Source: Micavibrio sp. (GTDB taxonomy: Bacteria; Pseudomonadota; Alphaproteobacteria; Micavibrionales; Micavibrionaceae). From it: a DNA stretch of 48,128 bases. The position numbers were made by a program, and so were the translations under genes. Location: positions 1 to 48,128 of the forward strand of contig DASTUM010000128.1 in assembly GCA_035759665.1 (NCBI GenBank), in the 5' to 3' direction. The notes below the pieces were generated by a model, which saw nothing but the letters and a program-made list of their open reading frames with translations, did not search any database and was not told the origin of the DNA. Below are positions 1 to 48,128 of the stretch, piece by piece (the first letter of the stretch is position 1; each line of letters opens with the position of its first letter).

Positions 1-480
1 ATTCTCATGGGCGGCGTCCTCGAAAGTTTTGGCCAGCATATCATAGCGCGTTTCCAGCCCGCTCTTGTTGAGAAAGATGTTCTCATCGAAAAGAATGTTC
101 ATAAAATAGCGGGTTTTTTCCTTCAGGTTTGTAAAACAACCCCGATCGGAATCGACCATGGTCATTCTCTGCGCCGAGGGCAGCACACCGGATTCATTGC
201 GGTGGGTCCTGTGAGTCTCAATTAGTTCGAGCAACGTCTCCAGGAACGACAGGCAATTGCCGATTATCCGGATATCACGGTCGAGTTCCTTTTTCTTCAT
301 ATCGGAAAGAATACGGCCTATGTCCTGCGGCGTTCCATAAGGGGAAAAGCTCTGAACCTCGTATTGAAGCAGGTCGAGAGAATCGCCCTCCACAGCCCTG
401 CGGGCATTTTGTTCCGCTTTTTCTAGAAGCTCCTGCTGGGCGTTCAGGCTGCGCACATAATCAAGAAGCTTTTTTTCCAT
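1..480 (-). CDS. hypothetical protein (C-terminus runs off the window start)
   Basis: The minus-strand frame is open from ATG at 478-480 to the window edge, with an in-frame TAA four codons upstream. The translation MEKKLLDYVRSLNAQQELLEKAEQNARRAVEGD... has balanced K/E/L-rich composition. It is absent from the ORF track because no stop lies in the window. No family recognised. Confidence 0.5.
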   Translation of the reverse strand, partial: MEKKLLDYVRSLNAQQELLEKAEQNARRAVEGDSLDLLQYEVQSFSPYGTPQDIGRILSDMKKKELDRDIRIIGNCLSFLETLLELIETHRTHRNESGVLPSAQRMTMVDSDRGCFTNLKEKTRYFMNILFDENIFLNKSGLETRYDMLAKTFEDAAHEN

Positions 481-517
481 GCTTCTGATTAAAATAAAGT
501 TTACGTTATGTCCATAA

Positions 518-2449
518 TTAATTCTTTAAGGCGCCGATATCTTTATATAAATCAAGGGATTCAGGATTGGCCAGCGCCTCGATATTTTTGATTTTGCGTC
601 CGTGAATGATATCGCGCACTGCCAATTCGGTGATCTTGCCGGATTTAGTGCGGGGGATATCGGCAATCTGGATGATCCGGGCCGGTACATGCCGCGGCGA
701 GGCACCATTCCGAATTTGTTTCTTAAGCTTTTCGGCCAGAACGTCATCGAGCTGTACGCCCGGCTTCAGCCGCACGAACAGAATGATGCGCACATCCCCT
801 TCCCAGTCTTGCCCTACGGCGATGCTCTCGACAACTTCGGGAATCTGTTCGACCTGGCGATAGATTTCCGCCGTGCCTATCCGTACGCCGCCCGGATTGA
901 GCGTAGCGTCCGAGCGTCCGTGGATGATAAGGCCGTTATGCGGCGTACGTTCGATCCAGTCCCCATGACACCAGACATTTTCAAAACGCCCGAAATAGGC
1001 TGCCTTGTACTTCTCGCCGTTCGTATCGTTCCAGAACATGACGGGCATGGACGGGAACGGCTTCGTACAGACAAGTTCACCCGATCCAGCGCCTGCGGGG
1101 ATCGGTTTTCCATCGTCGTCGAACACGTCGACGGCCATGCCTAGCCCCGGCCCCTGAATTTCCCCGCGATAGACGGAGCTAATTGGATTACCAAGCACGA
1201 AGCAGGAAACGATATCTGTCCCGCCGGAAATGGAGGCGAGGTGTAAATCCTTCTTTATATGGGAATAGACGAAGTCGAAGGATTCATGAACGAGCGGCGA
1301 GCCCGTCGAACAAACGACTTTCAAATCCGATAAATCATAATCCCGTCCTGGGTTCAGACCGTTCACTTTCAAGGCATCTATATATTTGGCGGAGGTTCCG
1401 AAAAGCATGGCTTTGTGCTTCGACGTATAGTCCCACAACACATTTCCATCGGGGTAAAAAGGCGATCCGTCAAACAGCAAAAGCGTCGCGCCCGACGCCA
1501 GGCCGGAGATCAGCCAGTTCCACATCATCCAGCCGCAAGTGGTAAAGTAAAATATCCCGTCCCCATATTTTATATCTGTCTGAAGCTGATGTTCTTTCAT
1601 ATGCTGAAGCAGCGTACCGCCATGGCCATGGACGATGCATTTTGGTATGCCCGTCGTGCCCGAAGAGAACATTATAAAAAGCGGATGATTGAAATCCACG
1701 CGTTCGAACGTCATGTCGGCAGCGGGCGCAAACGACGTACAAAGCGTGACGTTCGGCAAAAACGACGTATCGGGCTGTTCCTGCGTAAAGGGCACAACGA
1801 CGATTTGTTCAAGCCCTTTCAGATGCGGATGTACGTCCTTAACCTTCTGCAAACAGTCGATGATCTTGCCGTTATAGTAATAGCCGTCCACCGCCACGAG
1901 GATTTTCGGTTCGATCTGGCCGAAGCGGTCGATCAGCCCTTGCACACCGAAATCCGGCGAGGCGGAAGAGAAGATAGCACCCAACGACGAGGCGGCGAGG
2001 CAGGCGATAATCGTTTCAGGCATATTGGGCATGTACGCAGCGACGCGATCACCTTTTTTTATACCCCATGCCTTGAATTGCGCCTGCCAGCGGCCGACTT
2101 CGGCAAAAAGACCGGCGAAGCTCAGTGTGCGTTCGCGCCCCGGCTCATTCCGGAAGATAATGGCGGGCGCATCGTCGCGGCGTTTTAAAAGATTTTCGGC
2201 GTAGTTGATCTTTGCTTCGGGATAGAATTGCGCCCCCGGCATCTTATTGCCGTTTTTAAGGATGGTTTTTCTCTTTTCCCCGATAATTCCGGTGAAATCC
2301 CACACGGAATCCCAGAATTTTTCCGGATTTTCGACGCTCCATCGCCAGAACGCGTCATAATCGAGCCTTTCATGGCCGAGTTTCTTCATAAAGGCTGCGA
2401 GCTGCGTCTTTTCCGGCGAAGAGGGCGCCCAAAGAAGCTTATCCGACAT
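518..2449 (-). CDS. acetoacetate--CoA ligase (acetoacetyl-CoA synthetase)
   Basis: Long ORF 518..2494. The N-terminus MSDKLLWAPS..FWRWSVENPEKFWDSVWDF and the AMP-binding signatures FSSGTTGIPKCIVH and IPRTKSGKITE match the acetoacetyl-CoA synthetase branch of acyl-CoA synthetases. I placed the start at the second Met (2449); 2494 is also possible. Confidence 0.9.
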   Translation of the reverse strand: MSDKLLWAPSSPEKTQLAAFMKKLGHERLDYDAFWRWSVENPEKFWDSVWDFTGIIGEKRKTILKNGNKMPGAQFYPEAKINYAENLLKRRDDAPAIIFRNEPGRERTLSFAGLFAEVGRWQAQFKAWGIKKGDRVAAYMPNMPETIIACLAASSLGAIFSSASPDFGVQGLIDRFGQIEPKILVAVDGYYYNGKIIDCLQKVKDVHPHLKGLEQIVVVPFTQEQPDTSFLPNVTLCTSFAPAADMTFERVDFNHPLFIMFSSGTTGIPKCIVHGHGGTLLQHMKEHQLQTDIKYGDGIFYFTTCGWMMWNWLISGLASGATLLLFDGSPFYPDGNVLWDYTSKHKAMLFGTSAKYIDALKVNGLNPGRDYDLSDLKVVCSTGSPLVHESFDFVYSHIKKDLHLASISGGTDIVSCFVLGNPISSVYRGEIQGPGLGMAVDVFDDDGKPIPAGAGSGELVCTKPFPSMPVMFWNDTNGEKYKAAYFGRFENVWCHGDWIERTPHNGLIIHGRSDATLNPGGVRIGTAEIYRQVEQIPEVVESIAVGQDWEGDVRIILFVRLKPGVQLDDVLAEKLKKQIRNGASPRHVPARIIQIADIPRTKSGKITELAVRDIIHGRKIKNIEALANPESLDLYKDIGALKN

Positions 2450-2570
2450 GATTTTATCCTGTGCACTGGATGGGAATGAAGATCCGGCCGTCATAATAAA
2501 TCCTTTTTTATCCGTAGCATAGAGATAGACTTGAAGCCTACTTAGGCTAGATTACTTTGGTAACGAAATC

Positions 2571-4700
2571 GTGAAGGCGGATATGTTTCACAAACTGATT
2601 TTGGCTCTCGGCTTTCTGGCACTGGTTGTTTCTTTATTTTCAAACACTTCGCCCGCCTTGGCCGCCCCCGCACAAGAACATAACGTAGCGATCCGCCTCC
2701 TCCCCGAAAAAACGACAGTTAAAAGCGGCGATACGATTACGGTCGGGATTCAGCAGCAGATCCGCCCCGGCTGGCATACTTACTGGTTTAATCCCGGCGA
2801 TTCCGGCGCCATCATCCGCATAAAATGGTCGGGAGCAGAGGACATCGAAACGAAGGCGATTCAGTGGCCAATCCCGCATCGCCTGCCCATGGGGCCCTTG
2901 GTCAATTTCGGCTATGAGGACGAAGTGACGCTGCTCCAGGACATCACGCTCCCGGAAGTCAGCGGCGAGCCGCAAACGATCACGGCCGATATCGAAATCC
3001 TCGTCTGCAACGAGATCTGCATCCCCGAGAACCTGACGGAATCTTTCACCATCAACGGCGACGAAGAACCCGTACCGGCTGCCGTAGAGATGGCGCGCAC
3101 CAAACTTCCGATCGACATGGGATGGCAATCCGTGATGTCGGAGTCGGGCAAAAACCTGATTGTCACCGTTGCCACCGACACGCCGAACGCCTTTAACAAA
3201 TTGAAATCCATCGAGCTCTATCCCGAAGAATGGGGCCTGATTTCCAATCCCGACAAAACATCGGCGAAAAAAGATGAAGGGCATCTGATTCTCACGCACA
3301 AGCGCGGCGAACGCGATTTGTCGGACGCGCCGATCTCCAATCTCGTTATCGTTTATGAAGACGCGGCGGGCGCGCGCAAGGCCGTGCGGGTTTCGGGAGC
3401 GACCGGCGACGCGGTTTTCGCACATAAAAACTCGATCACTCAGGAAACGGGCGGATTCGTAAAGGCGATCTTCTTCGCCTTTCTCGGTGGCCTGATTTTG
3501 AACCTTATGCCATGCGTGTTCCCCGTGCTATCGATGAAGGCGCTGAGCCTTGTCAAACTGAAGGATAAAGACCTCGCCAAGGCGCGTATGAACGGCATTG
3601 CCTACACAGTCGGAATCCTTGCCTGCTTTACGGTGATTGCGGGAATTTTGCTGCTTCTCAAGGCCGGCGGTGCACAGGTCGGATGGGGATTCCAGTTGCA
3701 GCACCCGGCGATTATCCTCTTCCTCGCCTATCTGTTCTTCATCCTCGGCCTCAACCTGATCGGCTTTTTCGAGATCAATTTCAAATTCGTCAATGCGGGG
3801 CAATCGCTCACGCAAAAGACCGGCATGACGGGATCGTTCTTTACAGGCGTTCTCGCAACGCTGGTAGCAACGCCATGCACCGCGCCCTTTATGGGCGTAG
3901 CCATGGGATACGCCCTGACCCAGCCCGCTTTGCTCTCCCTCATGATCTTTCTTGCGCTCGGCTTCGGGCTGGCGCTGCCATATCTTGCTCTCACCTTCTC
4001 TCCGGCCCTGCGTCATATTCTGCCGAAGCCGGGGGCATGGATGGGAATTTTTAAACAATTCCTCGCTTTTCCGATGTTCGCATCGGCCTGCTGGCTGCTC
4101 TGGGTTCTGTCACAGCAAATCACGCATATGGGCGAATTGTTCGCGCTGTTCGGAATGCTCACCATCGCGCTCGGCGTATGGCTCGCGAGCAGGCAGCCGG
4201 CAAAAAAATGGGGGCGCCTGATCGTTCTTGCTTTGGCCTTTTTGTCCTTTGGCTTTGCGCTGTCGACCTTCTTCACCATCCGGCAGGAGGAATCCGAAGC
4301 TAGCCGAGCCGCGCTGGAAGCCGAAGACAACTGGGAAGGTTTCACCCGTGCGAAACTGGACGGTTACCTGAAAGGCAACGATCCCATATTCGTCAATATG
4401 ACGGCGGCGTGGTGCATCACCTGCAAAGTGAACGAGAAGGTCGCGCTCGCCACCGATTCGACACGCGAAATCTTTGAAAAGAATAATGTCCGCTATCTCA
4501 AGGGAGACTGGACGAATCAGAATCCTGAAATCACAAATTTCCTGGAAGAGTATGGACGCAGCGGCGTGCCCATCTATGTTTACTATGGCCCGCGAGTGAA
4601 GAGCGGGGCAAGGCCGGAACCGGTCATTCTGCCCCAGATACTGACGCCGGGCATCGTCCAGGATACGATCAACCCAACGCATGGAGAACATGACCAATGA
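2571..4700 (+). CDS. DsbD-family protein-disulfide reductase (ScsB-like: N-terminal periplasmic domain, CcdA-type membrane core, C-terminal thioredoxin)
   Basis: 709-aa ORF with a signal peptide (..SPALA/AP). The N-terminal domain carries GWHTYW and LVCNEICIPE. The central multi-TM core has LNLMPCVFPVL and ATPCTAPF motifs. The C-terminal thioredoxin fold has WCITC. The start is GTG at 2571; ATG at 2583 is an alternative. Confidence 0.85.
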   Translation: MKADMFHKLILALGFLALVVSLFSNTSPALAAPAQEHNVAIRLLPEKTTVKSGDTITVGIQQQIRPGWHTYWFNPGDSGAIIRIKWSGAEDIETKAIQWPIPHRLPMGPLVNFGYEDEVTLLQDITLPEVSGEPQTITADIEILVCNEICIPENLTESFTINGDEEPVPAAVEMARTKLPIDMGWQSVMSESGKNLIVTVATDTPNAFNKLKSIELYPEEWGLISNPDKTSAKKDEGHLILTHKRGERDLSDAPISNLVIVYEDAAGARKAVRVSGATGDAVFAHKNSITQETGGFVKAIFFAFLGGLILNLMPCVFPVLSMKALSLVKLKDKDLAKARMNGIAYTVGILACFTVIAGILLLLKAGGAQVGWGFQLQHPAIILFLAYLFFILGLNLIGFFEINFKFVNAGQSLTQKTGMTGSFFTGVLATLVATPCTAPFMGVAMGYALTQPALLSLMIFLALGFGLALPYLALTFSPALRHILPKPGAWMGIFKQFLAFPMFASACWLLWVLSQQITHMGELFALFGMLTIALGVWLASRQPAKKWGRLIVLALAFLSFGFALSTFFTIRQEESEASRAALEAEDNWEGFTRAKLDGYLKGNDPIFVNMTAAWCITCKVNEKVALATDSTREIFEKNNVRYLKGDWTNQNPEITNFLEEYGRSGVPIYVYYGPRVKSGARPEPVILPQILTPGIVQDTINPTHGEHDQ

Positions 4701-5305
4701 TAAAGACCCTTTTTCTCGGCGCCCTCGCCGTTCTCGCGCTGAACGCAGCGCCCGCCTTCGCCGCTCCTGAAATCGGCAAAGCCGCGCCGGCGTTCACGGC
4801 AACCGATTCCAAAGGAAACGAGCACAAGCTCTCCGATTACAAAGGCAAGATCGTCGTCCTCGAATGGAACAACCCCGAATGCCCGTATGTGAAAAAGCAT
4901 TACGACGCGGGGAACATGCAAAAACTCCAGGAAGAAGAAACCGCCAAAGGCGTCGTCTGGCTCACCGTCAATTCCGGCGCGGAAGGCAAGCAGGGCCACC
5001 TGACGGGCGACGCCGCCAACGCCTACATCGCGGAAAAGGGCGCCAAGCAGACGGCCTATCTGATCGACAGCAAAGGCGAGGTCGGCAAGGCCTATGAGGC
5101 CAAAACCACGCCGCATATGTTCGTGATCGATAAAGAAGGCAACCTCGTTTACGAAGGCGCGATCGACGACAATGATAGCGCCAACCCCGCCGATGCCGCC
5201 ACGGCCAAAAATTACGTGACCGCCGCCATCGACGCCCTTGAAACGGGCAAGACGGTTGAAACGTCGAAGACCAAACCCTACGGCTGCGGCGTAAAATATA
5301 AATAA
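4697..5305 (+). CDS. periplasmic thioredoxin-fold (AhpC/TSA-redoxin family) protein
   Basis: 202-aa ORF whose ATG overlaps the upstream stop (ATGA). It has a signal peptide ending AFA/AP. Redoxin motifs are APAFTATDSKG..., LEWNNPECPYVKKHY and a C-terminal KPYGCGVKY. Confidence 0.8.
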   Translation: MIKTLFLGALAVLALNAAPAFAAPEIGKAAPAFTATDSKGNEHKLSDYKGKIVVLEWNNPECPYVKKHYDAGNMQKLQEEETAKGVVWLTVNSGAEGKQGHLTGDAANAYIAEKGAKQTAYLIDSKGEVGKAYEAKTTPHMFVIDKEGNLVYEGAIDDNDSANPADAATAKNYVTAAIDALETGKTVETSKTKPYGCGVKYK

Positions 5306-5342
5306 AATTCAAACAAGAACGAACCCTTCTGGAATTATTCAG

Positions 5343-5372
5343 GCCCCGTTTTTTAAACGGGGCTTTTGTTTC
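5343..5372 (+). terminator. rho-independent terminator after the dsbD-like/redoxin pair
   Basis: GCCCCGTTT-ttt-AAACGGGGC stem-loop followed by TTTTGTTTC, 38 nt after the stop at 5305. Confidence 0.7.
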
Positions 5373-5771
5373 TGAATACAACCATACGCGTACTGAGCTA
5401 CGGTTTGGCGTCTAATCAAAAAAGGAAGGCATTAATGATAAAAGCGCTTTATTTTATAACGATATTGGCATGCTTCTCCGCTTTACCTGCCTATTCGGAA
5501 TAATGGACAAAACCTACTCATGCTCCTTGACGGCGATTTAATAGAATCAAAAGTCGGTCTTTTTGATCCCGAAAGCATTTGAACCGGCGGGCCTAAAGGC
5601 CCATCTTGAAGACAGGCCGTGTGGTTGCACGCTTAATTCTCAATATTCAAGCCGTTCGCGACTAGGCTCGCGACTCCAACCACGAATATGGTCCCTGTTT
5701 TTCATTTTGTGCTATGAAAAAGGGTGTGATTCGGCTTATCATATAAGAGAGTTCTTCATAACGGTTCCCCC

Positions 5772-7697
5772 ATGTCTGCCAGCCGCCCTTTGAAAATACA
5801 ACAACCGCTCCGCGTGCAAGCCGAAAGCCTTGCAGACGACAAGATCGCGCGTCTGGTTCTAAGCCTTGGCGGGGCGGTGATCTACGCCAATGCGGCCTTC
5901 GAGGATTTCGCCGGGATGGCGGCCAAGGGCCTCGATTTTACGGAGATCGCCCGCTTTGCCGAACCGGACGACGCGTTCCGCGGATCGCCAATGATGATCG
6001 CACAGGAAGATTCCCTGTTCGCCGCCATGCGTTCAGGTCTGCATGAGATCGTTTTTCCGGCGAGCGGCGAACGTCTGGAAATGCAGTTCGATCTCGTCAC
6101 CGCCCGCGACGGCGAACGCTATGTCATCGCCTCCGCGCTCGAACAGGATGAGGGCTTCAGCCAGACGGTCGAAAAGATCATCAACCGCGAAACGCCGGAA
6201 GAAGAAAAGACTCTGCGTCATTTTCTCGATCTCTCCAGCGACCTGCTCGCAGTTTCCGGCGTGAGCGGCGCGTTCGAAAGCGTCAACGAACAATTCACCG
6301 ACCTTCTCGGTTTTTCCTCGCACGATTTGATAGGCCGCACCTTTCTGGATCTCGTCCATCCCGACGACCGTGCGACCGTCCGCACGGCGATGCAGGGTTT
6401 GCTGCACGAGAAATCACAGACCATCGATTTCGAATGCCGCCTGATTTCCAACCAGGCCAGAAGCTACTGGATGGACTGGAAGCACAAGAAGGCGGACGGC
6501 AGGATTTACAGCGCCGGTCGCGATATCACATCCATCAAGAAACACGAACAGGTTCTGCAAAGCCGCGAGCGGCAGCTTTCCGAAGCCGAGGCTATCGGCC
6601 ATATGGGCCACTGGCACTGGACGATGGATCATCAGGACATCCGTTTTTCGGATGAAATCTACCGTATGTTCGGCGTCGATTCCGAGAGTTTCCACCCGAC
6701 GCTCGATTCCGTCAACGCCATGCTCCACCGCCGCGATGCGGGCCGGATGATGCAGGCGTTCCAGCGCGCCATCATCGCGCAGAACGACCATGAAATAGAC
6801 TTTCGCATCATTCGCCCGGACGGCGAAATCCGTCATGTACGCTGCATGGGCCGCTGCGAGTTCGATCCTTCCGGCGACGTCACGGGGCTTTACGGCATCA
6901 TGCAGGATGTCACCGAAACGATGCAGCATGAACGCGCCCTGCTGGAAGCCAAGGAGTCCGCCGAGCGCGCTTATTCGGCCAAATCTCAGTTTCTCGCCAA
7001 TATGAGTCACGAGTTGCGTACGCCGCTCAATGCCATCATCGGATTCTCCGAGATGATGCAGCAGCAATTGCTCGGGCCGATCGGCAACGAACGTTATCTC
7101 GACTACATCAAGGGCATCAGGGAAAGCGGCGAGCATCTGCTTGACCTTATTACCGACATTCTCGATATGTCGAAAATCGAGGCCGGAAAATACGAACTCG
7201 ATCTGGGAGAACTCAATGTCGCAAAGGTACTCCGCCTCGCCGTTCATATGATCGAGGGCCGCGCCGCGGAACAGGGCATCCGGGTTTCGGTAAAAATCCC
7301 GGACGAGGCTATACAGATCGTCGCCGATCGCCGCGCCGTCATGCAGATCGCGCTCAATCTTCTTTCCAACGCCGTGAAATTCAGCCACCAGAACGGCGTC
7401 GTCGATATCGAATGCCTCGGCAAGGGCGATCACATCATGATTCGTGTCCAAGACACCGGCATTGGCATTCCTGCGCACAAGCTCTCCACCGTCACCAACC
7501 CGTTCGAACAGGCGGAAAGCCAGTATACGCGCAGCCATGAAGGATCGGGCCTCGGCCTTTCGATCACGAAGGAACTCACCGAACTTCATGGTGGCAGCCT
7601 TCACATTGAATCCAAACTGAACGTGGGAACCACGGTAACGATCCGCCTGCCGATGGACGCGCATCATTCGCGCAGCGGCACTCACGGCAATGCCTGA
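5772..7697 (+). CDS. soluble multi-PAS sensor histidine kinase
   Basis: 641-aa ORF with no obvious TM helix. It has two to three PAS/PAC-like blocks (e.g. GRDITSIKKHE, GIMQDVTETMQHE). The HisKA H-box is SHELRTPLNAIIGFSEMM. HATPase_c has N/G boxes (LLSNAVKF, DTGIGIP, GSGLGLSI). Confidence 0.9.
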   Translation: MSASRPLKIQQPLRVQAESLADDKIARLVLSLGGAVIYANAAFEDFAGMAAKGLDFTEIARFAEPDDAFRGSPMMIAQEDSLFAAMRSGLHEIVFPASGERLEMQFDLVTARDGERYVIASALEQDEGFSQTVEKIINRETPEEEKTLRHFLDLSSDLLAVSGVSGAFESVNEQFTDLLGFSSHDLIGRTFLDLVHPDDRATVRTAMQGLLHEKSQTIDFECRLISNQARSYWMDWKHKKADGRIYSAGRDITSIKKHEQVLQSRERQLSEAEAIGHMGHWHWTMDHQDIRFSDEIYRMFGVDSESFHPTLDSVNAMLHRRDAGRMMQAFQRAIIAQNDHEIDFRIIRPDGEIRHVRCMGRCEFDPSGDVTGLYGIMQDVTETMQHERALLEAKESAERAYSAKSQFLANMSHELRTPLNAIIGFSEMMQQQLLGPIGNERYLDYIKGIRESGEHLLDLITDILDMSKIEAGKYELDLGELNVAKVLRLAVHMIEGRAAEQGIRVSVKIPDEAIQIVADRRAVMQIALNLLSNAVKFSHQNGVVDIECLGKGDHIMIRVQDTGIGIPAHKLSTVTNPFEQAESQYTRSHEGSGLGLSITKELTELHGGSLHIESKLNVGTTVTIRLPMDAHHSRSGTHGNA

Positions 7698-8952
7698 CAT
7701 TATTTCCTGTGGAATTGACTTTGGAACATCCAACTCCACGGCAGCAGTCTCCATGCCGCAGGGAAAAATGCTCGTGCCTCTTGAAGGGGGAAAAACCACC
7801 CTGCCTAGCGCGATTTTTTTTGTGAACAAATCAACGCCTGTTTTTGGACGCGAAGCGATCTCTTCCTATCTACAGCATGAGGACGGGCGCCTTCTGCGCG
7901 GCCTTAAAAAAATTCTCGGCACGTCTTTGATGGAAGACAAAACCAGCATCAACGGAAAATGGATGCCTTTTACAGAGGTTCTAAAAACATTTATCGATCA
8001 TCTAAAAACACAGGCCGATACGTTTTCGGATAAGGAAATCAAGCATGTCGTCATGGGGCGACCTGTATATTTTCACGACGGCGATGAAAACGCCGACAAG
8101 CTATCCCAGGATACGCTTGAAACAATTGCAAAGGCTTCAGGTTTTAAACATGTTGAATTTCTTTACGAACCCATTGCCGCAGCATTTTCCCATGAAAGTA
8201 ATGTCGAGGAAGAGAAATTGTCCCTTGTAATCGATCTTGGTGGCGGAACGTCTGATTTTACCGTTATCAGGATTTCCCGAAATCGCATGAACAAGCCCGA
8301 TCGGAAGAACGACATTCTTGCAACCACCGGGGTGCGCATTGGAGGCACTACATTCGATTATCGCCTCAGTTTGAAAAATTTCATGCCGCAGCTTGGACTG
8401 GGCAGTCTTTACCGTGATACGTTCGATAAGAATAAATTACTGCCCGCCCCCGCGGGCGCATACCACCGCTTGTCGGATTGGGCTATGGTAAACTTCGCGC
8501 AGACAAAAAAAGCGCTCGATGAAACCGTTGCGATCAGGCGAAAATCAGTTGAAGCGGAAAAAATGGAAAAGCTTTACAAGCTTCAGAAGGAACAACTGGG
8601 TCATGCGCTTCTGGAGCAGGTTGAAAAATCAAAAATCGCACTTTCTAAATTCACGGAACATGAGGCTGTCTTTAAAGCCATCGATTGCCTATTCAGCGTT
8701 ACAAGGTACGACTTCGAAACCGCCATTCACGAAGACGTCGAAAGGATATTTCTTTCCGTTAAGGAATGTCTTTCGCAGGCCGGGGTTACGCAAGAGGATA
8801 TCGAATTGATTATTCTGACTGGCGGGTCGACCGAACTTCCTGTTATCAACGGGATGGTGCAATCAATGTTTCCCAAAGCGGCTCTGTCACAAGGAAACAA
8901 GCTGGATAGCGTCGGACTGGGGCTAGCGTACCGCGCAGGGGCCATATTTTAG
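7690..8952 (+). CDS. Hsp70-family ATPase (YegD-like putative chaperone)
   Basis: 420-aa ORF whose start overlaps the kinase stop by 8 nt. Actin/Hsp70 phosphate-1 motif CGIDFGTSNS, plus DLGGGTSDF and ILTGGSTELP motifs. It lacks the DnaK substrate-binding domain. Confidence 0.8.
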   Translation: MPDIISCGIDFGTSNSTAAVSMPQGKMLVPLEGGKTTLPSAIFFVNKSTPVFGREAISSYLQHEDGRLLRGLKKILGTSLMEDKTSINGKWMPFTEVLKTFIDHLKTQADTFSDKEIKHVVMGRPVYFHDGDENADKLSQDTLETIAKASGFKHVEFLYEPIAAAFSHESNVEEEKLSLVIDLGGGTSDFTVIRISRNRMNKPDRKNDILATTGVRIGGTTFDYRLSLKNFMPQLGLGSLYRDTFDKNKLLPAPAGAYHRLSDWAMVNFAQTKKALDETVAIRRKSVEAEKMEKLYKLQKEQLGHALLEQVEKSKIALSKFTEHEAVFKAIDCLFSVTRYDFETAIHEDVERIFLSVKECLSQAGVTQEDIELIILTGGSTELPVINGMVQSMFPKAALSQGNKLDSVGLGLAYRAGAIF

Positions 8953-9881
8953 CCCTCTGCCCCCGTGCCGGCGGGCAGATAACTTTCCATCTGATGCGAT
9001 CGTTCAGCGGCAAGGCAGGCATCGATGCCTTTCTTATAGTCGGGATATTTCAACAGTACGCCCAGCTCGCGTTTGATGCGGTTGTTGGCGACGCGTTTGT
9101 TGTCGTTGTAGAAGCTGCGGGTGATCGGGGCCATGTCGGCCTCGTTATAAGGAATAAGCGGCGGCGGCGTCAGGCCTAGCACTTCGCAGGCATAGGTGAT
9201 GACTTCCCAGCTTGGCACCGGGTCGTCGTCGGCGAGATTGTAGACCGCGCCCGGATTGGGTTTTTCCATCGAGGCCAGCAGCACCTGAACGATATCCTCG
9301 ACATGGATGCGGTTGAACACCTGCCCCGGCTTGTTGATCCGGCGGGCGACGCCGGCGCGCACCGAATCCAGCGCGCTGCGCCCAGGCCCGTAAATACCGG
9401 CGAGGCGGAAAATGTGAACGGGAAGGCCGTAGCCCTGCAACAAAGACAGCCATTCCTCCTCCGCCCGGACGCGCCGCGAACCGCGGCGGGAGTTGGGGCG
9501 GATTTCCGAATATTCGTCGACGATGCCGCCGTTACGGTCGCCATACACGCCGATGGTGGAAAGATAGCCAACCCATTGCAGGGTCGGAATGCGGATGATA
9601 TCCGCGGCATGCATGTTGAATGTGGGGTCGCCCGTATCGTCCGGCGGTGTGGAGATCAAAAGATGGGTCGTGCCGTCGAGGATGAAATAAGGATCGCTGA
9701 GCGGATGTTCATAGTCGAAAAGATGGGCCTTCACGCCGCGGGAGCGTAAGAAGGCCCTTTTGTCGGGATCGCGGGTCGTGCCGCCGATCGTCCATCCCCC
9801 CCGCGCCATTAGTTCATGGGCGAGGTGGTCGCAGGTATAGCCATACCCGAAACAGAATAATTTTTTATTACCTTGAACCAA
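8949..9881 (-). CDS. NAD(P)-binding SDR/epimerase-family oxidoreductase
   Basis: 310-aa ORF with a Rossmann-like N-terminus KKLFCFGYGYT. HVEDIV and YNLADD blocks are typical of atypical SDR/NmrA-like epimerases. The apparent start is TTG. Confidence 0.7.
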   Translation of the reverse strand: MVQGNKKLFCFGYGYTCDHLAHELMARGGWTIGGTTRDPDKRAFLRSRGVKAHLFDYEHPLSDPYFILDGTTHLLISTPPDDTGDPTFNMHAADIIRIPTLQWVGYLSTIGVYGDRNGGIVDEYSEIRPNSRRGSRRVRAEEEWLSLLQGYGLPVHIFRLAGIYGPGRSALDSVRAGVARRINKPGQVFNRIHVEDIVQVLLASMEKPNPGAVYNLADDDPVPSWEVITYACEVLGLTPPPLIPYNEADMAPITRSFYNDNKRVANNRIKRELGVLLKYPDYKKGIDACLAAERSHQMESYLPAGTGAEG

Positions 9882-9930
9882 TCACACACCTATTTCGGTT
9901 TATTGTTATTCTTGTCCGGTTCGGGGACGT

Positions 9931-10256
9931 TTATACTATCGTAAAATGTTGCTCCAGCACGCCTCGCGCGATTGCAAAATGTTCGTCTTCAACTAGCACA
10001 TAATCCGTATCAAAGGTTGATATCGCAAAGATAGGAACTTTTTTTCAGCAAGCGGCTTCGCGATGGCCGACAAAATTCCCGTCAGCGAAAACTCCAAAGG
10101 TCCCTTTACTTTAAAGGCTTTCCAGCCCGTTTGAATTTTTTGCAGCTGCTCCGCAGGTCTGGAGCTTTCGCAAGCCTCGGCGTTCAATTTGGTATCCGGC
10201 GAAAATCTCAACACACTCAACGCCAATGGCAGAGCTTCCAGAACCAGGTCACGCAT
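9931..10256 (-). pseudogene. ACT-domain (ACT_7-like) protein gene interrupted by a frameshift at an A7 run
   Basis: The track ORF 9993..10256 reads ..GWKAFKVKGPLEFSLTGILSAIAKPLAEKK, then FLSLRYQPLIRIMC-stop. The adjacent frame continues VPIFAISTFDTDYVLVEDEHFAIARGVLEQHFTIV-stop (stop at 9931-9933), which is the canonical end of this family. The two frames meet at the T7 run at 10039-10045 (A7 on the coding strand). Confidence 0.65.
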
Positions 10257-10259
10257 GAT

Positions 10260-10928
10260 TTAAAAATCTACGTTTTCGTAGTGTTCGGAGGGCGTAAAGC
10301 CCGGTATCCGGTCTTCGAGCAGCGGTTTGAAGGCCGGTCTCGATTTCACGCGGGCGTACCAGTCGCGTGCGTGGTGATGTTCTTCCCACGGCACGTCGCC
10401 GATATAGTCGATGGCCGAGAGATGCGCCGCGGCGGCAATATCGGCGAGCGTGAATGTTTCGCCCGCAAGCCATTTGCGCTTTTCGCAAAGGAAGCCGATA
10501 TAGTCGAGATGGTAGTGGATATTGGCATGGCCGGCGCGGATGGAAGGCCCGTGCGGCTCCCCCAGCTTCAGGAACCGCTTCATCAGTTTTTCGCCGACTA
10601 GATTGTCCGTGACTTCACGGCTGAATTTCACGTCGAACCAGCCGACGAGTCGGCGGGTTTCCGCGCGCTGGATCGGGTCGCAGCCGATCAGATTGACGTC
10701 GGGATAAACTTCTTCGAGATATTCGCAGATGACCTGGCTGTTCGAGAGGATGGTGCCGTCGTTTTCGACCAGAACGGGCACGTCGCCCGCAGGGTTCATG
10801 GCCAGGAACGCCGTGCGGCGCTCCCAGATTTTCTCCACCTGCAATTCGAAGTCCAGCTTCTTTTCGGCGAGCGCAAGACGCACTTTCCGAGAGAAGGGAT
10901 GCAACCAGACATGGTAGAGGGTTCTCAT
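10260..10928 (-). CDS. glutathione S-transferase family protein
   Basis: 222-aa ORF. The N-terminal thioredoxin-like GST fold is LYHVWLHPFSRKVRLALAEKKL..VPVL..SQVICEYL, followed by a C-terminal helical GST domain. Confidence 0.85.
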   Translation of the reverse strand: MRTLYHVWLHPFSRKVRLALAEKKLDFELQVEKIWERRTAFLAMNPAGDVPVLVENDGTILSNSQVICEYLEEVYPDVNLIGCDPIQRAETRRLVGWFDVKFSREVTDNLVGEKLMKRFLKLGEPHGPSIRAGHANIHYHLDYIGFLCEKRKWLAGETFTLADIAAAAHLSAIDYIGDVPWEEHHHARDWYARVKSRPAFKPLLEDRIPGFTPSEHYENVDF

Positions 10929-10989
10929 TATGAGAAGCAGCTTACCTCATTGATCGGGTTATGAATAGAGGCTTTTCGCGGTTGCGGGT

Positions 10990-12207
10990 TTACCGAATCG
11001 CGGTGACGTCGATCAGGACTTCGACATCATGGCCGACGGTCTTTTCATCCTCCCATTCACCCTCGCCCATTCCGTAATCAAGGCGGTTGAGGGTGACGTC
11101 GCCCTTCATATGCGCGGTATTCCCCGCGATATCGAGGGTGAAGGGAATGACGACGGGCATGGTTTTATCCCGAATCGTCAGATTCCCGATGGCGACATAG
11201 TTGTTGCCTTCGGCCTTTTCGAATTTTACGGCTTCATAGCGGGCTTGGGGAAATGAAGCGGAAGCGAACCAGACCTCGCCGCTGATATTGGAATCGCGGT
11301 CGGCATCGCCGGTCGTAACTTTGACCATATTTATGCGGATATCGGCCCGCGCCGTCGAAAGATCGTCAGGATTGAAAATAATCGTCCCATTAAAATCCGG
11401 CAGATCGCCCGTAAATTCCGAGCCATACATCGTCGTGCGGAATTGCAGCTTGCTCTGCGCCGGCACGATAGCCCAGCCGTTTTCGGCCAGGGCGGACGTA
11501 TCGGGCGGTGCAGCGGCAGGAATTGTTGTTGCGGCAGGGGCAGGAGCCGCTTGCAGCGCCGGCGTTTCCGGGTGATTGTGCAAAAAATCTTTGGCGATCA
11601 GCAGCGCGGAAATGCCGAAGGACGCGCCGACGACCAGCACGATCGCGGCGGGCAACATCATGCCTTGCGTCCTGTAGGCCATGCGCGAAAGCGTTTCATC
11701 CTTGTCGATGATATGATGTTTGAGCGCGCCCGCGACATGCAGCCCCAGAACGAAGAGCAGCGTATAAGCGATAATACCGTGCGCATCCCTGAACAATTCG
11801 CCCAGATGTTCGTCCTTGCCGATCAGGTGCGGCAATTGCGCGCCGAAAAATGGCACGGGAAATTCTTGCGCCGACGACATCAACCACCCCGTCAGCGGCA
11901 TGGCTATGATGCAAACGTAAAGCCAGAAATGCGAAGCCGAGGCCAGCGTCACTTCCCAGTGCTCATGAGTTTCGAGATGGTCGGGCGGCGGCGAGATGAA
12001 ACGCCAGACAAGCCGCCCCAGCCCCAGGAAAAACACGAGCAGGCCGAAGGATTTGTGCACGGCGTAGATTTCGAATTTGAGCGGGGAATTTTCCATGCCG
12101 GTCATGAACAGGCCCAGAGGCAGCAGACCTATAACGATCACGGCGATCAGCCAATGGAAAAGCCTTGCGATCAGGCCGTATTCTTCTTCGGTGTTTGCCA
12201 GCGTCAT
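10990..12207 (-). CDS. cytochrome b561 (CybB-type) fused to a C-terminal YceI-like domain
   Basis: ORF 10990..12279. The N-terminal half has 4 TM helices with conserved His (ARLFHWLIAV, AVHKSFG, DAHGIIAYT, ALKHH). An Ala/Pro linker follows. The C-terminal half is YceI-like (SKLQFRTTMYGSEFTGDL, LTIRDKTMPV). I chose the start at 12207 (MTLANTEEEYG) because it gives an ATGA overlap with the upstream yceI stop. Confidence 0.8.
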   Translation of the reverse strand: MTLANTEEEYGLIARLFHWLIAVIVIGLLPLGLFMTGMENSPLKFEIYAVHKSFGLLVFFLGLGRLVWRFISPPPDHLETHEHWEVTLASASHFWLYVCIIAMPLTGWLMSSAQEFPVPFFGAQLPHLIGKDEHLGELFRDAHGIIAYTLLFVLGLHVAGALKHHIIDKDETLSRMAYRTQGMMLPAAIVLVVGASFGISALLIAKDFLHNHPETPALQAAPAPAATTIPAAAPPDTSALAENGWAIVPAQSKLQFRTTMYGSEFTGDLPDFNGTIIFNPDDLSTARADIRINMVKVTTGDADRDSNISGEVWFASASFPQARYEAVKFEKAEGNNYVAIGNLTIRDKTMPVVIPFTLDIAGNTAHMKGDVTLNRLDYGMGEGEWEDEKTVGHDVEVLIDVTAIR

Positions 12208-12797
12208 TCGTTCTCTGTTCCCTTGCCTTTGCGTATGCCTTCCACTTCCACGATGATATCGACCCTGTCCGAAACCCATGGCACGCCCGACGTCATTCCA
12301 AAATCGGAACGGTTAATGGATGCGTGCGCGGAAAATCCCGCAACATATTTTCCCGAAAAAGGATGTTTGTCCGCCTTGTTGAAGGTCACATCGAGAATGA
12401 CGGGTTTTGTTGCGCCCAGCAAGGTCAGATCGCCGGTAATCTGCGCCGTCTTTTCCCCGGTCAGGGTGATGTTGCGGGATACGAACGTCATGGCCGGGTA
12501 TTTATTGACGTCGAAATAATCCTCGCCCATCACGGCATCGTTCCAGGATTTGTCCGCCATATCGACGCTCGCCGTCTGAATCGTCACATTGATTTTGGAT
12601 TTTTCCGGTTCGCTGCGGTTGAATTCAAACCCGCCCTTGATGTCGCGGAATCTCCCGTGCGAATGGGAAAAGCCCAAATGCCCCACCGAAAACAGGACCT
12701 GCGTATGGGGCAAGTCGACTGCGTAGGCCTCGATCTCGGCACGGGCGGGGGAAGATACAAGCAGACACAGAACCGTTAAAAGCAGGAAAACACGCAT
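12204..12797 (-). CDS. YceI-family periplasmic protein
   Basis: 197-aa ORF with a signal peptide (..SSPARA/EI). YceI signatures: HTQVLFSVGHLGFSHSHGRF, LTLLGATKPV, INRSDFGM. Confidence 0.85.
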   Translation of the reverse strand: MRVFLLLTVLCLLVSSPARAEIEAYAVDLPHTQVLFSVGHLGFSHSHGRFRDIKGGFEFNRSEPEKSKINVTIQTASVDMADKSWNDAVMGEDYFDVNKYPAMTFVSRNITLTGEKTAQITGDLTLLGATKPVILDVTFNKADKHPFSGKYVAGFSAHASINRSDFGMTSGVPWVSDRVDIIVEVEGIRKGKGTENE

Positions 12798-12809
12798 GGC
12801 GGACCTCCT

Positions 12810-13013
12810 TTAGAAGATTGAACGGTTGTACAACCAGACTCCGGCCCACGCCCCGAGCCCGGCAAAAATCCAGACCGCAAGGCCGTAGGTCCAGCGCAGG
12901 GATTTGTTTTTCACCAGTTCGGGGGCGCTGTAACTGTGCAGGAAAACGTTGATGATGAACAACCCGCCTACAAAGCCCAGAACCAAACCAACGGTACCAA
13001 AAAGATAGATCAT
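12810..13013 (-). CDS. small two-helix membrane protein (hypothetical)
   Basis: 67-aa ORF with two clear hydrophobic helices. It sits 10-12 nt from both neighbours inside the minus-strand operon. Confidence 0.55.
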   Translation of the reverse strand: MIYLFGTVGLVLGFVGGLFIINVFLHSYSAPELVKNKSLRWTYGLAVWIFAGLGAWAGVWLYNRSIF

Positions 13014-13023
13014 CCCCCTATTT

Positions 13024-13584
13024 CTACTCCTTGCCCGTCTTTTGCGCCAGAGCCACCCGCGTGTCCCCGTAATCCCGCACCATCAGGACGTCACAGCCTT
13101 CCAAAGCGGCAAAATCCAGCCCCTTCTCGCTTTCCATCAAAAGACAGGCTTCCGCCGCCAGCCATCCCCCGGCGGTCAGCCCGGCGATCGCCTGCGCGAT
13201 CAGGCCCTGCTTGTAGGGCGGATCGAGGAAGACGAGATTTGCTGCAGTCATGTCCGGCGGCTTTATCCCGGGTTTAGCGGCGTCCTTCAAAACGAAAGAA
13301 TGTTGCGCACTCATTTTTAGTGCAGCAAAATTATCCTGTGCTAACCGCAGGGAAGCGCGGTTCTTGTCCATGAAGGTGCAGCATAAAGCGCCGCGCGAAA
13401 GCGCCTCCAGCCCCAGCGCGCCCGTGCCGCAAAAAGCATCGAGAACGGCGGCGCCTTCAACCACGCCGCGAGAATACAGAATATTAAAGACAGCTTGCCG
13501 GACTTTGTCAGAGGTCGGGCGTATGGCGCGATCCCGGGGAGATTGCAGCAAGCGCCCGCGATATTCCCCGCCCGTAATCCTCAT
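13024..13584 (-). CDS. rsmD: 16S rRNA (guanine966-N2)-methyltransferase
   Basis: 186-aa ORF. MRITGGEYRGRLL..IRPTSDKVRQAVFNIL, LDAFCGTGALGLEALSRGA and FLDPPY are classic RsmD motifs. Confidence 0.9.
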   Translation of the reverse strand: MRITGGEYRGRLLQSPRDRAIRPTSDKVRQAVFNILYSRGVVEGAAVLDAFCGTGALGLEALSRGALCCTFMDKNRASLRLAQDNFAALKMSAQHSFVLKDAAKPGIKPPDMTAANLVFLDPPYKQGLIAQAIAGLTAGGWLAAEACLLMESEKGLDFAALEGCDVLMVRDYGDTRVALAQKTGKE

Positions 13585-13599
13585 GTCAGAGTTCCCTCC

Positions 13600-13663
13600 T
13601 CATTGCGAGCGCAGCGAAGCAATCCAGACTGGATTACCGTGTCGCTATGCTCCTCGCAATGAC
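13600..13663. repeat. palindromic intergenic repeat, copy 1 (short form), termini TCATTGCGAG...CTCGCAATGAC
   Basis: An imperfect long hairpin between the rluB-like stop and the rsmD start. Its left arm TCATTGCGAGCGCAGCGAAGCAATCCAGA is identical to the reverse complement of the right arm of the copy at 14957-15037. Confidence 0.8.
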
Positions 13664-13675
13664 GGGAAGACGGCG

Positions 13676-14419
13676 TCATCGCCTGAAAAACCCCGGAATT
13701 TGCTGCTTGAGCATCTGGGGCTTGATTTCCAGCACCGAGCCTTTGGGCAGGTTTCCCAGATGGAAAGGGCCATAGGACAGGCGGATAAGGCGGTTTACGG
13801 CGAGCTCAAGATATTCCATAACGTTTCGCACCTCGCGGTTCTTGCCTTCGGAAATCGTGACTTCGATCCAGTTGTTGCTGCCCTGCTTGCTTTCGAATTT
13901 CGCGGTGATAGGGCCGTATTTCACACCCTTGAAGGTCAGGCCCTTTTGCAGCTTATCGAGCTTTTCCTGCGTTACGTTGCCGAAAGCGCGCACGCGGTAT
14001 TTGCGCTCCAGCCCTGTCGCGGGCAATTCCAGATAGCGCGAAAGCTCCCCGTCGTTGGTCAGCAGCAAAAGCCCTTCGGTCGTGATGTCGAGACGGCCGA
14101 CCGACACCACGCGCGGCAGGCCCTTGGGCAGCGCTTCGAAGATCGTTTTGCGGCCTTTTTCGTCGCGGGCCGTTGTCACCAGGCCGGACGGCTTGTGGTA
14201 AAGGAACAGGCGGGTTTTCTCGGCTCCTGCCAGTCTTTGCCCGTCGACCTCGATGACGTCATCATCGGTCACGGCCAGCGCGGGAGAGGTCAGGCGCTTG
14301 CCGTTGACGCTCACCCGCCCCGCCTCGATCCATTTTTCGGCGTCGCGGCGGGAGCACAGGCCCGCCCGCGCCATGCGCTTGGCGATCCGTTCCCCTTTGC
14401 TTTCGTCCAGTTTTTCCAT
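13676..14419 (-). CDS. rluB: RsuA/RluB-family rRNA pseudouridine synthase
   Basis: 247-aa ORF with an S4 domain ([30 protein letters not shown]) and catalytic motif [20 protein letters not shown]. The exact paralogue (RluB versus RsuA/RluE/F) is inferred. Confidence 0.8.
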
Positions 14420-14431
14420 TACTGATGCCTT

Positions 14432-14893
14432 ATGTTTTCAGATCAAGACCATAGCCATATGCAGGCCGCGATGGAAGAGGCGAAACGCGCCGCCGCGCGC
14501 GGCGAAGTCCCCATCGGCGCGGTTCTGGTCGAGGCTGGAAGCGGGGAGATTGCCGTACGATCGGGCAACGCCACGCTGGAACTAGCCGACCCGACGGCCC
14601 ACGCCGAAATCAACGTCATCCGCGCTCAGTGCCAAATAGCAGGGGCGCAACGCATTCCGGAATATGATCTTTTTGTCACGCTCGAGCCCTGCGCCATGTG
14701 CGCGGCGGCCATCGCCTTCGCCCGCATCCGCCGCCTCGTTTTCGCAGCATCCGACCCCAAGGGCGGCGGCGTCCTCCACGGCGGAAAATTCTACGAACAG
14801 CCGACCTGCCACCACAAAATCACCGTCGAGCACGGGCTGATGGCCGAAGAATCGGTACAAATTCTCAAGGATTTTTTTGCGGCCAGGCGATAG
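14432..14893 (+). CDS. tadA: tRNA adenosine(34) deaminase
   Basis: 153-aa ORF with the CDA zinc motifs HAEINVI and PCAMCAAAI. Confidence 0.9.
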
Positions 14894-14956
14894 ATTCATT
14901 GAAACGACAGAGACACAAGGGCACAGAGTTTTTGAGAATATACCCTTATTTAGGTC

Positions 14957-15037
14957 GTCATTGCGAGGAGCCGAGGGCGACGCGGCAATCCAGAGGGTTT
15001 CGCGAATTCTGGATTGCTTCGCTGCGCTCGCAATGAC
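14957..15037. repeat. palindromic intergenic repeat, copy 2 (long form), termini GTCATTGCGAG...CTCGCAATGAC
   Basis: 81-nt imperfect inverted repeat between the convergent tadA and purD genes. It is in opposite orientation to copy 1 and has about 17 extra central nucleotides. Confidence 0.8.
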
Positions 15038-15092
15038 GTTTTAATAAATTACATACTCTGTGTAGCTCTGTACCTTCTTTTCTCTGCGGTAC

Positions 15093-16388
15093 CTAACCGC
15101 CCCGCGATTTCGCCGCCTCTACCGCCAGCCAGCCGATATCGCGGCGGCAGAACCCGCCCGGAAAATCGATCTGGTCGATAGCGGCGTAGGCGCGTTGCTG
15201 CGCCTCTTCCACGCTTGGCGCGGACGCCGTCACGGTCAGGACGCGCCCGCCGGAGCTGGTGATCTCCCCCGCAGCATTTTTCGACGTACCGGCATGGAAG
15301 ACTTTAACGCCCTGCAACCCGTCGGCTTTTGCAATATTCCGGATGACGCCGCCCCTGGCATAGCCGCCGGGATAGCCCTTCGCCGCCATGACAACCCCCA
15401 GAGCGACATAGTCCGAGAATTGCAGCGGTGGGTGCTTGTCCAGCGTACCGGACGCGCAGGCATCGAGAAGATCGAGCAGGTCGTTTTGCAGGCGCACCAG
15501 CATCGGCTGGCATTCCGGGTCGCCGAAACGGACATTGTATTCGATGAGGTAGGGATCGCCCCCCACCACCATGATCCCGGCATAAAGGACGCCCTGGAAC
15601 GGATGCCCATCTTTTTGCATGCCTTCCACAGTGGGCAGGATGACGCGGTCCATAATTTTTTGGTGCAGTTCGCGCGTCATCAGATGCGCCGGGGAATAGG
15701 CCCCCATTCCCCCCGTGTTCGGGCCAGTGTCGCCGTCGCCCACGCGCTTGTGATCCTGCGCCGAGGCGAAAGGCCGCACAGTCTTGCCGTCGGTCAGGGC
15801 GAAGAAGCTGACTTCCTCCCCGTCCAAAAATTCCTCCACGACGACGGAAGCACCCGCCGTGCCGAAAGAATTGCCGGACAGCATGTCCCGGACGGCGTCT
15901 TCCGCCTCTTCCACGGTCTGCGCGACGATCACGCCTTTTCCGGCGGCGAGGCCGTCCGCCTTCACCACGATGGGCGCGCCGTTTCTGCGGATGAAATCGG
16001 ACGCCTGCGCCTCGTCCGTAAAGCGGCCATAGGCGGCGGTCGGGATAGCATATTTGCTGCACAATTCCTTGGTGAAACCCTTGGAGCCTTCGAGCTGCGA
16101 GGCGGCCTTCGAGGGGCCGAAGATTTTGATGCCCGCTTCTTTCGCCTTATCGGCCAATCCCACGACCAGAGGGCCTTCCGGGCCAGCGACGATAAGGTCT
16201 ATTGCCTTGTCCTTTGCGAAGGCGATGAGGCCGTCAATGTCCTCGACGGAGATGTTCACGCATTCGGCGACATCGGCGATTCCAGGATTGCCGGGCGCGC
16301 AATATAGCTCGTCGCACCGCTCGCTGCCCGCCAGTCGCCAGGCCAGGGCATGTTCACGTCCGCCGCCGCCCACCAAAAGAACCTTCAT
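15093..16388 (-). CDS. purD: phosphoribosylamine--glycine ligase
   Basis: 431-aa [20 protein letters not shown], the ATP-grasp region and [12 protein letters not shown] are PurD signatures. Confidence 0.95.
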
Positions 16389-16426
16389 AATATGCCCTCC
16401 GTCCTTATTTCGCGGGCACTATGCCT

Positions 16427-19400
16427 TTAATCATCCAGCATGACAAGCGAGGCATTCCCGCCCGCCGCCGTGGTATTGACGGACACGGTCTTCTCCACCG
16501 CGAAACGGTGCAGATAATGAGGTCCGCCCGCCTTCGGCCCCGTGCCGGAAAGCCCGTTGCCGCCGAAGGGCTGGACGCCCACCACCGCGCCGATGATGGG
16601 GCGGTTGATATAGATATTTCCGGCATTCACCTCGCGGATCGCCTTTTCCGCCGCCTCGTCGATGCGGGTGTGGTAGCCGAAGGTCAGTCCATAGCCGGTT
16701 TCGTTGATCGAGCGGATCACTTCCAGAAGCTGCTCGGGACGGTAGCGGACGATATGCAGGGCGGGGCCGAAAACCTCCCCTTTCAAATCCGTAATGTCGG
16801 GAATCTCATAGGCGATGGGCGCGAAAAAATGGCCGTTCTTGCGCAGTTCTTCCGAGAGCGGCGCTTCGGCCACGAATTTGCCGATCCCTTCCAGAAAGCT
16901 TTTGTGCCGTTGGAGATTGGCCAGCGCCTCTTCGTCGATCAGCGGGCCGACATCGGTTGCGTAGAATTGCGGGTTGCCGACCTTAAGCTCGGCCATCGCC
17001 CCCTGCAGCATTTTGATGACCTTGTCCGCAACGTTATGCTGCACGAACAAAACGCGGGCGGCAGAGCAACGTTGGCCAGCCGAGCCGAAGGCGGAGAGGA
17101 TCACATCGTCTACCACCTGTTCGGTCAGGGCCGAAGAATCGGCGATAATAGCGTTCTGCCCGCCTGTTTCGGCGATCAGCGGCACGATAGGCCCGTCCTT
17201 CGCCGCCAGCGCGCGGTTGATCGACGATGCGGCCTGCGTCGAGCCCGTAAAGGCAACGCCTGCCACATCCGGATGCTGCACTATCGTTTCGCCAACGAGG
17301 CCATCGCCTAGCAGGAGATGCAGCACGTCTTTGGGTACGCCCGCACGATGCATCAGTTTTACGGCGGCCTGCCCGATAAATGGCGTTTGTTCGGCGGGTT
17401 TGGCAATGACGGCGTTTCCAGCCATCAGCGCGGCGACGATCTGGCCCGTAAAAATAGCGAGTGGAAAATTCCATGGTGAAATACAGACGAACGCCCCGCG
17501 CCCCTGCAGCAAAATTTTATTGCTTTCCCCCGTGTAAGACCGCAGGTTTTGGCCCCTTTCATCGAAATCGCGCATACCCTGCGCAGCATAATAGCGGCAG
17601 AAATCGACCGCTTCACGCAGCTCCGCCACGGCATCGGGAAGCGTTTTACCGGCTTCGGACACGCATAAGGTAAGCAAAGTCGCCGCATTATCCTGATACA
17701 AATCGCCGATGCGGTTCAGGATCGCGGCGCGGCGCAAGGCCGGGATGGCGTTCCAGACGGGCTGGGCGCGTTTGGCCGCAGCAAAAGCCTTCTCGACCAG
17801 ATCGCCCCCCGCGCTGTAGGCGGTGCCAATCCGCTCCGTGGTATCCGCTGGATTGAGAATGTCGGCTTCTGTGCCGGATTTGTCCGAAACCCCGTTGACG
17901 ATAGAGGCCGCCGCCGTTTCCCTGTTCAAAAAGGCGGTTTCGAGCTGGATCAGCAGGCTTTGCAGGATTCCGGCATCATCAAGGTCTATCCCCATTGAAT
18001 TGTCGCGATCCCAGAAAATACGCCCCGGGAGGGGAATGGACGGGTGGGGGGCGCAACCGCGCTCCAGCGCCCGCTCGACGGGGTCCTGGGAAAGGCTTTC
18101 GGGATAAATGTTACTGTCGAACACCTTGTTTACGAAGGAGGAATTTGCCCCATTTTCCAAAAGGCGTCGCACCAGATATGGCAACAGATCGCGGTGGACG
18201 CCGACCGGGGCGTAAATTCGCACCGGCACCTTTTCTTCTTTTAAAACAATATCATAAAGACTATCGCCCATGCCGAAAAGGCGCTGGAATTCAAACCCGG
18301 TCATATCGCCCGCAGCAAGATCCAGCACGGCCTGCACTGTGTAGGCGTTGTGTGTGCCGAACATAGGGTAAATCACGTCCTTCGCCCGCAGCATTTTCTG
18401 GGCGCACGCAAGAAAGGCGATATCCGTATGGCCGCGCCGCGTAAAAACCGGATAATCGGTCAGCCCTTTTATCTGTGCCTTCTTGATTTCGGTATCCCAG
18501 TAGGCCCCTTTGACGAGGCGTATCCGCAAGCGTTTTTTGTGCGCCCGCGCCAGCTCTATCAAATTGTCGATGAGCGGCGCGGCCCGCTTGCCGTAAGCCT
18601 GCACGGCAAGGCCGAATCCTTCCCACCCGGTCAGCGTGATGTCCCCTATCACGGCTTCGATGATCTTGAGCGAAGTTTCGAGCCTGTCCACCTCCTCCGC
18701 GTCCACCGTCAGGCAAATATTATAATTGGCGGCCTTTCGCGCCAGCGCGGTCAGCTTTGCCGTAAGGGCCGGGACGCACTCCGCCTCCTGCGCGAAGCAA
18801 TAACGCGGGTGCAGGGCCGAAAGCTTCACGGAGATGCCGGGATGAGCCAGATCGTTCTTGTTGCGATGGCCGCCTATGGATTCGATCGCATCCTCGTAGG
18901 CTTTGAAATAGAGCTCGGCGTCCTCGCGCGTGCGCGCGCCCTCGCCCAGCATATCGTAGGAAAAAAGATAGCCTTTTTCGGCGTGTAGGCTTGCAGCATT
19001 TTTTTGCGCCTCGGCGATAGTCTGCCCAAGGACGAACTGCCCGCCGAGGATTTTCATGCCTTCGCCTATGGCCTTGCGTATGACAGGTTCGCCCATCCGC
19101 GCAAGCGGCCCGTCGAGCGCGTTTTTCCCTACGGACAGGCCCAGCCCCGCCATGCGCAGAATCCAGTCTTCCCCGCCTTTTCCGGTTATCCATTTCGTGC
19201 GGGCGATTTTATCGCGGATAAGAGCGTTGGCGGTTTTGGCGTCGGGAATCCGCAGCAAAGCCTCGGCCAGGCACATCAGGGCAATGCCTTCCTGTGTCGA
19301 AAGACTGTAGGCTTGGAAAAAATTCTCGATACTGCCGGCCTTTCGCCTGGCGCCGCGCATTTTCCGGATCGTGTCCGCCGCCCGCGCCCCGATACGGGCG

Positions 19401-19492
19401 GAGCGGGCGGCATCCCAGTCCAAAGAGAGAATCAGTTCCCCAACGGCGTCCTTTTCCGGCATGGTGAGGTAGGGGGACAAATCGCGGGGCAT
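16427..19492 (-). CDS. putA: bifunctional proline dehydrogenase / L-glutamate gamma-semialdehyde dehydrogenase
   Basis: 1021-aa ORF. It has an N-terminal PRODH TIM-barrel region and a C-terminal aldehyde dehydrogenase with ISPWNFPLAI, ETGGQNA and SAGQRCSA motifs. No N-terminal ribbon-helix-helix extension is seen. Confidence 0.95.
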   Translation of the reverse strand: MPRDLSPYLTMPEKDAVGELILSLDWDAARSARIGARAADTIRKMRGARRKAGSIENFFQAYSLSTQEGIALMCLAEALLRIPDAKTANALIRDKIARTKWITGKGGEDWILRMAGLGLSVGKNALDGPLARMGEPVIRKAIGEGMKILGGQFVLGQTIAEAQKNAASLHAEKGYLFSYDMLGEGARTREDAELYFKAYEDAIESIGGHRNKNDLAHPGISVKLSALHPRYCFAQEAECVPALTAKLTALARKAANYNICLTVDAEEVDRLETSLKIIEAVIGDITLTGWEGFGLAVQAYGKRAAPLIDNLIELARAHKKRLRIRLVKGAYWDTEIKKAQIKGLTDYPVFTRRGHTDIAFLACAQKMLRAKDVIYPMFGTHNAYTVQAVLDLAAGDMTGFEFQRLFGMGDSLYDIVLKEEKVPVRIYAPVGVHRDLLPYLVRRLLENGANSSFVNKVFDSNIYPESLSQDPVERALERGCAPHPSIPLPGRIFWDRDNSMGIDLDDAGILQSLLIQLETAFLNRETAAASIVNGVSDKSGTEADILNPADTTERIGTAYSAGGDLVEKAFAAAKRAQPVWNAIPALRRAAILNRIGDLYQDNAATLLTLCVSEAGKTLPDAVAELREAVDFCRYYAAQGMRDFDERGQNLRSYTGESNKILLQGRGAFVCISPWNFPLAIFTGQIVAALMAGNAVIAKPAEQTPFIGQAAVKLMHRAGVPKDVLHLLLGDGLVGETIVQHPDVAGVAFTGSTQAASSINRALAAKDGPIVPLIAETGGQNAIIADSSALTEQVVDDVILSAFGSAGQRCSAARVLFVQHNVADKVIKMLQGAMAELKVGNPQFYATDVGPLIDEEALANLQRHKSFLEGIGKFVAEAPLSEELRKNGHFFAPIAYEIPDITDLKGEVFGPALHIVRYRPEQLLEVIRSINETGYGLTFGYHTRIDEAAEKAIREVNAGNIYINRPIIGAVVGVQPFGGNGLSGTGPKAGGPHYLHRFAVEKTVSVNTTAAGGNASLVMLDD

Positions 19493-19545
19493 TCGAACCG
19501 ATCCTTGGTTGAGATTTCACCCCCTACTCTATACTATCGCACACC

Positions 19546-20895
19546 ATGACAGAAGACCTGTTCACCGCCGCCGCGCAAAGCGCAAAGCGCAGCAACGTTC
19601 CGGAAATGAGCGTGTCAGAGCTCGCTTTTTCCCTAAAGCGGACGCTGGAGGAAACTTATGGCCGCGTGCGCGTGCGCGGCGAACTCTCCGGCCTGAAGCG
19701 CGCATCGAGCGGGCATCTTTACGGCGACATCAAGGACGTCGATTCCTGTATCAATATCGTGTGCTGGAAAACGACCGTGGGCCGCTTGTCGGTGCGCCCC
19801 GAAGACGGGCTGGATGTCATCGTCACGGGCAAAGTCACGAGTTATCCGAAAAATTCCCGATATCAGCTCGTCGTAGAATCGATGGAACTGGCGGGCGAGG
19901 GCGCCCTTCTCAAAATGCTCGAGGAACGCCGCCGGAAACTGGCGGCGGAAGGATTGTTCGATGAGGCGCGCAAGAAACCCCTGCCCTTCCTGCCCGATGT
20001 GATCGGCGTCGTGACCTCACCGACCGGAGCCGTAATCCGCGACATCATCCACCGGATTTCTGAACGCTTCCCGCGCCACGTCCTCGTATGGCCCGTTGCT
20101 GTGCAGGGCGACGGATCAGCGCAGCAGATCGCTGCGGCCATCCGCGGATTCAACGCCATGAAAAACCGCCCCGATCTCCTGATCGTCGCGCGTGGCGGCG
20201 GAAGCCTCGAAGACCTGATGTGCTTCAACGACGAGGATGTCGTGCGAGCGGCAGCGGCCAGCGAAATCCCGCTGATTTCCGCCGTCGGCCACGAAACCGA
20301 CACGACGCTCATCGATTATGCCGCGGATTTGCGCGCGCCGACGCCGACGGGGGCGGCGGAACGGGCCGTGCCCGTGCGCCTCGACCTGATGGCCCAGGTA
20401 CTGGACGATCACGAGCGGCTTACTCGGGGGGTCGAACGGCTTTTGCGCGAAAATTCGAACCGCCTGGAAACCCTGCGCGCCAGGCTTGGGAGCCCGGAAC
20501 GGCTTCTCGACATCAGGACGCAGCATATCGACACGCTGACATCCAAATTGCTGCACGGTTTTGAAAAGCTGCTGGCGAAAAAGTCCCAGGTTCTGGCGCC
20601 CCTCGCGCCGCCGCATCCCCGCTCCCTGATCGCAGAAAAGTCGCGCCACGCCGCCATGCTGGGCGAAGCTTTGCAACGAGCCGGCGCGAACCTTCTCAGA
20701 GATCAGCAAAAACACCTGCTTCATGCTGCAAGAATGCTGGAAAGCCTCTCTTTTCAAAAAGTTCTCGATCGCGGCTTTGCCGTCGTCCGCTCCAAAGACG
20801 GACGTGTGCTCTCCGACGCCAGTGCCGCTGAATCGGAAGGCGTTTTCGATATACAATTCCGTGGCAATGCCACGCTTCCCGCTCGCAAAGGCTGA
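19546..20895 (+). CDS. xseA: exodeoxyribonuclease VII large subunit
   Basis: 449-aa ORF with an OB-fold N-terminus (VRVRGELSG..SGHLYGDIKD) and a catalytic core (IGVVTSPTGAVIRDI, ARGGGSLEDL, ISAVGHETD). Confidence 0.9.
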   Translation: MTEDLFTAAAQSAKRSNVPEMSVSELAFSLKRTLEETYGRVRVRGELSGLKRASSGHLYGDIKDVDSCINIVCWKTTVGRLSVRPEDGLDVIVTGKVTSYPKNSRYQLVVESMELAGEGALLKMLEERRRKLAAEGLFDEARKKPLPFLPDVIGVVTSPTGAVIRDIIHRISERFPRHVLVWPVAVQGDGSAQQIAAAIRGFNAMKNRPDLLIVARGGGSLEDLMCFNDEDVVRAAAASEIPLISAVGHETDTTLIDYAADLRAPTPTGAAERAVPVRLDLMAQVLDDHERLTRGVERLLRENSNRLETLRARLGSPERLLDIRTQHIDTLTSKLLHGFEKLLAKKSQVLAPLAPPHPRSLIAEKSRHAAMLGEALQRAGANLLRDQQKHLLHAARMLESLSFQKVLDRGFAVVRSKDGRVLSDASAAESEGVFDIQFRGNATLPARKG

Positions 20896-20936
20896 TTGTG
20901 CTTGCCTTTTCGTGCTAGAATGGCGAAAGGTAGCCC

Positions 20937-21443
20937 ATGCGCGCGGATTTGAACGAATTGATGGACAAGCTCGGGGTCGGATACGTCCTCTCCCCTTACG
21001 AAACCTGCCCGTGGTCGGCATACGATCCGGAAAGCGGCGTCACCGCCAGCGCCGAGGTCCGCATGGACAACGAGGGCAAGGAGGTCGAGGCCGAACTGCA
21101 ATTCCTCCACGACAATCCCGAACCCGGCAAACCGCCGATGGAGCAGATGATCTGGATATTCGCCAAGCCTGTCGTGCAAGCGAAATGGTCGCCGCTCACG
21201 CTGCGGATCAAGGGGCAGGACGAGCCGTCCGATGTCTATGAGTGGGAAACCAAAGGCTGCAACCTGTTCAATGCCGCCGTGCAGGAAATCAAGATGGGCA
21301 ATGTGCCCGACATCGACGACCTGATCGAGCGCGAAATGGGTGGGGACGAACGTTTCCGCGATTCCCGCCGCGGCGGCGGCAGCAAGGCGCCCAAGATCAA
21401 GCCGCAGGCCCTGCTCGGCATGAAAAACGGCCGGGGCTTCTAG
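20937..21443 (+). CDS. hypothetical protein
   Basis: 168-aa ORF with an AAAGG Shine-Dalgarno before the ATG and protein-like composition. The C-terminal tail RRGGGSKAPKIKPQALLGMKNGRGF is basic. No family recognised. Confidence 0.55.
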   Translation: MRADLNELMDKLGVGYVLSPYETCPWSAYDPESGVTASAEVRMDNEGKEVEAELQFLHDNPEPGKPPMEQMIWIFAKPVVQAKWSPLTLRIKGQDEPSDVYEWETKGCNLFNAAVQEIKMGNVPDIDDLIEREMGGDERFRDSRRGGGSKAPKIKPQALLGMKNGRGF

Positions 21444-22102
21444 GATCTCATATTCTGCGTGACGACGATGCCGTAATCGGTTGCGGCCTTGGTCAGTCCG
21501 CCATAGATCGGCTCGCCCAGCGCCTTGAACATCCAGTCGGAGCCGACGCGCTCGATATAGCCGATATACAGCCCCGTTCCATTGCCCATTTCCTCGTCCA
21601 GTTCAAAGCGGAAGCTTTCTAGATTGGTTTCGTTGTTGAGGATGCGGAAATAGACGTTCTTGACCATCGTGAAATTATTCGAGTTCAGATCGAGATCATA
21701 AATCGAAAGAACGAAAGCGATCTTGATGATCTCGAACGGCAGGGCCATCAGGTCTATCACGATCTTTTCGTCGTCACCGTCGCCCGCGCCGGTGCGGGAA
21801 TCGCCCAGGTGCTTGACCGCGCCTTCCCGCGCCGTGAGATTGTTGTAAAAGATGAAATCCTCGTCCTGCCTCGTCTTGTCGTTCTTGTCGAGCAGGAAGA
21901 CGCTGGCGTCCATGTCAATCGGGTCGCCCTCGAAACGTTTCAGATCCCAACCCACGCCGAGCGTGACTTCGCGAATCCCCGGATCAAGGCGCGTGATGTT
22001 GATCTCCTCGCCCTTGCGCACGCGCACGAGCTGAGAGTCCGGCATTATAATGCTGGGATGTTCGTCTACGTAATCGTCATCGTCGTCGTGGTGGTCGCTC
22101 AT
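21440..22102 (-). CDS. TerD-family stress/tellurite-resistance-type protein
   Basis: 220-aa ORF. TerD signatures are LGVGWDL, DMDASVFLLD, FIFYNNL and the Ca-binding-type GDSRTGAGDGDDEKIVIDL. The N-terminus MSDHHDDDDDYVDEH is acidic. Confidence 0.85.
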   Translation of the reverse strand: MSDHHDDDDDYVDEHPSIIMPDSQLVRVRKGEEINITRLDPGIREVTLGVGWDLKRFEGDPIDMDASVFLLDKNDKTRQDEDFIFYNNLTAREGAVKHLGDSRTGAGDGDDEKIVIDLMALPFEIIKIAFVLSIYDLDLNSNNFTMVKNVYFRILNNETNLESFRFELDEEMGNGTGLYIGYIERVGSDWMFKALGEPIYGGLTKAATDYGIVVTQNMRS

Positions 22103-22146
22103 TTTCTACCTCAAAGTTCGATTCTAACCCGCGCAGGGCGTTCCGA

Positions 22147-22896
22147 TCAATCTTTACTGCCGCCTTCCCATGCGAGACCGAAACCGAAGGCGCGGTCCAT
22201 TTCGGCATGGCCGGGGAAATATTCAAGATAGCTGGTCATTTTGATGCCGCCGCGCACGCTTTCGATGCCGGCCACGGCGCAGACGGACATTTCGTCACGG
22301 CGGGCATTCAGCGTCACCACCATCGGCTCTTCTCCCGGAACGCGCACCTGCACCTGCGGTTTGATGGAGGCCCAGTCGCGCGCGCCGTCATAAATATAGA
22401 CATAAATCAGAATTCGTTCGATCTCGTGCCAGTGCGCGCCGCTGACGAGGATGGTTTCATCCGGCCCCTCGCGGTCGCCGCGCTGCTCATCGCCTGTCAG
22501 AAAAATATACGGCTCCCGCTCCAGCGCACCGTGTATCTCGCCGAACGCCTGCATCCCTCCGCGCGACCCGTTGCGCAGTTCGTATAGGCAGCCGAGATCG
22601 ATGTCTACGCCCGCCTTTACCACGTTTTTTTTGAAAAACCGCTTGATGGGGTTGGCTTCACGGACAACGGGGATATTGTCCCATGCCACCCCGATATTGA
22701 AATCCGGCAGGCCGCCGGCGGGCGGATTGACGATGGCCACCTCTCCCGGTTTCGTTAGAAACGTTCCCGCCTGCCGGTCGTCATGCCGGCTGATATATCC
22801 GGCTGCGCCAAGGCCGCCGTAGCGCGATCTTTCAGCCCGGTCGCGGTTGGCCTCCAGAATGGAGCTTTGAGAATTTCGCGGAGGGTTGCCGGCCAT
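22147..22896 (-). CDS. divergent TerD-domain protein (TerA-like)
   Basis: 249-aa ORF. FNIGVAWDN, DIDLGCLYEL, YIFLTGDEQRGDREGPDETILV, ILIYVYIYDG and the C-terminal YFPGHAEMDRAFGFGLAWEGGSK resemble the TerA-type variant of the TerD fold (from memory). Confidence 0.65.
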   Translation of the reverse strand: MAGNPPRNSQSSILEANRDRAERSRYGGLGAAGYISRHDDRQAGTFLTKPGEVAIVNPPAGGLPDFNIGVAWDNIPVVREANPIKRFFKKNVVKAGVDIDLGCLYELRNGSRGGMQAFGEIHGALEREPYIFLTGDEQRGDREGPDETILVSGAHWHEIERILIYVYIYDGARDWASIKPQVQVRVPGEEPMVVTLNARRDEMSVCAVAGIESVRGGIKMTSYLEYFPGHAEMDRAFGFGLAWEGGSKD

Positions 22897-22979
22897 GAAA
22901 ACCTTTCTTCGCTTTTGGCTTCTTCCATGCTAAATCACTTTTTCAGCAAAATCCAATGAGCAAAGGTAATTTACGCACT

Positions 22980-24656
22980 ATGGCCGCATACCAATATGTT
23001 TACGTGATGAAAGACCTGAAAAAGACCTTTTCGAATGGCAAGACAATTCTGAACGGGGTCACGCTCAGCTTCTTTCCCGGCGCGAAAATCGGCGTTCTCG
23101 GCCCCAACGGCGCGGGAAAATCGACGCTGCTCAAGATCATGGCCGGTGTGGACAAGGAGTTTCAGGGCGAAGCCTGGTCAGCCGAAGGCGCCAAGGTCGG
23201 CTACCTGCAGCAAGAACCCCAGCTCGACAATTCCAAGACCGTCGCGGAAAACGTGATGGAAGCGCTTAAGGATAAAAAGGCGAAGGTCGATCGCTACAAC
23301 GAAGTCGCGGGCCTGATGGCCGATCCGGATGCCGATTTTGACGCGCTGACTGAGGAGATGAGCCAGCTGCAGGACGAGATCGACGCCGAAAACCTTTGGG
23401 AACTTGACCGTACGGTGGAAATGGCGATGGACGCGCTGCGCTGCCCGCCCGCCGATTCTCCTGTGACGAATCTGTCTGGCGGTGAAAAGCGGCGCGTGGC
23501 CCTCGCCCGTCTGCTGCTGGAAAAACCAGACCTTCTGCTGCTCGACGAACCGACGAACCATCTCGACGCAGAATCCGTCGCCTGGCTGCAACGCCATCTG
23601 CTCGATTATAAAGGCACCGTCGTGATGGTCACGCACGACCGTTACTTCCTCGACAATGTCACGGGCTGGATTCTCGAAGTCGACCGTGGCCAGGGCATTC
23701 CCTACGAGGGCAACTATTCCGCGTATCTGGACAAGAAACGCAAGCGTCTCGAACAGGAAGCAAAGGACGAGGCGAACCTCGCCAAGACCGTCGCCCGCGA
23801 GCTGGAATGGATTCGCCAGACACCGGAAGGCCGCCGCAAAAAATCGAAAGCGCGCGTCGCCGCGTTCGACGAACTGGTCGCACAGTCCGAAAGCAACACC
23901 CAGCGCTCGACCCAGATCGTTATCCCCGCTCCAAGCGAGCGCCTCGGCCAGAACGTCATCGACGTCAAGGATGTCAAAAAAGGTTACGGCGAGAAGCTTC
24001 TGATCGAAGGCTTGTCGTTCAAGCTTCCACCCGGCGGCATCGTCGGCGTGATCGGCCCGAACGGCGCGGGCAAATCCACCCTTTTCCGCATGATTACGGG
24101 GCAGGAAAAACCGGATGAAGGCTCTTTCGCCGTCGCGGATTCTGTGCGCCTGGGCTATGTTGACCAAAGCCGCGATTCCCTCGACGACAACAAAACCGTG
24201 TGGGAAGAAATTTCCGACGGACTCGACATTCTCAAACTGGGCAAGATCGAGATGATGAGCCGCGCCTATGTGGCAAGCTTCAACTTCCGCGGTCCCGACC
24301 AGCAAAAGAAGATCGGCATGCTATCCGGCGGCGAACGCAACCGCGTCCACCTCGCCAAAATGCTCAAATCCGGAGCAAACGTTCTTCTCCTCGACGAACC
24401 TACCAACGATCTCGATACGGAAACGCTCGGCGCACTCGAAGAGGCACTGGAGAGATTTCCGGGTTGCGTCGTCGTGATTTCCCACGACCGTGCCTTCCTC
24501 GACCGCCTAGCGACGCATATGCTCGCTTTCGAAGGGGATTCCCATGTCGAATGGTTTGAGGGCAATTACGAGGATTACGAGAAGGATTACAAGCGCCGCT
24601 ACGGCGAAAACGCCTCTCCCCATCGCATCAAGTACAAACCGCTGCGCGCCGCTTAA
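22980..24656 (+). CDS. ettA: energy-dependent translational throttle ABC-F ATPase
   Basis: ORF 22956..24656. MAAYQYVYVMKDLKK..LSFFPGAKIGVLGPNGAGKSTLLKIMAG aligns from its first residue with the EttA N-terminus, so I start at 22980. It has two ABC cassettes (LSGGEKRRVAL, LSGGERNRVHL). Confidence 0.93.
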   Translation: MAAYQYVYVMKDLKKTFSNGKTILNGVTLSFFPGAKIGVLGPNGAGKSTLLKIMAGVDKEFQGEAWSAEGAKVGYLQQEPQLDNSKTVAENVMEALKDKKAKVDRYNEVAGLMADPDADFDALTEEMSQLQDEIDAENLWELDRTVEMAMDALRCPPADSPVTNLSGGEKRRVALARLLLEKPDLLLLDEPTNHLDAESVAWLQRHLLDYKGTVVMVTHDRYFLDNVTGWILEVDRGQGIPYEGNYSAYLDKKRKRLEQEAKDEANLAKTVARELEWIRQTPEGRRKKSKARVAAFDELVAQSESNTQRSTQIVIPAPSERLGQNVIDVKDVKKGYGEKLLIEGLSFKLPPGGIVGVIGPNGAGKSTLFRMITGQEKPDEGSFAVADSVRLGYVDQSRDSLDDNKTVWEEISDGLDILKLGKIEMMSRAYVASFNFRGPDQQKKIGMLSGGERNRVHLAKMLKSGANVLLLDEPTNDLDTETLGALEEALERFPGCVVVISHDRAFLDRLATHMLAFEGDSHVEWFEGNYEDYEKDYKRRYGENASPHRIKYKPLRAA

Positions 24657-25168
24657 TATTGGTTGTAGCAGTAAGCGGCGTCGTTCGCCGGAAACAAAAG
24701 CCCCCAGCACCAGATTGGCGAGCGAGCTGTTTGGGCCGCCGCCGATATAGCCGACGCATTTGCCCAATGGAACATCCGGATCGTTCGACGTCGTAGCGTA
24801 TTGCGCATGGCAACAGCTCACGCCTGCCGCCTCGCAGGCTTTCTTGCAATCGCCAAGGCTCGTCTTCGTGAGGTTCGAACCAGTGCCGCCGGTGCAGCCG
24901 CTGAAAACAAAGGCTCCGCATTTAACCCTCTTCGTAGCCCCACCAATCTTGTCGTCGACATATTTTTTGGTGGCGGCGTCCTGGTCGTCCGTCGGATACC
25001 CGATGCGATCATATGATTTTCGGCGATGGTGCGCTTCGTTATCTGCGCCATGGCCCGCACCGGCCCTTTCATCAGGTTCATGCCGACCACGCTGATGGCG
25101 CCGACCATGGCGATAGAGGCGAAAAGAACGAAGAGAATGCTCTCCGTGAGGAGCGGGGATACAGGCAT
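24653..25168 (-). pseudogene. small membrane-anchored Cys-rich protein gene, reading frame broken twice
   Basis: Three minus-strand frames each carry one protein-like segment. Frame 1: MPVSPLLTESILFVLFASIAMVGAISVVGMNLMKGPVRAMAQITKRTIAE. Frame 2: SYDRIGYPTDDQDAATKKYVDDKIGG..KCGAFVFSGCTGG..GDCKKACEAAGVSCCHAQY..GKCVGYIGGGPNSSLANLVLG. Frame 3: LLFPANDAAYCYNQY-stop at 24653. The junctions coincide with a T4 run (25017-25020) and a C5 run (24701-24705). Confidence 0.5.
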
Positions 25169-25316
25169 GGCTGGCTGACCGCAGTGAACAGGTAAGCACA
25201 ACTATAGGTTATAAAAAACCTACTTAACAGACCACATACCTTTATGTGTATCTTTAAATATCAATAATTTAAGTCATTTTAAGACCGTCGCCCGGCAAAG
25301 TCTCCGCCGGTAAAAG

Positions 25317-25344
25317 AAAGCGCCATCGCGGATATGGCGCTTTT
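25317..25344. terminator. terminator-like hairpin inside the divergent intergenic region upstream of the DotA-like operon
   Basis: AAAGCGCCAT-cgcggat-ATGGCGCTTT is a 10-bp stem flanked by an A-tract and a T-tract (bidirectional shape). A second small hairpin CCGGC-aaagtctc-GCCGG lies just before it at 25292-25310. Its function is unknown. Confidence 0.4.
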
Positions 25345-25458
25345 CCGCGCTTTTGGCAGATCAAATTGGCAAAGGCGGGAAGCCGTATGATATTATTTAA
25401 GCACGATTAAATAGGATTTTTGGTCTATACTGCCAGGGGATGGGCAGGCAGGGGATTG

Positions 25459-28400
25459 ATGGCGGTTAACACTCAGAATATAAACGCAAAAAGCGTTGCG
25501 AGATACGTCCTCTTGCCGGGCATTTTGCCGCGCGTGCATGAGCTTGTCAGCTCCGGATTCGGCTACCTGGCTTTTCTGTTTGCATCCGTTTACCGCACCG
25601 TTCGTATTCTGCCGCCGAACCACCCCTACCTGAATCCCGACAATATCGGCAAGTTCGGCGTTCTGCAGGTTATCGCCGCCGCGGCCAATAACCTTCAAAT
25701 TGACCGCAAGCATCTCGATCAGATCGTGGTTTTCTTCGCCCTGCTCGCAGGACTCATCCTGATCTTCCTGCAATTCGCGCTGCTTCTCTTCGCTGTGTTC
25801 GCGGGTCACGCCTTCGCGCAGACTCAGGGCGGGGCGCCGTTCGAAAGCATGTTCGTCACACAATACCCGGCCAGCGACATCGCCTTTCTTATGCTCGACT
25901 ATGTTTTCGGCATTCCGGGCGGAAGCGAATACGGGCCGAACGTCGGCTGGTTCGGATCCGCGGCGATTCCCGATGGTCCCACATCCTTCCATCGCGGCCT
26001 GCACGCATTGTTCAACTTCTACAACCTGGCGATCCTTCTCGTCGGGGTTCTTATCTTCCTTTACTACATCGTCGTTGTCGTCATTGAAACGGCGCAAACC
26101 GGCGTTCCGTTCGGCAGGCGTTTCGCAAAGCTTTACGCGCCCTTCCGCCTGATCACTGCCATCGGCCTCCTCGTTCCCCTGAATTATGGCTTCAATGGCG
26201 CGCAATACATCACGCTTTACGCCGCAAAGATCGGTTCCAGTTTTGCGACCAACGGATGGCTTCTTTATAACGATGCGCTTGCCGGATCTGCGGGCGGCAC
26301 AGGCGGGGCGCAAGGTGGAACGCAAGGCGGGAACACGAACAACCCGATAGGAGCTCCCAACGCTTCCCTCGTCGCGCGTCCGAGAACGCCCTCCATCGAC
26401 GAGCTGCTATATTTTTCCAGCGTCTATCACGCCTGCCGCGAGATGTATGGCATATGGCAGGCCAAAGATACCCAGAACCCCTCGAAGGGCGGGGTTTGTA
26501 TCAAGCCTTACGTTATATACAACGGACAAGCCCATGAGTTCATCAGCGGCGGCGGCGGAAGCGCCTGCGGTAATAACCAGGGCCAGGGCCAGGGTCAATC
26601 GTCAGGCCTCAGTTACAATGATGCCAAGGATATTTTCCACAACAATGATATGGAAATCGTCCTAGGCGAGTGGGATACGAAAGAACATGCCAGCTATGTC
26701 GGCGGCGTCCGCCCTTATTGCGGAAAAATCACTGTTTCCCTGAGCAACGACAATCCCAGCATTTACACCTCGCAAAGCACGGGCGGAGGGGGCGGAGCGC
26801 AACAATCAACCGGCGTCCGCGCCGTCGAGAATATGTGGTATACCGTGCTCCAGACCATTTTAAAAAACGAGGGCGCTTTTGCCGCCTTCGGCGAGCGGGC
26901 GGCGCACTTTTACGTGCCCTCGACAAGCCAGCATGACCCTTGCTGGAGAAGCGGAGATCTTAAGGGCAGCGGCGGCGGTGGCGGCGGCGATTGCTCCGAA
27001 ACGAACTGGTTCCCGCCTGCAGCTGCATTCGTTCCGCAGATGAATATGTTCCGCGCCCAGAACGCCGCCCTCGTTATGGAGCATTATACGACGTTCAGAA
27101 ACAATCTGAATCTGTCTCTCCAGCAGGATCTGCGCCGCCGCGGCTGGGGCGGAGCAGGAATCTGGTATAACAATATCGCGGACCTGAACGGAACCTTCAG
27201 CTCCGCGATCTATGCCACGCCGACGGTCAAACAATTCCCCGAAGTCATGGAATACGTGAAGCGGGAAAAACAGACTCAGGATACGAAATCGGGTATCTGC
27301 TCCACCTACGATCCCAACCTTGCAGACAACAAGCCCGTTGCATTCACCAAAACCAACGAACTCGACATAGCCAAGGCATTGAACGCCACCTACAAATATC
27401 ACGTCTGCGATCGTCCGTCGCAGGATAGCATTTCAAACCAGGCGGCAGGCGGCGGAAACACGGGAAATACAGGAAACGGCAATAACGGAGACTGCGCCGA
27501 CCAGAGCACCAGTTCGGTACGCGGCATGACGAACAACACATTCGTCAACGTCGTCTCCCTGATTTTCGGCATCAACGGGCTGTTCGACATACGCTGCAAT
27601 TCCAAAATGGACCAAGCCACCGGAATGCCGCAGGTACACCCCCTGGCGCAGCTGGCCGTCGTCGGAAAAAGCCTGATTGAAAACGCCATCCGAAGCATGG
27701 GGATGGCCGTCGGCACATCTTTTGGCGGCGGTATTATCGGTGTACTGAGCCCGGCGCTCGGCCCCGCGCTCGAATCCGCCAGCGGCATGTTCGTCGGCAT
27801 CGCCACCATCGGCCTGACCGCCGGCTTCCTGCTTTATTACATTCTGCCGTTCCTGCCGTTCATGTATTTCTTCTTCGCGGTGGGTTCGTGGGTTAAATCG
27901 ATTTTCGAGGCCATGGTCGGCGTTCCCCTGTGGGCGCTGGCGCACCTGCATATCGACGGCGACGGGCTTCCGGGCCGCGCGGCGATGGGCGGATACTTCC
28001 TCATCCTTGAAATCACGCTGCGCCCCATATTCACGGTCTTCGGGCTGATCGGCGGCATGGCGGTGTTCGGCGCCATGGCAACCGGCCTCAACAATCTTTT
28101 CGACCTCGTCGTCGTCAACATCACCGGGGCTACGCCCTCCCCCAATAGCGGAAGCTCGCTTCTCCTCGGTTCCGTGGAATCTGTTCGCCGCGGCGTCATC
28201 GACCAGTTCTTCTTTACGATCATGTACGCCGTTCTCCTCTATATGATGGCGACGACGTCCTTCAAAATGATCGACCAGATTCCGCAGCACGTCATGCGCT
28301 GGATCGGATCGTCCGTGCCGATCTTCAACGACGACAAGCAGGACCCGACCTCCGGTCTTACGACCTACACCGCGCTGGCCGGCAACCAGATCGTTCCGCA

Positions 28401-28512
28401 AATGCTGGGCGGCGTAAGATCCGGCGTGGGCGGCATCGGCAGGGGACTCGGCGAGGCCTTGAACATGGCCAAAGGCGATACTCCGGCCCAAGGGGGAGGT
28501 AGCCAGCAATGA
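25459..28512 (+). CDS. DotA/TraY-like polytopic membrane protein, paralogue 1 of 3 (with Gly/Asn/Gln-rich insertions)
   Basis: ORF 25420..28512. I start at 25459 (MAVNTQNINAKSVARYVLLPG), which follows an AGGGGA Shine-Dalgarno and aligns with the N-termini of the two paralogues. N-terminal TM helices are followed by ETAQTGVPFGRRFAKLYAPFRL, a roughly 500-aa hydrophilic middle, and a C-terminal TM bundle with PFLPFMYFFFAVGSWVKSIFEAMVGVPLWALAHLHIDGDGLPG. Confidence 0.85.
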   Translation: MAVNTQNINAKSVARYVLLPGILPRVHELVSSGFGYLAFLFASVYRTVRILPPNHPYLNPDNIGKFGVLQVIAAAANNLQIDRKHLDQIVVFFALLAGLILIFLQFALLLFAVFAGHAFAQTQGGAPFESMFVTQYPASDIAFLMLDYVFGIPGGSEYGPNVGWFGSAAIPDGPTSFHRGLHALFNFYNLAILLVGVLIFLYYIVVVVIETAQTGVPFGRRFAKLYAPFRLITAIGLLVPLNYGFNGAQYITLYAAKIGSSFATNGWLLYNDALAGSAGGTGGAQGGTQGGNTNNPIGAPNASLVARPRTPSIDELLYFSSVYHACREMYGIWQAKDTQNPSKGGVCIKPYVIYNGQAHEFISGGGGSACGNNQGQGQGQSSGLSYNDAKDIFHNNDMEIVLGEWDTKEHASYVGGVRPYCGKITVSLSNDNPSIYTSQSTGGGGGAQQSTGVRAVENMWYTVLQTILKNEGAFAAFGERAAHFYVPSTSQHDPCWRSGDLKGSGGGGGGDCSETNWFPPAAAFVPQMNMFRAQNAALVMEHYTTFRNNLNLSLQQDLRRRGWGGAGIWYNNIADLNGTFSSAIYATPTVKQFPEVMEYVKREKQTQDTKSGICSTYDPNLADNKPVAFTKTNELDIAKALNATYKYHVCDRPSQDSISNQAAGGGNTGNTGNGNNGDCADQSTSSVRGMTNNTFVNVVSLIFGINGLFDIRCNSKMDQATGMPQVHPLAQLAVVGKSLIENAIRSMGMAVGTSFGGGIIGVLSPALGPALESASGMFVGIATIGLTAGFLLYYILPFLPFMYFFFAVGSWVKSIFEAMVGVPLWALAHLHIDGDGLPGRAAMGGYFLILEITLRPIFTVFGLIGGMAVFGAMATGLNNLFDLVVVNITGATPSPNSGSSLLLGSVESVRRGVIDQFFFTIMYAVLLYMMATTSFKMIDQIPQHVMRWIGSSVPIFNDDKQDPTSGLTTYTALAGNQIVPQMLGGVRSGVGGIGRGLGEALNMAKGDTPAQGGGSQQ

Positions 28513-31226
28513 TGGCCGCATTCGAGATGTTTAAAGGGGTAACCAAAGGACAAGTGGCGCGCTATATGCTGACGCCGCAGATCGGGCCGCGCCTGAACCG
28601 TTTATATCAGGACGGTTTCTCCTCTTTGGCCTATATGATCGCGCTGGTTTACCGCGCCGTAAATATTCTGCCCGAAGGGCATTTCGCCTTGCGCCGCGAG
28701 AACCGGGCGCATCTTGGAATACGCGAAGTCATGGCGGCGGCGGCGGCGGAAATCAAATTTACCCGAAGGAACATAGACCAGATCATCATCTATTTTGCGA
28801 TCATGGTGGGAATGGCGCTGCTGGTCGGGCAATTCTTCCTGACGCTAGGATACCTGATGGTCAACCCCGCCATGGCGTCGGTGGCGAGCATGCCCACTAA
28901 TTACAGCGACTTTTTTGCCCAGCATACCGACACGGATGTTGCATACCGGCTTCTCTTTACCGTCTTCGGCGTGCCGGATCTGTTTTCCGTCGGCGGCATG
29001 ACAGCGAGATCCGCCTACCACACCGCCCTGCATTCCCTCTTCCAGCTTTACAGCGTCGGGCTTTTGGTCGTCGCGGCCATCATCATTTGCTATTTTATTT
29101 TCGCGATTGTCGTCGAAACGGCGCAGACAGGCGTTCCGTTCGGCAAGCGATACAACCATGTATGGGCGCCGATCCGGCTTGTCTTTGCCCTGGGCCTGCT
29201 GATTCCAATCGGCTACGGCTTGAACGCGTCGCAATGGATCACGCTTTATTCCGCCAAGTTCGGCTCCGACTTCGCCACGCGCGGCTGGAATATTTTCAAT
29301 CAAACGATGAACGATGCCATGATCCAAAATCAGGATGAGCGGGTTGGCAGGCCGCAGGCGCCTGAAATGATGAATCTCATGGCGTTCATGATGACGACGC
29401 TGACCTGCAAACATCTCTATACCACTTTGTATTCGGGGAACGGGGGCCAGAATGGCAAGCCGATGCAAATCAATGCCTATCTGGTCAAAAACCCCGCCGA
29501 AGGAGAGGGTGTCCCGATCAGCTCCGGCAATGACGGATTTACCCAGGCGCAGAAATACTTCGCCAACGGCGATATCGTCATTCGCTTCGGAGAGCACAAC
29601 CCGGACGTCCATACGAAAGAACGCGGAAAAGTTTATCCTTACTGCGGTGAATTGATTATCATGTCCAGCGACGTCCACTCGGAAAATCAGGACGGCGCTT
29701 ATTCCATGCAGCAATATTATTTCTCGCTTGTCGAGAAAATATTCAATAGCAACGCATTTCAGATCAATACGGAAGCAGAAAATTTTGCAAAAAAATACTC
29801 GACTTATCTGGGAAATCCTTCCGCCCCAATGCCCAAACCTGCTTTTAAAAGCACATTGAACACGCAGGTAAGCAAGGAGGTCGAAGATCAGATCGCGCGA
29901 GCCGTTACCCTCCAGGCGCAAAGCGCAGAGTGGCAAAAGGGCTTACAAGAAATACAGAATCTCGGATGGGGCGGCGCTGGCCTTTGGTATAACAAAATCG
30001 CCCAGATCAACGGGGCACTGGCAAACTCCGTTGCCGCAACGCCTCAAATCCGCTCCATGCCCGCCGTCATGGAGTATGTGAAGCTGAAGCAATTGCAGCA
30101 AAACAAGGATAACCCCCAAGCCCACGATCTCACTTTGTCCGACCACAAGGCGATACAGTTCGACACGGAGCTTGATCGCAACGTTGCAAACGTCCTTTCC
30201 TATCTCTTCCAGTACTGGACGAAGGAAGACCTCGATCAGGGGGATCTCGGCACCCAGACGCGCCGCACCAACAATATCGTCATAGACGTAATCAACAGCA
30301 TCTTCGGAACCAAGGGGCTGTTCGACATGTGCAACAGCGCCAACGTTCACCCGCTATCGCAGCTTGCCATCCTCGGCAAGGGCCTGATCGAGGCCTCTGT
30401 CCGCAACATCGCCGGCGGAACGGCGCTGAGCGCCCTCAGCATGATCAACGTTCCTTTCCTCGGCGTGGCCGCGGGCGCAGCCGGCAGTATCCTGTTGTCG
30501 GTCGCGACGATCACGCTTTCGATGGGCTTCCTGCTCTTCTACGTGATTCCGTTCATGCCGTTCCTGTATTTCTTCTTCGCGGTCGGATCGTGGGTCAAAT
30601 CGATTTTCGAAGCCATGGTCGGCGCGCCCCTCTGGGCTCTCGCCCACCTGCGGATCGACGGGGAAGACCTGCCTGGCGACGCCGCCATGCGGGGCATCTA
30701 CATGATTTTCGAAATATTCCTGCGGCCGATCCTGATCATCTTCGGGCTGCTGGCCTCGTTCATCATTTTCTCGGCCATGGTCAAAATACTAAATGAGATA
30801 TTCTCTCTGGTCGTCGTCAACCTTGCCGGTCACGATCCGACGGCGGCGTCCGTTTGCGGCCGGGGTACTGGATCGACAGCGACAGGCACCAATGAAACAC
30901 CGATGAACTATTTCCGCGGGCCGATCGACGAATTGTTCTTCACGGTTATCTACGCGATCATCGTTTATATGATCGGCATGTCCTGCTTCAAACTGATCGA
31001 CCTTATCCCGAACAACCTGCTCCGCTACATGGGTACGGACACCAAGTCGTTCAGCGATCAGGCGATCGACCCGACTGAAGGCATGATGCGCAACCTCGGC
31101 TTCGGCGCCATGTCGGTCAGCCGCACAGTGATCAGCGATATCGGCGGCAACGCGGCCGGTGCCGTCGGGCAGACGATGCGCGCCGGTATGAAAGCAGCGA
31201 GCACGCCTCCTTCAGGGAGCAACTAA
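28509..31226 (+). CDS. DotA/TraY-like polytopic membrane protein, paralogue 2 of 3
   Basis: 905-aa ORF. Its ATG overlaps the paralogue-1 stop (ATGA), with GGGGGAGG upstream. It has the same motif set: ARYMLTPQIGPR, ETAQTGVPFGKRYNHVWAPIRL, GWGGAGLWYNKIA, PFMPFLYFFFAVGSWVKSIFEAMVGAPLWALAHLRIDGEDLPG. Confidence 0.88.
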   Translation: MMAAFEMFKGVTKGQVARYMLTPQIGPRLNRLYQDGFSSLAYMIALVYRAVNILPEGHFALRRENRAHLGIREVMAAAAAEIKFTRRNIDQIIIYFAIMVGMALLVGQFFLTLGYLMVNPAMASVASMPTNYSDFFAQHTDTDVAYRLLFTVFGVPDLFSVGGMTARSAYHTALHSLFQLYSVGLLVVAAIIICYFIFAIVVETAQTGVPFGKRYNHVWAPIRLVFALGLLIPIGYGLNASQWITLYSAKFGSDFATRGWNIFNQTMNDAMIQNQDERVGRPQAPEMMNLMAFMMTTLTCKHLYTTLYSGNGGQNGKPMQINAYLVKNPAEGEGVPISSGNDGFTQAQKYFANGDIVIRFGEHNPDVHTKERGKVYPYCGELIIMSSDVHSENQDGAYSMQQYYFSLVEKIFNSNAFQINTEAENFAKKYSTYLGNPSAPMPKPAFKSTLNTQVSKEVEDQIARAVTLQAQSAEWQKGLQEIQNLGWGGAGLWYNKIAQINGALANSVAATPQIRSMPAVMEYVKLKQLQQNKDNPQAHDLTLSDHKAIQFDTELDRNVANVLSYLFQYWTKEDLDQGDLGTQTRRTNNIVIDVINSIFGTKGLFDMCNSANVHPLSQLAILGKGLIEASVRNIAGGTALSALSMINVPFLGVAAGAAGSILLSVATITLSMGFLLFYVIPFMPFLYFFFAVGSWVKSIFEAMVGAPLWALAHLRIDGEDLPGDAAMRGIYMIFEIFLRPILIIFGLLASFIIFSAMVKILNEIFSLVVVNLAGHDPTAASVCGRGTGSTATGTNETPMNYFRGPIDELFFTVIYAIIVYMIGMSCFKLIDLIPNNLLRYMGTDTKSFSDQAIDPTEGMMRNLGFGAMSVSRTVISDIGGNAAGAVGQTMRAGMKAASTPPSGSN

Positions 31227-31260
31227 GCCATGAACCGCGATATTCTCCATATGGTGCTCC

Positions 31261-33927
31261 ATGGCGAATAACCCGGGCATAACCCGCGGTCAGGCCCTGC
31301 GGTACCTGTTTCTTCCCCAAATCTTTCCCCGCGTCTCGAAATTACTGGGAAGCGGGTTCATAAACCTGCCTTACTTCATTGTGGTCGTTCTCAACACGGT
31401 GAAGATCATCCCGGACGGCCACCCCTATTTGCGCCGCGACCATCACGGGCGCTATTCGATCTTCCAGGCGCTGGCGGTCGGGGCTGACAATATCCCCTTC
31501 AACCGGAAGAATATCGATAAAATCACAATTTTCGGCACGATCCTCGTGGGCTTAGCCCTGTTGATCATGCAATTCCTGCTTTGCATCGCCGCTATCTTCA
31601 CGAACCCAGCCTTCGCATCTAATGGCCCCGGCCTTGGCCCGCGCACGGCGGAAGCGTTCATCGGCAACAATAACGCACAGTCCGACCTAGCTTTCCGTCT
31701 TCTGGATCTCGTTTTCGGAATCCCAAACATTTTCAACTCCTCCAACCAGGGCACGACACCCTTCCATTTCGGATTGCAGGCTCTTTTCGAATTCTACTCC
31801 TACGGAATCCTGCTCGTTGGGACCTTCGTCATCATCTATCTCACGACAACGATCGTTCTAGAAACGGCGCAATCCGGCGTTCCCTTTGGCCAGCGCTTTA
31901 ACAAGGCATGGGCGCCCGTCCGCCTCATCCTGTTTTTCGGGCTTTTGCTTCCGGCCAACAACGGAATCAATCTTGCGCAATATGTTGTTCTGGAATCGGC
32001 AAAGCTGGGCTCGAACGTCGCCACCAACGCCTGGCTGACCTTCGACAAGGCGGCGAACACGCCTTATCTCGGAAATGCCGCGGAACTGGTGGCGATGCCC
32101 AACCTGCCCGACCTGCAATCCTATATATCCTTCATGGCCCTTTCCCGCACCTGCTCATGGGCGGAAGGGCGGATCAACGGTTACGATGTGCGACCCTATA
32201 TCGTTTTTCCAACGGGAGATCCCGTCGATATCTCTACTTCCGTGCCGGCTTTTTCGACACTGGCCGACAGGGCAAAGGGCGGAACGCTGGTCATCCGCCT
32301 CGGCGTGCACGACAAGGAGCGATATAAGACCGAGCAAGGAAATGTCTTTCCCCAGTGCGGCGAGCTTGCCATGCCGCTCGTCGATCGCGCGCAGCCGGGT
32401 TCAGCGTTCATACAGCAAGCCTATCTGGAAACGATCCCCTGTTTCTGGACCGTAAGCTCCGGCTCGGCACTGCAGAACTGCAGCACGGATATTTTCAGCG
32501 ATATGGGACGCGATTTTACGGCGCGTTATTCAAACGCCGTCCTGCCGGAAAAAAACTATCCCAACATGGAGCCTTACCTTTGGCCGGCGCAGCGCATGTC
32601 TGTCGCGATGATGTTTAACTATGATTTAGAAGAAGCCGTTAAAGAAGGCGTAAAGCGTCAGCGCGAGCAGGGCGACTGGAACAACAACCCCGCTCTGGTA
32701 AGGGGCTGGGCCGGGGCAGGCATCTGGTTCAACCGCATCGCGGAACAGAACGGCGCCATCACCGCGGCTATCCACGCCAAGCCCGAGCCCATGCTCCTGC
32801 CCTACGTCATGGAATATATCAAAAAGGAAAAACTCCGGCAGGATAGCAACACCCCGCTGACGCAACTCTTTACGCCGATGCTTTCATCCGGAAACATGAT
32901 CCGGTTCGAAACGCCCCAGCAAAGGGACGTCGCCGTCGTTCTCAGCCAGATTTTCAAAGCCTGGGGAATAGAAGGGGTTGTTCCTTTCTATGAAAACACA
33001 CCGGTATCGTACAATCAGGGGCAGACAGGAAACGTTATCATCGACGTTTTCAACGCCATGATGGGTACGCAGGGCCTTTTCGATATGTGCCGCAACATGA
33101 ACGTGAGTCCGCTGGCGCAGCTTTCCTCGATGGGCCGCGGCCTGATCGAACACTCCATCCGCAACTTCGGCATGGCGACAGGGGCCGGGCTTCTCACCCT
33201 GCTTGATAAATCGAATTTCAAACAGACCCTCAAAGCCGCGACCGATTTCCTTCTGACCTTCGGGTCAATCGGCCTCCTGCTCGGCTTTCTGCTCTTCTAT
33301 GTTTTACCGTTCCTGCCCTTTATTTATTTCTTCTTCGCCATCATGACATGGATCAAGTCCATCTTCGAGGCCATGGTCGGAATGCCGCTCTGGGCGCTGG
33401 CGCACCTCAAGATCGACGGTGAAGGCATGCCGGGCGACGCGGCGGCCAGCGGGTATTTTTATATACTCGAAATTTTCCTGCGTCCGACGGTTATCATCGT
33501 CTCGTTCTTGGGCGGCATCATTATTTTTACCGCGATGGTGAAAGTTTTGAACCAAATCTTCTACCTCGTTCTGACCAACCTTACCGGCCATATTTCGATG
33601 GCGGGCACGACGGACTGCTTTGGCCCGCCGGGATCGCCCGGCCCGTCGGAATCGGAATTCAAACGCGGCTCCATCGACGAATTTTTTTATACAGTGATTT
33701 ATACGATCGTCGTCTACATGATCGCGCTGCCCTGCTTCAAACTGGTCGACGACATACCCGACAACATCATGCGCTGGCTCGGCGCAGGCATCAGCTCGTT
33801 CGGATCGCAAGACGGCGATCCGGCACGTGGCCTGATGACCAACGTCGCGGGCGGCGCCACCCTTATAGGCGGCCAGATGTCGGGAAGCGTCAGAAATATG
33901 GGCTTCACTACCCACAGCAAGGATTAG
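31261..33927 (+). CDS. DotA/TraY-like polytopic membrane protein, paralogue 3 of 3
   Basis: 888-aa ORF with the same motif set: LRYLFLPQIFPR, ETAQSGVPFGQRFNKAWAPVRL, GWAGAGIWFNRIA, PFLPFIYFFFAIMTWIKSIFEAMVGMPLWALAHLKIDGEGMPG. No alternative in-frame start lies upstream. Confidence 0.88.
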   Translation: MANNPGITRGQALRYLFLPQIFPRVSKLLGSGFINLPYFIVVVLNTVKIIPDGHPYLRRDHHGRYSIFQALAVGADNIPFNRKNIDKITIFGTILVGLALLIMQFLLCIAAIFTNPAFASNGPGLGPRTAEAFIGNNNAQSDLAFRLLDLVFGIPNIFNSSNQGTTPFHFGLQALFEFYSYGILLVGTFVIIYLTTTIVLETAQSGVPFGQRFNKAWAPVRLILFFGLLLPANNGINLAQYVVLESAKLGSNVATNAWLTFDKAANTPYLGNAAELVAMPNLPDLQSYISFMALSRTCSWAEGRINGYDVRPYIVFPTGDPVDISTSVPAFSTLADRAKGGTLVIRLGVHDKERYKTEQGNVFPQCGELAMPLVDRAQPGSAFIQQAYLETIPCFWTVSSGSALQNCSTDIFSDMGRDFTARYSNAVLPEKNYPNMEPYLWPAQRMSVAMMFNYDLEEAVKEGVKRQREQGDWNNNPALVRGWAGAGIWFNRIAEQNGAITAAIHAKPEPMLLPYVMEYIKKEKLRQDSNTPLTQLFTPMLSSGNMIRFETPQQRDVAVVLSQIFKAWGIEGVVPFYENTPVSYNQGQTGNVIIDVFNAMMGTQGLFDMCRNMNVSPLAQLSSMGRGLIEHSIRNFGMATGAGLLTLLDKSNFKQTLKAATDFLLTFGSIGLLLGFLLFYVLPFLPFIYFFFAIMTWIKSIFEAMVGMPLWALAHLKIDGEGMPGDAAASGYFYILEIFLRPTVIIVSFLGGIIIFTAMVKVLNQIFYLVLTNLTGHISMAGTTDCFGPPGSPGPSESEFKRGSIDEFFYTVIYTIVVYMIALPCFKLVDDIPDNIMRWLGAGISSFGSQDGDPARGLMTNVAGGATLIGGQMSGSVRNMGFTTHSKD

Positions 33928-33940
33928 TGTCAAAAGCAAA

Positions 33941-33964
33941 ACCCCCTGCAAGCAGGGGGTTTTT
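33941..33964. terminator. bidirectional rho-independent terminator between the DotA-like operon and mlaC
   Basis: ACCCCCTGC-aag-CAGGGGGT stem with AAAA before and TTTT after. It lies between the convergent stops at 33927 and 33987. Confidence 0.8.
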
Positions 33965-33986
33965 CAATTCATATCGCCCGTAACGA

Positions 33987-34646
33987 TTATTGCTGGCGCA
34001 GATGGTTCAGCAACACATCGACCTTGCCGCCACCGCGGCTGATTACGCTGGCAAAGTCCGCACGCTGGGTCTGCGACATGCTGACGCCCTCGACGACGAT
34101 ATCGACAACGCGGTAGGAACCGTTCTTGTTGCGCACGCGCCAGTCGACCTGCACCTGCGGACCGTCGCCCGGAAGGATGAAGGATGTCACGATGTAATCC
34201 TTGTCGTTTTCCTTGCGCGAGGATTTCACGACGAATTTCTGGCCTTTGTAATCGGAGAAGCGCTTGGAATAGACTTTGACGATCATATTGTTAAAAAGTT
34301 TAAGATACTCCTGCTGCTGTGCGGGCGTAGCGCTTTTCCAGTATGTGCCGAGCGCAAAGCGGCCGATCGTGTTCATGTCGAAGCTTGCATTGAGCAGCGA
34401 ACGGAATTCGGCCTTCTTGGACTCGATGCTCATGGACTGGTCGCCCAGGAAATTGATCCCGCGGTCGCCCATGCTAGAGATGAAGTTTTTCGCGCCTTCG
34501 CCCGCCTTGTCCTGCGCAGATGCGTTGACCTCGATCGCGTTCGCGCCGTTATCGACGCGCAGATCCGCAGCCAGCGCCACGCCGGAAGAGGCCAGCAAGG
34601 CCACGGCGGCGCATGCCAGAGTCAATTTTGAAAAACCTTTTTTCAT
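33987..34646 (-). CDS. mlaC: MlaC/Ttg2D-family periplasmic phospholipid-binding protein
   Basis: 219-aa ORF with a signal peptide (..GVALA/AD). Toluene-tolerance family blocks: FDMNTIGRFALGTYWKSATPAQQQEY, VKVYSKRF, YRVVDIVVEGVSM. Confidence 0.85.
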   Translation of the reverse strand: MKKGFSKLTLACAAVALLASSGVALAADLRVDNGANAIEVNASAQDKAGEGAKNFISSMGDRGINFLGDQSMSIESKKAEFRSLLNASFDMNTIGRFALGTYWKSATPAQQQEYLKLFNNMIVKVYSKRFSDYKGQKFVVKSSRKENDKDYIVTSFILPGDGPQVQVDWRVRNKNGSYRVVDIVVEGVSMSQTQRADFASVISRGGGKVDVLLNHLRQQ

Positions 34647-34787
34647 CGTCTGTCCTTTTCGTTCAGCTTTTATCGTATCTCACATCAAAAGGGCCTAAGC
34701 TAAATATATAGCATCAGGCCCCTTGAAAAAAAGTTATCAGCCCTCGGGAAGATTGCGCCGCAATATGTGGCGCAATTGTGTCTTTCC

Positions 34788-35567
34788 TTAGTTGCCGTAG
34801 TCCGGAATTTCCGGTCCGGCCGACGTGTTCGGATCCATGTCGCGAACCAGAGCCTGGCGGCGCTGGTAGTATGCGCTGCGGATAGCGGCATAGTAATCGA
34901 ACGAGTTGGCGCGCAGGTCATCGACGATGTCGAGCAACTCTTCGCGGCCGTCGATGATGGAAACACCGACGCGCGTATAATGCAGCCATTCGAGATCGTG
35001 GCTGAACATATAGATGCGAACCGGGTCTGCGAACGTATCGACGAGCATGCCCGTTCCGTCACGCAGGGTCGACGGGCCAAGGACAGGAATGATCATGTAG
35101 GGGCCGTTGCCGACGCCCCAAACGGCGAGTGTCTGGCCGAAATCCTCAGGCTCGTAGGGGATGCCGCCCATATCGGCGACGTCGAACAGACCGCCGACGC
35201 CGAGCAGCGTGTTGATGACGAAGCGTCCCGTGGCGTTGAGGAAGCCTTCACCGTCGCCCTGCAACGCCTGGTTCCCCATGATGATCGGGGATTTCAGGTT
35301 GCGCAGGAAGCTGCGAACGCTGTTGCGAACGGGTTTGGGCGTTACATAGCGATAGCCGCGTGCGACGGGCTCAAGTACGGCCTTGTCGATGCCTTCGTTG
35401 ATGGACATGACGACGCGGTTGCCGCCTTCGAACGGGTCGCTGATTTCTTCGTCGCCGACATAAACTGCGCTCTGATCCGCGCCCGTGCTCGCACAACCGG
35501 CGGCCCCCAGCGACAAGACCATCGCCGCCATCAAAATCATGAATTTCCTGGATTTTTTGTTCGTCAT
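34788..35567 (-). CDS. mlaA: MlaA/VacJ-family outer-membrane lipoprotein
   Basis: ORF 34788..35585. Lipobox LGAAGC. MlaA blocks: DPFEGGNRVVMSINEGIDKAVLEPVARGY and VRNSVRSFLRNLKSP. I start at MTNKKSRKF (35567); 35585 is possible. Confidence 0.88.
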   Translation of the reverse strand: MTNKKSRKFMILMAAMVLSLGAAGCASTGADQSAVYVGDEEISDPFEGGNRVVMSINEGIDKAVLEPVARGYRYVTPKPVRNSVRSFLRNLKSPIIMGNQALQGDGEGFLNATGRFVINTLLGVGGLFDVADMGGIPYEPEDFGQTLAVWGVGNGPYMIIPVLGPSTLRDGTGMLVDTFADPVRIYMFSHDLEWLHYTRVGVSIIDGREELLDIVDDLRANSFDYYAAIRSAYYQRRQALVRDMDPNTSAGPEIPDYGN

Positions 35568-35762
35568 TTCTCTTACTTTCCCCATCAGGCTAAATTGCTG
35601 ATGCCTAAAATATCAAAATACCCTTTACAAGCGATTAACCAAATTTCGAATTTATTCTATTGTTCTGAAAAACAATGCTTTTTCAGACTCCGTTCGCACA
35701 GATTAAAGAAACATACACGCGCCGAAAGCCGGTTCAACGGGAATCCACGCCTTTCGCACAAA

Positions 35763-36863
35763 TCATCCATCCTCTGTTGTAAGAATGACACTAATTCCAA
35801 GGCTCAGGGCGATCAGGGGCGGAAACCAGGCGGCGAGCAGGACTGGGATCTGGTCGGACGCCCCCAGCGCCTTAAGGAAGCTTGAGGCAAAAAACATAAG
35901 GAAGCCAATGACGACCCCCCCGCCGATCATCAGGGCGACAGGCTGGAAGCGCGATACCCTTAGAGAAACCGTGGCGGCCAGAACCACCATGGCCGCGAAG
36001 AGCAGCGGCTGGGCCAGAAGGCTCTGGTAATGGATGCGCAGCTTGCGCGAATCGAATCCGGTCGCCTCCATGGTGCGGATATAGGATGGGAGGGTCCAGA
36101 ACGGGGTCTGCTCCGGCGTCGAGAAGCTTTCTTCTATTTCCGTAATTGTAAGATCGGTAGCGAGCCGCTCTTCCGCAACCTTTGCCCCGGGACTGCCAGG
36201 AGCGTTGACCGTCACATCCCTGAATGTCCAGTTGCCGGGTTCGAGCTGGGCCGACTGAGAATCCGTGCGGCGGACGAAATCGCCCTTCTTCGTAAAAAAG
36301 AAGGCCGTGACATCGTTCAGTTTCCATTCCGGCATTTGCACACGCCCGGCGTGCAGGATGATGCCGCCATTATCGGTTTTCTGGCGAAGCCACAAACCCT
36401 GCTCGCTGATCGAGACTGTATTTTCCTTTTCCTGCAGATAACGCGATTCCATGGCCTGATAGCGCGTGACGAGCAGCGCGCCGATCGGGTTGATCACCGT
36501 CATGTGAAAAATGCCGATGAGCAGCGCGACTCCGATGATGGGGCCGAGAAACTGCCACACGGACAACCCCGCCGCGCGCACGATCACCAGTTCATGCCTG
36601 CGCGCCAGAAACCAGAACGTATAAAGCGCGCTGAACAAAATCGCGAACGGCAGAATGATCTGTCCGATCTCCGGCAGTTTCAGAAGTCCCATTTGCAGCA
36701 CGAGCGTGAAAGGAACGTCTTCGAACTTTGCCGCGCGGCGCAGCAATTCCACCGTGTCGAAAAGATAAACGATCGCGAGAAGAATGCCCAGCAACTGGAC
36801 GAACGACATAGCATAGGTTTTCGCAAGATAGCGGCTCAGCGTCGAGGGAAAGATTTTTTTCAT
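35763..36863 (-). CDS. lptG: LPS export ABC transporter permease LptG
   Basis: 366-aa YjgP/YjgQ-family permease (LSRYLAKTY.., 6 TM helices with a periplasmic beta-jellyroll insert). It overlaps lptF by 4 nt, in the usual lptF-lptG order. Confidence 0.88.
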   Translation of the reverse strand: MKKIFPSTLSRYLAKTYAMSFVQLLGILLAIVYLFDTVELLRRAAKFEDVPFTLVLQMGLLKLPEIGQIILPFAILFSALYTFWFLARRHELVIVRAAGLSVWQFLGPIIGVALLIGIFHMTVINPIGALLVTRYQAMESRYLQEKENTVSISEQGLWLRQKTDNGGIILHAGRVQMPEWKLNDVTAFFFTKKGDFVRRTDSQSAQLEPGNWTFRDVTVNAPGSPGAKVAEERLATDLTITEIEESFSTPEQTPFWTLPSYIRTMEATGFDSRKLRIHYQSLLAQPLLFAAMVVLAATVSLRVSRFQPVALMIGGGVVIGFLMFFASSFLKALGASDQIPVLLAAWFPPLIALSLGISVILTTEDG

Positions 36864-37987
36864 ACAGCCACTCCTTTCAGACGTCGCCTCAACGCCACCC
36901 GGAATTTCTCCGAAACCGGGCTGAGCAGGTAATAGGCCGCGAACAGCGGCACAAATACCAGGACATACATCATCGCAAGCCCGAAATTTCCCTCTTTCGC
37001 GAGATTATAAGCCACAAGATATAGACCCTGCACCACGATCACGCAGCCGCTGGCCGCGACGATGCGCCAGGCCATGCCGCGACGGTTGGTCGAGCCCAGC
37101 AACAGGCAGCATAGCGCCACCAGCGTAAAGCTGATCGTCAGGAACGGGCTGACGATGCGGCGGTGCGCCTCCACCAGAAATTCGCGCGAGCGCTTCTGGT
37201 TGCCGCGCACATCCGGGCCGGGGTTGAGAAGCTCCACAAGCGTGCGCTCGTCCGGCTCGCGCCATCGCTGGCGCACAGGCCCGGCTTCCGGAAGATCAAG
37301 GGAGTAACGCTCGAAATCGAGACGGCTGAGCGCGCCTGTGCGCGTATTATATTCCTGCCGCGATCCGTCATAAACAACGACCTGCTGGCCTGTATCGTCC
37401 GTGACGATCACGCCGCGCTTGGCAAGGACGGTGACGGGCATGTCGACGCCGCCGCGCGTGTCGTGGATCAGCAGGCCTTCCATATCGCCCTCGCGGTTGC
37501 GCTCATGAATATAGACGGTAAGGTCGTTTCCCACCTGGTTGAATATTCCCTCGCGCAACAAAAGCGACGAATATTGCGCTTTGATATTGACGCGCATCAG
37601 TTGCATTTTCGATAGCGCAACGGGGGCGGCCCAGGCCGTGATGAGGAACACAACGGCCGTTATGGCGATCGCAAGGGCGAGGGCCGGCTGCCCCAGCCGC
37701 ATCGGCGATAGGCCGGAGGCGCGCATCACCACAATTTCGCTGTCAGTCGTCATGCGGTTGTAAATGAACACGACGCCGATCATGAGCGCGATGGGCAGGA
37801 TCACTTCGAAGAAGCGCGGCAAGGCCAGAAGAGTAAGGGCGAAAAACGACAGGCTCGACGCGCCGGAATTTATGATGAGTTCGAGAAAGCGGAGGGACTG
37901 GGTCAGCATAATAACAGCGGCCAGCGAAAGCGCCGTGAACAGCGCCGCCAAAAGCAGGTTTTTTATCAGATAACGGTCGAATACCAT
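36860..37987 (-). CDS. lptF: LPS export ABC transporter permease LptF
   Basis: 375-aa YjgP/YjgQ-family permease (MVFDRYLIKNLL..). It is divergent from pepA, as in many proteobacteria. Confidence 0.88.
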   Translation of the reverse strand: MVFDRYLIKNLLLAALFTALSLAAVIMLTQSLRFLELIINSGASSLSFFALTLLALPRFFEVILPIALMIGVVFIYNRMTTDSEIVVMRASGLSPMRLGQPALALAIAITAVVFLITAWAAPVALSKMQLMRVNIKAQYSSLLLREGIFNQVGNDLTVYIHERNREGDMEGLLIHDTRGGVDMPVTVLAKRGVIVTDDTGQQVVVYDGSRQEYNTRTGALSRLDFERYSLDLPEAGPVRQRWREPDERTLVELLNPGPDVRGNQKRSREFLVEAHRRIVSPFLTISFTLVALCCLLLGSTNRRGMAWRIVAASGCVIVVQGLYLVAYNLAKEGNFGLAMMYVLVFVPLFAAYYLLSPVSEKFRVALRRRLKGVAV

Positions 37988-38107
37988 GGATCAGTGCCGG
38001 TAAGTTGCCTCTGGCGCAGGGCCCAAAAAGATTTATGATATCTACATAGCCGCATTGCCGTGCTTCGTCCATCCACTCAAGCCCCCTCAAAACAGGTAAA
38101 ATCCGCC

Positions 38108-39643
38108 ATGAGCGCCTCTATTTCGATCTCCTTTGCCAAATCCCCCAAAGCCAAGGCCGACACCGCCGTCATTTTCACGGATGGCAAAGGCAGGCTGCTT
38201 CCCTCGGGTGCCGCGCTCGACAAGAAATCCGGCGGGCTGATCGCGGCGGCCATCGAAACGCGGGACGGGTTCAATGGCAAACACGGCGACGCCTTGTCCG
38301 TCATCCTTCCCAAGACGGCGGGCTACCGTCAGGTTCTGGTGATGGGGCTCGGCGACCTCGTCAATGCAGACAGGCTGGCCTTCGAAAACGCGGGCGGAAA
38401 AGCATACGGTGCCCTGAAAGCAATTTCGGCAAAAAGCGTCGCCGTGCTGTTTGACCACGACAAATCATCCAAGGTGAAAGACGCTGATGCGGCCGCCGCA
38501 TACGCCTCGGGCCTTCGTTTGAAAGACTACGCTTTCGACAAGTACAAATCACAGGCCAAAAAGCTTAAATCCGGGGACGGTAGAAAATCTGACGGGCTTA
38601 AAGGCGTTACGATCGTGACCCCGGCGGGCAAGGCCGCGGATAAAACATATGCCGATTACGATGCGATCGCGCAGGGCGTACTATTCGCCCGCGACCTCGT
38701 CAACGAAGCGCCGAACGTCCTCTATCCTGAAAGCTACGCCGCCATTATCGCAAAAGAATTGAAGCCGCTTGGCGTACAGGTAGAAATCATCGACGAAAAG
38801 AAAATGGCGAAACTCGGTTTCGGCGCCCATCTCGCCGTCGGCATGGGCTCGATCCGCCCGCCCCGCGTCGTCGTTATGCGCTGGAACGGTACGCCTTCTA
38901 AAAAATCCGCGCCGCTGGCGTTCGTCGGCAAGGGCGTGACATTCGATACGGGCGGCATCTCGATCAAGCCCGCCGCCGGCATGGAAGAGATGAAGATGGA
39001 CATGGGCGGCTCCGCCGCCGTGGTCGGCTTGATCCGCGCGCTCGCCGTACGCAAGGCGAAGGTGGAGGTTGTCGGCATCGTCGGCCTCGCCGAAAACATG
39101 CCTTCCGACAGATCGTACCGTCCGGCGGACATCGTGACGTCGCTCTCCGGCCAGACGATCGAAGTCCTCAACACCGACGCCGAAGGCCGCCTCGTCCTGT
39201 GCGATGCCCTCACCTACGTCCAGCGTACTTATAAGCCGAAGATGATCGTGGATCTCGCCACCCTGACCGGCGCGATCATGGTCGCATTGGGGTTCGAATA
39301 TGCAGGCGCGTTCGCCAACGACGACAAACTCTGGAATCAACTGGAAATCTCCAGCAAGGCGACGGGCGAGAAACTATGGCGGATGCCGCTCGACGAAGCC
39401 TATCGCAACGAGATGAAAGGCAACGTCACCGATCTGCAAAATCTCGGCAATCTCGGCCGCTATGGGGGCGCCTGCTCGGCGGCGGGCTTCCTCGAACAAT
39501 TTGTCGAGGAAGGCACCCCGTGGGCGCATATCGACATCGCCGGAACCGCGTGGGGCAAGACAGAGAAAGCCACCGTCACCAAGGGAGCGAGCGGCTTTGG
39601 CGTGCGCTTGCTTTACAATCTGGTGACTGCTAACTATGCCTGA
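38108..39643 (+). CDS. pepA: leucyl aminopeptidase
   Basis: ORF 38060..39643. M17 peptidase signatures are VGKGVTFDTGGISIKP and NTDAEGRLVLCDAL. I start at the ATG at 38108 (MSASISISF). Confidence 0.93.
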   Translation: MSASISISFAKSPKAKADTAVIFTDGKGRLLPSGAALDKKSGGLIAAAIETRDGFNGKHGDALSVILPKTAGYRQVLVMGLGDLVNADRLAFENAGGKAYGALKAISAKSVAVLFDHDKSSKVKDADAAAAYASGLRLKDYAFDKYKSQAKKLKSGDGRKSDGLKGVTIVTPAGKAADKTYADYDAIAQGVLFARDLVNEAPNVLYPESYAAIIAKELKPLGVQVEIIDEKKMAKLGFGAHLAVGMGSIRPPRVVVMRWNGTPSKKSAPLAFVGKGVTFDTGGISIKPAAGMEEMKMDMGGSAAVVGLIRALAVRKAKVEVVGIVGLAENMPSDRSYRPADIVTSLSGQTIEVLNTDAEGRLVLCDALTYVQRTYKPKMIVDLATLTGAIMVALGFEYAGAFANDDKLWNQLEISSKATGEKLWRMPLDEAYRNEMKGNVTDLQNLGNLGRYGGACSAAGFLEQFVEEGTPWAHIDIAGTAWGKTEKATVTKGASGFGVRLLYNLVTANYA

Positions 39644-40629
39644 TGGCATCACCTCTTAAAAAGCAGGACTATCCGCGCCTTACAGACCAGGTGCGGCGGA
39701 CGATCTTATCGCCTATGTCGTTGCTCGACCCCGTCGGCAAACAATATGTGCCGGACGCGCGGGAGTCGATCGTTTCGCCAGAAGAAGACAGCGATCCGAT
39801 CGGCGACGACGCCTATTCTCCCCTCAAGGGAATCGTACACCGCTATCCCGACCGCGTGCTTTTGAAAATTACGGATATATGTTCCGTCTATTGCCGTTTC
39901 TGCTTCCGAAAAGAGATGGTCGGACAAGGCGCAGGCATGCTCTCCGGTGAGGAAATCGAGGCCGCCCTCGCCTATGTACGTGCCGACGAAAACATCCGCG
40001 AAGTGATTTTGACGGGTGGCGATCCGCTCACTTTATCGAATCGCCGTATGGCCGAATTGTTCGCACGTTTCGAATCCATTCCCCATCTCGATATCATCCG
40101 CATCCATACGCGCAGCCCTATCGTACAGCCGCAGCGCGTGGACGACGAGCTCACCAATCTGTGCGCGTCTGTCAAAAAGGCGCTGTATGTCGTCCTGCAC
40201 GTCAACCATGCGCAGGAAATCGACGTTAGCGTCGAGGCTGCTCTGCAAAAGCTCGCACGCAGCGGTGCCGTGTTGTTATCGCAAAGCGTTTTGCTCAAGG
40301 ATGTGAACGACGATGCCGCCACACTTGAAGCGCTGTTCCGCAAATTGCTGGCGAACAGAGTGAAGCCGTACTATCTGCATCATCCCGATCTTGCCCCCGG
40401 TACGAGCCATTTCCGCGTTTCTATAAAAAAGGGACAGGATATTATGAAAGTCCTGCGCGGCAGACTTTCCGGGCTTGGGTACCCGACTTACGTCCTCGAT
40501 CTTCCGGGCGGATACGGCAAGATGCCGCTGACGCCGGATTACGTCGAAGAACTGGAGGGCGGAACATACAGGATCGAAGATTACCGGGGTGAAAAGCACC
40601 TGTACCCGCCAAAAGGAAAAGCCGCATGA
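39643..40629 (+). CDS. lysine-2,3-aminomutase-like radical SAM protein (KamA/EpmB family)
   Basis: 328-aa ORF with the CSVYCRFCFRK radical-SAM cluster motif. EVILTGGDPL, IRIHTR and YYLHHPDLAPGTSHF are typical of the KamA family. Its start overlaps the pepA stop and its stop overlaps the holC start. Confidence 0.85.
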   Translation: MASPLKKQDYPRLTDQVRRTILSPMSLLDPVGKQYVPDARESIVSPEEDSDPIGDDAYSPLKGIVHRYPDRVLLKITDICSVYCRFCFRKEMVGQGAGMLSGEEIEAALAYVRADENIREVILTGGDPLTLSNRRMAELFARFESIPHLDIIRIHTRSPIVQPQRVDDELTNLCASVKKALYVVLHVNHAQEIDVSVEAALQKLARSGAVLLSQSVLLKDVNDDAATLEALFRKLLANRVKPYYLHHPDLAPGTSHFRVSIKKGQDIMKVLRGRLSGLGYPTYVLDLPGGYGKMPLTPDYVEELEGGTYRIEDYRGEKHLYPPKGKAA

Positions 40630-41081
40630 GCACCGAAGTACGCTTCTATCATCTTCAGACGCAAAATCTTGAACAGGCTCTCCCCGCCATCTTGATGAAG
40701 GCGCTTTCCGGCGGGCGCAAGGCGGTCGTCCGGTTTGCGGCTGCGCGCGAGGTCGAGCATTTCAACAATCATTTCTGGACCTACAACCCGGACTCTTTTT
40801 TACCGCACGGCGCGGAAAAAGACGGGCATGCCGGATTCCAGCCCGTCTACCTCACCGACAAGGCGGAAAATCCGAACGCCGCGGACATGCTCGTCCTGTG
40901 CAACCAGAAAACCGTCCCCGAAAATATCGAAGAATTTGCGTTGTGCTGCGACTTCCTCGACGGAAATGACGACGAGGCCGTCGCGCTGGGGCGCGAGCGG
41001 TGGAAAGCGTATAAGGATGCAGGATACACCCTCACCTACTGGCAACAGACCGACACAGGCGGCTGGGAGCAGAAGGTATAA
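40626..41081 (+). CDS. holC: DNA polymerase III subunit chi
   Basis: 151-aa ORF. RFYHL...ALPAILMKAL and HFWTYNPDSFLPHG are HolC-like. It is in the classic position after pepA. Confidence 0.85.
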   Translation: MSTEVRFYHLQTQNLEQALPAILMKALSGGRKAVVRFAAAREVEHFNNHFWTYNPDSFLPHGAEKDGHAGFQPVYLTDKAENPNAADMLVLCNQKTVPENIEEFALCCDFLDGNDDEAVALGRERWKAYKDAGYTLTYWQQTDTGGWEQKV

Positions 41082-41084
41082 AAA

Positions 41085-41110
41085 AGCGCCCCGATCCGTG
41101 GGGCGCTTTT
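41085..41110. terminator. bidirectional rho-independent terminator between holC and the cytochrome c gene
   Basis: AGCGCCCC-gatccgt-GGGGCGCT stem with AAAAA before and TTTT after. Confidence 0.8.
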
Positions 41111-41127
41111 GGAATTTTTAAAAAAAA

Positions 41128-41805
41128 TCAGTGAGCGGCAGCGGGCTGAGCGGTGGGCGCGGCATCTTTGGCGTCCGTCTTTTCCGTCGCCGGTTCTTTG
41201 GCCTGAGCTTCTTTGCCGGCCTCTTCAGCGGGCGGCGGGGCCAGCTCGGCTTCCTCGGCGGAAACCTCATCCGCGGACGGCAGGGGTTTAGGCGAATCGG
41301 CCTGTGTACGCAGCCAGGCGATCAGCGCGGCGCGGTCTTCCGGCTTCTTCACGCCGGCATAGGACATTTTCGTATCCTTGGCGTAGGCCTTGGGTTTCCA
41401 GAGGAATTTGTTGAGTTCGGCGTAAGTCCAGCTCGTGCCGCCGGCTTCGAGCAGCGCGCCGGAATAGGCGTAGCCCGGCATATGGTCTTTTGGGCCGCCG
41501 ACAACGCCGTACAGGTTCGGGCCGACACCGGAAGGGCCGCCTTTGTTGAAGGTGTGACACGCGGCGCAGGCTTTGGCGATTTTTTCGCCCTTGGCTGCGT
41601 CCGCGCTCGCCAGCATCGCCAGGATCGGCTGCGGCATCGGTTTCGCGCCGCCGGGGCCAGCGGTCTCGACCACATCGATATTGTACGCATTTTCCGCGAG
41701 CTTATGGGGATGGACCAGTTGCTTGGCGATAAAACCGCCGAACATCGCGAGGATGCCCGCCACCAGAACAGCCGCTAAAATTTTGTTGGATTCCATACCG
41801 CCCAT
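41128..41805 (-). CDS. membrane-anchored class I cytochrome c (CycM-like)
   Basis: ORF 41128..41955. I start at MGGMESNKILAAVLVAGILAMFGG (41805), which follows an AAGGCAGGAA Shine-Dalgarno. It has an N-terminal TM anchor, the heme motif CAACHTF and a distal Met region. The C-terminal tail is rich in Ala, Glu and Pro. Confidence 0.85.
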   Translation of the reverse strand: MGGMESNKILAAVLVAGILAMFGGFIAKQLVHPHKLAENAYNIDVVETAGPGGAKPMPQPILAMLASADAAKGEKIAKACAACHTFNKGGPSGVGPNLYGVVGGPKDHMPGYAYSGALLEAGGTSWTYAELNKFLWKPKAYAKDTKMSYAGVKKPEDRAALIAWLRTQADSPKPLPSADEVSAEEAELAPPPAEEAGKEAQAKEPATEKTDAKDAAPTAQPAAAH

Positions 41806-41941
41806 ATCGGGTTCCTGCCTTCTAAGGAATTGATACCTTGCAAAAATTACGGATTTTAGCCTATACCAGAGACCTCGCCCCGTCGAGGGCGAACACGGAA
41901 TAGGGTTTACTCCGGGACGTACCCAAAAATCAAGGGCCGGC

Positions 41942-42796
41942 ATGGGCAAAGACACGGAAAAGATGCGGAAAATTTCATTTCAGGGGGCGCACGGCGCCTA
42001 TTCCGACATCGCCTGCCGCGAAGTCTTTCCGGGCATGGAAACCATGCCTTGCGACACGTTCGAGGAAGCTTTCGCCGCCGTGCAGACGGGCGAGGCCGGC
42101 CTTGCCATGATCCCCGTCGACAACACGCTCGCGGGCCGCGTCGCCGACGTCCATCATTTCCTTCCCAGAAGCGGGCTTTCGATCATCGGCGAGCATTTCC
42201 TGAAAGTCGAACATGCGCTGCTCGGCGTCAAAGGCTCCAGAATCGAAAATCTCAGGCATGTGCACTCGCACCTCCATGCCCTGCCGCAATGCCGGAAGAT
42301 CATCCGGGAACTGGGCCTCAAGCCGCATGTCCATGCCGACACTGCGGGCGCGGCGAGCGAAGTCGCGCAAAAGAACGATCCCGAACATGCGGCCATCGCC
42401 TCGACGCTTGCGGGCGAAATCTACGGGCTCGACGTGCTACGCGGCGATGTGCAGGACGCCGACCACAACACCACGCGCTTTCTTATCCTCTCCCGCGAGC
42501 CCGCCGTGCCTGAATTTGACCAAAAGACAGCCTACATCACCAGTTTCGTCTTCAGCGTGCGCAATATCCCGGCGGCGCTGTATAAGGCGATGGGTGGGTT
42601 CGCCACCAATGGCGTCAACATGATCAAGCTGGAATCCTATGTGAATCCGCAATTCCGGGTCGCGCAGTTCTATGTCGATGTGATTGGCCACCCCGAGCAG
42701 CGCCCGCTTCAGCTTGCCATGGAAGAGCTCGGCTTTTTCGCCAGCGAGGTGAAAATTCTGGGCACCTATCCGGCGAACGCCTTCCGCGGCAAATAG
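41942..42796 (+). CDS. pheA: prephenate dehydratase
   Basis: 284-aa ORF. ISFQGAHGAYSD, NTTRFLILSRE and the C-terminal ACT domain (FSVRNIPAALYKAMGGFA) are PDT signatures. An alternative start lies at 41963. Confidence 0.9.
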   Translation: MGKDTEKMRKISFQGAHGAYSDIACREVFPGMETMPCDTFEEAFAAVQTGEAGLAMIPVDNTLAGRVADVHHFLPRSGLSIIGEHFLKVEHALLGVKGSRIENLRHVHSHLHALPQCRKIIRELGLKPHVHADTAGAASEVAQKNDPEHAAIASTLAGEIYGLDVLRGDVQDADHNTTRFLILSREPAVPEFDQKTAYITSFVFSVRNIPAALYKAMGGFATNGVNMIKLESYVNPQFRVAQFYVDVIGHPEQRPLQLAMEELGFFASEVKILGTYPANAFRGK

Positions 42797-42863
42797 GCTT
42801 TTGATTCTCCGGCCTTTTCCATGTTAGGCTTCAGGCCGGAACGGATCAGGACAAGGAAAATTC

Positions 42864-43040
42864 ATGCTCACCCACGCACAACTCGCCGCCAAGCTGCTCC
42901 GCGACGCGGCTGCCTTTTTCCGCACGATCGGCGAACAAAATCCGCCGCTCAAAATCCAGATGGACGAAAACGCCAATGTATTCGAACAAGTCGCGGACTT
43001 GACGGAAAACGACCCGACCGGCGTCATCGCCGAAGAATAG
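42864..43040 (+). CDS. 58-aa hypothetical protein (below the ORF-track cutoff)
   Basis: ATG preceded by AAGGAAAATTC. The translation MLTHAQLAAKLLRDAAAFFRTIGEQNPPLKIQMDENANVFEQVADLTENDPTGVIAEE looks like a small helical acidic protein. It competes with antisense ORFs that have poorer composition. Confidence 0.45.
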   Translation: MLTHAQLAAKLLRDAAAFFRTIGEQNPPLKIQMDENANVFEQVADLTENDPTGVIAEE

Positions 43041-43072
43041 CTCCGCGCCTTTCAGCGGGAAACTTGCCGCCT

Positions 43073-43414
43073 TCAATCCTGCGTGAGGAAAAAGCTGGCG
43101 GCAAAGGCGCCGAGCGCGCCCAGAACGGCCAGAATCGACACGATCAGAATCGTGTAATCCTTTTTCGGCGTGGTTTCGAAAACCTTCAGCGTCATATCGA
43201 CAATGCGGTTCTTTTTCTGGTCGAAGAACTTCTTCTTCACTTCGATTTTCTGGAATTTCTGCGTCTGGAGAAGGCTTTCGGCCTCGCTCATAGCCTTGGT
43301 CATATCCTCGAGCGTGGCGTGCTTTTTCCAGCTGTTTTCGCCTTTTTGCTTGGGAGTGGGCATATCGAATGTGTAGATCGTGTATTCGATACCCGCCGAT
43401 TGCGCCTGCGCCAT
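43073..43414 (-). CDS. hypothetical protein with C-terminal TM anchor
   Basis: 113-aa ORF with Lys-rich, protein-like composition and the C-terminal helix ILIVSILAVLGALGAFAASFFL. No family recognised. Confidence 0.55.
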   Translation of the reverse strand: MAQAQSAGIEYTIYTFDMPTPKQKGENSWKKHATLEDMTKAMSEAESLLQTQKFQKIEVKKKFFDQKKNRIVDMTLKVFETTPKKDYTILIVSILAVLGALGAFAASFFLTQD

Positions 43415-43632
43415 GGAAACCTCTTGAATGTGGAAGATGCGATGAGGAATCGCCCCTTCCAGTACCCTACAGCGTAATCCGTTAACAAAAACTTAACGGC
43501 GCCTATATCGGAATTCGCTCATCTTGCCGCCTGATTCCTTGAGATCGCGGCCCGCAGCGATTAGAATAGGGCTACGATTCACGCCCCTCGTCCGGGGCCT
43601 TTCCAGCGATCTTTCAGTTCAAGGCGTATCCC

Positions 43633-46119
43633 ATGGCAAGCCGGTACAAAATCAAGCGCACCCCGAAATCCCCGATCCAGCGTCTGTTTCCGGACCCGGT
43701 GCAGGCCTTTATCGCACGCCGCATCGTCGACGGAGCGGGGCTATTCTTCCTGCTGTGCGGCGGATTCATCATGCTGGCCATCGCCTCTTACAACCGCGCC
43801 GATCCGTCCGTGAATACGGCGGGCGGGACTTCGCAGGCCGTCCAGAACTGGATGGGGCAAAGCGGCGCGTCGATGGCGGACCTTATGCTGCAGACGATCG
43901 GGCTAGGTGCCTGCGCGTTTGGGTTGACTTTTATCGTATGGGGCGGATCGTTGCTCGCCCGCCGCGGGATCGGCCCCGTCTGGCTGCGCTTCGCCGCAAT
44001 GGTGTTTGCGGCGGTCACGGCGGCGGGAGCCTTCGCGCGTGTTTCGTCGGGCGACTGGCTGGCGCAGGCGCAAATGGGCGGCAGCGGCGGCATGAAGATT
44101 TTGCAATCGAGCGCCGATATGGTGGGCGGCGCGGGCGCCCTTACGACGATGGCATGGATCTGGACGGCGCTGACCGCTCTTTTGCTGTGCATTGCGTTTG
44201 CCGTGCGCTGGGCCGACATCAAATGGGTCGTCGCGCTCGTCTGCAATATCGTGATGGCGGGGGCGTATTTCGCCTATGATTCAGCCGTCGCCTTCGTCGA
44301 CTGGGTCAAGCACTACGCCGACGCCGAATATATTCCCGAACGTCCGAAAAAGGAACGCAAGCCGATCATCCCGCCGATGGAAAGCGACGAAGATGACGAA
44401 GAAATCGTTCTTGAAAGCGATGACGAGGAGGAAGAAGAGGAGGAGGAATACGAAGAAGATGAGGATGAGGAAACTTCGGACGATGACGAGGAGGAAGAAG
44501 AGGAGGACGGCGACGAGGAGGATGACGAAGAATCCGTCGGCAGCATAAAAATCAACAAGGCCCGGCCCATCCAGAAAAGCAGCGGCAAGAACGCGCGCCA
44601 GAAAAAATTCCAGCTTTTCGACGGCGGCGAATGGGAACTCCCGACGCTTGATTTGCTGCAGGAAGTGGACGAGAAGATCGCCAGCCAGAAGATCGACCAG
44701 AAGGCGCTCAATATGAACGCCGCCCTTTTGCAAAAAGTGCTGGAGGATTACAACGTCAAGGGAATGATCACCAGCATCAATCCCGGCCCCGTCGTTACGC
44801 TTTATGAACTTGAGCCAGCGCCTGGTACGAAGAGCAGCCGCGTCATCGGCCTCGCCGACGATATCGCGCGTTCGATGTCCGCCGTATCCGTGCGCGCCGC
44901 CGTCGTGCCGGGGCGCAACGCCATCGGTATCGAACTTCCCAACAAAATCCGTCAGACGGTTTATCTTCGCGAAATGCTGGGCACGCGCGACTACGAAAAA
45001 ACCACCGCGGCCCTGCCGATGATCCTGGGCAAGGATATCGGCGGCAAGCCGATCATCGCCGACCTCGCCCGCATGCCGCACCTTCTGGTCGCGGGAACGA
45101 CAGGGTCGGGGAAATCCGTGGCCGTCAACACGATGATCCTATCCCTGCTCTACCGCCTGCCGCCGGAGAAATGCCGCTTCGTGATGATCGACCCGAAGAT
45201 GCTCGAACTCTCCGTCTACGACGATATCCCTCACCTGCTCTCGCCGGTCGTTACGGAACCCGGCAAGGCCGTCGTCGCCCTGAAATGGGTGGTAAACGAG
45301 ATGGAGGAACGCTACCGCGCCATGAGCAAGCTCGGCGTGCGCAACATCGACGGCTACAACACGCGCCTTGCCGAGGCGCGCAAAAAAGGCGAAGTCCTGA
45401 TGCGCAAAGTCCAGACCGGATTCGATCCGGAAACGGGCAAGCCCGTTTATGAGGAACAGCCGCTCGATTTGACCGACCTTCCCTATATCGTCGTGATCGT
45501 CGACGAATTCGCCGACCTGATGGTCGTCGCCGGAAAGGATGTCGAAAGCGCGATCCAGCGCCTGGCCCAGATGGCCCGCGCCGCCGGCATCCACCTGATT
45601 ATGGCGACGCAGCGTCCATCCGTGGATGTCATCACCGGAGTCATCAAGGCAAACTTCCCCACGCGTATTTCCTTTGCTGTGTCCTCGAAGATCGATTCCC
45701 GCACCATCCTCAACGAAGGCGGCGCGGAGCAGCTCCTTGGACAGGGGGATATGCTCTATATGGCGTCGGGCGGGCGCATCATGCGCGTCCACGGGCCGTT
45801 CGCCAGCGACACCGACGTCGAAAACGTGGTCAACTTCCTCAAGGCGCAAGCGGAGCCGAGCTATATCGAGGAAATCACGGAAGGCGATTTCGGCGACGGT
45901 GAGGGGGGCGAAGGCGAAGCCGAATCCTGCGACGAACTCTATGACGAGGCCGTGGCCCTGGTCGCGCGCGAGCAAAAGGCATCCACCAGCTTTATCCAGC
46001 GATACCTGCAGATCGGCTACAACCGCGCGGCGCGGATCATCGAGGAGATGGAGAAGCAAGGCGTCGTCGGCAAGGCAAACCATGTCGGCAAGCGCGAAGT
46101 GCTTGTAGGGAAACGCTAA
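43633..46119 (+). CDS. ftsK: DNA translocase FtsK
   Basis: 828-aa ORF with N-terminal TM helices and a poly-acidic linker. The motor domain has Walker [16 protein letters not shown] and [13 protein letters not shown]. The C-terminal gamma domain is a winged helix. Confidence 0.95.
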
Positions 46120-46239
46120 AATCCGGTTTTGTGCTTTTAAAATCCATTAGTTTGTTTGTCAGGTTTTTAGGGCGTGACAAGGGCGCGAATCCTTCTTTTC
46201 GCCTTCCTTTGGGCGTTTTTATCTTTTAAAAATGAGGTT

Positions 46240-46845
46240 ATGAAACACCTCATCTTTGCCCTGCTGGGCGTCCTTATGTTCGCCTCTCCCGCCCTCGCAC
46301 AGGTCAGCGACCCCGAGGTCAAAAAAGCGGAAGACTATCTACAAAGCCTGAAAACCCTCACGGCCGATTTCATCCAGACCTCGACATTGGGATCGCGCCT
46401 GTCCGGCAAGTTCTACTTGAACCGTCCGGGCAAAATGAGATTCGATTATAACGAGGTCGAGGACTTTATCGTCGCCGACGGCGTCTTCGTCTATTTCTAC
46501 GATTCGCAGCTCCAGCAGCAATCCAATGCGCCGATCGGCCAGACGCTCGCCGACTTTTTGCTGCGCAAGGATCTTTCGCTGCATGACGACCTGAAGGTGG
46601 TGCAGCTCTTCAAGAAAAACGGCTATGTGTCGATCAGCGTCGTGCAAAAGGACAATCCGGCGGCGGGCGAGGTCGAGCTTATCTTCTCCGAAGTGCCCTA
46701 CCAGCTGGAACGCTGGCGTGTGAAGGACCCGCAAGGCGAGACGACCGAGGTCGTACTCAAAAATCTCAAGACGGGCATGGAATTTAAGGATGTAAGCCTG
46801 TTCGGCTACAAAGATCCCAAGGGCCGCAAGGCGGTCAACGATTAA
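46240..46845 (+). CDS. lolA: outer-membrane lipoprotein carrier protein LolA
   Basis: ORF 46174..46845. I start at MKHLIFALLGVLMFASPALA/Q (46240), after a GAGG Shine-Dalgarno. It has LolA-like blocks (FIQTS.., GKFYLNRPGKMRFDY) and sits in the classic position after ftsK. Confidence 0.85.
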   Translation: MKHLIFALLGVLMFASPALAQVSDPEVKKAEDYLQSLKTLTADFIQTSTLGSRLSGKFYLNRPGKMRFDYNEVEDFIVADGVFVYFYDSQLQQQSNAPIGQTLADFLLRKDLSLHDDLKVVQLFKKNGYVSISVVQKDNPAAGEVELIFSEVPYQLERWRVKDPQGETTEVVLKNLKTGMEFKDVSLFGYKDPKGRKAVND

Positions 46846-46848
46846 GCC

Positions 46849-47442
46849 ATGTTCGACGGCCCTTTAGATATTCTCGTCCGCCAGCTGGCCTCGCTACCCG
46901 GGCTGGGATCCCGCTCCGCCAGGCGCATCGCGCTGCATTTGCTGAGCGCGAAGGGAACGCGGCTCGACTCGCTGATCCGCGCGCTGAGCGAAGCGTCGAA
47001 ATCCATCACCACCTGCGGCGTCTGCGGCAATCTCGATTCCACCGATCCCTGCCGCGTGTGCGCGAACCCGGCGCGCGACCGGGAAACTTTGTGCATCCTC
47101 GCGGGGGTCGCCGATCTCTGGGCCGTCGAGCGCACGGGATCGTATAAAGGGCAATACCATGTTCTAGGCGGGGTTTTGTCCGCGCTCGACGGCATCGGCC
47201 CACAGGATCTTTCGATCGACGCGCTGATCGCGCGGCTGAAGGGTGGTCACTTCACCGAAGCCGTGCTCGCCCTGCCCGCCACCGTTGACGGGCAATCCAC
47301 CGCCCACTACGTGACCGACAGGATGGAGGGGATGGATATCCGCATTACCCGCCTGGCGCAGGGCGTGCCGGTGGGCGGCGCGCTGGAATTCCTCGACGAT
47401 TCGACGATCGCGACCGCCATGAAATCCCGCGCTCGCCTCTAA
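46849..47442 (+). CDS. recR: recombination protein RecR
   Basis: 197-aa ORF with helix-hairpin-helix LPGLGSRSARRIA, zinc finger CGVCGNLDSTDPCRVC and a Toprim domain. Confidence 0.93.
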   Translation: MFDGPLDILVRQLASLPGLGSRSARRIALHLLSAKGTRLDSLIRALSEASKSITTCGVCGNLDSTDPCRVCANPARDRETLCILAGVADLWAVERTGSYKGQYHVLGGVLSALDGIGPQDLSIDALIARLKGGHFTEAVLALPATVDGQSTAHYVTDRMEGMDIRITRLAQGVPVGGALEFLDDSTIATAMKSRARL

Positions 47443-47445
47443 AGC

Positions 47446-47790
47446 CTATTCCCGTTCAGAGATATAGACCGTGCAGTCGGTATCCGCAGCCCTCACCGCG
47501 ACATGCGTGTGACGGGGGCCCTTGTTGAATTCGCCACCGCTGACGGCAAAATCGTAATAGAGTCCTTGCGGAAAATAATGGTCGGTTTCGGCGGCTGTAA
47601 CGCCGTCCGCGCCAAAGCGCGCATAGATAGGGCCTGTCGCGAACAGGCTGACGACCTTGGTCGCCTCATCGAAGGCGATCGCGTTGCGGGCCGAGGTGGC
47701 GGTGGCGTTAATCGTGTGGGCGCCGTCTGAACGCAGGCGCAGGGCGGGAATCGGATGGCTGTCTTCATCCACGGGCAGAAGGGTGGTCAT
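47446..47790 (-). CDS. hypothetical protein
   Basis: 114-aa ORF with a strong AAGGAG Shine-Dalgarno 7 nt before the ATG and protein-like composition suggestive of a beta-rich fold. No family recognised. Confidence 0.55.
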   Translation of the reverse strand: MTTLLPVDEDSHPIPALRLRSDGAHTINATATSARNAIAFDEATKVVSLFATGPIYARFGADGVTAAETDHYFPQGLYYDFAVSGGEFNKGPRHTHVAVRAADTDCTVYISERE

Positions 47791-47815
47791 TTTAATACTC
47801 CTTTGATTTTTAAAT

Positions 47816-47841
47816 AAAAAAACCCGCCTTGGAAGCGGGTT
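47816..47841 (-). terminator. rho-independent terminator (minus strand)
   Basis: On the minus strand: AACCCGC-ttccaag-GCGGGTT followed by seven T. It lies about 65 nt downstream of the stop at 47907 and about 25 nt upstream of the ATG at 47790. Confidence 0.7.
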
Positions 47842-47880
47842 TTCGGGAGGGAAGACGCAAGGAGGGGGCCTTGCGGTGAT

Positions 47881-47910
47881 TATAATGTTCTATTTTTGTT
47901 CTTTTGTCAA
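47881..47910 (-). promoter_or_regulatory. sigma70-like promoter candidate
   Basis: The minus strand reads TTGACA-N17-CATTAT, or equivalently TTGACA-N20-TATAAT. The -35 hexamer overlaps the TGA stop of the upstream membrane-protein gene. Confidence 0.3.
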
Positions 47911-48128
47911 GCGTGGCTGACGGCCAGCGTATTTTCCGCCCCGCCCCAGGCGAGGAAGAGCGCCATCCAACACAGCGCGATCAGCCCACCCAGCGCAGGC
48001 GTCATCGGCAGGAACACCGCAAGGATAAGCGTCGAACCCGCCAGCATGCCGCAGCAGACGATCAGCCAGTCCGCGCCCTTTGCCTGTGCCGCAAGCGTGA
48101 TATAGCCCAGCGGCACGAAGAGGATGAA
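47907..48128 (-). CDS. hydrophobic membrane protein (N-terminus runs off the window end)
   Basis: The minus-strand frame is open to the window edge (..FILFVPLGYITLAAQAKGADWLIVCCGMLAGSTLILAVFLPMTPALGGLIALCWMALFLAWGG..). It has two to three TM helices. No family recognised. Confidence 0.5.
   Translation of the reverse strand, partial: FILFVPLGYITLAAQAKGADWLIVCCGMLAGSTLILAVFLPMTPALGGLIALCWMALFLAWGGAENTLAVSHA

What the first reader, a model, noticed from the sequence alone, without database searches (positions are those of the whole stretch)
25459..33927. Orphan triplet of tandem DotA/TraY-like polytopic membrane paralogues in a core-genome context
Seen in the sequence: three consecutive plus-strand genes (about 1017, 905 and 888 aa) share one architecture and long near-identical motifs.
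- An N-terminal (V/A)(A/L)RY.L.P.I.PR....L...GF block comes before the first hydrophobic helices.
- Next come D(I/V/L)A(F/Y).(L/M)L..VFG(I/V)P and then a long helix.
- That helix ends in ETAQ(T/S)GVPFG.R(F/Y)...(W/Y)AP.RL....GLL.P...G.N..Q(Y/W).
- A 400-500 aa hydrophilic, highly divergent middle follows, with a few conserved Cys (P(Y/Q)CG(K/E)(I/L), FD(I/M).C(N/R)).
- After the middle come GW(G/A)GAG(I/L)W(Y/F)N.IA..NG and P.VMEY(V/I)K.
- The C-terminal helix bundle carries PF(L/M)PF.YFFFA...W(V/I)KSIFEAMVG.PLWALAHL.IDG(D/E)..PG.AA..G..(Y/F/M)I.EI.LRP.

From memory this layout matches Legionella DotA and IncI-plasmid TraY (TIGR04346), and more remotely VirB6/TrbL. The shared features are an N-terminal TM pair, a G-(K/R)-x-W/Y-x-x-P-x-R block right after a helix, a giant periplasmic loop, and a C-terminal bundle with an AMVxAP...H..(E/D)G loop. 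I cannot verify this without a profile search.

Inference: the window has no DotB/DotO/DotL-type ATPase, no core-complex gene (DotC/D/F/G/H), and no relaxase, integrase or tRNA. Composition looks like the flanks, and those flanks are housekeeping genes (ettA upstream; mlaC-mlaA-lptG-lptF downstream). A triplicated DotA-like module on its own, linked by start/stop overlap and a bridging uORF, suggests a hetero-oligomeric envelope channel, secretion device or contact device that is not part of a recognisable type IVB machine. It is the best candidate here for an undescribed system.
Basis: partly seen in the sequence, partly recalled or inferred. Interest (0 to 1): 0.9.

Follow-up and report, generated by a model that had tools for sequence, protein, structure and literature searches.

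The report
Tandem DotA-like channel proteins, Micavibrio clade
Three neighbouring genes encode diverged copies of DotA, the central channel protein of Legionella-type (type IVB) secretion machines, and they sit among housekeeping genes with no other secretion-machine gene nearby in a relative of the prey-leeching bacterium Micavibrio, so they are a testable candidate for the unknown predator-to-prey conduit.

Summary
Three co-oriented genes (25459-28512, 28509-31226, 31261-33927) encode paralogues that are 33-39% identical.

- **Family:** all three pass the curated NCBIfam DotA/TraY cut-off (211-274 bits against 100). They fail the DotA equivalog model. An AlphaFold model of the middle protein matches only Legionella DotA in the PDB.
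- **Organism:** the window comes from a Micavibrio-like alphaproteobacterium and is syntenic with M. aeruginosavorus ARL-13, where the trio is GMV_196-198.
- **Conservation:** more than 80 related loci carry the tandem set, as three copies or sometimes four. It usually lies between ettA and mlaC-mlaA-lptG-lptF.
- **Selection and expression:** dN/dS is 0.13-0.16. In ARL-13 the trio is expressed with an attack-phase bias.
- **Clade-specific feature:** every copy has an N-terminal module of about 120 aa that ends in a conserved signal-peptidase-like (A/V/S)-x-A motif. Classical DotA/TraY lack this module.
- **Partners:** no other type IVB or IncI transfer gene lies within 10 kb of the tandem in any locus. 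The published ARL-13 gene list, however, includes an 'icmO' (DotL-like) gene elsewhere, so 'orphan' holds locally but not necessarily genome-wide.

My best reading is DotA-type inner-membrane channel subunits of a strongly reduced, dispersed type-IVB-derived apparatus, plausibly used in epibiotic predation. This is a new variant of a known kind, and the function is inferred.

The parts
25459..28512 (+). Paralogue A, a DotA/TraY-family polytopic membrane protein of 1017 aa. Its periplasmic middle carries G/N/Q/S-rich low-complexity inserts.
   Evidence: Translation. TIGR04346 210.8 bits against a cut-off of 100. 55% identical to its positional orthologue in L003 and 40-43% to that in L002. dN/dS 0.13 against L082. 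Low-complexity runs listed.
28509..31226 (+). Paralogue B, a DotA/TraY-family protein of 905 aa. Its start overlaps A's stop (ATGA).
   Evidence: TIGR04346 273.7 bits. PDB DotA 9ngy E 3.8e-16. AlphaFold model with pLDDT 74.6 and pTM 0.65. Foldseek 9ngy_FP1 E 4.1e-13, TM-score 0.43-0.45. dN/dS 0.16.
31261..33927 (+). Paralogue C, a DotA/TraY-family protein of 888 aa.
   Evidence: TIGR04346 235.9 bits, one stretch covering profile positions 4-656 of 656. 55% identical to its L003 orthologue. dN/dS 0.13.
25459..25818 (+). N-terminal module of A (aa 1-120). It has a basic, probably cytoplasmic region of about 85 aa with conserved motifs, then one strongly hydrophobic helix ending in AFA|Q.
   Evidence: The module lies outside the TIGR04346 match. 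Alignment A2. A profile of the module finds 568 cluster representatives, always at the N-terminus, and the full-length ones are about 870-1120 aa. Motif statistics. Coordinates.
28509..28877 (+). N-terminal module of B (aa 1-123), ending in AMA|S.
   Evidence: As for A. AlphaFold gives helices 26-50, 71-81 and 86-125 with pLDDT 77-88. The hydropathy peak is at residues 92-110.
31261..31617 (+). N-terminal module of C (aa 1-119), ending in AFA|S.
31231..31272 (+). A 13-codon mini-ORF bridging B's stop and C's start. It may act as a translational-coupling relay.
   Evidence: Sequence. Its length and its overlap with C's start codon are conserved in L082 and L006 but not in L003 or L002.
25366..25394 (+). 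Promoter-like site (TTGGCA-17-GATATT) upstream of A. This is weak evidence.
   Evidence: Consensus scan. The number of such sites in the region equals the chance expectation.
33943..33959 (.). G+C-rich hairpin with T-runs on both strands, between the stop of C and the stop of the convergent mlaC. It is a likely bidirectional terminator that closes the three-gene unit.
   Evidence: Terminator-like hits on both strands at the same position.
24653..25168 (-). Degraded copy of a gene transcribed divergently from the trio. The intact gene encodes a membrane-anchored, fibre-like, Cys-rich protein and is called 'peptidase M50' GMV_199 in ARL-13. I do not count it as a required partner.
   Evidence: tblastn of the intact 435-446 aa orthologues (L003, L006): aa 1-57 and 317-446 are retained, about 260 aa are missing and the pieces lie in different frames. 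The gene is intact in the closest relative, L083. It is absent in L002, L004 and L005. Weak match to PF03906, below threshold.

Best explanation
**Shown**
- The three genes are ancient tandem paralogues of the DotA/TraY family.
- They are co-oriented, tightly packed, intact and under purifying selection.
- They are a fixed chromosomal feature of a clade of Alphaproteobacteria that includes the obligate epibiotic predator Micavibrio aeruginosavorus.
- Each protein has the DotA layout: a signal-type helix, two N-terminal transmembrane helices carrying the T-A-x-x-G...G-x-[KR]...W-x-P-x-R block, a large divergent periplasmic domain with conserved Cys, and five long C-terminal hydrophobic helices with the EAMVxAP...[ED]G loop.
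- Each also has a clade-specific N-terminal addition of about 90 aa, inferred to be cytoplasmic, in front of the signal-type helix. That helix ends in a nearly invariant (A/V/S)-x-A.

**Inferred**
- In the Legionella Dot/Icm machine, DotA forms a pentameric inner-membrane and periplasmic chamber that gates the translocation path (Yue et al. 2025). I infer that these proteins assemble in the same way, either as separate homo-oligomers or as a mixed oligomer.
- They would act as the channel subunits of a strongly reduced type-IVB-derived apparatus whose genes are dispersed around the chromosome.
- At least a DotL/IcmO-like coupling ATPase appears to be encoded elsewhere (GMV_383 in ARL-13). No canonical outer-membrane core complex or DotB/DotO ATPase has been reported.
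- The tandem expansion of the channel subunit would be the type IVB counterpart of the five tandem VirB6 paralogues of the Rickettsiales rvh system.
- ARL-13 transcribes the trio in the free-swimming attack phase, when two thirds of its genes are silent. The most likely role is therefore a pre-assembled, contact-activated conduit used when the predator docks on prey.
- The N-terminal module is probably cleaved off by signal peptidase I, or else stays as an extra anchor, and it could dock a cytoplasmic partner.
For: **Family and fold**
- TIGR04346 scores above the cut-off for all three.
- DotA is the only PDB sequence hit and the only significant fold hit.

**Organism and vertical inheritance**
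- The closest named homologues come from Micavibrio and alphaproteobacterial MAGs.
- The window is colinear with ARL-13 GMV_175-234, and the trio corresponds to GMV_196-198.
- In the loci that cover both flanks, the order ettA-[3 or 4 tandem copies]-mlaC-mlaA-lptG-lptF recurs in most of them. This holds across soil, freshwater, wastewater and marine samples, down to 31-35% identity.
- Positional orthologues are more alike than paralogues.

**Functionality**
- dN/dS is 0.13-0.16.
- ARL-13 expression indices (attack/attachment) are 11.9/3.9, 4.8/1.7 and 3.6/2.8. Flanking housekeeping genes read about 0-0.7 in attack phase, and only 33% of genes are transcribed then.

**N-terminal module**
- 568 representatives, always N-terminal.
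- Ala at position -1 in 99% of 185 sequences; A/V/S at position -3 in 96%.

**Absence of local partners**
- phmmer with 30 IncI-type transfer proteins against 4158 ORFs (1.27 Mb) hits only the DotA-like genes.

**Possible distant partner**
- 'icmO' GMV_383 in ARL-13.

**Model for function and for the expansion**
- DotA-IcmX protochannel.
- Rickettsia RvhB6a-e and the five scattered gene islets.
Against: - No experiment addresses these proteins. Their oligomeric state, localisation, substrates and any role in predation are all inferred.
- In Legionella, assembly of the DotA-IcmX channel needs DotG and IcmX. No homologue of either is known here.
- I could not retrieve the ARL-13 'icmO' sequence, so I could not verify it. 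It is a 2011 automatic name.
- The attack-phase bias is modest (1.3- to 3-fold) and comes from one RNA-seq experiment.
- The recurring neighbours are envelope-maintenance genes, not secretion genes: mlaC/mlaA/lptFG, or in another lineage MltA plus LplT/Aas. That pattern would suit a different role.
- Most members come from uncultured MAGs, so it is not known whether the whole clade is predatory.
- Foldseek TM-score is only 0.43-0.45 at 16% identity. The model agrees with DotA in overall architecture, not in detail.
Confidence: 0.45

Rival explanations
1. The DotA-like fold has been re-used for envelope maintenance. On this reading the trio is an inner-membrane and periplasmic complex that moves or senses lipids or cell-wall material together with the neighbouring Mla/Lpt (or MltA/LplT-Aas) functions, and it has nothing to do with secretion into another cell.
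For: - In every context I read, the nearest genes on at least one side are housekeeping genes, and in the two main contexts they are envelope genes.
  - In most loci these are mlaC-mlaA-lptG-lptF. They stay adjacent even after an inversion of that block (L084).
  - In L066, L067 and L071 a same-strand MltA gene directly follows the trio, and in L066 and L071 a lysophospholipid transporter/acyltransferase gene comes next, although the upstream genes differ.
  - Other contexts show BacA (L047, L084) and BamB (L015).
- No secretion ATPase or core-complex gene is nearby.
Against: - The mla/lpt genes are convergent and separated from the trio by a terminator-like hairpin. They are not co-transcribed with it.
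- In ARL-13 their expression is opposite to the trio's: vacJ reads 0.7/12.2 and the lptF/G genes 0/0.9, against attack-biased values for the trio.
- No DotA/TraY or VirB6-type protein is known to have such a role. Every characterised member is a secretion or conjugation channel part.
- The adjacency may be nothing more than conserved synteny.
Confidence: 0.2
2. The trio is one islet of a complete type IVB secretion or conjugation system whose other genes lie elsewhere in the genome and are too divergent to have been recognised in 2011. The outer-membrane core, the DotB/DotO ATPases and an IcmX-like partner would all be among them. This would match the scattered layout of the Rickettsiales type IV system.
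For: - ARL-13 has an 'icmO' gene flanked by three hypothetical genes of 255, 193 and 404 aa. These sizes are compatible with coupling-complex partners.
- Rickettsia shows that an alphaproteobacterial type IV system can be split into five islets, with five tandem copies of the channel subunit.
- Roughly half of ARL-13's genes are annotated as 'hypothetical'.
Against: - The genome paper states that there is no evidence of a type III or IV system.
- Its full gene list contains no dot, virB, virD, traG, traD or conjugal-transfer names apart from icmO.
- DotO/TraU (VirB4-type) and DotB/TraJ ATPases are highly conserved and rarely missed by annotation.
- None of 30 IncI-type transfer proteins apart from TraY hits anything in 1.27 Mb around the tandems.
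Confidence: 0.15
3. The genes are decaying remnants of an ancient integrated conjugative element or type IVB locus and have no present function.
For: - There are no partner genes nearby.
- ARL-13 carries nine integrase-bearing islands without transfer genes.
- The divergent neighbouring gene is a pseudogene in this window.
Against: - All three ORFs are intact here and in more than 80 loci spanning deep divergence.
- dN/dS is 0.13-0.16.
- The genes are transcribed in ARL-13.
- Composition matches the flanks, and there is no integrase or tRNA.
- The copy number is maintained at three or four.
Confidence: 0.02

Closest known systems
[quoted passage not shown] 2025, bioRxiv 10.1101/2025.06.23.660953)
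   Same: - Same family model (TIGR04346).
- Same order of parts: a signal-type helix, TM1-TM2 with the conserved G-x-[KR]-[WY]...W-x-P-x-R block, a periplasmic 'extended' domain of 400-500 aa with conserved Cys, and five long hydrophobic C-terminal helices with the EAMVxAP...[ED]G loop.
- It is the only significant PDB match by both sequence and fold.
   Different: - Only 16% identity, and the equivalog model NF033886 is failed (155-193 bits against 500).
- Three or four tandem paralogues rather than one gene.
- An added, probably cytoplasmic N-terminal region of about 90 aa.
- No icmX, dotG, dotO or dotB nearby.
- A housekeeping chromosomal context rather than the dot/icm loci.
- The host is a bacterial predator, not an intracellular pathogen of eukaryotes.
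TraY of IncI1-type conjugative plasmids (R64/ColIb-P9 type; MPF_I)
   Same: Same family. tblastn finds 3922 plasmid records at 19-25% identity, aligned mainly over the C-terminal helix bundle.
   Different: - TraY is shorter (about 720-745 aa) and lacks the N-terminal module.
- It is a single-copy gene embedded in the traH-traY/trbABC/nikAB transfer region of mobile plasmids.
- None of those partner genes accompanies the trio.
RvhB6a-e, the five tandem VirB6 paralogues of the Rickettsiales vir homolog type IVA system (Gillespie et al. 2009, PMC2653234)
   Same: - The closest analogue in organisation: a tandem expansion of the inner-membrane channel subunit into large (674-1154 aa) paralogues with divergent flanking regions.
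- It is vertically inherited in an alphaproteobacterial lineage that depends on other cells.
- The system's genes are scattered in islets.
   Different: - A different protein family (VirB6/TrbL rather than DotA/TraY). There is no sequence hit and no significant fold hit here.
- The rvh paralogues sit directly behind virB3-virB4, and the rest of a near-complete type IV system is identifiable in the genome.
VirB6/TrwI of type IVA systems (R388 stalk complex, PDB 7o3v)
   Same: Functional analogue of DotA: a pentameric inner-membrane base of the central stalk or channel (as discussed).
   Different: No Pfam TrbL/VirB6 hit. Foldseek E 4.2, rank 38, not significant.

Membership tests
DotA/TraY family (NCBIfam TIGR04346) | Whole-protein score above the curated cut-off (100 bits) | tested here: met
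   A 210.8, B 273.7 and C 235.9 bits. C matches profile positions 4-656 of 656 in one stretch.
DotA/TraY family (NCBIfam TIGR04346) | DotA architecture: signal-type helix, two N-terminal TM helices, large periplasmic domain, C-terminal bundle of long hydrophobic helices | tested here: met
   Hydropathy peaks. AlphaFold helices 86-125, 169-207, 219-231, then a mixed alpha/beta domain at 240-610, then helices 615-644, 651-712, 723-772, 799-840 and 859-898. Compared with the DotA description.
DotA/TraY family (NCBIfam TIGR04346) | Fold similarity to the solved DotA structure | tested here: met
   Foldseek 9ngy_FP1: E 4.1e-13, probability 1.00, 949 aligned columns, TM-score 0.43-0.45. The next hit has E 0.28. 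The TM-score is moderate, so this shows agreement in architecture, not in detail.
DotA/TraY family (NCBIfam TIGR04346) | Encoded within a type IVB / IncI-type (MPF_I) transfer gene cluster | tested here: not met
   The window holds only housekeeping genes. phmmer with 30 MPF_I proteins against the window plus 79 loci hits only the DotA-like genes. Plasmid TraY genes do sit in such clusters.
DotA/TraY family (NCBIfam TIGR04346) | Forms a pentameric chamber with an IcmX/TraW partner | not testable with these tools
   No multimer prediction was available, and no IcmX/TraW homologue was found near the trio.
Type IVB secretion system protein DotA (NCBIfam NF033886, equivalog) | Whole-protein score above the curated cut-off (500 bits) | tested here: not met
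   193.2, 175.1 and 155.7 bits.
VirB6/TrbL family | Match to the Pfam TrbL/VirB6 model, or significant fold similarity to VirB6/TrwI | tested here: not met
   No Pfam family at E <= 1, apart from one chance-level COX2_TM hit. 7o3v_F has Foldseek E 4.2.
Complete type IVB (Dot/Icm-like) secretion system | DotB, DotO and DotL ATPases, the DotC/D/F/G/H core complex and IcmX present in the same genome | tested here: inconclusive
   All are absent from the window and from +/-10 kb in every related locus. For the syntenic genome ARL-13, the authors report no type IV system, but the gene list includes 'icmO' GMV_383. I could not scan a whole genome.

The most novel reading that the evidence does not exclude
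The tandem DotA-like proteins, alone or with only a DotL-like ATPase, form a self-sufficient contact-activated channel that works without any type IV outer-membrane core. This channel would be the long-sought conduit through which Micavibrio-type epibiotic predators inject factors into attached prey or withdraw contents from them. The cleavable N-terminal module would be a new built-in assembly or docking element.
Probability: 0.2. Interest if true: 0.85.

Novelty: new variant of a known kind. Interest (0 to 1): 0.62.

Why it matters
**For type IV secretion.** DotA was placed at the centre of the Dot/Icm machine only in 2025, as the gate of the translocation path. In Legionella its assembly depends on DotG and IcmX. 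The lineage described here has kept three or four DotA paralogues under selection for a long time, with no recognisable core complex. It therefore offers a natural 'minimal' setting in which to ask what a DotA chamber can do by itself.

**For predation biology.** How epibiotic predators feed through the prey envelope is an open question, and the Micavibrio genome paper could point only to haemolysins and porins. The trio is conserved across the clade, expressed in the attack phase and homologous to a secretion channel. M. aeruginosavorus can be cultured on prey, which makes the trio a concrete gene set to test.

**If it proves ordinary.** If the trio turns out to be one islet of a dispersed but complete system, the result is less surprising. 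It would still correct the published statement that Micavibrio has no type IV secretion genes.

Tried and rejected
- **Genome-collection scan wasted.** The window's own protein B is not on record in the contig index.
- **The Micavibrio 'icmO' protein.** I could not retrieve it. No tool fetches by name or by coordinates. A search seeded with the plasmid gene TrbC or with Legionella DotL would have filled its 120 rows with plasmid or Legionella proteins, so I ran no further search on it.
- **Defence-system reading.** No PADLOC hit for the trio or its unknown neighbours.
- **RNA features.** No Rfam family or tRNA in the window.
- **The divergent upstream gene as an IcmX/VirB5-like partner.** Rejected. 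It has no family hit beyond a weak phage-fibre motif. It is missing in several lineages and is a pseudogene in this window.
- **Mobile-element origin.** Rejected on composition, the lack of an integrase or tRNA, and deep synteny.
- **Literature.**
  - No paper holds both 'Micavibrio' and 'DotA'.
  - None of the listed results connects Micavibrio with Dot/Icm or DotL.
  - None of the listed results connects DotA/TraY with predatory bacteria.
  - None of the listed Micavibrio papers is a comparative-genomics study.
  - Pasternak et al. 2014 (PMC3930308) is not held in the library.
- **Promoter scan.** Uninformative: 6 sites found against 6.0 expected.
Full report
**1. What is in the sequence**

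Three plus-strand ORFs fill 25459-33927:
- A: 1017 aa from ATG 25459, preceded by an AGGGGA ribosome-binding-like motif.
- B: 905 aa.
- C: 888 aa.

The proteins are 33-39% identical over their full length.

A's stop and B's start overlap (ATGA). B and C are 34 nt apart, and a 13-codon mini-ORF bridges them. That mini-ORF is conserved in the two closest relatives I read. A hairpin with T-runs on both strands (33943-33959) follows C and separates it from the convergent mlaC.

The rest of the window consists of housekeeping genes:
- upstream: acs-like, dsbD, ahpC, a histidine kinase, GST, cytochrome b561/YceI, rsmD, a pseudouridine synthase, tadA, purD, putA, xseA, TerD and ettA
- downstream: mlaC, mlaA, lptG, lptF, pepA, an EpmB-like radical-SAM enzyme, holC, cytochrome c, pheA, ftsK, lolA and recR

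There is no tRNA and no Rfam hit. G+C in the trio (0.54-0.58) matches the flanks.

**2. Family**

- All three proteins exceed the curated cut-off of NCBIfam TIGR04346 'DotA/TraY family' (211-274 bits against 100). They fall far below the DotA equivalog model NF033886 (156-193 bits against 500).
- Pfam has nothing.
- By sequence, the only solved structure matched is Legionella DotA from the in-situ DotA-IcmX protochannel (9ngy/9nh0, E 3.8e-16). The match runs over the TM1-TM2 block and the C-terminal helices.
- An AlphaFold2 model of B built on 65 homologues (pLDDT 74.6, pTM 0.65) has one significant PDB neighbour, the same DotA chain: E 4.1e-13, probability 1.0, TM-score 0.43-0.45, 16% identity. 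VirB6/TrwI is not significant (E 4.2).
- The family call is therefore confirmed. The VirB6/TrbL link is not.

**3. Whose genome**

The nearest homologues (88-43% identity) come from metagenome-assembled genomes. Where named, these are Micavibrio sp., M. aeruginosavorus or 'Alphaproteobacteria bacterium', and the proteins are already labelled 'DotA/TraY family protein' or 'Type IV secretion protein DotA'.

The expression table of the M. aeruginosavorus ARL-13 genome paper lists the same gene order as the window: pepA (GMV_191), two 'conserved hypothetical' genes (lptF/G), vacJ (mlaA), Ttg2 (mlaC), three 'putative membrane proteins' of 2694, 2763 and 2742 bp (GMV_196-198), a 1305-bp gene, then the ABC protein (ettA). 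Further out, the order also matches from recR/lolA/ftsK to the acetoacetate-CoA ligase.

The window therefore comes from a Micavibrio-like alphaproteobacterium, and the trio exists in the cultured predator.

**4. Distribution and stability**

I read 85 related loci from genome, metagenome and assembly collections.

- Wherever both flanks are covered, there are three tandem same-strand copies. Seven metagenome loci plus L085 have four.
- The usual setting is ettA-[tandem]-mlaC-mlaA-lptG-lptF-pepA. It is found in wastewater, groundwater, soil, freshwater and Tara Oceans samples, down to 31-35% identity to B.
- Positional orthologues are closer than paralogues: 55% against 33-39% for L003, and 40-45% against 33-40% for L002. 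The triplication therefore predates these lineages.
- A second lineage, also labelled alphaproteobacterial, has the trio in other contexts. There a same-strand MltA lytic transglycosylase gene directly follows the trio, and in two of the three contexts a lysophospholipid transporter/acyltransferase gene comes next.
- Against the closest relative (89% aa identity), dN/dS is 0.13, 0.16 and 0.13. Neighbouring genes give 0.04-0.10.

**5. A clade-specific addition**

The TIGR04346 match starts near residue 146, and Legionella DotA residue 40 aligns with B residue 157. The first roughly 120 residues are therefore extra.

- **Layout.** They comprise a basic region with near-invariant P23, R28, P55, H58 and D90. 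I infer it is cytoplasmic because both of its flanks are rich in Arg/Lys. A strongly hydrophobic helix follows and ends in (A/V/S)-x-A. Across 185 sequences the -1 Ala is 99% conserved and the -3 position is A/V/S in 96%.
- **Processing.** This is the signature of a signal peptidase I site. It lies where DotA has its ordinary signal peptide. Cleavage is inferred, not shown.
- **Occurrence.** A profile of the module searched against 1.84 billion representatives finds 568 proteins (461 at E <= 1e-10). In the 150 listed, the match is always at the N-terminus, and the full-length ones are 870-1120 aa. The module therefore marks this DotA-like clade and appears in no other architecture.
- **Conservation by region.** Among the paralogues the membrane parts are the most conserved (39-53%), the N-terminal module is intermediate (39-44%), and the periplasmic domain is the least conserved (26-30%).

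**6. Are they orphans?**

Locally, yes. Thirty IncI-type transfer proteins were searched with phmmer against all 4158 ORFs of the window plus 79 loci (1.27 Mb). The queries were TraH, I, J, M/DotI, N, O, P, Q, R, T, U, V, W, X and TrbA, B, C, plus a Burkholderia plasmid set. Only TraY found anything, namely the DotA-like genes. By contrast, plasmid TraY genes (19-25% identity) always sit inside transfer clusters.

Genome-wide, the picture is less clear.
- Its full gene list has no dot, virB, virD, traG, traD or conjugal names.
- The list does contain 'icmO' (GMV_383, 2583 bp) near dnaA-gyrB-argS, flanked by hypothetical genes of 768, 582 and 1215 bp. These have expression indices similar to the trio's. 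IcmO is DotL, the type IVB coupling ATPase.
- I could not fetch this protein, so its identity rests on a 2011 automatic name.
- The Rickettsiales rvh system shows that alphaproteobacteria can scatter type IV genes in islets and expand the channel subunit into five tandem paralogues. That raises the prior for a dispersed system here.

**7. Expression**

In ARL-13 only 33% of genes are transcribed in the free-swimming attack phase. The trio belongs to that third. Attack/attachment indices are 3.6/2.8 (A-type), 4.8/1.7 (B-type) and 11.9/3.9 (C-type). Its neighbours behave the opposite way: pepA 0.1/4.7, lptF/G 0/0.9, vacJ 0.7/12.2 and ettA 0.5/4.7. The Sec, Tat, type I and type II systems also rise on attachment.

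**8. Mechanism**

- **Shown:** family, fold class, tandem paralogy, conservation, purifying selection, transcription, and the absence of local partners.
- **From established knowledge of the family:** in Legionella, DotA forms a pentameric chamber anchored in the inner membrane. Together with IcmX it gates, and on contact extends into, the translocation path.
- **Inferred:** the three proteins build one or more such chambers. Their conserved helices would make the oligomer, and their divergent periplasmic domains would provide distinct surfaces. They would serve as the channel part of a reduced type-IVB-derived device, pre-made in attack phase and used at the prey contact.
- **Rivals:** an envelope-maintenance role suggested by the neighbours, an unrecognised complete system elsewhere, and gene decay (in effect excluded).

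**9. Novelty**

Databases already assign the family name. I found no paper connecting DotA/TraY or Dot/Icm with Micavibrio or with other predatory bacteria.

The new elements are:
- the tandem three- or four-fold expansion
- the N-terminal module with its conserved cleavage-type motif
- the fixed housekeeping location
- the occurrence in a predator reported to lack type IV secretion

I rate this a new variant of a known kind. Interest is moderate to high, limited by the unresolved whole-genome question and the lack of any functional data.

Noticed in passing
window 24653-25168 (- strand): The gene transcribed divergently from the trio is a pseudogene here. The N-terminal 57 aa are in one frame, about 260 aa are deleted, the Cys-rich C-terminal domain is in another frame, and the last 15 aa return to the first frame. 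It is intact (446 aa) in the closest relative, L083. It has a membrane anchor and a weak phage-tail-fibre motif. It is attack-phase-biased in ARL-13 (GMV_199, 3.2/0.7), where it is mislabelled 'peptidase M50'.
   Followed up: yes
window 31231-31272: A 13-codon mini-ORF lies between B's stop and C's start and ends inside C's first codons. Its length and its overlap with C's start are kept in L082 and L006 but not in more distant relatives. It may be a translational-coupling relay.
   Followed up: partly
window 10928-10990, compared with ARL-13 GMV_222-225: Between cytochrome b561 and GST, ARL-13 has three extra hypothetical genes of 2271, 2691 and 2715 bp, expressed only on attachment. The window has no gap there. 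Their sizes resemble those of the DotA-like genes, but I could not read their sequences.
   Followed up: no
L066 17258-18424; L067 11152-12339; L071 13192-14376: In a second alphaproteobacterial lineage a same-strand MltA (PF03562 plus 3D domain) lytic transglycosylase gene directly follows the trio. In L066 and L071 an LplT/Aas-type lysophospholipid transporter/acyltransferase gene comes next. The upstream genes are unrelated between these loci. A wall-cutting enzyme next to a trans-envelope device would make sense.
   Followed up: partly
L015, L029, L033, L047, L048, L062, L068, L085: Some lineages, including several Tara Oceans marine contigs, carry four tandem DotA-like genes instead of three.
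   Followed up: partly
window 20937-22896: A conserved block upstream of ettA travels with the trio in most loci. It comprises a 168-aa protein with no family hit, TerD, and a 249-aa protein whose orthologues show weak TerD matches. Many relatives also have a Na/Ca-exchanger gene between the two TerD-type genes.
   Followed up: no
window 25459-28512 (protein A residues 285-295, 371-383, 437-446, 503-510, 664-677): Paralogue A carries several Gly/Asn/Gln/Ser-rich low-complexity inserts in its periplasmic domain. B and C lack them, and they account for most of A's extra length.
   Followed up: partly
ARL-13 GMV_382-385 (not in the window): The published Micavibrio gene list names GMV_383 'icmO' (860 aa), flanked by hypothetical genes of 255, 193 and 404 aa near dnaA/gyrB/argS. 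This conflicts with the paper's own statement that there is no type IV secretion system.
   Followed up: partly
NCBI taxonomy, taxid 213485: NCBI taxonomy files Micavibrio under Bdellovibrionota/Pseudobdellovibrionaceae. The genome paper, the names of the related MAGs and the gene order here all point to Alphaproteobacteria.
   Followed up: no
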